From assembly GCA_051313645.2 (NCBI GenBank), contig JBNRSN020000003.1:19344001-19408000 (forward strand): a DNA stretch of 64,000 bases. The letters run 5' to 3'. The notes below the pieces were generated by a model. That model was not told the DNA's origin. It did not search any database and was given only the letters and a program-made list of their open reading frames with translations. Position 1 is the first letter of the stretch. The number at the start of each line of letters is the position of its first letter. Source of the DNA: Centroscyllium fabricii (lineage: Eukaryota). A program made the position numbers and the translations under genes. Of the stretch, positions 1 to 64,000 are shown piece by piece.

Positions 1-380
1 CAGCGGCCCCCTTCCGCCAGTCCGCGGAAAGGTTTGTGCCTTTTTTTAAACCACGTTTTTTTTTGGACCGCTTCCGTCTGTGCCTCGGAAGCCGTTTAAC
101 GAGGCACAGACGGAAGCCGTTTAACCGTCCAAAAACCCTCGCCAGCACCCCCTCCCCCCGCACCCCGGTCAGTGAAAAAACCTCCGGCAGCACCGCCCCT
201 CCGTCAGTGAAAAAAACTCCGCCAGCACCCCCCCCCCCGGTCAGTCAAAAAAACTCTGACAGCACCCCCCCCCCCGGGTCAGTCAAAAAAACTCCACCAG
301 CACCCCCCTCCCCCACCAGTCCGTGAAAAAATTGACTAGCCCAAAATGGTCCGCTGACCAAAAAAGGTTGGGGACCCCTG
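1..380. mobile_element. Right part of a non-autonomous hAT (Charlie-like) MITE with internal poly-C tandem repeats
   Basis: Ends AAAAGGTTGGGGACCCCTG, similar to the right TIR of the complete element at 3452-3963. Internal ~38-bp repeats (gtcagtgaaaaaa..ctcc..cagcacccccc). The left end is not recognised within the window. Confidence 0.75.
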
Positions 381-605
381 CTCTATTCCTTTCTCCCTCC
401 TGTGCTTATCCAGCCTCCCTTTAAATGCATCTATGTTATTCACCTCCACCACTCCCTGTGGGAGCGAGTTCCACATCCTCACCGCTCTCTGGGTAAAGAA
501 GTTTCTCCTGAATTCCCTATTGGATGTATTAGTGACTATTTTACATTTATGAGCCCTAGTTTTGGATTCTCCCCCTCACAAGCGGAAACAACATCCACCC
601 CATCA
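381..605 (-). mobile_element. Old CR1 LINE 3' fragment
   Basis: The minus strand reads the CR1 RT C-terminal motif RRNFFTQRAVRMWNSLPQ. Confidence 0.75.
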
Positions 606-1532
606 AACTCCTTGCTAATTCAGATTGTACAACATGTTGGCCCTGGACTTTTCATTGACAGTACAAGAAATGTTGAGTTTTGAACAACCTGGCCCGCTGA
701 ATGCTGAGGTAAGTGTAAAATTAAGGGCCTTAATGAAGTGCCAAGAAAAACGAAACCCAGTTCATTTGGAAAAAATACACTTTAAAAAAAAAACCTGACC
801 AAATTTTTAAATCAATACATCTGAATTTATTGTGCATTCCAAACAACCATCCCATTGTGCACAACTCTAGTGTTTTAATGCCACGCAATATCTTTTGAAA
901 ATGTTTTTAACGGTTTCTGTTAGCCTTAATGAAGAGTCAACAGTACCTGGATGCCTGCCACTGTTGCATGTGTAACCAGTTTTTAATGAATTTCATGTTA
1001 TGCTCCAAATTACTTCGCAAACACTATGCTGATGAACTCTACTGAACAACCATTTTTCATTTGAGTCTTTAAATTTTCGTTTCCCCAAGGTAAGATTAAA
1101 TTTTTTTTTACATGACTGAGGGGACCGACTAATTAGAAATGTGTTACAAAGATTACATATTGCGTGCTCATTATATTCCTTGAGCCATATAAAAATCATT
1201 ACCCTACGTGAAAACTCCTGATAATGAAAATTCCTCTGCCCAGCACCCTTCCTGAAGGATGTGTGCCCTTTCACACACTGAAGCAGGCAACCTCATGGTT
1301 CGGCTTGTTAAACCAGCCCCCCTCGGTCTGACAACACCGCTTGTGGCAGCTTAACAATAATTCGGCCAACTTCTTCACCAGTCCCATGCTCCGTTCCCGT
1401 GGTTTTTGGTATGGTTAGAAGTCCTCCACGTGGAACTACGTGAAATCTTCCTCTCAAAATCCAAGTAATCAAGGGGAGTTCACTAATCATTTCAGAAGAG
1501 AAAACAGGGAGATTCACACAAGAATACACCTA

Positions 1533-1835
1533 TGCGGGCAGGTAAGTGGACGTGAGGCTAGGTTCAGATCGGCCATGTGATCTCCTGGACCAGTTTTTGA
1601 TCGCCTAGATGGGTCGGAGAGGAATTTTCCTGATTTTTTTTCTCCCAAATTGGCTACTGGTTTTTTTTTTATCTGGTTTTTCGCCTCTCCCAGGTGATCA
1701 CGAGTCTGGGCGGGGTGGAGAGTAAAAATAAAATTGAGGTTAGGATCAGATCAGCCATGATCTTGTTGAATGGCGGAGCAGGCTCGAGGGGCCGATTGGC
1801 CGACTCCTGCTCCTATTTCTTATGTTCTTATGTTT
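1533..1835 (+). mobile_element. CR1 3' end containing a structured cassette (1577-1701) and a (TATGTTCT)n tail
   Basis: ORF2 end ERAGKWT*-like, then tail gatcagccatgatcttgttgaatggcggagcaggctcgaggggccga; similar to 50930-51145. Confidence 0.85.
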
Positions 1836-2340
1836 ACCTCATTGGAATCCTGTAGGGGGAAGTGTTTAAATTGCTGTTTTTATTCACCATCAATAGCAGT
1901 CTTGCTCCTTTGGCCTGTCTCACCCCATGGCAACATACTCGTAAAGTGCCTCTTCATTTTTGAAGGACAATTTTGAATGCCATTTCCCCCCCCCCCCATT
2001 CAGTTTCCTGGTGAGCTTGCACCTCACCTCTTTGTTATTAAGCTTTCCACTGAAACATTCTTGTGCTCGCTGTTTCATATATTGCTAGATTCAAAAAAAT
2101 TGCACATCTCAGTTATCCCTTTTGGGCATGGCCTGTCGTAATCAGGTTCAGTAACTGCTGCAGGGTCAAATCAACAGTACAAGGACCGGAAAGCTACAAG
2201 AATTGATTCAAAGTTTGCCTTTTAATAATTGTCCCAGTTATATTTTGAATCTGGCAGGCCCCAATGTTTAACAATGTTGATTGCTTCGTCCTGCACCACA
2301 CCACACGAACACAATCCATGAGCAGCTCTTTTTTTTGGAT

Positions 2341-3217
2341 AATTCAAATTCAAGTTTTATTGTCATTGCAGAGTACTAGTACAATACAACGATACGAAGA
2401 CTCTCCCGAGAGTAGTGCAAATAAATTACATGCAAATTGCATACAGTAAAGTACACTATCAGGCGTGCAGATACCGGAGTTTATTTTTTTAGAGTTCAGG
2501 AGGCTGACAGCCCTGGGGAAGAAGCTGTTCTGAAATCTAGTCGTGCGGGTGCGAATTGCTCTGTCGCGTCTCCCGGAGGGCAGGGGGGCGAACAGACTGT
2601 GGCTGGGGTGTGTGGGGTCTTTAATAATGTTCAGAGACCTCTGTAGGAAGCGTTTGAGGTAGATGCATTGAATTGACGGTAGCTGGGTGCCGGTGATTCG
2701 TTGGGCAGTTTTGACTACCCGCTGCAGGGTTTTCCGGTCCGAGATGGTGCAATTTCCATACCAGACAGTGATGCAGCTTGTCAGTATGCTTTCTATTGTG
2801 CAGCGGTAGAAGTTGGAGAGGATGCCGGATGACAGCCTGGCTTTCTTCAGCTTCCTTAGGAAGTACAGGCGCTGTTGGGCCTTCTTAACCAGAGAGGAGG
2901 TGTTTAGTGACCAGGAGAGATCTTCCGAGATGTGGACCCTGAGGAACTTGAAGCTGGACACCCTTTCCATCTCAGCCCCTTGGATGAAGATGGGGGTGTG
3001 TCTTCTGCTTCCAGTCCTCCGGAAGTCCACTATGATCTCCTTAGTTTTCTTGGTGTTCAGTGCCAGGTTGTTGTCGGCACACCAACCCACAAGGCGCTGG
3101 ATCTCATCCCTGTAGGCTGACTCGTCGTTGTTGGTGATCTGGCCAACCACCGTGGTGTCATCCGCAAACTTGATGATCGTGTTGGAGCCATGGACAGCCG
3201 CACAGTCGTGAGTGAAG
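2341..3217 (-). mobile_element. Rex1/Babar LINE, 5'-truncated RT C-terminus
   Basis: [60 protein letters not shown]; tail tgcaatgacaataaaac(ttgaa)n. The first ~17 aa of the ORF-track protein come from flanking DNA. Confidence 0.92.
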
Positions 3218-3451
3218 GATGCTGACAAGCAACCTGCTGCTATGCCTCTATAGTTATCCATCAGCAATTTCCCAAGAGTAAGCTGGAGTAGCTCATCCTC
3301 AATTCTGCCGACGTGAGAAGCTGCTGCCTTCCATTTGATACCTCATTCGGATGGCAGAGTTGGGACTGGGCACTCAGAGGAAAGAGAATCAACACAAAAA
3401 TACTCACCAATGTGCCATCAAGAAGAAAGAAAGCTTACCATCAATGTAGTG

Positions 3452-3963
3452 CAGCGGTCTCCAACCACCGGTCTGCGGGACAGTTTTACCGGTCCGCGGA
3501 CGATTTTGAGAATCCGCGCATGCGCAGATACAACGCCCTTGCCGCGGACCTTTGGCTAATGTTCGGCGCATGCGCCGAATCACAGACCCTGCCGCTGCAC
3601 GTTGTGAATTGATCGACACTGGCCGAGGCAATGTCTGTGAATCGGCGCATGTGCTGAATCTCAGAACCTTCAACCGACGGTGGAGGCACAGACGGAAGGC
3701 AGCAAATCCGCCGGTAACCTTTGAAAACTCCGTCCTCCTCCTCCCCTGCTGAGATTAAAAATGACCGTCTCCCCCCCCCCCCCACCACTGATAGTAAAAA
3801 TTTTAGTCAGCATCCCCCCCCCCCCCCACTAGAGAAAAAAATCTCCATCAGCAACACCCCCCCCCACCGAGAGTAAAAATCTCCGTCAGGACCCCCCACC
3901 GGTCCGCGAAGAAATTGACAAGCCCAAAACGGGCCGTGAACGCACAAAGGTTGGGGACCGCTG
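3452..3963. mobile_element. Complete hAT MITE, 512 bp
   Basis: TIRs CAGCGGTCTCCAACC / GGTTGGGGACCGCTG; exact 8-bp TSD ATGTAGTG at 3444-3451 and 3964-3971. Confidence 0.92.
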
Positions 3964-4082
3964 ATGTAGTGGATCTGAGAGACAGGGCTCCAGTAATAAA
4001 ATGACACTATATTGAATAATTCTTTCAATAAAGAGCCAGATAAGTATCCGGTGGAATATGGGATTGGAAGTTCTGAGGATGG

Positions 4083-5775
4083 AAACATAGAAGATAGGAG
4101 CAGGAGTCGGCCCCGTACAACTGCAGCAGGACATCCTTGTTCCTGTACTCAAACCCTCTCGCTACGAAGGCCAATATACCATTTGCCTTCTTAACCGCCT
4201 GCTGCACCGGCATGCTTACCTTCAGCGACTGGTGTACAAGGACACCCAGGTCTCATTGCACTTCCCCTTTTCCCAATCTATTGCCGTTCAGATAATAATC
4301 TGTTTTTTCCACCAAAGTGGAGAAGCTCGCATTTATCCACGTTATATTGTATCTGCCATGCATCTGCCCAATCACCCAACCTGTCCAAATCATACTGGAG
4401 TTTCTCGGCATCCTCCTCACAGTGCACACGCCCACCCAGCTTTGTGTTGTCTGCAAACTTGGAGCTATTACATCTAGTTCCCTCGTCTAGATCATTAATA
4501 TATATTGTTAATAGTTGGGGTCCTAGCACCAATCCCAGCGGTACCCCACTAGCCACTGCCTGCCACTCGGAAAAAGACCCGTTTATTCCAACTGTTTGCT
4601 TTCTGTCTGCCAACCAGTTCTCTATCCAAGTCAGTACCTTACATTCAATCCCATGTGCTTTAACTTTACATGCCAATCTCTTATGCGGACCTTATCGAAA
4701 GCCTTCTGAAAGTCCAAATACACCACATCCACTGGTTCTCCCTTATCTATTCTACCAGTTACATCCTCAAAAAATTCCAGTAGATTAGTCAAGCATGATT
4801 TACCTTTTGTAAATCTATGTTGACTTTGTCCGATCCTGTCACTGTTTTCCAAGTACTCAGCTATTACATCATTTATAATGGACTCTAGCATTATCCCCAC
4901 TGCCGGTGTCACCATTTTTAAATAGTGGGGTAACATTAGCTACCCTCCAATCCATGGGTACAGTTCCAGATTCCAGTGAATGTTGGAAGATGACCAGCAA
5001 TGCATCTACTATTTCTAGGGCCACCTCCTTAAGTACCCTAGGATGTAGATTATCAGGCCCTAGGGATTTATCGGCCTTCAATCCCGTCAATTTCCCTAAC
5101 ATCATTTCCCTACAAATACTGATTTAATTCAGTTCCTCCCTCTCATCAGACCTTATGTCCCCCGACATCTCTGGAAGGTTATTTGTGTCCTCCTTTGTGA
5201 AGACAGAACCAAAGTATGTATTTCATTGGTCTGCCATTTCTTTGTTCCCCATTATAAATTCCCCTGATTCTGACTGCAGGGGACCTATGCTTGACTTCAC
5301 CAATTTTTTTCTCTTCACTCATCTATAGAAGCTTTTACAGTCAGTTTTTATGTTCCCTGAAAGCTTATTCTCATACTCTATTTCCCCACACTTAATTAAT
5401 CCATTTGTCCTCCTTTGCTGAATTCTAAACTGCTCCCAATCCTCAGGTTTACTGCTTTTTTTGGCCAATTTATATGACCTCTCCTTGGATCTTATGCTAT
5501 CCCTAATTTCCCTTGTTAGCCATGGTTGAGTCACCTTTTTTGTTTTATTTTTATGCCAAACAGGGATGAACAAATTCTGTAGTTCATCCATGCGATCTTT
5601 AAATGTTTGCCATTGCCTATCCACCGTCAACCCTTTAAGTAACGTTCCCCAATCCATCCTAGCCAACTCACGCCTCATACCATCATAGTTTCCTCTATTT
5701 AAATTCAGGACCTTAGTCTCTGAGTCAACTACTTCACTCTCCATCTTAATGAAAAGTTTGATCATATGATGATCG
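4083..5775 (-). mobile_element. Degraded CR1 ORF2 (linker and RT) with internal deletions
   Basis: [46 protein letters not shown] and PGPDNLHPRVLKE-like motifs across frameshifted ORFs. Confidence 0.9.
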
Positions 5776-7136
5776 CTATGGGCTGAGATGGTTGGAACTG
5801 TGCTGCATCTGTGCAGGGCAGAAAGCCAGAACTGAAAGGCGGGGGTAGGTAAATATTCTGTATCTTTGCTAGATTATCTTTTGGATAGTGGGAGGCAAGG
5901 GGTGGAACTGATGTAAAACTTTCCCTCGTGAGTTTAAATAGATGGGAGAGTCCAGGATTGAGTACGCCGTTCTGGGGAAGGAGCAGTTTAATGGGCCTTT
6001 CCTAGTTCCACATTTTAAAGCACAGGGCAAAATTACCAGCATAGTTTTGGCCGTAAAATGTACAACTTCAGAATGGAAATCTCGGAGCTCATTCACAGAA
6101 ATCATGTGGTGCAAAGTACGATATTGTGGAATGAGGTAATGTTGGCAGAACGTACTTTGGCATTAAAAGCGGAATTCGACTAGTCTGAGCAAGTATGCTG
6201 GCTTGCCTTCCTGCACGATAGCAATTTTTCATGAAGAATAATTAAATACTCTCACGATTCGCCTCAGTCCTTAACACTGGTACATACGACTGCACACCAA
6301 AACCAAAATACCTACCTGCCTCCGGCCTTTTACTGACCTGACGCTACTCAGGGTTGTCCCCCCACCGCACACTTCTCTTTTCCTTACCTCAAGTTCAGTT
6401 TCAGTGTTAGCTGTGGCTCAGTTGGAGCACAGAGCGGGATTAAAACAGTGTATTTAAACAGAAAGTTTTATTTGGGAATTTGGAAAGAGTGGGAATTTGG
6501 AGAAGAGGGCGAAGGAGTTGCTGCATTTTGCCTACACGACTTGTGGTGCTTTGTGCTACAGGTAGATATTTAATTTCAGTACCCTTAACTTAATCTAGGA
6601 TCAAGTGAGTATTCAAGAATCTACAGTGTAAACTAAGTTACCTAATTACAAATTTAATTAAATAAATCAAGGTCATATAGGGATGGCAGTGCAGGCGGTG
6701 TGCTGCAACTGCAGCGTGTGGGAGTTTGTGGAGAGCATTGTGATCCCGGACACCCCGGTTTGAAGTAAGTGCCTGCATCTGGAGGAACTTCAGCTCAGAG
6801 TTTCTGAGCCGGAGTCTGAGGTGCAAACATTGCGGGGCATCAGGGATGGGAGAGTTACCTGGACACTTTGATCCAGGAGGCAGTCACACCCCTTAGGTTA
6901 GTTAGGTAGTGGTACAGGTCTGGTTAGTAGTCAGGGACAGGAGGGTGTGACTGCAACTCCGGCAGGTAAGGGGACCCCGGGTGCAGCGCTGGAGGAGCCT
7001 CAGCCTTTGCCCTTGTCCAACAGGTATGAAGTTCTTTCTGCCTGTGTGGATGACAGAAAAGCCTGCAGGATGGATTAGCAAGCTGTACATGGCACCATGG
7101 TGCAGGAGGCCATTCAATTGGGGGGGGGGCATTGAA

Positions 7137-8471
7137 TGTGCCTGAAAGACTACTGCCCTGTCGCACTCACACCCATAATCATGAAGTGTTTCGAGCGGCT
7201 GGTCCTGGCCCACATCAAAGCCAGTGTCCCCGCCGCCCTGGACCAATATCAGTTCGCCGATCGAGGAAACAGATCAACGGAAGATGCAATCACTACCGGC
7301 TCTTCACTCTGCACTAAACCACCTGGATAGCAAAGATACGTATATCAGAATGCTGTTTATTGACTACAGCTCAGCATTTAACACCATCGTCCCCAGCAAG
7401 TTGTCTACCAAACTCCTCACCCTCGGCCTGAACACCTCCCTCTGCAACTGGACCCTGGACTTCCTAACCAACAGACCACAGTCTGTGAAGTTAGGCAACC
7501 TCACCTCCCCCACCCCACCCCTTACCCTGAACACAGGGCCCCCACAAGGCTGTGTGCTGAGCCCCCTCCTCTACTCCCTCTTCACTCACGACTGTGCGGC
7601 TGTCCATGGCTTCAACACGATCATCAAGTTTGCGGACGACACCACGGTGGTTGGCCAGATCACCAACAACAATGAGTCAGCCTACAGGGATGAGATCCAG
7701 CGCCTTGTGGGATGGTGTGCCGACAACAACCTGGCACTGAACACCAAGAAAACTAAGGAGATCATAGTGAACTTCCGGAAGACTGAAAGCACAAGACACA
7801 CCCCCATCTTCATCCAAGGGGCTGAGGTGGAAAGGGTGTCCAGCTTCAAGTTCCTCGGGGTCCACATCTCGGAAGACCTCTCCTGGTCACTAAACACCTC
7901 CTCTCTGATCAAGAAGGCCCAACAGCGCCTGTACTTCCTAAGGAAGCTGAAAAAAGCCAAGCGGTCATCCGGCATCCTCTCCAACTTCTACCGCTGCACA
8001 ATCGAAAGCATACTGACAAGCTGCATCACAGTCTGGTATGGAAACTGCACCATCTCGGACCAGAAGGCCCTGCAGCGGGTAGTCAAAACTGCCCAACGAA
8101 TCACCGGCACCCAGCTACCGTCAATTCAATGCATCTACCTCAAACGCTGCCTACAGAGGTCTCTGAACATTATTAAAGACCCCACACACCCCAGCCACAG
8201 TCTGTTCGCCCCCCTGCCCTCCGGGAGACGCGACAGATCAATTCGCACCCGCACGACTAGATTCAAGAACAGCTTCTTCCCCAGGGCTGTCAGCCTCCTG
8301 AACTCTAAAAATAGACTCCGGTACCTGCACGCCTGATAATGTACTTTACTGTATGCAATTTGAATGTCATTTATTTGCACTACTCTCGGGAGCGTCGAGT
8401 CTTCGTCTCGTTGTATTGTACTGGTACTCTGCAATGACAATAAAACTTGAATTGAATTGAATTGAATTGAA
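7137..8471 (+). mobile_element. Rex1/Babar LINE, 5'-truncated, nested in CR1 ORF1
   Basis: RT motifs [39 protein letters not shown]; (TTGAA)n tail; ATTGAA on both sides; near-identical to 2341-3217. Confidence 0.93.
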
Positions 8472-8964
8472 AGGGAATGTAGTTGTGGTAGAGGACAGTA
8501 TAGTCAGGGGGATAGATACTGTTCTCTGCAGCTGCAACCGAGAGTTCCGAAGGTTGTGTTGCCTGCCCGGTGCCAGGGCTAAAGACATCTCCGCGTGGCT
8601 GGAGGAGAACTTGGAGTGGGAGGAGGAGGATCCAATTGTCGTAGTCCACGTAGGAACCAACTACATAGGTAGAACTAGGAATGAGGTTCTGCTGAGGGAG
8701 TTTGAGGAGCTCGGATCCAAATTAATAATCTCTGGACTGTTGCCTGAGCCACGTGCAAATTGGCACAGGGACAAACAGATTAGAGGTTTAAATGCGTGGC
8801 TCATAGAGTGGTGTGGCAGGAAGGGGTTTCAGTTCATGGGGCACTGGCACCAGTCCTGGGGAAAGAGGGAGCTGTTCCGTTGGGACGGGCTTCACTTAAA
8901 CCAGGCTGGAACCAGTGTCCTGGCGAACCGAATAACTAGGGCAGTAGACAGGGCTTTAAACTAA
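8472..8964 (+). pseudogene. CR1 ORF1 SGNH/GDSL-type esterase domain
   Basis: V(G>E)DSIVRG, CLPGA, VVHVGTN and DGLHLN blocks typical of CR1 ORF1 esterases. Confidence 0.88.
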
Positions 8965-9283
8965 TGGAGGGGGGGGGGGAAGGATTCTGGAAATAGTAAA
9001 TTTAAAAGCAGCGAGAGAAATGTCAAGGCTCTAGAGCAGAGTTGAGTTTTGGGTAAAATAAGCAGAGTGGGTCAGGAAGGAACAGAGAGTAACAAAGGTA
9101 ATAAGGCATCAGTGACTAAGGGGGAACCAGTGGATGTGGTGCATTTGGATTTTCAGAAGGCATTCGATAAGTTGCCACACAAGAGGTTATTAAACAAAAT
9201 TAGGGTTCATGGGATTGGGGGCAATATACTTGCATGGATTGAGGATTGGTTAACCGACAGTAAACAGAGAGTAGGAATAAATG

Positions 9284-9658
9284 GGATGACACGGTGGCGC
9301 AGTGGTTAGCACTGCTGCCTCGCAATAAGGAGCTCCTGGGTTCGAATCCTGCTTGGCCCGGGGACCTCACTGCGTGGAATTTGCATGTTCTCCCCGTGTT
9401 TGTGTGGGTTTCCTCCGGGTACTCCGGTTTCCTCCCACCACCCAAAGACATGCAGGTTCTGTGAATTGGAGAGACTAAAAAAAAAAAATTGCCCATGAGT
9501 ATGTGTGTGAGATATAGTTCTTAGAGTTGGGGGTGTCAGGGGATGTGGGGAGAGGGTAGGAGGGGGGTGCTGGGTTTGGATGATCAGCCAAGATCTCATC
9601 AAAAATGGCGGAGCAGGCTCGAAGGGCCTACTCCTGCTCCCATCTTCTGTGTTTCTGT
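9284..9658 (+). mobile_element. HE1-like V-SINE, variant subfamily B
   Basis: tRNA head gtggcgcagtggttagc..gggttcgaatcc; V-domain ggtttcctccgggtactccggtttcctcccac; CR1 tail ending (tgtgtttc). Confidence 0.85.
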
Positions 9659-10520
9659 ATTTTCGGGTTGGCAGGCTGTAACTAGTGGGGTACCGCTAGG
9701 ATCAGTGCTTGGGCCTCAGCTATTCACAATCTACATCAATGACTTAGATGAGGGGACCAAATATCCAAGTTTGCTGATGATACAAAGCTGGTGTTCAGAG
9801 GGACCTGGGTGTCCTTGTACACAAATCACAGAAAGTTAACATGCAGGTACAGCAAGCAATTACAAAAGCAAATGGTATGTTGGCCTTTATTACAAGAGGA
9901 TTTGAGTATAAGAGTAAAGATGTCTTACTGCAATTATAGAGGGCCCTGGTGAGAGCACACCTAGAGTATTGTGTACAGTTTTAGTCTCCTGACCTAAGGA
10001 AGGATATATTTGCCACAGAGGGAGTGCAACAAAGGTTCACCAGACTGATTCCTGGGATGGGGGATTGTCCTATGAGGACAGGTTGAGTAGACTAGGCCTA
10101 TATCCTCTGGAGTTTAAAAGAATGGGGGGTGATCTCATTGAAACATACAAAATTCTTACAGGGCTTGACAGGGTCGATGTAGGGAGGATGTTTCCCCTGG
10201 CTGGGGAGTCTGGAACCCCCAGTCTCCGAATAAGGGGTCGGCCATTTAGGACTGAGATGAGGAGAAACTTCTTCACTCGGAGGGTGGTGAATCTTTGGAA
10301 TTCTCTACCCCAGAGGGCTGTGGAGGCTCAGTCGTTGTGTATGTTCAAGACAGAGATCGATAGATTGTTGGATATTAAGGGAATCAAGGGATATGGGGAT
10401 AGTGCAGGAAAGTGGAGATGAGGTAGAAGATCAGCCATGATCTCATTGAATGGCGGGGCAGGCTCGAGGGGGCCAATGACCGACTCCTGCTCCTATTTCT
10501 TATGTTCTTATCTTATGTTT

Positions 10521-11356
10521 ACTGTCAGCCGTGGCTCAGTGGGCAGCACTCTCGCCTCCGAGTCAGATGGTTCTGGGTTCAAGTCCCTATTCAGGGACAT
10601 AGAAACATAGAAGATAGGAGCAGGAGTCGGCCATTCACTAAGATCATGGCTGATCATCCAAACCCAGTACCCTGCCCCTGCCTTGTCCCCATATCCCTCG
10701 ATCCCTATCGAGCCTGCACCGACACATATCCCACCCTATCCCCGTAACCCCACATATTCAATCCCCCTAACACTGAGGGTCAATTTATCCTGGCCAATCA
10801 ACCTAACCCGCACATCTTTGGACTGTGGGAGGAAACCGGAGCACCCGGAGGAAACCCACGCAGACACGGGGAGAATGTGCAAACTCCACACAGATAGTCA
10901 CCCGAGGCCGGATTTGAACCCGAGTCTCTAGCGCTGTGAGGCAACAGTGCTAACCACTATGCCACCGTGCGCAACAAAATTCTAGGCCAACACTCCAGTG
11001 CAGTACTGAGGAAGTGCCACACTGTCGGAGGTGCCGTCTTTCGGATGAGACGTTGAACTGAGGCCCCGTCTGCCCCCTCTGATGGACGTAAAAAATCCTG
11101 TGGCACTATTTTAAAGAAGAGCAGCGGAGTTATCCCTGGTGTCCTGTGCAATATTTATCCCTCAATCAACATCACTGAAAAAAAGACTATCTGGTCATTA
11201 TCACATTGTGGGAGCTTGCTGTGGGCAAATTGGCTGCCGTGTTTCCTACATTACAACAGTGACTACACTTCAAAAGTACTTCACTGACTGTAATGCGCTT
11301 TGGGGTGTCCGATGGTCGGGAAAGTTGCGATACAAATGCAAGTATATCTTTCTTTC
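10521..11356 (+). mobile_element. SacSINE1-like DeuSINE interrupted by an HE1 SINE
   Basis: tRNA head, Deu-domain-like gtcggaggtgccgtctttcggatgagacgtt, L2-type tail ..gcgctttgggg..aaatgcaag. Confidence 0.8.
10597..10970 (-). mobile_element. HE1 V-SINE
   Basis: Head, V-domain and CR1 tail on the minus strand. Confidence 0.9.
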
Positions 11357-11744
11357 ATAGTGTTGCTACCTTCCTCACCACCATGATGTTTCTTTGTGTG
11401 CAAGCCCATGCAATGAGGATCAGTAGGATATTCAACTGACAGATGGAAACAACAGTTTAATAACACTACCTTAAAATACGCATGTACCTTTCAGCAAGAT
11501 TCAATTAAAGATGGCGATAAAGATTTTTTTTCCCCCTCAAACCCCCGCCCCACAAACCCCAGCTACTGCTAGCTTAGCTGAGACCAGTTAGCACAAACAG
11601 GGATGAAGCCGAGGACTTTCGGGTTTTGTATGGCTCAGTAATCGGGCAGGGACGCATTGGTCCATGGTGGGGTTTGGGGTGGGGAGGGAACAAGACGATG
11701 TATGTCTACAAGTACAACTTCAAGTAGTTATTCACATGGGGGGG

Positions 11745-12499
11745 GGGGGGGATTTTTCCTCCGGCCGTGAGGGCGGGTTTCTGGCGGGGCGGGGCTTAAA
11801 ATCCCAAAACCAGGGGTCCCGTACTCTCCCACCAGATCCCCACCGCTTTGCGGTTTTCAGACGGCGTGTCTAGCCGGCCCGAATATTTCCCGCCTGCCGG
11901 CGGCGGGGTTGATGTTGTGCTCATTAGGTGCCCTTAATTGCCATGGGTAATCCCATTTTAAGGGCCCCTCGTGATTTTGGAGCCCTTCCCACCCATACCC
12001 CGCCATCCTGAAACCCCGCCAGTGAAAGCTAGCGGAATCACAGTCGGCTTGGTCACTTTCACCTTCGAGGCATTGAAGGACCTGGAGCAGAATGCCTTCC
12101 AGGCCTTCAACACCCTGGAGGTGTAAGTGACTCCCTTCTCTGAGGAGCAGCAGTGAAGAAAACACTCAAAACACTTACCTTGACAGATGCTGAAATGCTT
12201 CATAGAGAGACTGCCCCTAACTGTGAGCTTTCCAGCGAGTCCTTAGACCTGTCACTCAACCCACTTGGGCTTTGAGATTGGTTGCACTCCATTGTGATGT
12301 CACAGTGCACTGTTTCCATAGAAACTAACACACAGTCCTTAGAAGTGTCAATCAAACCTCCTGGCTCTCATCTGCAATCCGCTGCTTTCCAACTGGAATC
12401 CTTCAATTGGCAGGGGCTCCCAGGCCCGTAGACATTCGGGACAGAAAGCTGATCCGCCCAAAACCTGCCAGGTTCCCACACCTTTGCGAAAATCCCCCC
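11745..12499. mobile_element. Harbinger-like MITE
   Basis: Terminal inverted GGGGGGATTTT / AAAATCCCCCC; internal ttaattg/gccc motifs shared with 37719-38816. Confidence 0.55.
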
Positions 12500-13399
12500 G
12501 ATGTCTTGCACGTCCCAAGGTGAGTCTCTACCTACCAACAGATGGTAACACAAATCCTATTTGTATGTAAGACTGTGACAGAAGTGCCCGAGCTGAGGCA
12601 CCTTGGCTGAAGTTGCTCCTTCTGTATTGAGAATAGGAACTTGCACGGTCCACCAGCTGGGTGCAGGTGCATCAGCTGGTACTGGTGGCTATGCCAATGG
12701 CAGATAGCATCAATTGAAAACAACACTTGAGTCAGCATCAGCTCCCGTGTCAAGCAGCTGCAGAGCCCTCAGGTTCGAGGGGGTTTGAGATTAGTAGCAG
12801 TGTATGTTGTACGAGTCCCAAGCGACCTCCAACACCCACAGCCTAGACGTATACGTTGGGGCAGAGTATCTGTCTCTGCTGGTGATTCTGCCCTGGAACA
12901 CTACTCGGTGTGCTCTACTTAAATGAGATAATTGTGCTGATTAGAAACTCAATGTGCCAAGCTTAAACCACTGTTATTAATATCCTGTCAAGCAAACACG
13001 AGTAATCAACACAAGTCCTTCTGGCAAATTTGCAGTAGCCTTTCCACTTCAAAAGTCACGCAATGCTGGAAAACAAAATATGCAGGTGCTGCAGAGCAGG
13101 ACTGATGACGGAGGCGGTGGGGGTTGTGGTTTTTGGCGTTCCATCATATGCACCACATTCCAGTGTTGAGGACTGAAGTGAAAGGTCCATGACATTCAAT
13201 ACAAGCATCAAAGTGGAGAACTTGCCTCAACAGAGGGTCAAAGATGAGCAGCCTGGACCGGATTTACCCAGTCGAACACCATGCATGGTCGGCTGTTACT
13301 GAGGTAACAAACCCTCGACAGTCCGATAAGATGGCATTGGTGACACTTCCAAAGAGATTTCATTGAAAACTGAACACATTTTTCAACAACTTACAGTAT

Positions 13400-14255
13400 G
13401 TAGATGAGGAAAACTCTTTTCTCTTGAAAAGAGAAGGCTGAGGGGTGACCAACTAGAGGTCTTCAAACTGATGAAGGGTTTTGATAGAGTGGATACAGAG
13501 TGTTTCCACTTGTGGGGAAGAGCATAACTAGAGTCCGTCAGTATAAGAGAGTCACCAAGAAATTAAATAGGGAATTCAAAAGAAACTTCTTTACCCAGAG
13601 AGTGGTGAGAATGTGGAACTCGCTCCCACAGGGAGTGAGGCAAATAAGGGAAAGCTAAATAAACGTATGAGGGAGAAGGGAGCAGTGGGTTTTGCTGATC
13701 GAGTTAGATGAGGAAGGATGGGAGGAGGCGTGAGTGGAGCATAAACGCTGGCATGGACTGGTTGGGCCGAATGGCCTGTTTCGAGGCTTGATCGGGTGGA
13801 TGCGGTGAGGATGTTTCCACTGATGGACGAGACTAGAACTAGGGGGCATAATCTGAGAATAAGGGGCTGCCCTTTCAAAACGGAGATGAGTAGAAACTTC
13901 TTCACTCAGAGGGTAGTAAATCTCTGGAATTTGCTACCTCAGCGAGCTGTGGAAGCTGCGACATTAAATAAATTTAAAACGGAGATAGACAGTTTCCTAG
14001 CTGATAATGGAATAAGGGGTTTCAGGGAGCGGGCAGGGAAGTGGACGTGAGTCTAAGTTCGGATCAATGCAAGAAGTCACACAACACCAGATTATAGTCC
14101 AACGGTTTTATTTTAAATCACAAGCTTTCGGAGCGCTGCTCCTTCGTCAAGGTGAAAGAGAGAGACTGACTTAAAAGATCACATATCAGCCACGATCCTA
14201 TTGAATGGCGGAGCAGGCACGAGGGGCCCTATGGCCTGCTCCGACCTCTTATGTT
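13400..14255 (+). mobile_element. Two adjacent CR1 3' fragments (old 13400-13783; younger 13784-14255, split by a Penelope piece)
   Basis: RNFFTQRVV motifs and tails. Confidence 0.85.
14068..14155 (-). mobile_element. Penelope pseudo-LTR fragment with hammerhead-like motif (1-nt insertion in core)
   Basis: Minus strand cac-cttgacga-aggagc-agc-gctcc-gaaa-gctt-gtg; same family as 62657-62860. Confidence 0.75.
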
Positions 14256-15149
14256 CTGTGCCGTATATTCGATGTTCATTTTGCAGCACTGGTGACTGAA
14301 TGGCGAACTGAGTACAGTCAGCAGTCAAGACAGCTGCCAGCACAGAAACATAAACAACCAACCAATGGCTGCAGCGCAGAACAAGCCTCCATATAGAACA
14401 AGCTGTTAGGAAGGGAAAAGATATTTTTTCCGTGAGGTGATTGCCCGGCAGTTTAAGGAAGCATATTGTAAAATTTTCACATTATGCTTTACGGAGTTCT
14501 TAGGGAATGTTCTTGTAGTATAATGTATGGCACAGTAATAAACATGCATCCACATTTAGATTATACTGTTGGATTTTCCATGGCGTTGCTCACAATGAGT
14601 TGAAGGTTACGCTGTTGCAAGAGGGTGGGAGCCGTAGCCTGGGTGGTTCACGTGGCTATTGCAAGGATTTTGGAAAGAAGTTGTTGTGATATGTGCTCAG
14701 AAACAGCGAAGTGTTTTTTTTTAAATTGGCTTTTGTAAATTGGAGCCAATTGATCTTTTGGTGTGCGACAAACTTGTCACTTCACATTTGTGACAAATAC
14801 AGGAATTTAATATTTTTATGTCGACCTTGCTTACCCGTGATGTCTGTCACAACCTGCTGTGTAGCCTACCAAGTGAAGATCTAAATCTTTTCACGACCTC
14901 GTTCCCCTGCAATTGCCAGTTCGTTCTCAGCTCCACAGATTATCCAGTAAGCCAGGCCAATACGGCTCTTAAAGCCGCAGACTTCATGATGGGCAGTGGC
15001 TGCCTCAAGACGACCAAGTCATTATTCCTCCACCACTAAGACACACCACTGGGAATCTGGCAAACCTCATGCCAACTCGAACAAATGGATGTTGGAAACG
15101 GGCCGCAACAGAACCTGACCATTCAACTGCGGCTGGAAAACCAACGATT

Positions 15150-16165
15150 TATTTATTTTTTGTTCATAGGAGGTGGGCGTCGCTGGCAAGGCCAGCATTT
15201 ATTGCCCATCCCTAATTGCCCTTCAGAAGGTGGTGGTGAGACGCTTTCTTGAACCGCTGCAGTCCGTGTGGTGAAGGTATACATCTTTGTAGCGGTTTGG
15301 TACAACTGAGTGGAATGCTCGGCCATTTCAGAGGGCATTGCTGTGGGTCGGCAGTCCCATATAGGCCAGACCGGGTAAGGACATTAGTGAACCAAATGGG
15401 TGTTTAAGGCAATTACTCGCTTTTTATTCCAGATTTATTGAATTAACAAATTAAATTCAATGGGCGCGAAATTGGCGGTCTAGCGCTGGCCCATAATTGG
15501 GCGCTACAGAATTTGCGCTAGTGCTTGCGCCCAGCACGAAATTGAGCCGAGCGCTAAGTTGGAGGCTAACTGGTCGGGCCTCAACGAATTTAGCGCCCAG
15601 CTGGACGTCGGGAATGACTTCATCAGCCCACGCAGCGCCTGGGAGGCGCTCGCGACTGAAATTGGGCAGCGCCCGTTGAATTACCGCTGGCCGCCGCCCG
15701 CGCCAGCTTTTTCGGGCCGGTACAGCAGCGGGGGAGCGCTGCTTAAAGGGGAGTGTGGCGGTCGGCCATTTTTATTGCTGGCCGACTGCCAGCACCTTCC
15801 CCCTCTGCCTCCGGCAACTGAGCCCGGCACTTCCCTCCAGTGCCGGGCTCCTTCTGGCGATTCTGGTCCCACGGCGGCCCCGCGGGGCTCCGGCCGCAGC
15901 CGCGCTAGGCCCCCTCCCCTTTAATCCCCGATATTCGGCCTCCTCGCGCCAAGAGCGAGGCGGCCCGCCCGCTTTAGCGCCAGCCCTCCCATAATGGCCG
16001 ATGCAGGCGAATTTTGGCCCTAACAGCTGGCGCTAAAAATAGCGCAGCGCCCAGGTCAGCGCTACAAAACGTGGGCTGACCAATTCCACACCCCCCGTCT
16101 CCAGATCATTAGTCCAGGCCTCTGGATTACTCGTCCAGTAACATAACTACTCTGCTCCCGTCCCC
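15150..16165 (-). mobile_element. tRNA-derived SINE with Zenon-CR1 tail, split by a MITE
   Basis: Tail at 15150-15275 resembles the LINE at 18540; head resumes at ~16097-16165. Confidence 0.7.
15462..16093 (+). mobile_element. GC/CpG-rich Harbinger-like MITE, copy 1
   Basis: GGGCGCGAAATTGG ... CCAATTCCACACCC; colinear with 36534-37272; many GCGC/AGCGCT repeats. Confidence 0.7.
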
Positions 16166-16867
16166 GACACAACCATCAAGCCAGGAGCCTGCAACCCGAC
16201 ATCTCAATTTTACAGCTGTGCCTCGTAAAACACTTTAGACCATTGGGGGAACATGAAGTAGTCTTAAAAGCGACGCAGTTCAGGTTGTGCTGCAATAAAA
16301 CAGTGCTGGTTGCATGCCAGGCAACTAAAAGTTAACCAGTAACTATTGACTCAGGGCCAACCTTCAACGACACAGTACTGCACAAAACTCCTCCAGCCGT
16401 TCCACGTTCCAAATAACTAGATGTGCAGTAATACATCAATCTGAAAATAATTATAGTACACCAGCTCCTCAGGAAACTAATCAGCTGGCAGAGAAGTTCA
16501 AATAAGCAGAAGTTGGTCATTAGTGTTAAATGGTTTAGGGGGGGGGGGGGCGGAGGGAAGATTAAAAACCAGCACAGACGCATAGTTCGGTTGCTATAGT
16601 AGCTCAAACACAGATACAGAACGTGAAATGTAATTGGAAGAACGCCGACTGTTCCTTTAGTTTCCCTTGAACGCCATTATCACTCCAAACCAAATTGTTT
16701 CATGCACCAGGTTGCAGCATATCGGAGGATCTCGCACTGTAACAGCATTTGCTTTGTATATAAATCCAATTACTTAGGTGGGGGAAGGGACTTCTATGCA
16801 AATTTCAGTATTTTCGTGCTTTAAAAAAAAACTCCAAGTGTTCTCAAAAAGTTTATCCACTTACAGT

Positions 16868-17655
16868 ATAGAAACATAGAAACATAGAAAATAGGTGCAG
16901 GAGCAGACCATTCGGTCCGTCGAGCCTGCACCGCCATTCAATACGTTCATGGCTGAACACAAGAACACAACACAATAGCACAAGAACAGAAGACACAAGA
17001 ACACAGGAACACAAGAACACTAGAACCCCAGAAATAGGAGCAGGAGTAGGCCAATCGGCCCCCCGAGCCCGCCCCCTCCCCATCAAGATCGTTGCTGATC
17101 CTACCCTAACCTTCGTACCACTATCACCCTTCTCCCACCCAAAGAACCGTGTGATCTCCTGGGAGAGGCGAAAAACCGGATAAAAACCCAGGTCCAATTT
17201 GGGAAAATAAATCCGGGAAATTCCTCTCCGACCCCAATCCAGGCGATCGAAACTTGTCCAGGAGATCACTCAGGTCTTACTATACTAACCATAACTCAGG
17301 TCCACTTCCCTGCCCGCTCCCCGTAACCCCTAATTCCCTTGTCAGCTAAAAAACAGTCTATTTCGGTTTTAAATTTATTTAATGTTCCCGCTTCCACAGC
17401 TCCCTGGGGCAGTGAATTCCATAGATTAACCACCCTCTGGGTGAAGAAGTTTCTCCTCATCTCAGTTTTAAAAGAGCCCCCCCTTATTCTAAGACTATGC
17501 CCCCTAGTTCTAGTCTCCCCGATCATTGGAAACATCCTTGGCGCATCCACCCGATCAAGGCCCCTCACGATCTTATACGTTTCAATAAGATCGCCTCTCA
17601 TTCTTCTGAACTCTAAAGAGTAGAGTCCCAACCTACTTAACCTTTCCTCATATGT
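16868..17655 (-). mobile_element. CR1 3' portion with structured cassette (17151-17269) and an extra tail at 16868-16955
   Basis: GLYSLEFRRMRGDLIETYK..ERAGKWT*; (cttgtgtt)n tail. Confidence 0.88.
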
Positions 17656-17674
17656 TCCAAGTATATCTGTGTAA

Positions 17675-18286
17675 TGGGGCTGTCACACCTTGACGTTTTA
17701 GCCAGCGTATGCAAATTTGGCGAATATGCTGGTACACGTCGAATACGTTATGGGTAAGTTTTGTATACGTTAAGAGCACGCTGAAGCACGCTGGCATACG
17801 TCGTTGTACTCCGAGTAAGTCGAGAAATTTTGAGCATGCACAAAATTTCTCGACTTATCCAGCGTATGACTCTCACGTTCCGCATACGCTGGCCATAAGT
17901 TGTAGGCACGTTAGGCGATCGTTGACACACGTCGACACACGTTACTTGTAAGTTAGTCATAAGTCAAAATACGTCGAGATAATGTCTAGCCACGTGATCG
18001 TCGGCGAAACGCTGCCGCGCGCTATGCATAAGTTAGACTATCGTTGGGCATAAGTTGTGAACGCCGACAATACGCTAAGCATTCGTTGGTATAAGTTATC
18101 TGTAAGTTATCGATACGTTCTGTGTACGTTACTAATACGTTATGCATACGTCCAACTCGTTATGAATACGCTATTATACGCCCAAAAACTGAAAAAAACA
18201 TCGATAGTTCAGCGAACGCCAGCGTTTTAGATAAATTTGCATACGTCGGCATGCGCTAGCTAATTCGTCAAGGTGTGACAGGGCCT
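17675..18286. mobile_element. PIF/Harbinger-like MITE, extremely CpG-rich
   Basis: ~37-bp imperfect TIRs (ggggctgtcacaccttgacgttttagccagcgtatgc vs ggccctgtcacaccttgacgaattagctagcgcatgc); TAA TSD at 17672-17674 and 18287-18289. Confidence 0.82.
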
Positions 18287-18539
18287 TAAAAAAGTGTTCT
18301 GGCCATTTAAAGGGTTCAGGTCAGAACGCAGCACGGCCAGACAGCGAGGTGGCACACAGCTCACTACACTGGGGTGCTCAAACATTGTTGTCCTTGTTGG
18401 CCGTGTAGATGAATCGGAAACCACGTATAAAGTTTGAACCCATGCTCCCATTAACTTGCATAAGATGTACCAAACCGCGACAGAGACGGATACCTTCATG
18501 CTCCCATTCACTAGTTTGAGAGGGTTGTCATTTGAGGAG

Positions 18540-19464
18540 ATTTTTTTTTAATCCTTTGATGGGATGTGGGTGTCGCTGGCTAGGCCTGCATTTAGTGCCC
18601 ATCCCTAATTGCCCTTGAGAAGATGGTGGTGAGCCGCCTTCTTGAACCGCTGCAGTCCATATGGTGTAGGTACACCCACAATGTTGTTAGGAAGGGAGTT
18701 CCAGGATTTTGGCCCAGCGACAGTAAAGGAACGGCGATACAGGTCCAAGTCACGATGGTGTGTGGCTTGGAGGGGAACTTGTCGGTGGTACTGTTCCCAT
18801 GCGTCTGCTGCCCTTGTCCTTCTAAGTGGTAGAGGTCACGGGTTTGGTAGGTGCTGTTGAAGGAGCTTTGGCGAGTTGCTGCAGTGCATCTTGTAGATGG
18901 TACACACTGCAGCCACAGTGCGCCTGTGGTGGAGGGAGTGAATGTTGAAGGTGGTGGATGGAGTGCCAATCAAGCGGCCTGCTTTATCCTGAATGGTGTC
19001 GAGCTTCTTGAGTGTTGTTGGAGCTGCACTCATCCAGGCAAGTGGAGAGTATTCCATCACACTCATGACTTGTGCCTTGTAGATGGTGGAAAGGCTTTGG
19101 GGAGTCAGGAGGTGAGACACTCGCCGCAGAATTCCCAGCCTCTGGCCTGCTCTTGTAGCCACAGTATTGATGTGGCTGGTCCAGTTCAGTTTCCGATCAA
19201 TGGTAACCCCCAGGATATTGATAGTGGGGGATTCAGCGATGATAAAGCCATTGAATGTCAAGGGGATATGGTTAGAATCTCGCTTGTTGGAGATGGTCAT
19301 TGCCTGGCACTTGTGTGGTGCGAATGTTACTTGCCACTTGTCAGCCCAAGTCTGAATGTTGTCCAGGTCTTGCTGCATATGGGCACGGACTGCGTCAGTA
19401 TCCGACGAGTCTCGAATGGTGCTGAACAGCGTGCAATCATCAGCGAACATCGCCACTTCTGACC
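18540..19464 (-). mobile_element. CR1/Zenon-like LINE, 5'-truncated
   Basis: MFADDCT..WADKWQVTFAPHKCQ..YKAQV.SVMEYS..HRRTVAAVC; tail gggcaattagggatgggcactaaatgcaggcctagccagcgac. Confidence 0.85.
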
Positions 19465-19742
19465 TTGTGTAGAATGGGCCGATACTCTCTGGAGCTTAGA
19501 AGAATGAGAGGTGATCTCATTGAAACATACAAGATTCCGAAGGGGATTGACAGGGTAGATGCTGAGAGATTGTTTCCCCTGGCTGGGGAGTCTAGAACTA
19601 GGGGGCAAAGTCTCAGGATAAGGGGTCGGTCATTTAAGACCGAGATGAGGAGGAATTTCTTCACTCAGAGGGTTGTGAATCTTGGAATTCGCTGCCCAGA
19701 TGGCTGTGGATGCTGAGTCTTTGAGTATATTCAAGGCTGAAT
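19465..19742 (+). mobile_element. CR1 RT C-terminal fragment
   Basis: YSLELRRMRGDLIETYK..RRNFFTQRVV. Confidence 0.85.
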
Positions 19743-19743
19743 T

Positions 19744-21123
19744 CATAGAAACATAGAAGACAGGAGCAGGAGTAGGCCATTCGGCCCCTCGAGCCTGCTC
19801 CGCCATTCAAAGAGATCATGGCTGATCATCCAAACTCAGTACTCCGTACTTGCCTTCTCCCCATATCCTTTGATAACTTTAGCTCCAAGAACTTTATCTA
19901 ACTTCTTCTTGAATATATTTAATGAATTGGCCTCAACTACATTCTGTGGTCGAGAATTCCACAGGTTCACCACTCTCTGGGTGAAGAAATTCTTCCTCAT
20001 CTCTGTCCTAAATGGCTTACCCCTTATCCTTAGACTATGACCCCTGGTTCTGGACTCTCCAACCATCGGGAACATTCTTCCTGCATCTAGTTTGTCCAGA
20101 CCTTGTCAGAATTTTTAAAGTTTCGATGAGATAGAAACATAGAAGATAGGAGCAGGAGTAGGCCATTCGGCCCTTCGAGCCTGCTCCGCCATTCAATGAG
20201 ATCATGGCTCCCCTCTCATTCTTCTAAACTCCAGCGAGTATAAGCCCAATCGATCCAATCTCTCCTCATACGTCATTCCAGCCATCCCAGGTATCAGTCT
20301 GGTGAATCTTCGCTGTACTCCTTCCATGGCAAGAACATCCTTCCTCAGATAAGGCGACCAAAACTGCACCCAGTACTCAAGGTGTGGTCTCACCAAGGCC
20401 CTGTGCAACTGCAGCAGGACATCTTTGTTACTGTACTCGAACCCTTTCACTATCAAGGCCAACATACCATTTGCGTTCTTCACCGCCTGCTGTACCTGCA
20501 TGCTTACCTTCAACGACTGGTGCACAAGAACACCCAGGACTCATTGCACTTCCCCGTCTCACAATCTATTTCCATTCAGATAATAGTCTGCCTTTCTGTT
20601 TTTGACATCAAAGTGGATAACCTCGCATTTATCCACGTTACATTGCATCTGCCACACTTCTGCCCAATCACCCAACCTGTCCAAATCATCCTGGAGTTTC
20701 TCGGTATCCTCCTCGCAGCACACACGCCCACCCGGCTTTGTGTCGTCTGCAAACTTGGAGATATTACATCTAATTCCATCATCTAGATCATTAATGTATA
20801 TTGTGTATAGCTGGGGTCCCAGGACCGATCCCTGTGGTACCCCACTAGTCACTGCCTGCCACTCGGAAAAAGACCCATTTATTCCTACTCTCTGCTTTCT
20901 GTCCACCAACCAGTTCTCTATCCAAGTCAATACCTTGCCCCCAATCCCATGTGCCTTAACTTTACACACTAATCTCTTATGCGGGACCTTATCGAAAGCC
21001 TTCTGAAAGTCCAAATACACCACATCTACTGGTTCTCCCTTATCTATTTTCCCAGTTACATCCTCAAAAAACTCCATTAGATTAGTCAAGCATGATTTAC
21101 CTTTTGTAAATCCATGTTGACTT
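19744..21123 (-). mobile_element. CR1 RT and 3' end (1.4 kb), with a SINE/LINE tail inserted at ~20132-20208
   Basis: [33 protein letters not shown] motifs. Confidence 0.9.
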
Positions 21124-21359
21124 GCAACAGCGGCCTGGCAATGACTTTCCCCATCGATAGATTTTTGGACTCCAGAGGAATCGAGGGATATGGGGATAGT
21201 GCAGGAAGGTGGAGATGAGGTAGAAGATCAGCCATGATCTTATTGAATGGCGGAGCGGGCTCGAGGGGCCGTGTGGCCGACTCCTGCGCCAAATTCTTAT
21301 AATCTTATCTTTTTATACCTCAAGTTGCAGAAAACTAACAAACTTAGGATTCATCCAAC

Positions 21360-21680
21360 AATAGAAACATAGAAACATAGACGATAGGAGCAGGAGTAGG
21401 CCATTCGGCCCTTCGAGCCTGCTCCGCCATTCAATGAGATCATGGCTGATCATCCAAACCCAGCACCCCGCCCCTGCCCTCTCCCCATATCCCTCGATCC
21501 CTATCGAGCCTGCACCGACACATATCCCACCCTATCCCCGTAACCCCACATATTCAATCCCCCTAACACTAAGGGTCAACTTATCCTGGCCAATCAACCT
21601 AACCCGAACATCTTTGGACTGTGGGAGGAAACCGGAGCACCCGGAGGAAACCCACGCAGACACGGGGAGAATGTGCAAAC
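21360..21680 (-). mobile_element. HE1 V-SINE, 5'-truncated
   Basis: V-domain and tail present; head absent. Confidence 0.88.
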
Positions 21681-22729
21681 AACGCCAAGATCTGCCCCTT
21701 GCAAACCTTTAGGCTCACAGCATTCGAGCAGGACAAACCATCGAATAAGTGACCGTAACAGCACCGAGCTGCACGAGCTTCGTGGGGTGGAGTGCCAACG
21801 CTCAGAGGACAACAGTTTGGACAGTTCTGCTTGACGGCACTTCTGCACAAAGGAAGCCCAGGGTGGCGGTGGGTCGGTGAGCAGACAGAGAAAGTCACTA
21901 GCAGGCCGCTGTTGCAAGCCTTGGAGACGCTGGCAGAGGTGCTGCACCGGTTGCAAAGACTTTCCCATGGAAGAGATTTATACCTGCGTCCTCTGAGATT
22001 TTTTAGCTTGGTGGCTTTTAGTTATATTTTTTTTAATTAGATTGGGAGGAGTGAAAGTGCCCTTTTCAACTACTTGACGACAGAACAGCCTTTTTCTCCA
22101 CCACTTGGTTGGAAACAAATTAAGTTATGGGCTCAATAATGGCTTCGATCCGAGTTAGTTGACAGCAGCGTTTAATTTGACAAGCTGAATGCATGGCAAC
22201 AGTCTGAACTTATTACTGCTACACCACAACACTATTTAACTTAACAGCAGTACCTTTTCACATAAAAGCCTTTGAACCTTTTTTTTAAAGAAAAGTATTG
22301 GCTTTGAACATTAACTCGGAAGAATTCAGATTGGCCTGTGAACTGGGAACTTTCCAGTCACTCAGCAAAACTCTGAGCTTATTGCAAGACAAAGATTGCC
22401 AGCATTGAAAACAAATGAGGAACCACGGTGCAAATCATCCACAAACCTTGCAATTTTAATTTCCAACCACGGTTATGTGCTTGCTGAGGCACATAACTCC
22501 AATCTCCCAGCATCTGGGACCATCTTGATGTGCTGTGACCTATGAAAAGTACCAGCGCTTCACAGTAAAAAGACCAATGTAAAACCGCAACAGAAATCAA
22601 CGGGTTTCTTTGAACGCCCACGTCCGCGAGGGGCAACTGCTATGAAATTAAAAATGACGACAGAATGGATTAGATGCAACAGAGGATGTGGAAAGGCAAC
22701 GGGCACAGCTATGGATAACGCAATGAGTA

Positions 22730-23430
22730 GGACATCGGAACAGGAGGAGGCCATTCGGCCCTTCAAGCCTGTTCCGCCATTCAATGAGATCATGGCTCAT
22801 ACAGAAACACAAACACAGAAGATAGGAGCAGGAGTAGGCCATTCGGCCCCTCGAGCCTGTTACACAGGAACAGGAGGAGGCCATTCGGCCCCTCAAGCCT
22901 GTTCCGCCATTCAATTAGATCATGGCTCACACAGAAACACAGAAGATAGGAGCAGGAGGCCATTCGGCCCCTCAAGCCTGTTCCGCCATTCAATTAGATT
23001 ATGGCTCATACAGAAACACAAACACAGAAGATAGGAGCAGGAGTAGGCTATTCGGCCCCTCAAGCCTGTTCCGCCATTCAATTAGATCATGGCTCACACA
23101 GAAACACAGAAGATAGGAGGAGTAGGCCATTCGACTCTTCGAGCCTCCTCCGCCATTCAATTAGATGATTGGCTCATACAGAAACACAGAAACAAATATA
23201 GGAGCAGGAATAGGCCATTCGGCCCTTCGAGCCCGCTCCGCCATTCGATTAGATCATGACTGATCTTTCATATTCAGTACCCTGTCCCTGCCTTCTCCCC
23301 ATATCTCTTGATCCCTTCAGCCTGAACACAGAAACACAGAAGATAGGAGCAGGAGTAGGCCATTCGGCCCGTCGAGCCTGCTCCGCCATTTTTGATGAGA
23401 TCATGGCTGATCATCCCAACCCAGCACCCC
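22730..23430 (-). repeat. Tandem array of ~8 CR1/HE1 3'-tail units
   Basis: Repeated acagaaacacagaagataggagcaggagtaggccattcggcccctcaagcctgttccgccattcaattagatcatggctc, mostly ~60-90 bp per unit. Confidence 0.88.
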
Positions 23431-23444
23431 CCTCCTACCCCTGG

Positions 23445-23840
23445 GGGCGGCACGGTGGCACAGTGGTTAGCATTGTTGCCTCACAGCACTGGAGACCCGG
23501 GTTCAAATCCGGCCTCGGGTACTATCTGTGTGGAGTTTGCACATTCTCCCCGTGTCTGCGTGGGTTTCCTCCGGGTGCTCCGGTTTCCTCCCACAGTCCA
23601 AAGATGTGCGGGTTAGGTTGATTGGCCAGGATAAATTAACCCTTAGTGTTAGGGGGATTGAATATGTGAGGTCACGAGGATAGGGAGGGATATGTGTCAG
23701 TGTAGGCTCGATAGGGATATGGGGAGAGGGCAGGGGCGGGGTGCTGGGTTTGGATGATCAGCCATGATCTCATTGAATGGCGGAGCAGGCTCGAAGGGCC
23801 CAATGGCCTACTCCTGCTCCTATCTTCTATGTTTCTATGT
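23445..23840 (+). mobile_element. Full-length HE1 V-SINE
   Basis: gggcggcacggtggcacagtggttagc head, V-domain, CR1 tail. Confidence 0.92.
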
Positions 23841-24056
23841 TACCCTCTCCCCATATCCCCCGACATCCCCAACTCCAGGAACTATATCTCACACACATTC
23901 TCATGGGCAATTTTTAATATCTCCAATTCACCTAACCTGCATGTCTTTGGGCGGTGGGAGGAAACCTGAGTACCCGGAGGAAACCCACACGAACACGGGG
24001 AGAACATGCAAACTCCACACAGAGGGGTCCCGGGCCAAGCAGGATTCGAACCCAGG
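23841..24056 (-). mobile_element. HE1-like subfamily B fragment
   Basis: Matches 9284-9658 and 41080-41455. Confidence 0.8.
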
Positions 24057-24446
24057 AGGTAAGAAAAAGTATGTTAAACTTCTTTAATCACTTTACACAC
24101 ACCAAACACACTTACCTTTGCACTCATGCACACATCACTCACCTGAACACGGACATCTCAACCCCTCCAAGTCCTTCAACCCGACGGCCTGACTCCTCTA
24201 ACTTGGCGTGGATTGGAGCCGTCGGGAAACTCACAGTTCAACGTTTAAAATAGGGATTAGGCTAAAAACTGCCTGTTGGCACTAATCCCTTCCCGCCTCG
24301 GGTAGGCAGGTCCCAGTGTGGGTCGGGTGCCCGCCTCCTTTGAAATTGGCATGGAGGTGGGTTTGGGTGCGGGACCCCCGATTTGGGGATTTTAACCCCC
24401 CGCACGCCTCCAATCCCGACTCCAAGGCCCAATGAAAATCGAGGCC
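24057..24446 (-). mobile_element. Partial Harbinger-like MITE (family of 37719-38816)
   Basis: Reverse-complement similarity to 37719-38100. Confidence 0.7.
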
Positions 24447-25111
24447 TCCTTCTGTGCCATAAATTTCTATGATTCTACGACCTACGGCAACTAGGGATAG
24501 GCAATAAAGATGGCCTCGCCGGTGCTGTCCACATCCTGAGAACAAGTTATAAAATGGGTACAAAGCTTAAGGTTGTGAAAGCAATCATCAGAAATATTCT
24601 TGACCCACAGGGCGATTAACAGCTGGCCAAGAATACTGGTTGAGACAAAGAAATTGGAGTTACTGAATAGATTTAGAGGGCACAGGAGGTGGTCATTCAG
24701 CCCATCGTGCCTGTGAGACTCTTTGAAAGAACTAGCCAGTTAGTCCAAGTGCCCTTCGCTTTCCCAATAGCCCTGCAAATATTTTCAACAAGTATTTATC
24801 CAATTCCCGTTTGAAAATTATTATTGAATCGGCTTCCACCCCTGTACTTTAAGACATTACATTCCAGATCATTAAAACAGCTGGATACGACAAGGGGAAG
24901 ACGGATTTGGAATGTTACGAAGAGGATAAAATGGGCTGAACAGCCTTCTTCACTTATGCCTATAATCCCGTTTGGATAAAGTCAGTTCGCTGTGCTGAAG
25001 CACCAACGCACATTGCCAGGTGGAAGGACGAAAGCTCAATCCTCCCATTTTGCAGAGTTCCCTTCATCAACGGCACTATATTCTCCACCGGAAGCGAGAT
25101 TGGTAGCGCCG

Positions 25112-25185
25112 GGCCGGTTAGCTCAGTTGGTTAGAACGTGGTGTCAGTAACGCCCAGGTTGCGGGTTCGATTGCTGTATGGGCCA
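25112..25185 (+). pseudogene. Degenerate tRNA-Ile(AAT)-derived sequence; anticodon position now reads AGT
   Basis: ggccggttagctcagttggttaga..ggttcgat..gggcca aligns to the recalled vertebrate tRNA-Ile-AAT with ~10 substitutions, including stem mismatches. Confidence 0.8.
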
Positions 25186-25254
25186 ACTGCGCTGCCGGGC
25201 GCCGCTTTGCCCGAAATGCAGCGATTCCTTGGGGTGCAGGGCACAACTCTGGAA

Positions 25255-26998
25255 TTTTCAGATGGCACGAAACTTGAAAGTGTAGTAAACAGTGAGGAAG
25301 ACAGTGATAGACTTCAAGAGGGCATAAACAGGCTGGTGGAATGAGTGGCCACATGGCAGATCAAATTCAACGCAGAAAAGTGTGAGGTGATACATTTTAG
25401 TCGGGAGAATGAGGAGAGACCATACACACTAAATGGTACAATTTTAAGGAGGGTGCAAGAACAGAGATAGATCTGGGGATGCTGGAGCACAAATCTTTGA
25501 AGGTGGCAGGACAAAGCAGTTCATAAAGCATAAGGGATCCTGGGCTTTATAAGTACAGGTCCGACACCGTTAATCCAGCATGGGCGGGACCAGGCCGGTG
25601 CCGGATTAGTGAAAACTCCGAACGATTGAAGCTTCGGCGAGCGCATGCGCAGATCATTCAAAATGGCCACCGTGAAAGCCGGCGGCCATTTTGAATGGTC
25701 TGCGCATGCGCTCGCCGAAGCATCAATCGTTCGGGACTATTCAAAATGGCTGCCGCGAAGGCCGGCAGCCATTTTGAATGGTCTGTGCATGCGCTCGCCA
25801 AAGCATCAATCGTTCAGGGAGGCCATGGGCATGCGCATGCGCAGCCAAGCGCGGCAGCCATTTCACGCATGCGGTGACCAGTCTGGCAGTCGGGGAGAGG
25901 CCCGCAAGTGTGGCGGCCAATTTGCACATGCGCAGACCAGTTGGCCGGATTCGTTCCGGACGACTGAAGTTAGCGGATTACCGGTGTCCGGATTAACGGT
26001 GCCGGACCTGTACAGGCGTAGAGTACAAAAGCCAGAAAGTTATGCTAAAGCAAAATAAAACACTAGTTCGCCCCTAGCTGCAGTAGTGTGTCGAATTTTG
26101 GCACCACACTTTCGGAAGGACGTGAAGACTTTGGAGAGGGTGCAGAAGAGGAGAGAAACTGCAAAGTGCTACAGTACAAAGGGATCTGGAGGTCCTGGTG
26201 CATGAAACACAGAAGGTTAGTCTGCAGGTACAGCAGGTGATCAGGAAGGCGAATGGAATCTTGGCTTTTATTGCAAGGGGGGTGGAGGATAAAAGCAGGG
26301 AAGTCTTGCTGCAGTTTTACAGGGTACTGGTGAGGCCACACCTGGAATGCTGCGCACAGTTTTGGTTTCCATATTTACGAAAAGATATACTTGCTCTCGA
26401 GGCAGTTCAGAGAAGGTTCACTCGGTTGATTCCGGAGATGAGGGGGTTGGCTTATAAGGAAAGGTTGAGTAGGTTGGGCCTCTACTCATTGGAATTCAGA
26501 AGAGTGAGAGGCGATCTTATCGAAACATATAAGATTGTGAGGGGGCTTGATCGGGTGGATGCGGTGAGGATGTTTCCACTGATGGGTGAGACTAGAACCA
26601 GGGGCATAATCTTAGAATAAGGGGCTGCCCTTTCAAAACTGAGATGAGGAGGAACTTTTTCACTCAGAGGGTGGTGGCTCTGTGGAATTTGCTGCCCCAG
26701 AGAGCTGTGGAAGCTGCGACATTAAATAAATTTAAAATGGAGATAGACAGTTTCCTAGCTGATAAGGGAATAAGGGTTTACGGGGAGCGGGCAGGGAAGT
26801 GGACGTGTTCGGATCAGCCACGATCCTGTTGAATGGCGGAGCAGGCCCGAAAGGCCGTATGGCCTACTCCTGCTCCTACTTCTTATGTTATGTTAAGAGC
26901 TTTACAAGAATGATTCCAAAGATGAGGGACTTCAGTTACGTGGATAGACTGGAGAAGCTGGGGTTGTTCTCCTCAGAGCAGAGCAAGGCCAAGAGGGG
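25255..26998 (+). mobile_element. Nested CR1 fragments (old copy split by a MITE and by a younger CR1 at ~26150-26895)
   Basis: LVRPHLE, RRVRGDLIETYK and RNFFTQRVV motifs. Confidence 0.85.
25556..26010. mobile_element. TA-flanked Tigger/pogo-like MITE, family T1
   Basis: TIR CAGGTCCGACACCGTTAATCC / GGATTAACGGTGCCGGACCTG; TA on both sides. Confidence 0.88.
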
Positions 26999-27019
26999 GT
27001 CTGCTAGAAAAGCAAAATA

Positions 27020-27756
27020 CCGGTACTCAACCCTTCATCCGAAAACCTCAGGACCGGGTGGGTCTCGGTTTTTTGATAAATACGGTTTTTAGAGTTGGCC
27101 CCAGTGCGCATGCACATTATCGTGTTTGCGGTCCAGCTTGCAGTCGGGGAACGGCATATCGGCCGTTTGCGGGGGGCAGACCGGCCGTTTGCGGGGGAGA
27201 CCGGCCGTTTGCAGGGGGGAGACCGGCCGTTTGCAGGGGGGAGACCGGCCGTTTGCAGGGGGGAGACCGGCCGTTTGCAGGGGGGAGACCGGCCGTTTGC
27301 AGGGGGGAGACCGGCCGTTTGCAGGGGGGAGACCGGCCGTTTGCAGGGGGGAGACCGGCCGTTTGCAGGGGGGAGACCGGCCGTTTGCAGGGGGGAGACC
27401 GGCCGTTTGCAGGGGGGAGACCGGCCGTTTGCAGGGGGGAGACCGGCCGTTTGCAGGGGGGAGACCGGCCGTTTGCGGGGGGAGATCGGCCGTTTGCGGG
27501 GGGAGATCGGCCGTTTGCAGGAGGAGATCGGGCGTTTGCGGGGGGAGATCGGCCGTTTGCAGGAGGAGATCGGCCGTTTGCAGGAGGAGATCGGCCGTTC
27601 TTTTCCTCAACACGGCATCAACAGCACGAGATCGGGGTAGGAACGTGTTTTTTCTGCTGCAGCTTAAATCATTTTTTACTTATATAAACTGAAGAAAAAC
27701 TTCGGTTTTTGGAGCTTTTCGGTTTTTGGAGTTGCAGATAAGGGATTGTGTACCTG
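27020..27756. mobile_element. TA-flanked MITE, family T3, with internal 22-bp minisatellite
   Basis: TIR-like C(C/A)GGTAC.CAA.CC(C)TT..; removing it and one TA restores agcaaaatactgcggatgctgg, seen intact at 54958. Confidence 0.88.
27160..27599. repeat. 22-bp minisatellite, ~20 copies
   Basis: Unit ccggccgtttgcaggggggaga, with variant units at the right end. Confidence 0.95.
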
Positions 27757-27758
27757 TA

Positions 27759-27877
27759 CTGCGGATGCTGGAAATCTGAAATAAAAACAGAAAATGCTGG
27801 AAATACTCAGCAAGTCAGGTCGCATTTGTGGAGAGAGAAACAGTTAACGTTTCAGGTCGATGACCCTCCGTCAGGTG
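27759..27877 (-). mobile_element. Penelope pseudo-LTR with degenerate hammerhead
   Basis: Minus strand ctgacgg-agggtc-atc-gacct-gaaacgtt-aactg. Confidence 0.7.
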
Positions 27878-28349
27878 TGATCGAGGTGTTCAAAATCATG
27901 AAGGCTTCAGAGAGTAAATAAAGGTAAACTGTTTCCAATGTCTGAAGGGTCGATAACGAGAGGGCACAGATTTAAGGTGATTGGCAAAAGAACCAGAGGC
28001 GACACGAGGAAAAACCTTGCAGGGATTATGGGGAAAGAGTCGGGGAGCAGGACTAACTGGATCGCTCTTCGAAAGAGCCGGCATAGACTCGATGGGCCGA
28101 ACAGCCTCCTTCTGTGCTGTACTATTCTATGGTAGGATCATTATCACGTGCTTTCGAGCAATGGCAGTGAAAGAGATCCAAATAAAACACGTGCAATGTC
28201 CCAGTTATTGTACCTGTTGCAACACAAATGCCAGCTCCCACAGAGCTTTAACCATATTGTGCACCGTGAGCGAGTCATTTGTGAGCCATTCTCCAACTGC
28301 ATTTAGCTGCTGCTCCTGTAGATATTTGTGCTGTTAAATAAACGTACAG

Positions 28350-29780
28350 TAACCATCGGTAAAATAATGGGACTAAAAGTCGACTGGTCCCCTGGACCTG
28401 ATGGCCTACATCCTAGGGTCTTAAAAGAAGTGGTTGCAGAGATAGTGGATGCGTTGGTTGTAATCTACCAAAATTCCCTGGATTCTGGAGAAGTCCCAGC
28501 GGACTGGAAAACAGCAAATGTGACGCACCTGTTTAAGAAAGGAGGGACAGAGAAAGCAGGAAACTATCGACCAGTTAGCTGATCATCTGTCATTGTGAAA
28601 ATGCTGGAGTTAATTATTAAAGAAGTGATAGCAGGACATTTAGAAAATCATAATACAGGTTGTGCACCGAAAATCCGTGTCCCGAATAGCCGGCAGCTTC
28701 AGTCTGCCGGCACAAATTGCCCTGACTGCACTGCGCATGCGCAAGATGGCAGCCGCCATTGTGGCTTCAGCGAATGATCTGCGCATGCGCCGAGCGCATG
28801 CGCAGATCATTCAAAACAGCTGCCGGGTGTTTTGAATGATCTGCGCATGCGTCGCCGGACGGTTAGCGCATGCGCAGATAATTCAATACGGCCGCCGGTT
28901 ATTTTCTCCACAGCTGAGCCCCGTGACTGAGGCGGACAGTCACTAGGCAACAGCTGTCAGCCTGAGTCCCGCTCGGCGGCAGCAGCAACCCGAAAGGCAA
29001 TGGAGAGGGACGGCGGACCCGGGCCTGATCTGTGCATGCGCGCGCCAGCCAATCCCAATGTTGCGCGCATGCGCGCGGCCATTTTGAATGGTGCGCATGC
29101 GCAGTGTCCAACCTCGTTCTCCCGGTTTTTTCCATTTCCCGGCACGGGCCTGGTCCCGCCCGTGGCGGATTAATGGTGCACAACCTGTACAGTCAAGCAG
29201 AGTCGGCATGGTTTTATGAAAGGGAAATCATGTTTGACAAACTTGCTGGACTTCTATGAGGATGTAATGAGCAGGGTGGATAAAGGGAAACCAGTAGATG
29301 TTGTGTATTTGGATTTCCAGAGGGTATTCAATAAAGTGCCACATAAAAGGTTACTGCACAAGATGAGAGCTCACGGTGTCGGGGGCAAACTGTAACTAGT
29401 GGGGTTTGGCTACATTACACTCGGTCCCTTCATCCAAGTCATTTAGATTGTAAATAGTTGAGGCCCCAGCACTGATCCCTGCGGCACCCCACTAGTTACC
29501 ATTTGCCAACCGGTAAATGACCCATTTATCCCGACTCTGTTTTCTGTTGGTTAGCCAATCCTCTATCCATGCTAATATATTACCCCCAACCACGTGAGCT
29601 CTTATCTTGTGTAGTAACCTTTTATGTGGAGATGGATAGATTTTTGAACGATAAGGGAGTCGAGGGTTATGGGGAGCGGGCAGGGAAGTGGAGTTGAGGC
29701 CAAGATCAGATTAGCCACGATCTTATTGAATGGCGGAGCAGGCTCGTGGGGCCGAATGGCCGACTCCTGCTCCTATCTTA
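28350..29780. mobile_element. Rearranged CR1 ORF2 fragments (+ 28350-29400, - 29420-29628, + tail 29628-29780)
   Basis: SPGPDGLHPRVLKE, GNYRPVS and YLDFQ motifs, with strand switches. Confidence 0.8.
28656..29187. mobile_element. TA-flanked MITE, family T2
   Basis: TIR CAGGTTGTGCACC..AATCCG; TA duplication inside the CR1. Confidence 0.88.
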
Positions 29781-29877
29781 TTCTGTACCATTCATGTAAA
29801 GCATGAAAACATTCAACCCTCAGATACAAGACATCATATCTCCACAAATTATAGCCGAATGTTACTTGACTAACACA

Positions 29878-30435
29878 ATCCAAAGATGTGCGGGTTAGGT
29901 TGATTGGCCAGCATAAATTGACCCTTTGTGTTAGGGGGATTGAATATGTGGGGTTATGGGGATAGGGTGGGATATAGAAACATAGAAGATAGGAGCAGGA
30001 GTCGGCCATTCGGCCCTTCGAGCCTGCTCCGCCAGTCAATGAGATCATGGCTGATCATCCAAACCCAGTACCCTGTCCCTGCCTTGTCCCCATATCCCTA
30101 TCGAGCCTGCACCAACACATATCCCATCCTATTCCCGTAACCCACGGACACATATCCCACCCTATCCCTGTAACCCCACATATTCAATCCCCCTAACACT
30201 AAGGATCAATTTTCAATATTCCAGCCCCCTAACACTAAGGATCAATTTATCATGGCCAATCAACCTAACCCTATGTGTCAGTGTAGGCTCGATAGGGATC
30301 GAGGGATATGGGGAGAAGGCAGGGATAGGGTACTGGGTTTGGATGATCAGCCATGATCTCATTGAATGGCGGAGCAGGCTCGGAGGGCCGAATGGCCTAC
30401 TCCTGCTCCTATCTTCTATGTTTCTATGTTTCTAA
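29878..30435. mobile_element. Cluster of three HE1 fragments in alternating orientation with local duplications
   Basis: + 29878-29975, - 29975-30272, + 30272-30435. Confidence 0.8.
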
Positions 30436-30970
30436 TCCTTAATTGGGACTTTCATCTCAGACGCCGCCAGTACAGCAAAAACTGCTTTTGGTCACTTAAA
30501 CTTGGCATCACACATTGCATCTTGGTCGCGTGTTAATTAAATGCAGCATTTGCAGCAGGTACAAGAAGGAACCAAATAAATCAATGCAGGGGGGAGGGCT
30601 GCCAGGCATTTCACGAGCAGCTGGTCAGGTCAGCAGTTGAATGCTGCATTTATAATTCAAAGACCTGGTATAGCAGCATTCAACATTCATTACACGTCAA
30701 TTTGCTTTTAACGCTCTGAGCACATTGCCGAAATAAATCGCTTGCTACAATCTGCTATGCAGTGAGAAATATTAGCAACCAAAAATCTTTAATAACTTAA
30801 CCACAGATTTTTTTCTTTAGACTAGTTTTACAATACAGGAAATTCTTTGGTATCCGGCACCGATGGGACCGGCGTGTTGCCGGTTGATCAAAAATTCCGG
30901 ATGACGGAGAGGGTTATCTACCGAGGCTATTATAACAAAGAAAAATTTTAAAAACCAGAAATGTGCAGTA

Positions 30971-31421
30971 CAGGTTGAGCACCTCCCGGGCCGGGAAAGT
31001 GAAAAAAACGCTAGAATGAAGTCGGTCAGTGCGCATACACCATTCAAAATGGCCACGCGCATGCGCACAACATTGGAAATGGCCGCCGAACGTCCTTGCC
31101 AAGTCTCAGCTGCGGTTTGTGCCTCCTGATGACGGCCTGCAGGCTGCTCCGGGGAAAGGCGCACTTCACCATGGCGGGCCCTCGGGACTCGCACATTCAA
31201 AACGTGGCGCGAGCCGCCGCGCCCTGACGCCACGGAAGGCCCGGCTCCCGTTTTGAATGATCTGCGCATTCGCTCGCCGTTCGGCGGCGCATGCGCAGAT
31301 CATTCGCTGAAGCCTCGATCGCGGCGGCCATTTTACGCATGCGCATGGCAGTCGGGGCAATTTATGCCGTGAAACTGAAGCTGCCGGCTTTCTCGGTAAC
31401 GGGTTACAGGTGCCCAACCTG
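30971..31421. mobile_element. MITE family T2 (reverse orientation relative to 28656)
   Basis: CAGGTTGAGCACC / GGTGCCCAACCTG; internal similarity to 28690-28815. Confidence 0.8.
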
Positions 31422-31624
31422 TCTACAGTCATTGGGTACTCACCAACAGAATGTTGTGTTAAACGGATGGTGGAAGATGCTTGATTAAGTACAGTACTGC
31501 CAGTTGAGGGTAATGCAATGCAATGACTACCAGCAGCGTGGGAGACACACTGTACCCCTGTAAAATGGCGGATCAGAAGAGACTACTGGCAGCGCGGGAG
31601 AGTCAGGCTCCTGTTACAGGGGTA

Positions 31625-33031
31625 TTAGATACATAGATACATAGAAAACCCTGTTCCTGGGACTAGGGACAGGGTCACTGGCAAGGCTTGGAAGCTAAGC
31701 AGAGCCGGGCCTGGTTAGTACTTGGAGGGGCGACCACCAGGGAATAACCAGGTGCAGAAGGTCACGAAAGGAGCCCCGGGGAGGGGCGGTTGGCTGAAGA
31801 TTGTCGGAATGATGGAAAGATGGAATGGCGGCGCGCACAGACGCAGCGGCTTTGCTGGACTCTTGGGAGCTTGCAAGATCACATTTCGTTGTTCATGTAC
31901 TTGTACATTGTATAATGACAATAAAGTTGAATTATTATTATTATTAAAATAGATGCAGGAGTAGACCATTCGGCCCTTCGAGCCTGCACCGCCATTCAAC
32001 ACGTTCATGGCTGAACATGCTACATCAGTACCCCATTCCTGCTTTCTCGCCATATCCCTTGATTCCCCCTAGTTGTAAGTATTACATCTAACTCCCTTTT
32101 GAATATATTTAGCGAACTGGCCTCAACAACTTTCTGTGGCAGAGAATTCCACAGGTTCACCACTCTCTGGGTGAAGAAGTTTCTCCTCATCTCAGTCCTA
32201 AATGGCTTACCCCTTATCCTTAGTCTGTGCCCCCTGGTTCTGGACTTCCCCAACATTGGGAACATTCTGCCCGCATCCAACCTGTCCAAACCCGTCAGGA
32301 TTTTAAACGTTTCTATGAGATCTCCCCTCATTCTTCTGAACTCCAGAGAGTACAAGTTCAGTTGATCCAGTCTTTCTTGATATGTCAGTCCGGCCATCCC
32401 GGGAATCAATCTAGTAAACCTTCGCTGCACTCCCTCAATAGCAAGAATGTCCTTCCTCAAGTTAGGAGACCAAAACTGCACACAATACTCCAAGTGTGGC
32501 CTCACCAAGACCCTGTACAACTGTAGCAACACCTCCCTACTCCTGTACTCAAATCCCCTCTCTATGAAGGCCAACATGCCATTTGCTTTCTTGACTACCT
32601 GCTGTACCTGCATTTGCACCTTCAGTGACTGATGTACCATGACGCCCAGGTCTCGTTGCACCTCCCCTTTCCCTAATCTGTCACCATTCAAATAATAGTC
32701 TGTCTCTCTATTTTTACCACCAAAGTGGATAACCTCACATTTATCCACATTGTACGTCATCTGCCATACATTTGCCCATTCACCTAACCTGTCCAAGTCA
32801 CTCTGTTGCCTCTTAGCACCCTCCTCACAGCTCACACTGCCTCCCAACTTAGTGTCATCCGTAAATTTGGAAATAGAACATTTAATCCCTTCGTCCAAAT
32901 CATTAATATATAATGTAAACAGCTGGGGCCCCAGCACCGAACCTTGCGGTACCCCGCTGGGCACTGCCTGCCACTCTGAAAAGTACCCATTTACTCCTAC
33001 TCTTTGTTTCCTGTGTGCCAACCAGTTCTCT
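31625..33031 (-). mobile_element. CR1 RT and 3' end with ~340 uninterrupted codons
   Basis: [32 protein letters not shown]; (tatgtatc)n tail split by the 5S-SINE. Confidence 0.92.
31649..31946 (+). mobile_element. 5S rRNA-derived SINE with Rex1-type tail, copy 1
   Basis: 31690-31761 matches the 3' half of 5S rRNA (ggaagctaagcag..gcctggttagtacttgga); tail tgtataatgacaataaagttgaa(tta)n; near-identical copy at 63363. Confidence 0.88.
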
Positions 33032-33369
33032 TGAGCTGTTCCGACTTCCAACAGCGCCAAGAAGCCGAGTAGTGGCAGTTTGGAGAACTACCCCCACTGA
33101 CCAACTCGACCACTGCGGGAGACTCGGACTCGGCAACATTGCCGGTTACTGAGGTGTTGTTTTCGGAGCGAGAAGTTTGCCGGTTAATGGAGAATTCCGG
33201 ATATTTAGTTGCCGTTTAAACAAGAGCTTCCTGTATATTTAAATGTTTCCACTATGCAATAACATGCTGTCTTCTAGGTCAATGGAATTTGAAATTCAGA
33301 TTTCAGACGGATACCATGTCGTATCTGCCTCGTTTATGGCCGGCATTAGATAATGAGCTTCATTACCAG

Positions 33370-33860
33370 TCAGACTCAATGCAACTTCAATTCTCCACTC
33401 CACTCCCACTCTGACCTCCTGCACTGTTCCAATGAAGCTCAACACAAGCTCGAGGAACACCACCTCATCTTTCGATTAGTCACTTTACAGCCTTCCAGAC
33501 TCGACATCGAGTTCAACAATTTCAGATCACAACCTCGGCCCTCACTTTTTCGGACAGCAGCTGTTGGCAATGATTCTGCTTTCCCATCTACACCTCATCC
33601 AGACCCACCTGTTGTTTCTTTACTTGTCCCATTACCACCATCATCCCTTTTTGTCTTTTAATCTCTCCTTTCTTCCACCCCATCACAGACCTTCCCTTTT
33701 GTTCTCCCCTCCCCCCGCCCCTACACTTGGTTAAAACCTGTTACACCTCGAACTTTTTCCAGTTCTGATGAAGGGTCCCAGACCTGAAACGTTAACTCTG
33801 TTTCTCTCTCCACAGATGCTGCCTGGCCTGCTGAGTATTTCCAGCATTTTCTATTTTTGA
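33370..33860 (+). mobile_element. Penelope-like element 3' fragment and pseudo-LTR
   Basis: KLEEHHLIFRL.TLQP..L.IEF, homologous to 54340-54440. Confidence 0.85.
33761..33797 (+). ncRNA. Minimal type I hammerhead ribozyme motif
   Basis: agtt-CTGATGA-a-gggtc-cca-gacct-GAAA-cgtt-aact: stem I, core, stem II, palindromic AACGTT stem III. Confidence 0.75.
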
Positions 33861-34061
33861 AAAGCTGTTTATACAAATAGAAGGAAAGATCTGGTCTACT
33901 GAGCGGGGGCGGGGGAGAAAGTCAAAGTGCAGCGACCCTTGAGTTTTGTTTCCATTAGGCACGGCACATAAGCATCATCCTATCTTCTTCAGAAGAAATA
34001 CCTTTCAGCCTTTTGCAAATCAGATAAAACTAATGAGCAGCCACACTGCAGCCGAGTAATA

Positions 34062-34389
34062 CAGGTCTGGCACCGGACGACTGGTCTGCACATGCGCAAA
34101 ATGGCCGCCGCGCTTGGCTGCGCATGCCCGGGCCTCTTCCCGACTGTCAGACAGGTCTGCGCATGCGCAAAATGGCCACCGCGCTTGGCTGCGCATGCCC
34201 GGGCCTCTTCTCGAACGATTAATGCTTCGGCGAGCGCATGCGCAGACCATTCAAAATGGCTGCCGGCCTTCGCGGCGGCCATACTGAATGGTCTGCGCAT
34301 GCGCTCGCCGAAGCTTCAATCGTTCGGATTTTTCACTAATCCGGCTCCGGCCTAGTCCCGCCGGTGCTGGATTAACGGTGTCGGACCTG
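34062..34389. mobile_element. TA-flanked MITE, family T1 (left end partly deleted)
   Basis: CAGGTCTGGCACCG / GGATTAACGGTGTCGGACCTG, TA flanks. Confidence 0.85.
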
Positions 34390-35462
34390 TAATGGAATTG
34401 CTTAACTCTCCTGGTAGCCTAAAATGGTCTTCAGCTTACGGGCAACAGCAAAGACACCAAAGTAAATCAAAAAGGAACGGCAGCGCAAACTACAACGGGC
34501 CCCTATTATAAGCCGGCCTTTGATAGTAATACCGGAAATATGCCAGAATGAAGGGTGTGCAATGGGGAATTTAGCCAATCAGTTGTCCACTAGGGAGTCA
34601 TACGTCTGCTAGCATTGATTGAAATGACAAAATTAGAGTATCAATCTTATTAAAATTGGTAGACATGAAAAATATGTTACTGGCGTCAGTTGACTCAGAT
34701 TCCGGAATCGATAGTGTGCTGTTCCAATCAATGCGCCATCCTTTCCAGAACTGCACACAGTAGATTCAGTTTCAGTATCGAGCTGCATATTGTGCTCTTT
34801 TGACAGGCTATATTTCTGTGGATATTTATTTCTGTGTGACCGCACCAGGATAAGCGATTCCATTTCGCGCATGGGTGACATTCTATGCCCGTAACTGAAC
34901 AATCTCAGTACCGGGGAACTTTCAACCACATTCGCAACACAGACGACTGGAGTTGGTCTGGCTGGACCATGCTTTCACCTTGATGTCGTGCAGTGTGCAT
35001 TGTTTTGACACGAATCCAGCTGTCAAACCCAAAACTGCATTGCATCAAGATGAACCAACCTTGTTTAGATTCCAATGTCTCCTGCGTGACATTTCAGCCA
35101 GATCAAGTTCTTGAACAATTCTGAAAGCTCATCCAAATTTTAGATGCGATTGGTGTTCTGATTTCTCAAACTGGATCAGTGGAATTCTGCTTTGCTGTTT
35201 GTCGACGCAAGCATGTGCAAAAAAATATCTACAGATTAGTTCTGGTGTTGTGCGGCTATCGAAATGTGACTGATTCATGTGTATTTTGTTGGGGAGTGAA
35301 ATAATTTGTTGGGGGGTTTCCTAGCTTTATATTAACTGAAAGAAAGACAGACTTGCATTTATAGGGCGCCTTTTAGGACCTCAAGATGCCTCAAAGCACC
35401 GAACAGCCAATGAAGCACTTTTCTGAAGTGCTGTAATTTAGGAATGTGCAAAGTATTGGTGA

Positions 35463-36413
35463 TTTTTTTTAAATTCATTGATGGGATGTGGGCGTCGCTG
35501 GCGGGCTAGGCCTGCATTTAATGCCCATCCCTAATTGCCCTTGAGAAGATGGTGGTGAGCCGCCTTCTTGAACCGCTGCAGTCCATATAGAAACATAGAA
35601 ACATAGAAACTAGGAGCAGGAGTAGGCCATTCAGCCCTTCGAGCCTGCTCCGCCATTCAATGAGATCATGGCTGATCATTTAAACCCAGTACCCACAATG
35701 TTGCGTAGCGGTTGTTTAGAAACATAGAAACTAGGAGCAGGAGTCGGCCATTCGAGCCTGCTCCGCCATTCAATGAGATCATGGCTGATCATCCAAACCC
35801 ACCACCCCGCCCCTGCCCTCTCCCCATATCCCTCATCGACACATATTCCCACCCTATCCCCGTAACCCCACATATTCAATCCCCCTAACACTAAGGGTCA
35901 ATTTATCCTGGCCAATCAACCTAACCCGCACATCTTTGGACTGTGGGAGGAAACCGGAGCACCCGGAGGAAACCCACGCAGACACGGGGAGAATGTGCAA
36001 ACTCCACACAGATAGTACCCGAGGCTGGATTTGAACCCGGGTCTCCAGTGCTGTGAGGCAACAATGCTAACCACTATGCCACCGTGTCGCCCTCAGCTTG
36101 CTGGGCCATTTCAGAGGGCATTAAGAGTCAACCACATTGCTGTGGGTCTGGAGTCACGTGTAGGCCAGACCAGGTAAGGACAGCAGATTTCCTTCCCTAA
36201 AGGACATCAGTGAACCAGATGGGTTTTTGCAACAATCGACAATGGTATCATGGTCGCCAGTACCAAGACTGACATTTTAATTCATGAATTAAATTGAATT
36301 GAATTTAAATTCCACCAGCTGCCGTGGGTGGGATTTGAACCCATAGCCTCAGAGCATTTGACTGAGCCTCTGGCTTACTAGTCTAGGGACATAACCACTG
36401 CGCCACCGCCTCC
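35463..36413 (-). mobile_element. tRNA-SINE with Zenon-CR1 tail, carrying two HE1 insertions (35587-35690, 35716-36092)
   Basis: Reverse complement of 48044-48533, with interruptions. Confidence 0.85.
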
Positions 36414-36533
36414 ACATATGGTGATATCAAAACCTATCATGGCACATTTCAACCATTTCGCCCGCCTTAAAGAGAGTGAGAAGTTGAGTTAGACCAAAAC
36501 GGGGCACAGGGCAATCCCAAAACCATACTAATA

Positions 36534-37272
36534 GGGTGCAAAATTGGCGGTCTAGCCCTGGCCCGTTAGCACGGTGCTAATCGGGCGATACACAATTAGC
36601 ACTAGCGCTCGGGCCCAGCATGAAATTCAGTGGGGCGCTAAGTTGGGGACTAACTGGTTGCGCCCCAATGGCTTTTGCGCCCAGCTGGCCAACGTGAATG
36701 ACGTCATAACGTTGCGCAGCGCCCAAGAGGTGCCCGCAGCTGAAATTGGGCAGCGCCCACTGATTTATTGCTGGGCGCTGCCCGCGCCAGCTTTTTCGGG
36801 CCGTTACAGCAGCGGGGGAGCGCTACTTAAAGGGGAGTGCGGCGGTCGGCCACTTTTATTGCTGGCCGACTGCCAGCACCATCCCCCTCGGCCCCCCCCA
36901 CCGCGGGGTCAGGCCTCCGGCAACTGAGCCCGGCACTTCCCTCCAGTGCCAGGCTCCTTCTGGCGATTCCTGTCCCACGGCGGCCCCGCGGGGCTCCGGC
37001 TGCGCTAGGCCCCCTCCCCTTTAATCAGGGAGGAAGGCCTGCAGGACCGCGGGCCGCCGCTGTGCGCTCCTTGGCGCAGCGACACGCCCGCGCCCCGATA
37101 TTCGGCCGCCTCGCACCAAGAGCGAGGGGGCCCGCCTGCTTTAGCGCCCGACCTCCCATTATGGGCGATACAGGTGAATCTTGCCGCCAACAGTGCCAAC
37201 GATGAGCTGCCGCTGAGAATAGCGCTGCGCCGAGGTCAGCGCCACAAAACGTGGGCTGACCAATTTAGCCCC
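36534..37272 (+). mobile_element. GC-rich Harbinger-like MITE, copy 2
   Basis: GGGTGCAAAATTGG ... CCAATTTAGCCCC; colinear with 15462-16093. Confidence 0.72.
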
Positions 37273-37718
37273 CATAGAATTGCACCATTGCAGCATCAAC
37301 TTGGCTCAATTGGCAGCACTCTTGCCTTGGAGTCAAAAATTGTGGCTCAAGCTGGATTTGAGCACTGAGGGAGTGTTTTATTGTTGGAAGTGCTATCTGT
37401 TGGACGAGACATTAAACCAAGGTCCATTTTGCCTGTTCAGGTGGACGTAAAAGATCCCATGGCACCATTTGAAGAGCAGGGGGCTCCTGGTGTCCCAGCC
37501 AATACCACCAAAACAGAATAGAACATAAGAAATAGGAGCAGGAGTCGGCCATTCGGCCCCTCGAGCCGGCTCCGCCATTTAATGAGATCATGGCTGACCT
37601 TCGAACTCAACTCCACCTTCCGCCCGATCTCCAGATCCCTCGATTCCCCGAGATGACAAAAATCTATCGACCTCAGCTTCGCATTTGATTCTACCTTTAT
37701 CGACTGAAAGAACACATA

Positions 37719-38816
37719 GGGCTGGATTTTCATTGGGCCACGGAGTCGGGATTGGAGGCGTGTGGGGGGGTTTAAAATCCTGAATTTGGGTGTCCCGCCC
37801 CCAACCCACCCCCATGCCAGTTTCAAAGGAGGCAGGTACCAGGCCTGCATGGGGACCCGCCTCCCCGAGGCGGGAAGGGGATTAGTGCCTGTTAACAGGT
37901 ACTTAACAGGCAGTTTTTAGCCTAATCCCTATCGCTAACTGGACGTGGTTTGGAGCCGTCGGGCTGAAGGGCTTGGAGGGGTCGAGATGTCCGGTGTTCA
38001 GGTGAGTGATGGGTGCATGAGTGTAGAGGTAAGTGTGTTTGGTCTGTGTAAAGTGTTTAAAGAAGTTCTACTAACCTTTACTTACCTTTACAGCCTTCCT
38101 TCCTTCAGGTCTCGGGAGTCCCTCATCTCACCGGCACAGAAAGCAGAATGGCCGCCAGCTGTCAAAAGTTCCAGCATTCAGCTTTCTGTTCTGGGGAGAT
38201 CTCTAAATCATCCTGAGAGGAAAGAATTAACCTGGAGTACAGATTGTCAGTGTTTGACAGCTTCAAACAGCTGTCAAACGCTGATATTTCATTTGTCAAA
38301 AGGTCTTGACAGATTAAATGTCAATCTGTGATGTCACCTGTTGCCGGGTGGCCCTTAATTGTCCTGCTGAGCCCGCTGGGCAAGCTCAACAAGGTCAATC
38401 AAGTCAAAATCGCGTGGGTTGGCCACAACTCGATGGAGGCGGGACTAAAACCCTGAAAGTTGCAAAACACGGCGGCACGGTGGCATAGTGGTTAGCACTG
38501 TTGCCTCACAGCGCCAGTGGCCCGGGTTCAAATCCAGCCTCGGGTACTATCTGTGTGGAGTTTGCACATTCTCCCCGTGTCTGCGTGGGTTTCCTCCGGG
38601 TGCTCCGGTTTCCTCCCACAGTCCAAAGATGTGCGGGTTAGGTTGATTGGCCAGGATAAATTGACCCTTAGTGTTAGGGGGATTGAATATGTGGGGTTAC
38701 GGGGATAGGGTAGGATATGTGTAGGTGCAAGCTCGATGGGCCGAAATGGCCTCTATCTGCACTGTAGGGATTCTATGAACCACCTCCTATCCGACTCCTC
38801 AATGAAAATCCAGCCC
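37719..38816. mobile_element. Harbinger-like MITE with nested HE1
   Basis: Perfect 17-bp TIR GGGCTGGATTTTCATTG / CAATGAAAATCCAGCCC. Confidence 0.82.
38470..38777 (+). mobile_element. HE1 V-SINE with short alternative CR1 tail
   Basis: Ends gctcgatgggccgaaatggcctctatctgcactgtagggattctatga. Confidence 0.88.
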
Positions 38817-38874
38817 TTAGGTTCTGTTCGGCATCTTTCTGTAACACTGAAATGAGATTACTAAGTACAGAGGG

Positions 38875-40870
38875 ACAGAATAACATAACAATTAGGAGCA
38901 GGAGTCGGCCATACAGTCCCTCGGGCCTGCTCCGCCATTCAATAAGATCATGACTGAATTTCTACCTCAACTGCATTTTCCTGTCCGATCTCCATATCCC
39001 TCGATTCCCCTCGAGTCTAAAAATCTAGCGATCTCAGCCTTGAATATTCTCAAAGACTCAGCATTCACAAGCCTCTGAGTGAAGAAATTCCTCCTCATCT
39101 CAGTCTTAAATGGCTGATCCCTTATCCTGAGACTATGCCCCCTAGTTCTAGACACTCCAGCCAGGGGAAACAACCTCTCAGCATCTACCCTGTCAATCCC
39201 CCTCAGAATCTTGTATGTTTCAATGAGATCACCTCTCATTCTTCTAAACTCCAGAGAGTATCGGCCCATTCTACACAATCTCTCATCATCGGACAGCCCT
39301 CTCATCCCAGGAATCAATCGAGTGAACCTTCATTGCACCGCCTCCAAGGCAAGTATATCCTCCCTTAGATAAGGAGACCAAAACTGTGCACAGTACTCCA
39401 GGTGTGGTCTCACCAAGACCCTGTACAATTGTAGCAAGACTTCCTTACTCTTATACTCCAACCCTCTTGCAATAAAGGCCAACATGCAATTTGCCTTCCT
39501 AATTGCTTGCTGTACCGACATGCTAGCTTTCTGTGTTTCTTGCACAAGGACATCTAAATCTTTCTGAACACCAACATTTAATACTTTCTCACCATTTAAA
39601 AAATATTCTGTTTTTCTATTCTTCCTACCTTTTTGCCCACTCACTTAACCTGTCTATATCCTTCCGCGGGCTTTGTGTCCTCCTCACAGCTTACTTTCCC
39701 ACCTAGCTTTGCATCGTCAGCAAACTTAGATGAAGCGACCAAGTGCAATATATCCAAGTCATTCAAGCAGATTGCAAATAGCTGAGGACTGATCCTAGCA
39801 GCACACTCCACTAATTACAGCCTGCCAACCTGAAAATGACTCATTTATCCCTACTCTGTTTTCTGTCCATTAACCAATCCTCTATCCACGGTAATACACA
39901 GAAACACTGAAGATAGGAGTAGGAGTAGGCCAGTCGGCCCTTCGAGCCTGCTCTGCCATTTTGATGAGATCATGGCTGATCATCCAAACCCAGCAACCCC
40001 CCTCCTACCCTCTCCCCATATCCCCCATATCCCCCAATACTAAGAACGATGTGAGGCAAGATGGCGGCGCGTGTATATGCAGTGGCTTTGCGTCTCCGGA
40101 GTTAACGCTGTCTGCTGCAGTTCTGGGTCTGTTCGCTCAGAGAGGACGGCATGGTCGGCGAGGTGGTGTACCGGGGTCGGCGCGGCGGAGTTGTCGGAGC
40201 ACCGGGGTGTCTGCGGTCGGAGTATCGGGGGCGCACTGAGGCCGGCATGGTCGGAACGCCAAGGCCTTGAGGTCTGAGTGTTTGGAGCCGGAGCCTGCGT
40301 GGTCGCTGAGGTCGGAGCGCCGGGCCCTGCGTAGTTGGAGCGCCGGGGCCTTGGTCGCCGAGGTCGGCGCGTCGGAGCCTGCGTGGTCGTGGCGCCGGAG
40401 GTCGGCGAGTTCGTAGTGCCGGGGCCTGCATGGTTGGAGCACCGGGACCGTTATGGAATGGAACAGACTAGGACTTCAGTGGAGGACATTTTGACATCTG
40501 CGTTGTTCTTGGGGGTTTGGCAAGAACTGCATTTCGTTGTATGGTGTTTGTTCGCTATACAATGACAAATAAATTGAATCTGAATCTGAATCTGAATATC
40601 TCACACACATACTCATGGGCATTTTTTTAGTATCTCCAATTCACCTAACCTGCATATAGACATCACCCCCAACCCCATGTGCCCTTATCTTGTGTAACCA
40701 CCTTTTATGTGGCACCTTATCGAATGGCACTTAGAAATCCAAATATACGGCATCCACCTTCCCTCCTTTATCTACCCGACATCCTCAAGAAACGAATACA
40801 TTTGTTAAACACAATTTCCTTTTCATAAAACCATGTCGACTCTGGCTATTCATATTATAATTTTCTAAGC
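38875..40870 (-). mobile_element. CR1 RT and 3' end, interrupted by an HE1-B fragment (39896-40655) that itself contains a Rex1-tailed element
   Basis: LVRPHLEYC and RRMRGDLIETYK motifs; RT resumes at 40656. Confidence 0.82.
40051..40596 (+). mobile_element. Non-autonomous bipartite Rex1-like retroelement with GC-rich internal repeats
   Basis: Starts ..caagatggcggcgcg; ends catttcgttg..tacaatgacaaataaattgaa(tctgaa)n; no RT. Confidence 0.75.
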
Positions 40871-41079
40871 TGGCACAAATTGGTTACATTTGCCTACACT
40901 TCAAAACTAATGCACCAATTGTGAGGCACTTTGGGACGTCCTAAGGAAGAAATAGGAGCTATATATAAATGCAAGTTCTTTGTTTCCTTCCATCCCAAAT
41001 GGGCCTACATTTCCACAATACCTTTGTCGCCTCGCCCTCGTAGTGCTTTGTAAAGACGACTCTGGACTCGGTAGTTTAT

Positions 41080-41455
41080 ACACAGAAACACAGAAGATAG
41101 GAGCAGGAGTCGGCCATTCGGCCCTTCGAGCCTGCTCCGCCATTTTGACGAGATCATGGCTGATCATCCAAACCCAGCACCCCCCTCCTACCCTCTCCCC
41201 ACATCCCCCGACACCCCCAACTCTAAGAACTGTATCTCACACACATACTCATGGGCAATTTTTAGTATCTCCAATTCACCTAACCTGCATGTCTTTGGGC
41301 GGTGGGAGGAAACCGGAGTACCCGGAGGAAACCCGCACAAACACGGGGAGAACATGCAAACTCCACGCAGAGGTGTCCCGGGCCAAGCAGGATTCGAACG
41401 CAGGAGCTCCTTATTGCGAGGCAGCAGTGCTAACCACTGCGCCACCGTGTCGTCC
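41080..41455 (-). mobile_element. HE1-like subfamily B, full length
   Basis: Reverse complement of 9284-9658. Confidence 0.88.
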
Positions 41456-41811
41456 TAAAATTATAAACGACTGCTTTACTTGGGTTGTAATGGCTGCCTG
41501 CCGCATGGTGCGGGGTGATACTCCAGTGTGCCACTGTGCGGTGCCTGCGCACTACTTTCCCAGCATCACAGTGGTGCTGCTACATGTGATTTGAGTGTTA
41601 GTACACTTGTGCAATGTAGTCCCAACATAACTATGTAACAACCTTAGACCACTTGACCCGGGGGGTGGGGGAGGCTTAGTAGAAAGAGAATGTGTGTCAC
41701 AATTAAGCCTGATCATTTACTCATCTGATGTGCACGCCCAAACTTCAGTGCCATTACCATCACCAAGTCCCACACCAATGACCAGAGACTGAACTGCCAT
41801 GGCTGCTAGGG

Positions 41812-42210
41812 TAAACATAGAAACATAGACGATAGGAGCAGAAGTCAGCCATTCGGCCCTTCGAGCCTGCTCCGCCATTCAATGTAATCATGGCTGATCA
41901 TCCAAACCCAGTACCCTCTCCTTGCCTTGTCCCCATATCCCTCGATCCCTATCGAGCCTGCACCGACACATATCCCACCCTATCACCACACATTTAATCT
42001 CCCTAACACTAAGGGTCAATTTATCATGGCCAATCAACCTAACCCGCACATCTTTGGACTGTGGGAGGAAACCGGAGCATCCGGAGGAAACCCACGCAGA
42101 CACGGGGAGAATGTGCAAACTCCACACAGATAGTACCCGAGGCTGGATTTGAACCCGGGTCTCTAGTGCTGTGAGGCAACAGTGCTAACCACTGTGCCAC
42201 CGTGCTGCCC
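41812..42210 (-). mobile_element. Full-length HE1 V-SINE
   Basis: Head, V-domain, tail. Confidence 0.92.
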
Positions 42211-43218
42211 CGATAGGGTAGGTCCGGGGCTGGGTATTCTGCGGCAAATGGTAAGGAAAAGACAGCAAGAAAGGCAACAACTACAAAATGAGCCTTTTTA
42301 CATTTCTAACGCTGCTCGTGATCCAGCAGACAAGGGCATAAGGGTGTTTAATTCATTGTCCAGCAAGCAAAGGACAGATAGCTATTTTAAAAATTCGTAA
42401 CACAGAAGTATTACAGCGGCCACAGATTTGCTTACATAATGCATTCGGATCAAGTTTTTACAGTCCGCCCTCACTTTTTTTTGTTGCACAAGGGAAGTAA
42501 TTCATCCAGATATAAAGCGACCTTGCCAAGGCACCTACTTTGTTTCCCTTTAGGCACCTACACAATCAGCCCTTCAGTTTGACTTAGGAAACACATTCAT
42601 CCATTATAGACCTATTTTCCTCTTTACAGCTGCTGTTTTCTAAAAATAATCGCATCGTTCAGCAGTGAAGGGAAAAATACTGATTCTTTCGAACGGGTGA
42701 CTGCGGGGTAAACGCTTGGTGAGCTCGGGTCCTCTGCGCCAGTGTCGCCCTCGTTGGCTGCTGCACCAAAATCGCTCTGCTGAAAATCAGGGCGGGCACG
42801 ACATGGATGAATCATCTGCAGTTCAGGGAAAGGAAAACTCTCTCCATGAATTCCAGACACTTGGAAGTCTGGGTGCTTCTTGGGTCTCGGCACCACAGGG
42901 AAATAAATGCCTGCTCTCATTTGCCTAGATACACGGTGTTGCTAATCCAACATCATCGCCCTACAGGAGTCCGCAGGAATAATTTACCAGAGACAGCGAG
43001 CTCTGCTAATATAGATTTCAAGTCCAGACAAGCAGCTATTTTTTTTTTTTTTTAAGTTCAATACAGAACATTTCCATAATCCTCTTGAGAATTTACACCA
43101 TGCAAATTAATGTCGTCCAATACATCGCAACAAACTGACCTAAAAGCCCAGTTTGTGATTACACGGACGTTTTAATTGCAATTCCACAAATCACACATTT
43201 TTGGTTACTTTGTGAAGG

Positions 43219-43650
43219 ACTGACAACTGCGGCTCAGCGGCAGCTCTCTCGCTCGAGTCAGAAGGTTGTGGGCAAAAAAAAGCCCCGCTCCGGACACGGG
43301 AGCACAAAATCGAAGCTACCACACCAGTGCAGCACTGAGGGAGCGTCGTACTGTCGAAGGTGCTGTCTGCTCTCTCAGGTGGATGGAAAAGATCGCACGG
43401 CCACTGTTTCGAAGAAGAGCAGGGCGAGTTCTCCCCGGTGTCCCGGGGCCAATACTTATCCTCCAACCAACATCACTAAAACAGATTATCCGGTCATGAT
43501 CACACTGCTGTTTGTGGGAGCTTGCTGTGCGCAAAATGACTGCTGCGTTTCCTACGTTACAGCAGTGACCACACCGCAAAAGCACTTCATTGGCTGTGAA
43601 GCGCTTTGCGACGCCCTGAGGTTGTGAAAGGCGCTGCGGAAATGCAAGAC
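43219..43650 (+). mobile_element. SacSINE1-like DeuSINE
   Basis: Colinear with 10521-11356. Confidence 0.8.
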
Positions 43651-43943
43651 TGAATTTATGCTTGAATTTATGTTAGGTTTATTGGCCATGATAAAATTGA
43701 CCCTTAGTGTTAGGGGGATTGAATATGTGGGGTTACGGCGATAGGGTGGGATGTGTGTTGGTGCAGGCTTGATAGGGATCGAGGGATATGGGGAGAGGGC
43801 AGGGACAGGGTACTGGGTTTTGGATGATCAGCCATAATCTCATTGAATGGCGGAGCAGGCTCGAAGGGCCGAATGGCCTACTCCTGCTCCTATCTTCTAT
43901 GTTTCTATGGTTCTATGTTTCTAACTCCAATACATGTCAATTA

Positions 43944-44482
43944 CAGGTTGAGCACCGGTAATCCGGCACCCGATGGTCCGGCACGAATGGAAACCGGCCG
44001 TCTTCAGTTTGCGGAGCAGCCACTCGGCGGAGCCACCATTTCCCGCAAAGGGTGAGCAAGCGCCAAAGGAGTCGGGCGTTTGGGTTGCTGCTTTTTTAGG
44101 CCTTGTAAGTGTTCTATCTCCGGGCTCCCTCCCGGGAAGTGTTCTATCCCCGGGTTCCCTCCCGGGGAGTGTTCTGTCCCCGGGCTCCCTCCCGGGAAGT
44201 GTTCTGTCCCCGGGCTCCCTCCCGGGGAGTGTTCTGTCCCCGGGCTTCCTCCCGGGGAGTGTTCTGTCCCCGGGCTCCCTCCCGGGGAGTGTTCTGTCCC
44301 CGGGCTCCCTCCCGGGGAGTGTTCTGTCCCCGGGCTCCCTCCCGGGGAGTGTTCTGTCCCCGGGCTCCCTCCCGGGGAGTGTTCTACCCGCGCGCTCCCC
44401 CCGAACCTTCAGTGGTTCGTAATTTTCAATGGTCCAGCACCGGCCTGGTCCCGAGGGTGCCGGATTACCGGTGCTCAACCTG
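43944..44482. mobile_element. TA-flanked MITE (T2-type TIR) with 30-bp minisatellite
   Basis: Perfect 28-bp TIR CAGGTTGAGCACCGGTAATCCGGCACCC; TA flanks. Confidence 0.92.
44108..44390. repeat. 30-bp minisatellite, ~9.5 copies
   Basis: Unit gtgttctgtccccgggctccctcccgggga. Confidence 0.95.
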
Positions 44483-45223
44483 TACTTAGCATACAATTTT
44501 AATGGCAATGTTTACTATTATGCATAGTTATGGTATGATTTTCCCCCTAATTGGCCCGGGATTTTATCTGGTTTCTCACCTCTCAGAAGATTGCGTGGCT
44601 TCCGGGCGGGGTGTGGCGTGTCTGTATTGTGATGCATAAGTCATCACAACCGTACGGGACAGGCCGGCCGGATGGACCAGTGGGTCTGTTCCTGTCCGTT
44701 ATTTCTCGTATGTTCGTACAGCTCCCCTTACTTTCATCCAACATCCCCTGGCCATTTACCTCATTGCCGCTTGTGGGATCTTGCTGTGCAGACATTGGCT
44801 GCTGTGTTTGCTTGAATTGCAGCAGTGACTACACTTCAGAAGTACTTCATTGGCTGTAAAGCAACTTTGGGACATCCTGAGGTCATGACAGGCGCTGCAG
44901 AAATGCAAGTCTTTCTTTAACGGTTACTGTACTTCAGAGGCAAATCATCAGTTGTAAAGATCGTTGGGACACCCCGAGGTCGTGAATGCAAGTTCTTAAA
45001 CAGTACCGCAATCACATAAGGCTTCACAGGATTGCTGCAATCCATTTCTTTATAAGGTTGGAGAGATCTTAATTTATTCCTTCATTAAAATATTTTCCTA
45101 ATAAACCGTGAAACAAACAATATTTATTAATTACCCAGAACTTAAGTCCGTGATTTTTTTTTTCAATGCCCGTTATATATAAAACAATCTAATTTGTCTG
45201 AAGTTATGGCATTTTGTACCTAA

Positions 45224-45628
45224 AGGGCGGCACGGTGGCACAGTGGTTAGCATTGTTGCCTCACAGCACTGGAGACCCGGGTTCAAATCCAGCCTCGGGT
45301 GACTATCTGTGTGGAGTTTGCACATTCTCCCCGTGTCTGCGTGGGTTTCCTCCAGGTACTCCGGTTTCCTCCCACAGTCCAAAGATGTGCGGGTTAGGTT
45401 GATTGGCCATGATAAATTGACCCTTAGTGTTAGGGGGATTGAATATGTGGGGTTACGGGGATAGGGTGAGATATGCGTCAGTGCAGGCTCAAGCGGGATC
45501 GAGGGATATGGGGAGAGGGCAGGGACAGGGTGCTGGGTTTGGATGATCAGCCATGATCTCATCGAATGGCCGAACAGGCTCGAGGGGCCGAATGGCCTAC
45601 CCCTGCTCCTATCTTCTATGTTTCTATG
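45224..45628 (+). mobile_element. Full-length HE1 V-SINE
   Basis: Head, V-domain, tail. Confidence 0.92.
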
Positions 45629-45937
45629 TTACCATTTAGGATTCAGCTCTCTGCTCTTTTTCTCCAAGATGTACCACTTCACTTTTATCGACTGCAACTA
45701 CCAACGTCTCTGCTCACTTCCTTAACCTGTCGACGCCTTCCTGCAACCTTCCGATTTGGAGTGCGCTGCCTGATAGGATGGTGGTTACCGATTCAGCAGC
45801 AGCCTTCAAAAGGGAATTGGACAAATACTTGAAGGAGAACAAAGTTGCAGGAATATGGGGAAAGAGCGGGGGAGTGGGACTAACTGGAACGCTCTTCAAA
45901 AGAGCCGACGCAGACTCGATGTGCTGTGCTACTACAT

Positions 45938-47123
45938 AAGAACATAAGTAGGAGCAGGAGTCGGCCATTCGGCCCCTCGAGCCTGCTCCGCCATTCAATA
46001 GGATCATGGCTGATCATCCAAACCCAGTACCCTGTCCCTGCCCTCTCCCCATATCCCTCGATCCCTCTCGAGCCTGCACCGACACATATCCCACCCTATC
46101 CCCGTAACCCCACATATTCAATCCCCCTAACATTAAGGGTCAATTTATCCTGGCCAATCAACCTAACCCGCACATCTTTGGACTGATCATGACTGATCCG
46201 AACTTAGACTAACGTCCACTTCCCTGCCCGCTCCCCGTAACCCCGTATTCCCTTATCAGCTAGGAAACTGTCTATCTCCATTTTAAATTTATTTAATGTC
46301 GCAGCTTCCACAGCTCTGAGGCAGTAAATTCCATAGATTTACTTCCCTCTGAGTGAGGAAGTTTCTCCTCATCTCAGTTTTGAAAAGGCAGCCCCTTATT
46401 CTCAGATTATGCCCCCTAGTTCTAGTCTCACCCATCAGCGGAAACATCCTCGCCGCATCCATCCGATCAAGCCCCCTCACAATCTTACGTGTTTCGATAA
46501 GATCGCCTCTCACTCTTCTGAATTCCAATGAGTAGAGGCCCAGCCTACTCAACCTTTCCTCATAAGCCAACCCCCTCATGTCCGGAATCAACCGAGTGAA
46601 CATAGAAACATAGAAACTAGGAGCAGGAGTAGGCCATTCGGCCCTGCGAGCCTGCTCCGCCATTTAATGAGATCATGGCTGATCATCCAAACCCAGTATC
46701 CCGCCCCTGCCCTCTCCCCATATCCGTATCGAGCCTGCACCGACACATATCCCACCCTATCCCCGTAACCCCACATATTCAATCCCCCTAACACTAAGGG
46801 TCAATTTATCATGGCCAATCAACCTAACCCGCACATCTTTGGACTGTGGGAGGAAACCGGAGCACCCGGAGGAAACCCACACAGACACGGGGAGAATGTG
46901 CAAACTCCACACAGATAGTACCCGAGGCTGGATTTGAACCTGGGTCTCCAGTGCTGTGAGGCAACAATGATAACCACTGTGCCACCGTGCCGCCCTTCTC
47001 TGAACTGCCTCGAGAGCAAGTATATCTTTTCTTAAATATGGAAACCAAACCTGTACGCAGTATTGCAGGTGCGGCCTCACCAGTACCCTGTATAACTGCA
47101 GCAAGACTTCCCTGCTTTTATAC
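45938..47123 (-). mobile_element. CR1 3' portion with HE1 insertions (about 45950-46185 and 46599-46995)
   Basis: GLYSLEFRRVRGDLIET; HE1 V-domain. Confidence 0.85.
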
Positions 47124-47363
47124 TCAATTCAATTCAATTCAAGTTTTATTGTCATTGCAGAGTACTAGTACAATACAACGAGACGAAGACTCGACTCTCC
47201 CGAGAGTAGTGTAGACAAAAGAAATAAATTACATAAATAAATTGCATACAGTAAAGTTCATTATCAGGCGTGCAGGTACCGGAGTTTCTTTTTAGAGTTC
47301 AGGAGGCTGACAGCCCTGGGGAAGAAGCTGTTCTGAAATCTAGTCGTGCGGGTGCAAATTGCT
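47124..47363 (-). mobile_element. Rex1 3'-end fragment
   Basis: Near-identical to 2341-2560. Confidence 0.9.
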
Positions 47364-48043
47364 CCATCCCCCTATGATGTTCTATGATATCCCCATAGTC
47401 GGACGTTGCTAGCAAATTCTGACATTAGGCCGTTATGCCAATATCCAAATCATTTATGCAGGAGAGGAGCGAGAGAGTTAGCAACACAGCTCCCGGAGGC
47501 AAATAACATTTGATACGGTTTGACTGTAATTGGTTTATTTCTTCACTAAAACATTTGATAAGCAGTGAAACAAAGAATATTCATTACATACCCACAACTG
47601 AAATGTTTGATTTATGTTATCCTTCAGTGACCCGTCCATCCACGCTCCCATTTTATCTCAAATACAGCGGGCCTTAATTATCGCAAGGGTCTCTTGCGGC
47701 CTTTTTTGAACATCCAGATACACATCAGCTGCATTCACTTCCTCTATATTCACAGTAATTTGCTGGGAAAACTCAATTAAATCATGACCTACAGTTTACA
47801 AGTCCAAGGTGAGCATCGCCAATAAGTTCATAACTTTCCTTGTGCCCACTAACAGTCAGAAAAGGAACACAAATATTTACACTTCTTTGCTGATCTGATT
47901 CTTAGGGCTGGATTTTGTCAATGGGGGCGGGACTGCCGCTTGTCGGGTCAATGTCCCGCCTCCATCCTCGCCTGACCATTCAGAGGGATTTTCCCGATTG
48001 AACTCGTTACGCCCGCCCGGCGGGCTCAGCAGGCCAATTAGGC

Positions 48044-48533
48044 GAGGCGGTGGCGCAGTGGTTATGTCACTGGACTAGTAAGCCAGAGGCTCAGTCAAAT
48101 GCTCTGAGGATATGGGTTTAAAATCCCACCCACGGCAGCTGGTGGAATTTAAATTCAATTCAAATTAATTCTGGAATTAAATGGTAGTCTTAGTAATGGC
48201 GACCATGATACCATTGTCGATTGTTGCAAAAACCCATCTGGTTCACTAATGTCCTTTAGGGAAGGAAATCTGCTGTCCTTACCTGGTCTGGCCTGCATGT
48301 GACTCCAGACCCACAGCAATGTGGTTGACTCTTAATGCCCTCTGAAATGGTCCAGCAAGCCACTCAGTTGTAAACAACTGCTACGCAACATTGTGGGTGT
48401 ACCTACACCATATGGACTGCAGTGGTTCAAGAAGGTGGCTCACCACCATCTTCTCGAGGGCAATTAGGGATGGGCACTAAATGCAGGCCTAGCCAGCCAG
48501 CGAGGCCACATCCCAGCAATGAATTTTAAAAAA
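48044..48533 (+). mobile_element. Full-length tRNA-derived SINE with Zenon-CR1 tail (inside a Harbinger-like MITE starting ~47905)
   Basis: A box gtggcgcagtggtta, degenerate B box gggtttaaaatccc; last ~145 bp match LINE 18540-18690. Confidence 0.85.
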
Positions 48534-48699
48534 GGGAAGAAGTCACTGACAGATCACGTCAACGTCAGACGTGCTATCAAGACTTCCTGAAAGAAGAAAT
48601 GACAGCGTTGGAATGCTCTGTGAAGCTGTCAAATGCCGACATTCTCTTGAGTTTGATTCATTTTTGTGGTGAGGACTGATTGATTCCATTATTTGACAG

Positions 48700-48947
48700 A
48701 CGTCAGGGATGACTCCCTTGTCCTTATTCGAATAGTGGCCTCGGGATCTTTTACATCCACCTGAGAGAGCTGACAGGGTTTAATGTCTCATCCGAAAGAC
48801 GGCACCTCCGACTGTGCTGCACTCCCTCAGCACTGCACTGGAGCGTCAGACGTGATTTCTGTGCTCAAGTGCCTGGAGTGGGACTTGAACCCACAACCTT
48901 CTGAGTCAGAGGCAAGGGTGCTACCCACTGAGCCACTGGCTGACACT
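48700..48947 (-). mobile_element. SacSINE1-like 5' portion
   Basis: Head and Deu-domain on the minus strand. Confidence 0.8.
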
Positions 48948-49097
48948 TGATATACGAGGTATTGACAATCAGTACGATTGAGTGTCCGACACCGGGGAGG
49001 TGCCAGCAGATTAGAAACAGGCTAACATGGTGTCCCAATTCAGAATGTTGACAACTACAGACCTATTAATCTAAATTCAGTCTGTCAAATAATGGAA

Positions 49098-49595
49098 TCA
49101 TAGAAGATAGGAGCAGGAGTAGGCCATTCGAGTCTGCTCCACCATTCAATTAAATCATGCCTGATCTTTCAGATTCAGTACCCTGTCCCTGCCTTCTCCC
49201 CATATCCCTTGATCCCTTCAGCCTGAAGAAATATATCCAACTCCTTCTTGAATATATTCAATGAACCGGCCTCCACCGCCCTCTGTGGCAGAGAATTCCA
49301 CAGGTTCACCACTCTCTGGGTGAAGAAATTCCTCCTCATCTCAGTCCTAAATGAGTTACCCCTTATCCTTAGACTATGGCCCCTGGTTCTGGACTCCCCG
49401 ACCATCGGGAACATCCTTCCTGCCTCCAGTCTGTCCAGGCCTGACAGAATTTTATAGGTTTCGATGAGATCCCCTCTCAATCATCTGAACTCCAGTGAGT
49501 ATAAGCTGGAGACTCAATCTCTCCCCATACGTCATTCCTGCCATCCCAGGAGTAAACCTTCCCATATGTCATTCCTGCCATCCCAAGAGTAAACT
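49098..49595 (-). mobile_element. CR1 3' fragment with ~35-bp duplication at the 5' junction
   Basis: RGDLIETYK..GYGEKAGTGY*; cccata(c/t)gtcattcctgccatccca occurs twice. Confidence 0.88.
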
Positions 49596-49654
49596 TGAAG
49601 GTTATCGGCCCAATAAGCTAGCTAACAGCAGGATGAATTCAGAAGGGTGAGGCC

Positions 49655-51145
49655 ATGGTTAGCCTAACATCTGTGGTTGGGAAAATGTTAGAATCTATTA
49701 TTAAGGAAACAGTAACAGGGCATTTGGATAAACACCATTTAATAGGACAAAGTCAGCATGGTTTTACAAAGGGGAAGTCATGTTTGACAAATTTGCTAGA
49801 GTTTTTTGAGGACATAACATATAGGGTGGATAAAGGGGAACCAGTGGATGTGGTGTATTTGGACTTCCAAAAGGCATTTGACAAGGTGCCCCACAGAAGA
49901 TTATTACTCAAGATAAAAAATCACGGGGTTGGGGGTAATATTCTGGCATGGGTGGAGGATTGGCTTTCTAACAGAAAACAGAGAGTTGGGATAAATGGTT
50001 CGTTCTCAGACTGGCAGTCAGTCACTAGTGGTGTTCCGCAAGGGTCGGTGCTGGGACCCCAACTCTTTACAATCTATATTAACGATTTGGAAGAAGGGAC
50101 CAAGTGCAACATATCAAAGTTTGCGGATGACACAAAAATGGGAGGGTGATGAATGAGGACATTAAAAACCTGCAAAAGGACATAGATAGGCTAAGTGAGT
50201 GGGCAGAGATTTGGCAGATGGAGTATAATACTGGAAAATGTGAAGTTATGCACTTTGGCAGGAAAAATAATAGAGCGAGTTATTATCTAAATGGAAAGGA
50301 ACTGGAAAGTACTTCAGTGCAAAGGGATCTGGGGGTCCTGGTGCAGGGGACACAGAAAGTTAATATGCAGGTGCAGCAGGTGGTAAGGAAGGCCAACGGA
50401 ATGTTGGCTTTTATTGCTAAGGGGATTGAGTATAAAAGCAGGGAGGTCTTGTTGCAGTTGTACAGGGTATTGGTGAGACCACACCTGGAATACTGCGTGC
50501 AGTTCTGGTGTCCCTATTTAAGAAAGGACATACTTGCTCTCGAGGCAGTGCAGAGAAGATTCACTAGGTTAGTTCCGGGGATGAGGGGGCTAACATATGA
50601 CGAGAGGCTGAGTGGATTGGGCCTCTACTCATTGGAGTTCAGAAGAATGAGAGGCGATCTTATTGAAATATATAAGATTGTGAGAGGGCTTGATCGGGTG
50701 GATGCGGTGAGGATGTTCCCAATGGTGAGTGAGACTAGGACTAGGGGGCATAATCTTAAAATAAAGGGCTCCCATTTTAAAACTGAGATGAGGGGGAACT
50801 TCTTTACTCAGAGGGTGGTGCGGCTGTGGAATTTGCTGCCCCAGAGAGCTGTAGAAGCTACTACGTTGAATAAATTTAAAACTGAGAGAGACAGTTTCCT
50901 GGAATTAAAGGGAATTAGGGGTTATGGTGAACGGGCTGGTAAGTGGACGTGAGGCTAGGTTGAGATCGGCCATGTCTGGTTTTTCACCTCTCCCGGGTGA
51001 TTACATTGGTCTGGGTGGGGTGGAGAGTAAAAATAAAATTGAGGTTAGGATCAGATCAGCCATGATCTTATTGAATGGCGGAGCAGGCTCGAGGGGCCGA
51101 TTGGCCTACTCCTGCTCCTATTTCTTATGTTCTTATGTTCTTATG
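49655..51145 (+). mobile_element. CR1 RT and 3' UTR (1.5 kb, one frameshift near 50146)
   Basis: [40 protein letters not shown]; tail (tatgttct)n. Confidence 0.93.
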
Positions 51146-51681
51146 CCTGATCAACCGTGACATCTTTGAGGAGGTGCCATCCTAAGTGGACTGTGCAAAG
51201 GCTTATATAACGCTTTGTACCTTGACAGCAATTCACAGAGGTCCAAATGAAGGTAAGCTCCAAGCTGCGTAGAATGTGGAACTCGCTACCACAAGGAGTA
51301 GTTGAGGCGAACAGCATACATCACTGGTCATTTACTTCACTGCTGTTTGTGGGATCTTGCTGTGCAGAGATTGGCTGCTGTGTTTGTCTGAATTGCAACT
51401 GTGACTATACTTCTCTAGTGAATCATTGGTTGTAAAGCACTTTGGGACATCCTGAGGTTGTGAAAGGTGATATATAAATGCAAGTCTTTTTCAGTTTAAT
51501 TTGAACCAAATTAGATGCATTTTGAGGGGAAGCCTGATGAGCGCGAGGGGAAGAGGAAAGAAAAAGGAGATATTGATGATGTTAGAAGGGTGGGAGGAGG
51601 CTTAGGTGGAGCATAAACACCAGCATGGACCTGATGGGCTGAATGGCCGGTTTCTGTGCTGTAAATACGATGTAACATTGT

Positions 51682-52080
51682 AATAGAAACATAGAAACAT
51701 AGAAACTAGGAGCAGGAGTCGGCTATTCGGCCCTTCGAGCCTGCTCCGCATTTCAATGAGATTATGGCTGATCATCCAAACCCAGTACCCCGTCCCTGCC
51801 CTCTCCCCATATCCCTATCGAGCCTGCATCGACACATATCCCACCCTATCCCCGTAACCCCATATATTCAATCCCTCTAACACTAAGGGTCAATTTATCA
51901 TGGCCAATCAACCTAACCCGCACATCTTTGGACTGTGGGAGGAAACCGGAGCACCCGGAGGAAACCGACGCAGACACGGGGAGAATGTGCAAACTCCACA
52001 CAGATAGTACCCGATGCTGGATTTGAACCCGGGTCTCCAGTGCTGTGAGGCAACAGTGCTAACCACTATGCCACCGTGCC
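51682..52080 (-). mobile_element. Full-length HE1 V-SINE
   Basis: Head, V-domain, tail. Confidence 0.92.
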
Positions 52081-52282
52081 AGAGTAAATCTTGGGAATGA
52101 ATAAGAAATAGGCTGAAGGGTAGAAAATAATAGGTACTTGTTGGAACAGTGATGTCAGGGTTGGGGATTGAGAGTTGGTGAGTGATGTGCCTCGGCGATC
52201 AGTCCTGGGACTACTTCTGTTGCTGATCTGCCTAAAAGGCCTCAGATTCAGCAACAGTGAAAATGGGTCAAATTTGCTGATG

Positions 52283-53024
52283 CAGGTACACAATCCCTGA
52301 TCCGAAACCCTTGGGACCGGACGGGTCTCGGGTTTCGTCGGTGTTCGGAATGGTGCCCAGTGCGCACGCGCAGATCACATGCACATGTGCATTGCGGTGT
52401 TGGCGGCCCAGTGCGCAGGCTGAAACGGTAGGAGATTGTGGGCTCGGGGAGGAATTGGACCCGTGGGTCCATTTTTATTTTTTTTACATTGGTAAGCTCT
52501 ACTTTCTTGTTAATTTTACTTTTATCACTGGATTATATTGAATTGGCTTTCAAAACATAGAAACATAGAAACTAGAAGCAGGAGTAGGCCATTCGGCCCT
52601 TCGAGCCTGCTCCGCCATTCAATGAGATCATGGCTGATCATCCAAACCCAGTACTCTGCCTCTGCCCCTGCCCTCTCCCCATATCCCTCGATCCCTCTCG
52701 AGCCTGCACCGACACATATCCCACCGTATCCCCGTAACCCCACATATTTAATCCCCCTAACACTAAGGGTCAATTTATCCTGGCCAATCAACCTAACCCG
52801 CACATCTTTGGACTGTGGGAGGAAACCGGAGCACCCGGAGGAAACCCACGCAGACACGGGGAGAATGTGCAAACTCCACACAGATAGTCACCCGAGGCTG
52901 GATTTGAACCCGGGTCTCCAGTGCTGTGAGGCAACAGTGCTAACCACTACACAAACGGATCAGTTTTGGCGCCACTCGGGTTTTCGGAGCTTTTCGGATG
53001 TGCGGTTAAGGGATTGTGTACCTG
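52283..53024. mobile_element. MITE family T3 with nested HE1 (52552-52950, minus)
   Basis: TIR CAGGTACACAATCCCT / AGGGATTGTGTACCTG; same ends as 27020-27756. Confidence 0.87.
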
Positions 53025-53182
53025 TATCACCAAACCAGGAGGGGCGATGGAATGGAGAGCAGTGTCGAAATTTACAGAATGAGTTGGACAAAATATGTAA
53101 GCGGGCAAAACAATGGCAGATGACATTTAATGAGGACTGGTATAAAGTACTACACATCGGAAGGAAGCACGCATGACGTGGG

Positions 53183-53411
53183 TGTAATGATATTGAGACT
53201 TCCGGCAGGAAGTCGGATGAACTCTGCTTATGAACCTCCAGTGACATTACTTCCTGTACATGTCCCTTCCTGTGTAGTAGTATAAATTCTGCTGCTATTC
53301 AGTCTGAGATAATGCTTCCCTATGTAAATATGTTAAAACTCTCAACTCTGTAAATAGCTGATTAAAGCTTTGCTTAAAGTATTTGATGTGTAAGTCGCTT
53401 TTGTCACATCA
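53183..53411 (+). mobile_element. Solo LTR, 229 bp
   Basis: TG...CA ends, 5-bp TSD GTGGG (53178-53182, 53412-53416), TATAAA at 53281, ATTAAA downstream; splits an old CR1 fragment. Confidence 0.8.
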
Positions 53412-53539
53412 GTGGGTACTCCAGGAACAGCAGTGAAACAGCCAAGGATGGAAGTCGAAAGAGAGCTGGAGGCTTAGTGGAATCAATGTTCAACATGTCC
53501 AATCAATACAGAACAATCAACAAAGCTGAATAACGGCGA

Positions 53540-54795
53540 TAGGTTAATGACCAACATTCACTACAAGCCCACTGACTCCCACAGCTACCTGGACTACACT
53601 TCCTCCCACCCCGCCTCCTGTAAGGACTCTATTCCATTCTCTCAGTTTCTCCGTCTCCGCTGCATCTGCTCTGACGATGCCACCTTCCACACCAGTGCTT
53701 CCAATATGTCTTCCTTTTTCCTCAACCAAAGATTCCCCTCCACCGTGGTCGACACGGCCCTCGACCGGGTCCGTTCCATCTCCCGCACTTCTGCCCTCAC
53801 CCCTGCCCCTCCCTCCCGCAACCACGATAGGGTTCCCCTTGTCCTCACCTTTCACCCCACCAGCCTCCACATTCAACGGATCATCCTCCGTCATTTCCAC
53901 CACCTCCAACATGATCCCACCACCAAACACATCTTCCCCTCCCCTTTCAGCATTCCGTAGGGACCGTTCCCTCCGAGACACCCTAGTCCACTCATCCATC
54001 ACCCCCAGCACCCCTTCCCCTTCGCCCGGCACCTTCCCGTGCAAGCGCAGGAGATGCAACACCTGCCCTTACACCTCCCCCCTTCCCACTGTCCAGGGCC
54101 CCAAACACCCCTTCCAAGTGAAACAGCGATTTACTTGTACTTCTTGCAATCTAGTACACTGTATTCGCTGCTCACGATGTGGCCTCCTCTACATTGGGGA
54201 GACCAAACGCAGATTGGGTGACCGCTTTGCGGAACACCTCCGTTCAGTCCGTAAGGGTAACCCTGAGCTCTCAGTCACCTGTCACTTTAATTCTCCGCTT
54301 CACACCCACTCTGATCTCTCTGTCCTTGGCCTATTACATTGTTCCTCGGAAGCTCAGCGTAAACTCGAGGAACAACACCTCATCTTCCGATTAGGCACTT
54401 TACAGCCCTCCGGACTCAATATTGAGTTCAGCAATTTCAGATGATAACCTCGGCCCCCATTATATCTTTACCTCTTTATCCACACCGTTTATTTGGCCTT
54501 TCTTTTCTCTATCGTGGCAGCCCCCTCCCGTTCTGCCAGAGTTTTTCACACCTAATCTACAGCTATCTCCTGTCCACAGCATCTCGTCTCATTTTCAAAA
54601 CCTCTCTACGACTTTTCTCTTTGTGCTGTCTTCCCTTTGTTCCCTCCCACCTTCCCCCACCTTCCTGCTTGTTTCATTCCCCAGCTTTAGTCTTGATAAA
54701 GGGTCCCGACCCGAAACGTCGACTCTATATTTCTCTCCACCGATGCTGCCTGGCCTGCTGAGTAGTTCCAGCATTTTCTGTTGTTAGTTCAGATT
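53540..54795 (+). mobile_element. Penelope-like element: RT thumb, GIY-YIG endonuclease, pseudo-LTR
   Basis: YKPTDSHSYLDYTSSHP..SIPFSQFLRLR; CKRRRCNTC; NLVHCIRCSRCGLLYIGETKRRLGDRFAEH; frameshift near 53940. Confidence 0.93.
54689..54724 (+). ncRNA. Minimal hammerhead ribozyme motif, U3-A8 core variant
   Basis: agtc-TTGATAA-a-gggt-cccg-accc-GAAA-cGTC-gact. Confidence 0.65.
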
Positions 54796-54954
54796 TTCAG
54801 CATCCGCAGTCTTACTTTAAACTAAATGGTCAACATTTGCCTTAGCCTGCAGTCCAGACCATGTGAGCAGAGAGGCAACGTGAGATGGCAACCAAAACGT
54901 TAACTTATCTGTTCTCTCCATACACGCTGACTGACCTGCTGGAACACAAATATA

Positions 54955-55157
54955 ATAGCAAAATACTGCGGATGCTGGAAATCTGAAATAACTGAAAATG
55001 CTGGAAATACTCAGCAGGCCAGGCAGCATCCGTGGAGAGAGAAACAGGGTTAACGTTTCAGGTTGGGTCCCAGACCTGAAACGTTAACCCTGTTTCTCTC
55101 TCCACGGATGCTGCCTGGCCTGCTGAGTATTTCCAGCATTTTTAGTTGTTATTTCTG
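54955..55157. mobile_element. Inverted pair of Penelope pseudo-LTRs (hairpin)
   Basis: ~68-bp perfect arms (54996-55063 / 55074-55141) around the loop tgggtcccag. Confidence 0.88.
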
Positions 55158-55229
55158 CTGGAACACAGGTTCTTCTGCCCAGGAGAGCTCTCCGTGTCTT
55201 TTTGGTTACACGAACACACAGAATACAAC

Positions 55230-56084
55230 ACAGATGAGTTGGTCAGATGGGCGGAACAGTGGCAAATGGAGTTTAATCCTGAAAAGTGTGAGGTGATGCA
55301 TTTCCGTAGGTCTAACATGGCATGGGAATACACCATGAATGGTAGGACGCTAGGGAAGACAGAGGATCGGAGGGACCTTGGTGTGCAGGTACATAGGTCC
55401 CTGAAGGCAGCAGGACAGGTGGATAAGGTGGTTAAAAAGGCATATGGGATACTTGCCTTCATTAGCTGAGGCATAGAATATAAGAGCAGGGAGGTTATGA
55501 TGGAGCTGTACAAAACGCAGGTAAGGCCACAGCTGGAGTACTGTGTGCAGTTCTGGTCGCCACACTATAGGAAGGATGTCATTGCTTTGGAGAGGGTGCA
55601 GAGGAGATTCACCAGGATGTTACCTGGGCTGGGGAGCTTCAGCTATGAAGAGAGACTGGAGAGGCTGGGGTTGTTTTCCTTGGAGCAGAGGAGGCTGCGG
55701 GGGGACCTGATTGAGGTGCACAAAATTATGAGGGGAATAGGTCAGGTGGATGGAGTGGAACTTTTTCCCTTGGTTGAGGGGTCAATAACTAGGGGGCATA
55801 ATTTCAGGGTTAGGGGCAGGAGGTATCGTGGGGATGTGAGGAAGAACTTTTTCACCCAGAGGGTGGTTGGAATCTGGAACTCACTGCTTGAGAGGGTGGT
55901 AGAGGCGGGAACCCTCGCAACATTCAAGAAGCATTTGGATGAGCACTTGAAATGCCACAGCATACAAGGCCATGGACCAAATGCGGGAAAATGGGACTAG
56001 TATAGACTGGGATTGATGGGTGGCACGGACGCAATGGGCCGAAGGGCCTCTTTTTGTGCTGTATTACTCTATGACTCTATGACT
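55230..56084 (+). mobile_element. CR1 3' portion (different subfamily, (ctatgact)n tail)
   Basis: WQMEFNPEKCEVMHF, VRPQLEYCVQFWSPHY, RRLRGDLIEV. Confidence 0.92.
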
Positions 56085-56420
56085 CGGCAGCTGGTGGAAT
56101 TTAAATTCAATTCAATTTAATTCTGGTTCACTAATGTCCTTTAGGGAAGGAAATCTGCTGTCCTTACCTGGTTTGGCCTACATGTGATTCCAGACGAACA
56201 GCAATGTGATTGACTCTTAATGCCCTCTGAAATGGCCCAGCAAGCCACTCAGTTGTAAACAACCGCTACGCAACATTGTGGGTGTACCTGCACCATATGG
56301 ACTGCAGCGGTTCAAGAAGGCGGCTCACCACCATCTTCTCCAGGGCAATTAGGGATGGGCACTAAATGCAGGCCTAGCCAGCCAGCGACGCCCACATCCC
56401 ATCAATGAATAAAATAAATA
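56085..56420 (+). mobile_element. tRNA-SINE with Zenon-CR1 tail, 5'-truncated
   Basis: Colinear with 48133-48533. Confidence 0.85.
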
Positions 56421-56944
56421 GTCTATAACACCTCTGTGAGCAGTCAAGTGTCAAGAATGCAACAGCACCCTCACTGTTTCCACATTTAAATTAATTATAG
56501 GCAGTTTTATCAAGTGTCCACGAGGTCCGAAGGCTGCCACTGGGCAATTTTTCCCTCCGGGTTGGGTGCTGCACTAGAGGTACACGCCACATGGTCCCAG
56601 ACCGAAGCCTGGAGCGAGCGGCTCCTCCAGGGATCGTGCGGCACTCCACTCCCTCACTCCAGATGTATGCTGCAACCTTTGAGTTAGTATGAGACGGGAT
56701 CTCATTGAAACGTCTAAAATTGAAACTTATAAAATTCTACCAGGACTGGACGGACTAGATGCAGGAAGGATGTTCCCGATGGTCGGGGAGTCCAGAACCA
56801 GGGGTCACAGTCTAAGGAGAAGGGGTAAGCCATTTCGGACAGAGATGAGGAGGAATTTCTTCACCCAGAGAGTGGTGAACCTGTGGAATTCTCTACCATA
56901 GAAGGCCGTAGAGGCCAATTCATTAAATATATACAAGAAGGAGT

Positions 56945-57248
56945 TGTGGCGGATCGCCACGGACTTACGGACGAATCAGCCGGACTCTTGGACCCTGAAG
57001 GCACTGGCCCCGAGGCGCGCTACTCTCGCGAGGCCAGTGCCGACGCAAAGACGCCCCGCGCATGCGCACAACGCGCCCGACGCGCAGACGCACATACGTC
57101 ATTGGGTTTAAATGTAATGACGTAGCCCGCGCTACTTATTCAAGCAAAAGGGCGCGAAAGCGCACACTCTGTAGTTCAACTCAATAAAGAAAGTCGTTTT
57201 ACCGTTACCTGTCTCAGGAGTTCTTTCGCCCGCCAACAAAACTCAACA
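56945..57248 (+). repeat. 5' LTR
   Basis: Direct repeat of 61113-61416 with 6 differences by eye; AATAAA at 57183. Confidence 0.95.
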
Positions 57249-57288
57249 TTGGTGACCTCGACGTTCGGAACGTATTTCGAACTCAACG

Positions 57289-60200
57289 ATGGCGGACGCA
57301 AGCATAGCCGCGGTCCGGCTACCTGAGTTTTGGGTAAATCAGCCCCAAGCCTGGTTTGCTCAGGCAGAATCCCGGTTCAGACTACACCGGGTCAACAAAG
57401 AAGACGTGCGGTACGACTACCTCGTCACTTCACTGGGGAGCTCCACGGTGACGGAAGTCTGGGCAGAGCTGCAGAATCCACCTCAACAGGGCAAGTACGC
57501 ACATCTTAAGGCCGCGCTTCTTAAACGGTTCACTGATTCCCAGTACCAGCGCTGCAGCCAGCTCCTTGCCCTCCAGGGCCTCGGTGACGCTTCACCATCG
57601 CGCCTCCTCTCCCACATGCTCTCGCTCACGGACGAGAGTCCCCCGGGATCCCTCTTCCGCACGCTCTTTATTCACCAGCTTCCTCCCAGCATCCGCCCCG
57701 CCATCGTTGCGTCCGACCTCCAGAGCCTGGCAGACCTAGCCAGCCTGGCCGACAGGCTGATGGCTGGGCAACAGGGCCACGGCACCGCGGACTTGGCAGC
57801 CGCCGCCACGGCGCGACCAGCCGCTCCCACCACGCGGCCGCCAGGACCAGCCCCCAGGCCCACACGACCGCCACGTCCCCCAGACCCGCCGAATCCAGGG
57901 TACTGCTATTACCACGCCCGGTTCGGCGCCAGGGCACAACGGTGCACGCAACCCTGCACCTTTAAGCCTGCACGTTCACCAGCCCCCACCATGTCCGTAG
58001 GACACGCTGGTTGCCTCCTGTATGTCACGGATGACAAAACCGGACACCGTTTTCTTTGCGACACCGGGGCCCAGCATAGCATTGTGCCCACCTCCGCCCT
58101 CGAAATCAAAGCAGGCACGCGGGGCCCGGCGCTTGCCGCGGCCAACGGGTCCGACATCCCGACGTACGGCACCTGCACGGTCCAACTCCATCTCGCAGGG
58201 CGCCGTTATACGTGGGAGTTTCTCACCGCCAAGATACTCTCGCCAATCATCGGCGCAGACTTCCTATGCGCCCACGGCCTGCTGGTCGACATGCCCCGGC
58301 GCCGCCTCGTGGACATCAACTCCATGACCCCCATCCCAGGCGCCACGGCCCCTGCCCAGCCCGCCAATTTGACCATACAGTGCCATGCCCGTCCAACAGA
58401 CGCTTACTCGGCGCTCCTGGCCGCATTCCCGGACCTCACCAACCCGACCTTCACCGCTAGGGTAGCCAAGCACGGGGTAGAACACTTTATCCCCACCACC
58501 GGCCCACCGGTGCACGCCCACGCCCGCAGGCTAGACCCAGCCAAGTTGGAGATCGCGCGGAACGAGTTTGCCACCATGGAGCAGCTCGGCATCATCCGCC
58601 GCTCCAACAGCCCGTGGGCCTCACCGCTCCACATCGCCCCCAAGCCCGACGGGGGCTGGCGCCCCTGCGGTGATTACCGTCGCCTCAACAATGCCACCAC
58701 GCCTGATCGGTACCCAGTACCGCACATCCAGGACTTTTCGGCTAGACTGGCCAAGTGCTCAGTCTTCTCCAAAGTCGACCTGGTGCGCGGCTACCACCAA
58801 GTCCCCGTCTGCGCCGCCGACATCCCCAAGACCGCAGTCATCACTCCCTTCGGGCTGTTCGAGTTCCTGCGGATGCTCTTCGGCCTCAAAAATGCCGCGC
58901 AGGCGTTCCAGCGGCTCATGGACTCGGTCCTACGGGACCTGAAGTTCCTGTTCGTCTACCTAGACGACATCCTGGTAGCCAGTTCCTCCAAGCGGGAACA
59001 CCTCGAACACCTCAGGGCCCTGTTCACACACCTCAGCGAACACGGCCTCATTCTCAGCCCCGCCAAGTGCCAGTTCGGTCTCGACCAGATCGACTTCCTC
59101 GGCCACCGCATAACCCAGGCCGGGGCCATTCCCCTGCCCAACAAGGTGCAGGCCGTCCAGCAATTCCCCCGGCCCACCACCGTCCGGGGCCTCCAAGAGT
59201 TCCTCGGGATGGTGAATTTTTACAACCGCTTTATCCCTAAAGCGGCATCCCTCATGGGCCCCCTGTACCAAACTCTCCGCGGCAAGAGCGGCAAAATGGC
59301 GGTCGAATGGACGGAGCAAACCTCCGCCGCTTTCGACTCCACCAAGTCGGCACTCGCCGACGCCACCATGCTCACACACCCACGGCCCAACGCCAAGGTG
59401 GCACTCACCACTGACGCCTCCGACTATGCGGTCGGTGCCGTGTACGAGCAGTGGGTCGACGGCGCCTGGCAACCGCTCGCCTTCTTCAGCCGCCAGCTGC
59501 GTCCCCCAGAGGTGAAGTACAGCACCTTCGACCGCGAGCTCCTCGCCCTGTACCTGGCGATCCGTCACTTTCGGTTTCTGCTGGAAGGTCGCGCCTTCAC
59601 CGCGTTTGTTGACCATAAACCCCTGACATTCGCGATAGCAAAGCCAGCCGAACCCTGGTCCGCCAGACAGCAGCGCCAGCTCGCGACCGTGTCTGAATTC
59701 ACCACTGACATCCGCCACATCGCCGGCCGCGACAACGTGGTTGCCGACTGCCTCTCCCGCGCAACTATCAACGCCACTCACCTGGCAGTTGACTACGCCA
59801 AACTCGCAGCGGACCAGGTCACAGACCCGGACCTGCTCTCCGCGCCCACCACCCTACCCAGCCTGCGCTTGGCCACCGTCGCCTGCGGCCCCGCCGACAC
59901 TAACATCACGTGCGACATTACCCTGCCGCAACCCCGGCCTGTCGTCCCAGCATCTTGGCGCAGGCGCATATTCGACACGCTCCACAACCTCTCCCGCCCC
60001 GGCGCCCGCGCATCCATCAAATTGGTAACCAGCCGCTTTATCTGGCGCAGCCTTAGTAAAGATGTGCGTACTTGGGCCAACTCCTGCGTGGCTTGCCAAC
60101 GGGCAAAGGTGCACCAACACACGAAAGCTCCCCTCGGACAGATCGACGTCCCCGCACGAAGGTTTGACCACATCCACGTGGATATCGTGGGACCCCTGCC

Positions 60201-61092
60201 ACCTTCACAAGGCAACACCCACTTGCTCACTATCGTGGACCGCACCACTCGATGGCCCGAAGCAATACCGCTGACCTCCACCACCACTGCGGACGTCGCC
60301 AGAGCCTTCATCGCCACGTGGGTCGCCCGGTTCGGCGTGCCTTCCGACATCACGTCCGACAGAGGGCCCCAGTTCACCTCAGCACTATGGACTGCCGTCG
60401 CTAAGAGCCTCGGGGTGACCTTGCACCACACCAGGGCTTACCACCCACAAGCCAACGGTCTGTGTGAACGCTTCCACAGATCCATGAAAGCTTCTCTACG
60501 TGCCAGCCTCACGGACAACTCCTGGACTGACCGCCTCCCATGGGTTTTACTCGGCCTCCGATCTGCGGTCAAAGAAGACCTCCACGCATCGGCAGCGGAG
60601 CTAGTCTACGGCCAACCGCTGCGCGTACCCGGCGAGTTCCTGGCCGCCGCTACGACACCCTGGTCAGCCAACTAGCAACGCCTCGACTTCACCGCTTCGG
60701 CGCAACAGTTCACACCGGTACCCGTGGCCCGGCATGGTGAAACAACTGCACAGATCCCACTTAGCCTACACCAGGCGCAGTTCGTCTTCACCCGTCACGA
60801 CGCACACCGCGGGCCTCTGCAGCCGCCATACGACGGACCCTACAAGGTGCTTCAGGCGGGTGACAAGTTTTTCAAACTGCAGGTGGGCAACAGAACCGAA
60901 ACTGTGTCGATTGACAGACTCAAGCCGGCGCACACTGAGCCCGGCGAAGCCACACTAGTTGCCCACCCACCGCCACGCGGTCGACCTGCCGGCCAGCCAG
61001 CTCGCCCGACCACAACTCGCCAGCTGTCTCCAACCAAGAGCCGATCCGGCCGACTTATCAGACCGCCGCAACGACTCGTCCATTCCTCCTAA
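57289..61092 (+). CDS. gag-pol: Gag-Pol polyprotein (Gag, protease, RT, RNase H, integrase) with one in-frame TAG at 60673-60675
   Basis: LPEFW..AWFAQAE; CYYHARFGARAQRCTQPC; FLCDTGA; YLDD; TDASDYAVG; HVDIVGP..TSDRGPQF..NGLCERFH; the frame continues after the TAG to the YDGPY motif. Confidence 0.93.
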
Positions 61093-61112
61093 ACGGATTC
61101 TGGGGGGAGCTA

Positions 61113-61416
61113 TGTGGCGGATCGCCACGGACTTACGGACGAATCAGCCGGACTCTTGGACCCTGAAGGCACTGGCCCCGAGGCGCGCTACTCTCGCGAG
61201 GCCAGTGCCGACGCAAAGACGCCCTGCGCATGCGCACAACGTGCCCGACGCGCAGACGCACATACGTAATTGGGTTTAAACATAATGACGTAGCCCGCGC
61301 TACTTATTCAAGCAAAAGGGCGCGAAAGCGCACACTCTGTAGTTCAACTCAATAAAGAAAGTCGTTTTACTGTTACCTGTCTCAGGAGTTCTTTCGCCCG
61401 CCAACAAAACTCAACA
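61113..61416 (+). repeat. 3' LTR
   Basis: Follows the PPT; ends CA plus GAGT TSD. Confidence 0.95.
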
Positions 61417-61488
61417 GAGTTGAATATATTTCTTAAGGCTAAAGGGATCAAGGGATATGAGGACAAGGCAGGGACAGGGTACTGAATT

Positions 61489-61750
61489 TTCAATTCAATT
61501 CAATTTATTGTCATTGTAAAGTGAACATACACAAAACAACGAAATGCAAACATGCAATCTCCCAAATTATTAAAATGTCCTTTAGTCCCAGTCTGATCCA
61601 TTCCATACCACCAGGACCACCCGGCGCTGCAGCCACGATGCGCCCGGTGCCCGGCCCCCGACGGCCTCGCAGCTCCCGGCCCTCGACGGCCTCGCAGCTC
61701 CCGGCCCCCGACGGCCTCGCAGCTCCCGGCGCCCGACGGCCTCGCAGCTC
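61489..61750 (-). mobile_element. Non-autonomous Rex1-tailed element with 25-bp tandem repeat, 5'-truncated
   Basis: Tail ttacaatgacaataaa(ttgaa)n; shares tatggaatgga.cagact.ggact..aggacatttt with 40450-40490; about 4 copies of cccggcccccgacggcctcgcagct. Confidence 0.78.
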
Positions 61751-61957
61751 AGCCATGATCTCACTGAATGGCGGAGCAGGCTCGAGGGGCTGAATGGCCT
61801 ACTCCTGCTCCTATCGTCTATGTTTCTATATCTGCTTTATATTCACACTGAAGTTACAGTGCAAATGTAAGATTAATGTAAATGCTGTACATTGACGTTT
61901 TACAGTCAGATTTTCCTCATTTCACCGAGTAGCACACTTCACTAGAAGAGCATGGTA

Positions 61958-62272
61958 CAGGTCCGGCACCGTTAATCCGGAAACTTCAGTCGTCTGGCAC
62001 TAATCCGGGCTTCTCCCCGACTGGTCTGCGCATGCGCAAAATGGCCGCCGCGCTTGGCTGCGCATACCCGGGCCTCTCCCTGACTGGTCTGCGCATGCAA
62101 ATATGAACTGATGTACTCTGAGGAAATCGATGGCAAAGAGGTATGATGACTTGCGCGGCTGCCATTTTGAATGGTCTGCGCATGCGCTCGCCGAAGCTTC
62201 AGTCGTTGGGATTTTTCACTAGTCCGGCACCGGCCTGGTCCCGCCGTTGCCGGATTAACGGTGTCGGGCCTG
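61958..62272. mobile_element. TA-flanked MITE, family T1
   Basis: TIR CAGGTCCGGCACCGTTAATCCGG / CCGGATTAACGGTGTCGGGCCTG. Confidence 0.9.
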
Positions 62273-62656
62273 TACTTGAAATACACAAGTGTTCAGCTTC
62301 TTGTTGAATTCATCCTCTGGTGCGGTGCTTCACCTTGCATTCACATGTTCGACTTATGTTCGAGGTTTCTTTTGACGCAAGAGCTATTTTCCTTCAATGC
62401 TTGGCCAAAAAAAAGCGTCTTTGTATCAGAGGTTTTCAGTTTCAGCATTTAAGCTTGGGTTTACAGTACCAACGATCAGCGTGAGGTACAGATTTAGACC
62501 AGTTCCTTGACTAATTATTACATTATGTATGATTTTCTTTGAAGCATCGACACAGGTGGAACTCGGTGCAACGCAGGAAATCAATACATCCTCATATCTG
62601 AGCCAAATGTGTAAATGAAATCTGAACAAAACTTCCCTCCTTAACCTATATATTTT

Positions 62657-62860
62657 AATGAAGTGGAGGTGCCGGTGTTGGACTGGGGTGGACAAATGTA
62701 AGACGTCACACAACACCAGGTTTTCGTCCAGTTTTATTTGAAATCACAAGCTTTCGGAGCGTTGCTCCTTCGTCAGGTGACGAAGGAGCAACGCTCCGAA
62801 AGCTTGTGATTTCAAATAAAACTGTTGGACTATAACCTGGTGTTGTGTGACTTCTTACAT
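62657..62860. mobile_element. Inverted Penelope pseudo-LTR pair
   Basis: Palindrome 62696-62860 centred at ~62776. Confidence 0.88.
62745..62779 (-). ncRNA. Minimal hammerhead ribozyme motif
   Basis: cac-CTGACGA-a-ggagc-aac-gctcc-GAAA-gctt-gtg. Confidence 0.75.
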
Positions 62861-63362
62861 CAATATATTCTAAATAAACTATGCACACACGTGCAGAATA
62901 ATCCAGTCCTTGTGAGGCAACCACTTCCCATTTTTCTGCAATGGGGAATTCACGAGGATGGTTCCATAATCCAAGAATAATATGCAACATTATGAAGCCA
63001 TAAATCAGGCACTCACGATGGACAACCTTAATATGGTTAATCTATTTACATTTGTAGAACTATTCTAATGTAACTGTATTTGGTACAACCCGCACGTAGC
63101 TTTAAATAATTTAAATAATTGGCAGAATTTGTAGTTGGAAAGTAGCACGACATTATTGGCAAACTCAAAATCAATTTATAACTAGTCATCCCTGAAACAC
63201 ACGGTAGTTTAAGTATTCTTTCTGTATTGGTCGGTCAAACCTGTAGCACAAAAGATAAGATCCGGCTGTAAAACCCAGGAATGATGCTCTCTGCCGTGCT
63301 ATGCAAAGACGCTTTGGTACGACTTTTCCATTTCTGTTGCGGTCTGGTGACTGCGATCTGCA

Positions 63363-63658
63363 TGTTCCTGGGACTAGCCCTGTTCCTGGGACTAGGGACA
63401 GGGTCACTGGCAAGGCTTGGAAGCTAAGCAGAGCCAGGCCTGGTTAGTACTTGGAAGGGTGACCACCAGGGAATGCCAGGTGCAGAAGGTCACGAAAGGA
63501 GCCCCGGGGAGGGGCGGTTGGCTGAAGATTGTCGGAATGATGGAAAGATGGAATGGCGGCGCGCACAGACGCAGCGGCTTTGCTGGACTCTTGGGAGCTT
63601 GCAAGATCACATTTCGTTGTTCATGTACTTGTACATTGTATAATGACAATAAAGTTAA

Positions 63659-63689
<31 letters not shown>
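63363..63689 (+). mobile_element. 5S rRNA-derived SINE with Rex1-type tail, copy 2
   Basis: Near-identical to 31649-31946; 15-bp duplication of the head; (TTA)n tail. Confidence 0.88.
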
Positions 63690-63690
<1 letters not shown>

Positions 63691-63801
63691 AACTCTCCTT
63701 CCTTCGTTCCAGCTGCTTGGATCCAGTCTTTGCCTCGCCCCATCGGCGATGGTTCCAGGTTGGGAACCTGGAGGCGCGCGAATCTTGAATTGGATCTGGT
63801 A

Positions 63802-64000
63802 CAGGTCCGACACCGTTAATCCGGCACGGTCGGGACCAGGACGGTGCCGGATCTGTGAAAAAATCCGAACAATTGACCCGCAAACGCCGGCGGCCATTTT
63901 GAGTGGTCTGCGCATGCGCTCGCCGAAGCATCAATCGTTCGGGGAAGAGGCCCGGGCATGCGCAGCCAAGCGTGGCGGCCACATTGCGCATGAGCAGACC
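63802..64000. mobile_element. TA-flanked MITE, family T1, truncated by the window end
   Basis: TA-CAGGTCCGACACCGTTAATCCGGCA. Confidence 0.85.

Follow-up and report, generated by a model that had tools for sequence, protein, structure and literature searches.

A young SINE with a 5S rRNA-derived head and a bipartite Rex1-type LINE body in a cartilaginous fish

SINEs with a 5S rRNA-derived head are rare. They make up 2.3% of the first release of SINEBase, and the fish families tabulated in a 2024 review, in the portion of it used here, come from salmonids and zebrafish only (PMC10946416). Zebrafish SINE3 and AmnSINE1 share the 5S-derived head (SINE3 class) with the SINE described here; they have a Deu body and a CR1-4_DR-type tail, while the present tail is unlike the CR1 ends of the locus, and vertebrate SINE3 families are reported to be moved by CR1 (Kojima 2020). 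The same overall design as found here, a 5S head followed by 5′ and 3′ parts of a LINE, was described for Ped-1, CoeSINE5 and SINE-1_Pmo with RTE as the LINE, and HaSE3 likewise has a 5S head on an RTE-derived body (PMC5786205). In this group the LINE partner is RTE and the 5′ piece comes from the 5′ UTR, whereas the present SINE has a Rex1-type partner and an ORF-start piece. The first-pass annotation of this locus had given CR1/L2-type tails for the 5S-derived SINEs that it named (zebrafish SINE3, AmnSINE1); as a general rule this holds neither for the four RTE-derived families nor for OS-SINE1, a salmonid DeuSINE that, like the present SINE, combines a 5S promoter with the tail of a fish LINE, in its case RSg-1 (PMC3747384, PMC5135761, PMC3272025). 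Compared by description, OS-SINE1 has a long conserved DeuSINE body, whereas only 54 nt lie between the head and the LINE parts here. The Deu central domain is much longer than 54 nt, and a linker of this size leaves little room for it. We take RSg-1 to belong to the Rex1/Babar clade, and the pairing of a 5S head with a Rex1 tail probably has a precedent. A LINE 5′ piece, which the present SINE has, is not mentioned in those portions of the OS-SINE1 descriptions that we used.

A Rex1 tail is also known from SINE2-5_NV of Nematostella, whose 3′ end is shared with Rex1-24_NV (PMC3747384, PMC3472496). This family has a tRNA head and a Rex1 tail only, and its tail and terminal repeat, as printed, differ from those found here. 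The SINEs reported for the same host group, the chondrichthyan HE1, SacSINE1, CmiSINEs and SINEX-1_CM, have tRNA heads and CR1- or L2-type tails in the accounts consulted. In the Repbase-wide survey of Kojima 2018 (PMC5786205), ORF-less bipartite elements are given only for the RTE, Ingi, Vingi and R2 clades and SINE middle parts only for RTE and Vingi; the term "Rex" does not occur in its text and one supplement.

We analysed a stretch of 64,000 nt from Centroscyllium fabricii (contig JBNRSN020000003.1), referred to as the window. Two near-identical elements of about 300 bp had been noticed 32 kb apart, and both are present: over 298 aligned nt they are 97.99% identical, with five substitutions and one gap. 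Each copy has the same order of parts, namely 5′ hairpin, 3′ half of 5S rRNA, 54-nt linker, Rex1 5′ piece, Rex1 3′ end and (TTA)n.

31649–31946, plus strand: complete SINE copy 1, located within the terminal repeats of a CR1 3′ tail
31649–31674, plus strand: 5′ hairpin of 11 pairs with a 4-nt loop, in place of the 5′ part of 5S
31693–31762, plus strand: 5S rRNA-derived 3′ half with internal control region, RF00001 match below gathering score
31763–31816, plus strand: linker of 54 nt, no match above chance in the window
31817–31863, plus strand: Rex1 5′-end piece, AAGATGG plus a 5-nt repeat, ATG at 31825, 13 codons reading MAARTDAAALLDS
31860–31931, plus strand: Rex1 3′-UTR end, TCGTTGT...AATGA stem-loop, AATAAA..TTGAA
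31932–31946, plus strand: (TTA)5 tail of copy 1
63363–63689, plus strand: SINE copy 2, core 63378–63689, (TTA)10 tail, Rex1 ATG at 63553

With 298 nt (copy 1) and 312–327 nt (copy 2) the elements are shorter than 1 kb, interspersed and non-tandem, as in the size definition of SINEBase. A BLAST self-search of the 64-kb window (word size 7) revealed no third copy; if the window is typical, two copies in 64 kb correspond to a Poisson 95% range of 3.8–113 per Mb. The hairpin, the linker and the LINE parts are common to both copies, which distinguishes the element from a 5S pseudogene.

The hairpin that had been proposed for the 5′ end is real: its 11 pairs, including two G.U, fold with −17.7 kcal/mol (z −3.7), and none of 200 shuffles folded equally well. 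Elsewhere in the window nothing matches its sequence significantly, the best score being equalled by 17 of 60 shuffles. For the region that follows, RF00001 (5S) is the top Rfam family at both copies (23.2 bits, E = 0.017 for copy 1; 27.6 bits, E = 0.0012 for copy 2; searches of 451 nt), both scores lying below the gathering score of 38. Only model positions ~51–120 align well, with about 46 of 69 and 48 of 70 identical columns (hand count). With the Rfam consensus and not the host 5S gene as reference, this agrees with the SINE3 definition of ≥60% identity to 5S across ≥60 nt. In vertebrate 5S numbering the A box spans +50–64, the intermediate element +67–72 and the C box +80–97, and we assume that they correspond to ~31693–31707, ~31710–31715 and ~31723–31740, respectively. 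For the linker the best match to the rest of the window is at chance level (equalled by 28 of 60 shuffles), and no tRNA was predicted by ARAGORN. By eye, 31776–31792 resembles a tRNA-like sequence at 25112, a likeness that the shuffle test of the linker did not pick up. That sequence (25112–25185, plus strand) scores 29.3 bits, just above the Rfam gathering score, gives no ARAGORN call, and is probably a decayed tRNA copy.

The LINE-derived parts were compared with the following elements of the window, all of which share the Rex1-type 3′ end:

7139–8465 (ends approximate), plus strand: 5′-truncated coding Rex1-type LINE with RT (PF00078) and PF09004, used as 3′-end reference
2341–3246, minus strand: second 5′-truncated coding Rex1-type LINE with RT and PF09004, 95% DNA identity to the copy at 7–8 kb
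47120–47330 (approximate), minus strand: short 3′ remnant belonging to the Rex1 family of 7139–8465, used for tail comparison
40048–40596, plus strand: bipartite non-autonomous Rex1-type element without 5S head, bounded by empty-site homologues, ATG at 40061
61489–61748 (5′ boundary approximate), minus strand: 5′-truncated non-coding relative with the tail most like that of the SINE, alignment score 74

The SINE tail aligns to the 3′ ends of 7139–8465, 2341–3246 and 47120–47330 with scores of 52, 39 and 43, which were reached by none of 1000 shuffles in each case. The SINE thus ends in a sequence homologous to the Rex1 3′ UTR followed by short tandem repeats, as the first-pass annotation had suggested for its tail block. 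The likeness goes less far than proposed, however. The three coding or coding-derived 3′ ends have T(C/A)TCGTTG, with (TTGAA)n rather than (TTA)n at their termini, and they lack the word CATTTCGTTG, which in the window is confined to the two SINE copies and the two non-coding elements (40530, plus strand, and 61546, minus strand). Scores are also higher against the non-coding elements (74 at 61.5 kb and 62 at 40.5 kb, versus 39–52 for coding Rex1). The coding Rex1 copies, all 5′-truncated and with a tail variant unlike that of the SINE, are not supported as its direct partner; since the tail is nearer to non-coding than to coding relatives, the exact partner LINE is absent from the window. Seven tails share TCGTTGT...AATGAC, and a stem of nine pairs is possible in all of them (63 of 63 cells paired). 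Across the seven sequences there is no two-sided compensatory change and the shuffle control performs equally (500 of 500), and the stem is not proof of structure because the changes are one-sided only. Folding of the SINE tail is no better than that of shuffles (z −0.7).

The block between linker and tail had been put forward as a possible Rex1 5′ UTR (31823–31860). Our data show that it is instead the start of a Rex1 ORF, about the first 13 codons, since its translation corresponds to the start of full-length Rex1-type ORFs. At the DNA level 25 of 31 nt are identical between 31825–31855 and 40061–40091, a score reached by none of 1000 shuffles (BLAST E = 0.02 in the window). Among longer database proteins we considered the best 120 of 987 relatives of the window RT; in 37 of these 120 a basic motif is retained ahead of the endonuclease, and 21 of the 37 start M-A/T-A/P/T. 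ORF starts of this kind include MAARVDAAA, MAARLDAAA, MAARTTDAAA and MAARAHAAA, several of them preceded by K, in agreement with the AAG ATG of the SINE. A profile was built from 20 distinct N-termini of database ORFs with RT and PF09004 and scored over 127,942 six-frame positions of the window. The SINE copies rank first (27.8 bits; none of 2000 SINE shuffles as high) and 40061 ranks third (21.2 bits), just above an unrelated non-Rex site at 29082 on the minus strand (20.4 bits). The rule for selecting N-termini was framed after the SINE peptide was known; with residues 5–9 alone, which lie outside this rule, the same three sites take ranks 1–3 among 28 prefix matches.

From an independent search came 148 new proteins; the basic motif is present in 26 of them, and three of the 26 have such a start. 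One of them, P0324, begins MAARTVAAALLSS, with 11 of 13 residues identical to the SINE peptide, while the next best site of the window reaches 7 of 13. Under a simple background model the chance of such a match is about 1e-7 after correction for positions and 47 N-termini. P0324 matches the query ORF over residues 2–490. Three database ORFs that were checked carry APE, RT and PF09004; P0324 alone gave no match to a Pfam family. When the 40-aa translation of the SINE was compared with longer proteins, none of 14 candidates reached E ≤ 10; as no more than ~13 residues derive from coding sequence, this search is not informative. The junction of the two LINE pieces lies at about 31860–31863, and the N-terminus comparisons trace the middle of this SINE to the 5′ part of a LINE. 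A hairpin of the 5′ block has the same topology in the SINE and in the element at 40048–40596, with a stability no better than that of shuffles (z about +0.5). In the full-length Rex1-type ORFs (P0034–P0116) the MAAR/MAP peptide is followed by a hydrophobic, signal-peptide-like stretch, an arginine-rich motif and then the endonuclease.

The two LINE pieces of the SINE are most probably not RTE-derived 5′ and 3′ UTR pieces; both trace to elements with RT and PF09004, which we take to be Rex1. Translated Rex1 primer-site motifs map to the RT of the element at 7139–8465, at window positions 7365 and 7926, and both occur in 99 of the best 120 of 987 database matches. The primer sites used for this mapping were taken from PMC3812791, and a DNA-level scan of the window with the published primers gave no hit, the motifs mapping in translation alone. 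The layout with a conserved 3′ UTR followed by short repeats also corresponds to that given for Rex1 (PMC6274825). ESM Atlas names for RTs of the window type are generic (RT/ALKBH8_N only). In a tree of 23 rows, which holds no named Rex1 reference and from which two intended rows were left out (no anchor motif or absent), the two window RTs group with 13 database ORFs, including P0109 and 11 with starts of the kind described above, in a single clade separate from CR1 (support 99/97). Assignment of the window RTs to Rex1 is probable and rests on the translated primer sites and on the 3′ UTR and short-repeat layout.

Bipartite non-autonomous LINEs of the RTE, Ingi, Vingi and R2 clades are internally deleted and keep both ends. 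The element at 40048–40596 fits this design: it has a MAARVYAVA start at 40061, a GC-rich tandem middle, a Rex1-type tail and (TCTGAA)n. It is a headless bipartite Rex1 derivative with the same two ends as the SINE. The first-pass annotation had placed a non-autonomous element at 40051; the match of its 5′ block stands, with the 25 of 31 nt given above, and its true span is 40048–40596. Its insertion is accompanied by a 2-bp target loss and no TSD, and a tblastn search of its middle detected no coding remnant. At its 5′ end, 40057–40068 reads CAAGATGGCGGC, which to our eye resembles a YY1 site and which the 5-nt repeat splits in the SINE. Both this element and the one at 61489–61748 have GC-rich tandem-repeat middles, the former having both of its ends. 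In their own right they represent bipartite non-autonomous Rex1 elements, a kind that is not on the list of Kojima 2018 (PMC5786205) as far as it was covered.

Taken together, we consider it quite probable that the family is a young Pol III SINE3 on a minimal bipartite non-autonomous Rex1 and is mobilised by the Rex1 RT. The 5S internal control region would recruit TFIIIA/TFIIIC, and Pol III would initiate ~50 nt ahead of the A box, where the observed 5′ end lies at the same place or no more than 5 nt away; the lost 5′ half of 5S would be dispensable, since this start fits the observed end. A transcript without a T4 run would end in the Rex1 3′-UTR stem-loop and the simple-repeat tail. The Rex1 LINE protein (APE endonuclease and RT) would bind this RNA in trans, and target-primed reverse transcription would proceed at the nicked site from the (UUA)n end. 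As to the origin, a 5S-headed RNA would have become fused, probably through template switching, with a very short Rex1 that had lost its interior and kept only the first ~13 codons and the last ~70 nt. SINE birth by fusion of a headed RNA to a bipartite LINE is the model of Kojima 2018 (PMC5786205) and Kojima 2020. A requirement for a 3′ stem-loop was demonstrated for other stringent LINEs, not for Rex1, in the portion of PMC5135761 used here. We regard it as a tentative and rather doubtful idea that the first ~40 nt of Rex1 (MAAR..AAA codons) act as a cis-acting RNA signal needed together with the 3′ stem-loop, in an undescribed family with the first bipartite Rex1 body. On this view it would make sense that a non-coding SINE has retained the 5′ block and that the peptide recurs across fish Rex1 lineages.

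It is unlikely that the element is instead a non-autonomous Rex1 carrying a dead 5S passenger, with RNA produced from one source locus by Pol II or a neighbouring promoter. Such a passenger would agree with the sub-threshold 5S match, the replaced 5′ part and the headless Rex1-type elements in the same window, and promoter boxes are only an indication according to the part of SINEBase consulted (PMC3531059). Five of the six differences between the copies fall in the 5S part (31707–31746 versus 63436–63474; P about 0.03, post hoc). Constraint on this part could be relaxed; possibly the cluster in the promoter region also reflects two source subfamilies that differ in their C boxes. At six C-box positions (+81, 82, 85, 86, 87 and 89), presumably contacts of TFIIIA, both copies retain G, with variation at the intervening +84 and +88. 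Both copies also start where a promoter of the 5S type predicts: the A-box spacing puts +1 at 31644 and 63373, 5 nt upstream of the start of copy 1 and on the ACTAG of copy 2, where the cmscan 5S alignment of copy 2 likewise begins (63373). The true SINE start may be ACTAG-CCCTG, judging from this spacing. Copy 2 has an additional 15 nt (63363–63377) that repeat element positions 4–18 and that copy 1 lacks, and its further 10 nt could stem from a cDNA end re-annealing on a second ACTAG inside the hairpin. Moreover, T4 runs are present in the 40 kb and 61 kb elements and not in the SINE, although for the SINE itself this is weak evidence, as 32% of shuffles also have none. Finally, the Rex1 start motif is internal in the SINE and broken by the 5-nt repeat.

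It is very improbable that tail and 5′ block come from CR1, L2 or RTE, or match by chance, so that the family would be an ordinary 5S-SINE with a partner of known type. The DNA match of the 5′ block, which covers only 31 nt, and the fact that no database hit gives the name Rex1 would allow this, but the identity of 11 of 13 residues to an ORF N-terminus and the separation of these RTs from CR1 in the tree argue against it. The tail matches the RT and PF09004 elements and not CR1: scores against two CR1 ends are 15 and 20, reached by 702 and 128 of 1000 shuffles. A CR1 origin of the tail was rejected on these chance-level scores.

As seen from its flanks, copy 1 splits a CR1 tail, as had been noted before, and the CR1 terminal sequence is intact at 15 other sites of the window, which serve as empty-site homologues. 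The junctions of the SINE were read off such homologues. The closest, at 16883, reads CATAGAAAATAG and implies a duplication of a 3–4 bp A-run. For copy 2 a 2-bp CA duplication is possible, and an empty-site homologue is absent from the window. An automatic TSD search returned only chance-level 3–5-mers. The only sequence in common between the 1-kb flanks (311 nt to the right of copy 2) consists of 26–39-nt pieces of a different repeat family, well away from the junctions. The possibility of shared flanks, raised in the first-pass annotation, is thereby answered, the flanks being unrelated, and the pair is not a segmental duplication because these distant repeat pieces are all that the flanks share. 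With only two copies, both on the same strand and separated by 32 kb, one could think of an assembly artefact, of a duplicated segment or of chimeric retrocopies that arose once, but this is the least credible explanation: homology stops at the element ends, tails (5 versus 10 units) and 5′ ends differ, the insertion of copy 1 into a CR1 tail left a short target duplication, and the internal junctions, identical in both copies, imply one template family. Among self-hits of at least 150 nt in the window, no pair is as similar as the SINE pair except the LTRs of a Gypsy-type element (98.0%), and the SINE family is therefore among the youngest in the window.

Of the earlier description as a recently active 5S-SINE of Rex1, youth, 5S head and both Rex1 ends are borne out, the two ends by independent evidence (ORF N-termini and the 3′ ends of window RT elements). 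Its claim to novelty stands for the bipartite Rex1 body, which is absent from the survey of Kojima 2018 and from the literature searched, and falls for 5S heads on RTE bodies and for a Rex1-tailed SINE, both published. A full-text search of mainly open-access literature found neither a bipartite-Rex1 5S-SINE nor a 5S-SINE of a cartilaginous fish, and the family may already be in Repbase or Dfam. The arrangement of the modules is new; the modules and the mechanism were already known. A young 5S-SINE in a cartilaginous fish extends the known range of these rare SINEs, and its insertions may serve as polymorphic markers. The bipartite route to SINE birth is extended beyond RTE and Vingi and, if this is true, Rex1 would be the fifth clade making two-ended non-autonomous elements and the third supplying SINE middles. 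With what would be a natural minimal Rex1 substrate of ~115 nt, the cis-requirements of a widespread fish LINE become directly testable.

Several other elements were seen in the window. The young Gypsy-type LTR retrotransposon (56945–61416, plus strand) has LTRs that are 98.0% identical over 304 nt and an open frame of 1139 aa with RT, RNase H and integrase domains. The region 53478–54441 (plus strand) contains frames with a YIGETKR motif, presumably that of Penelope-like GIY-YIG elements; Pfam gave no hit for 53551–54441. A near-perfect long inverted repeat at 55009–55128 (hairpin/MITE-like) shows sub-threshold matches to miRNA families. Members of a GC-rich repeat family, which has inverted ends and numerous GCGCATGCGC palindromes, occur at 25553–26013, 28746–29190, 31049–31400, 34083–34391, 61953–62275 and 63798–64000. 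The family is probably a non-autonomous DNA transposon, and each SINE copy is flanked by one member at some distance. Tandem arrays at 27007–27689 and 44007–44499 (units of about 32 nt and 30 nt) yield long repetitive open frames. That the host is a cartilaginous fish also follows from a CR1 RT of the window, for which the named best matches are from Leucoraja, Pristis, Mobula, Hypanus, Chiloscyllium and Callorhinchus, with about 62–71% identity (best 80); among the matches listed, weaker ones are from Mustelus (55%) and Mobula (51%) and from turtles and birds (45–52%).
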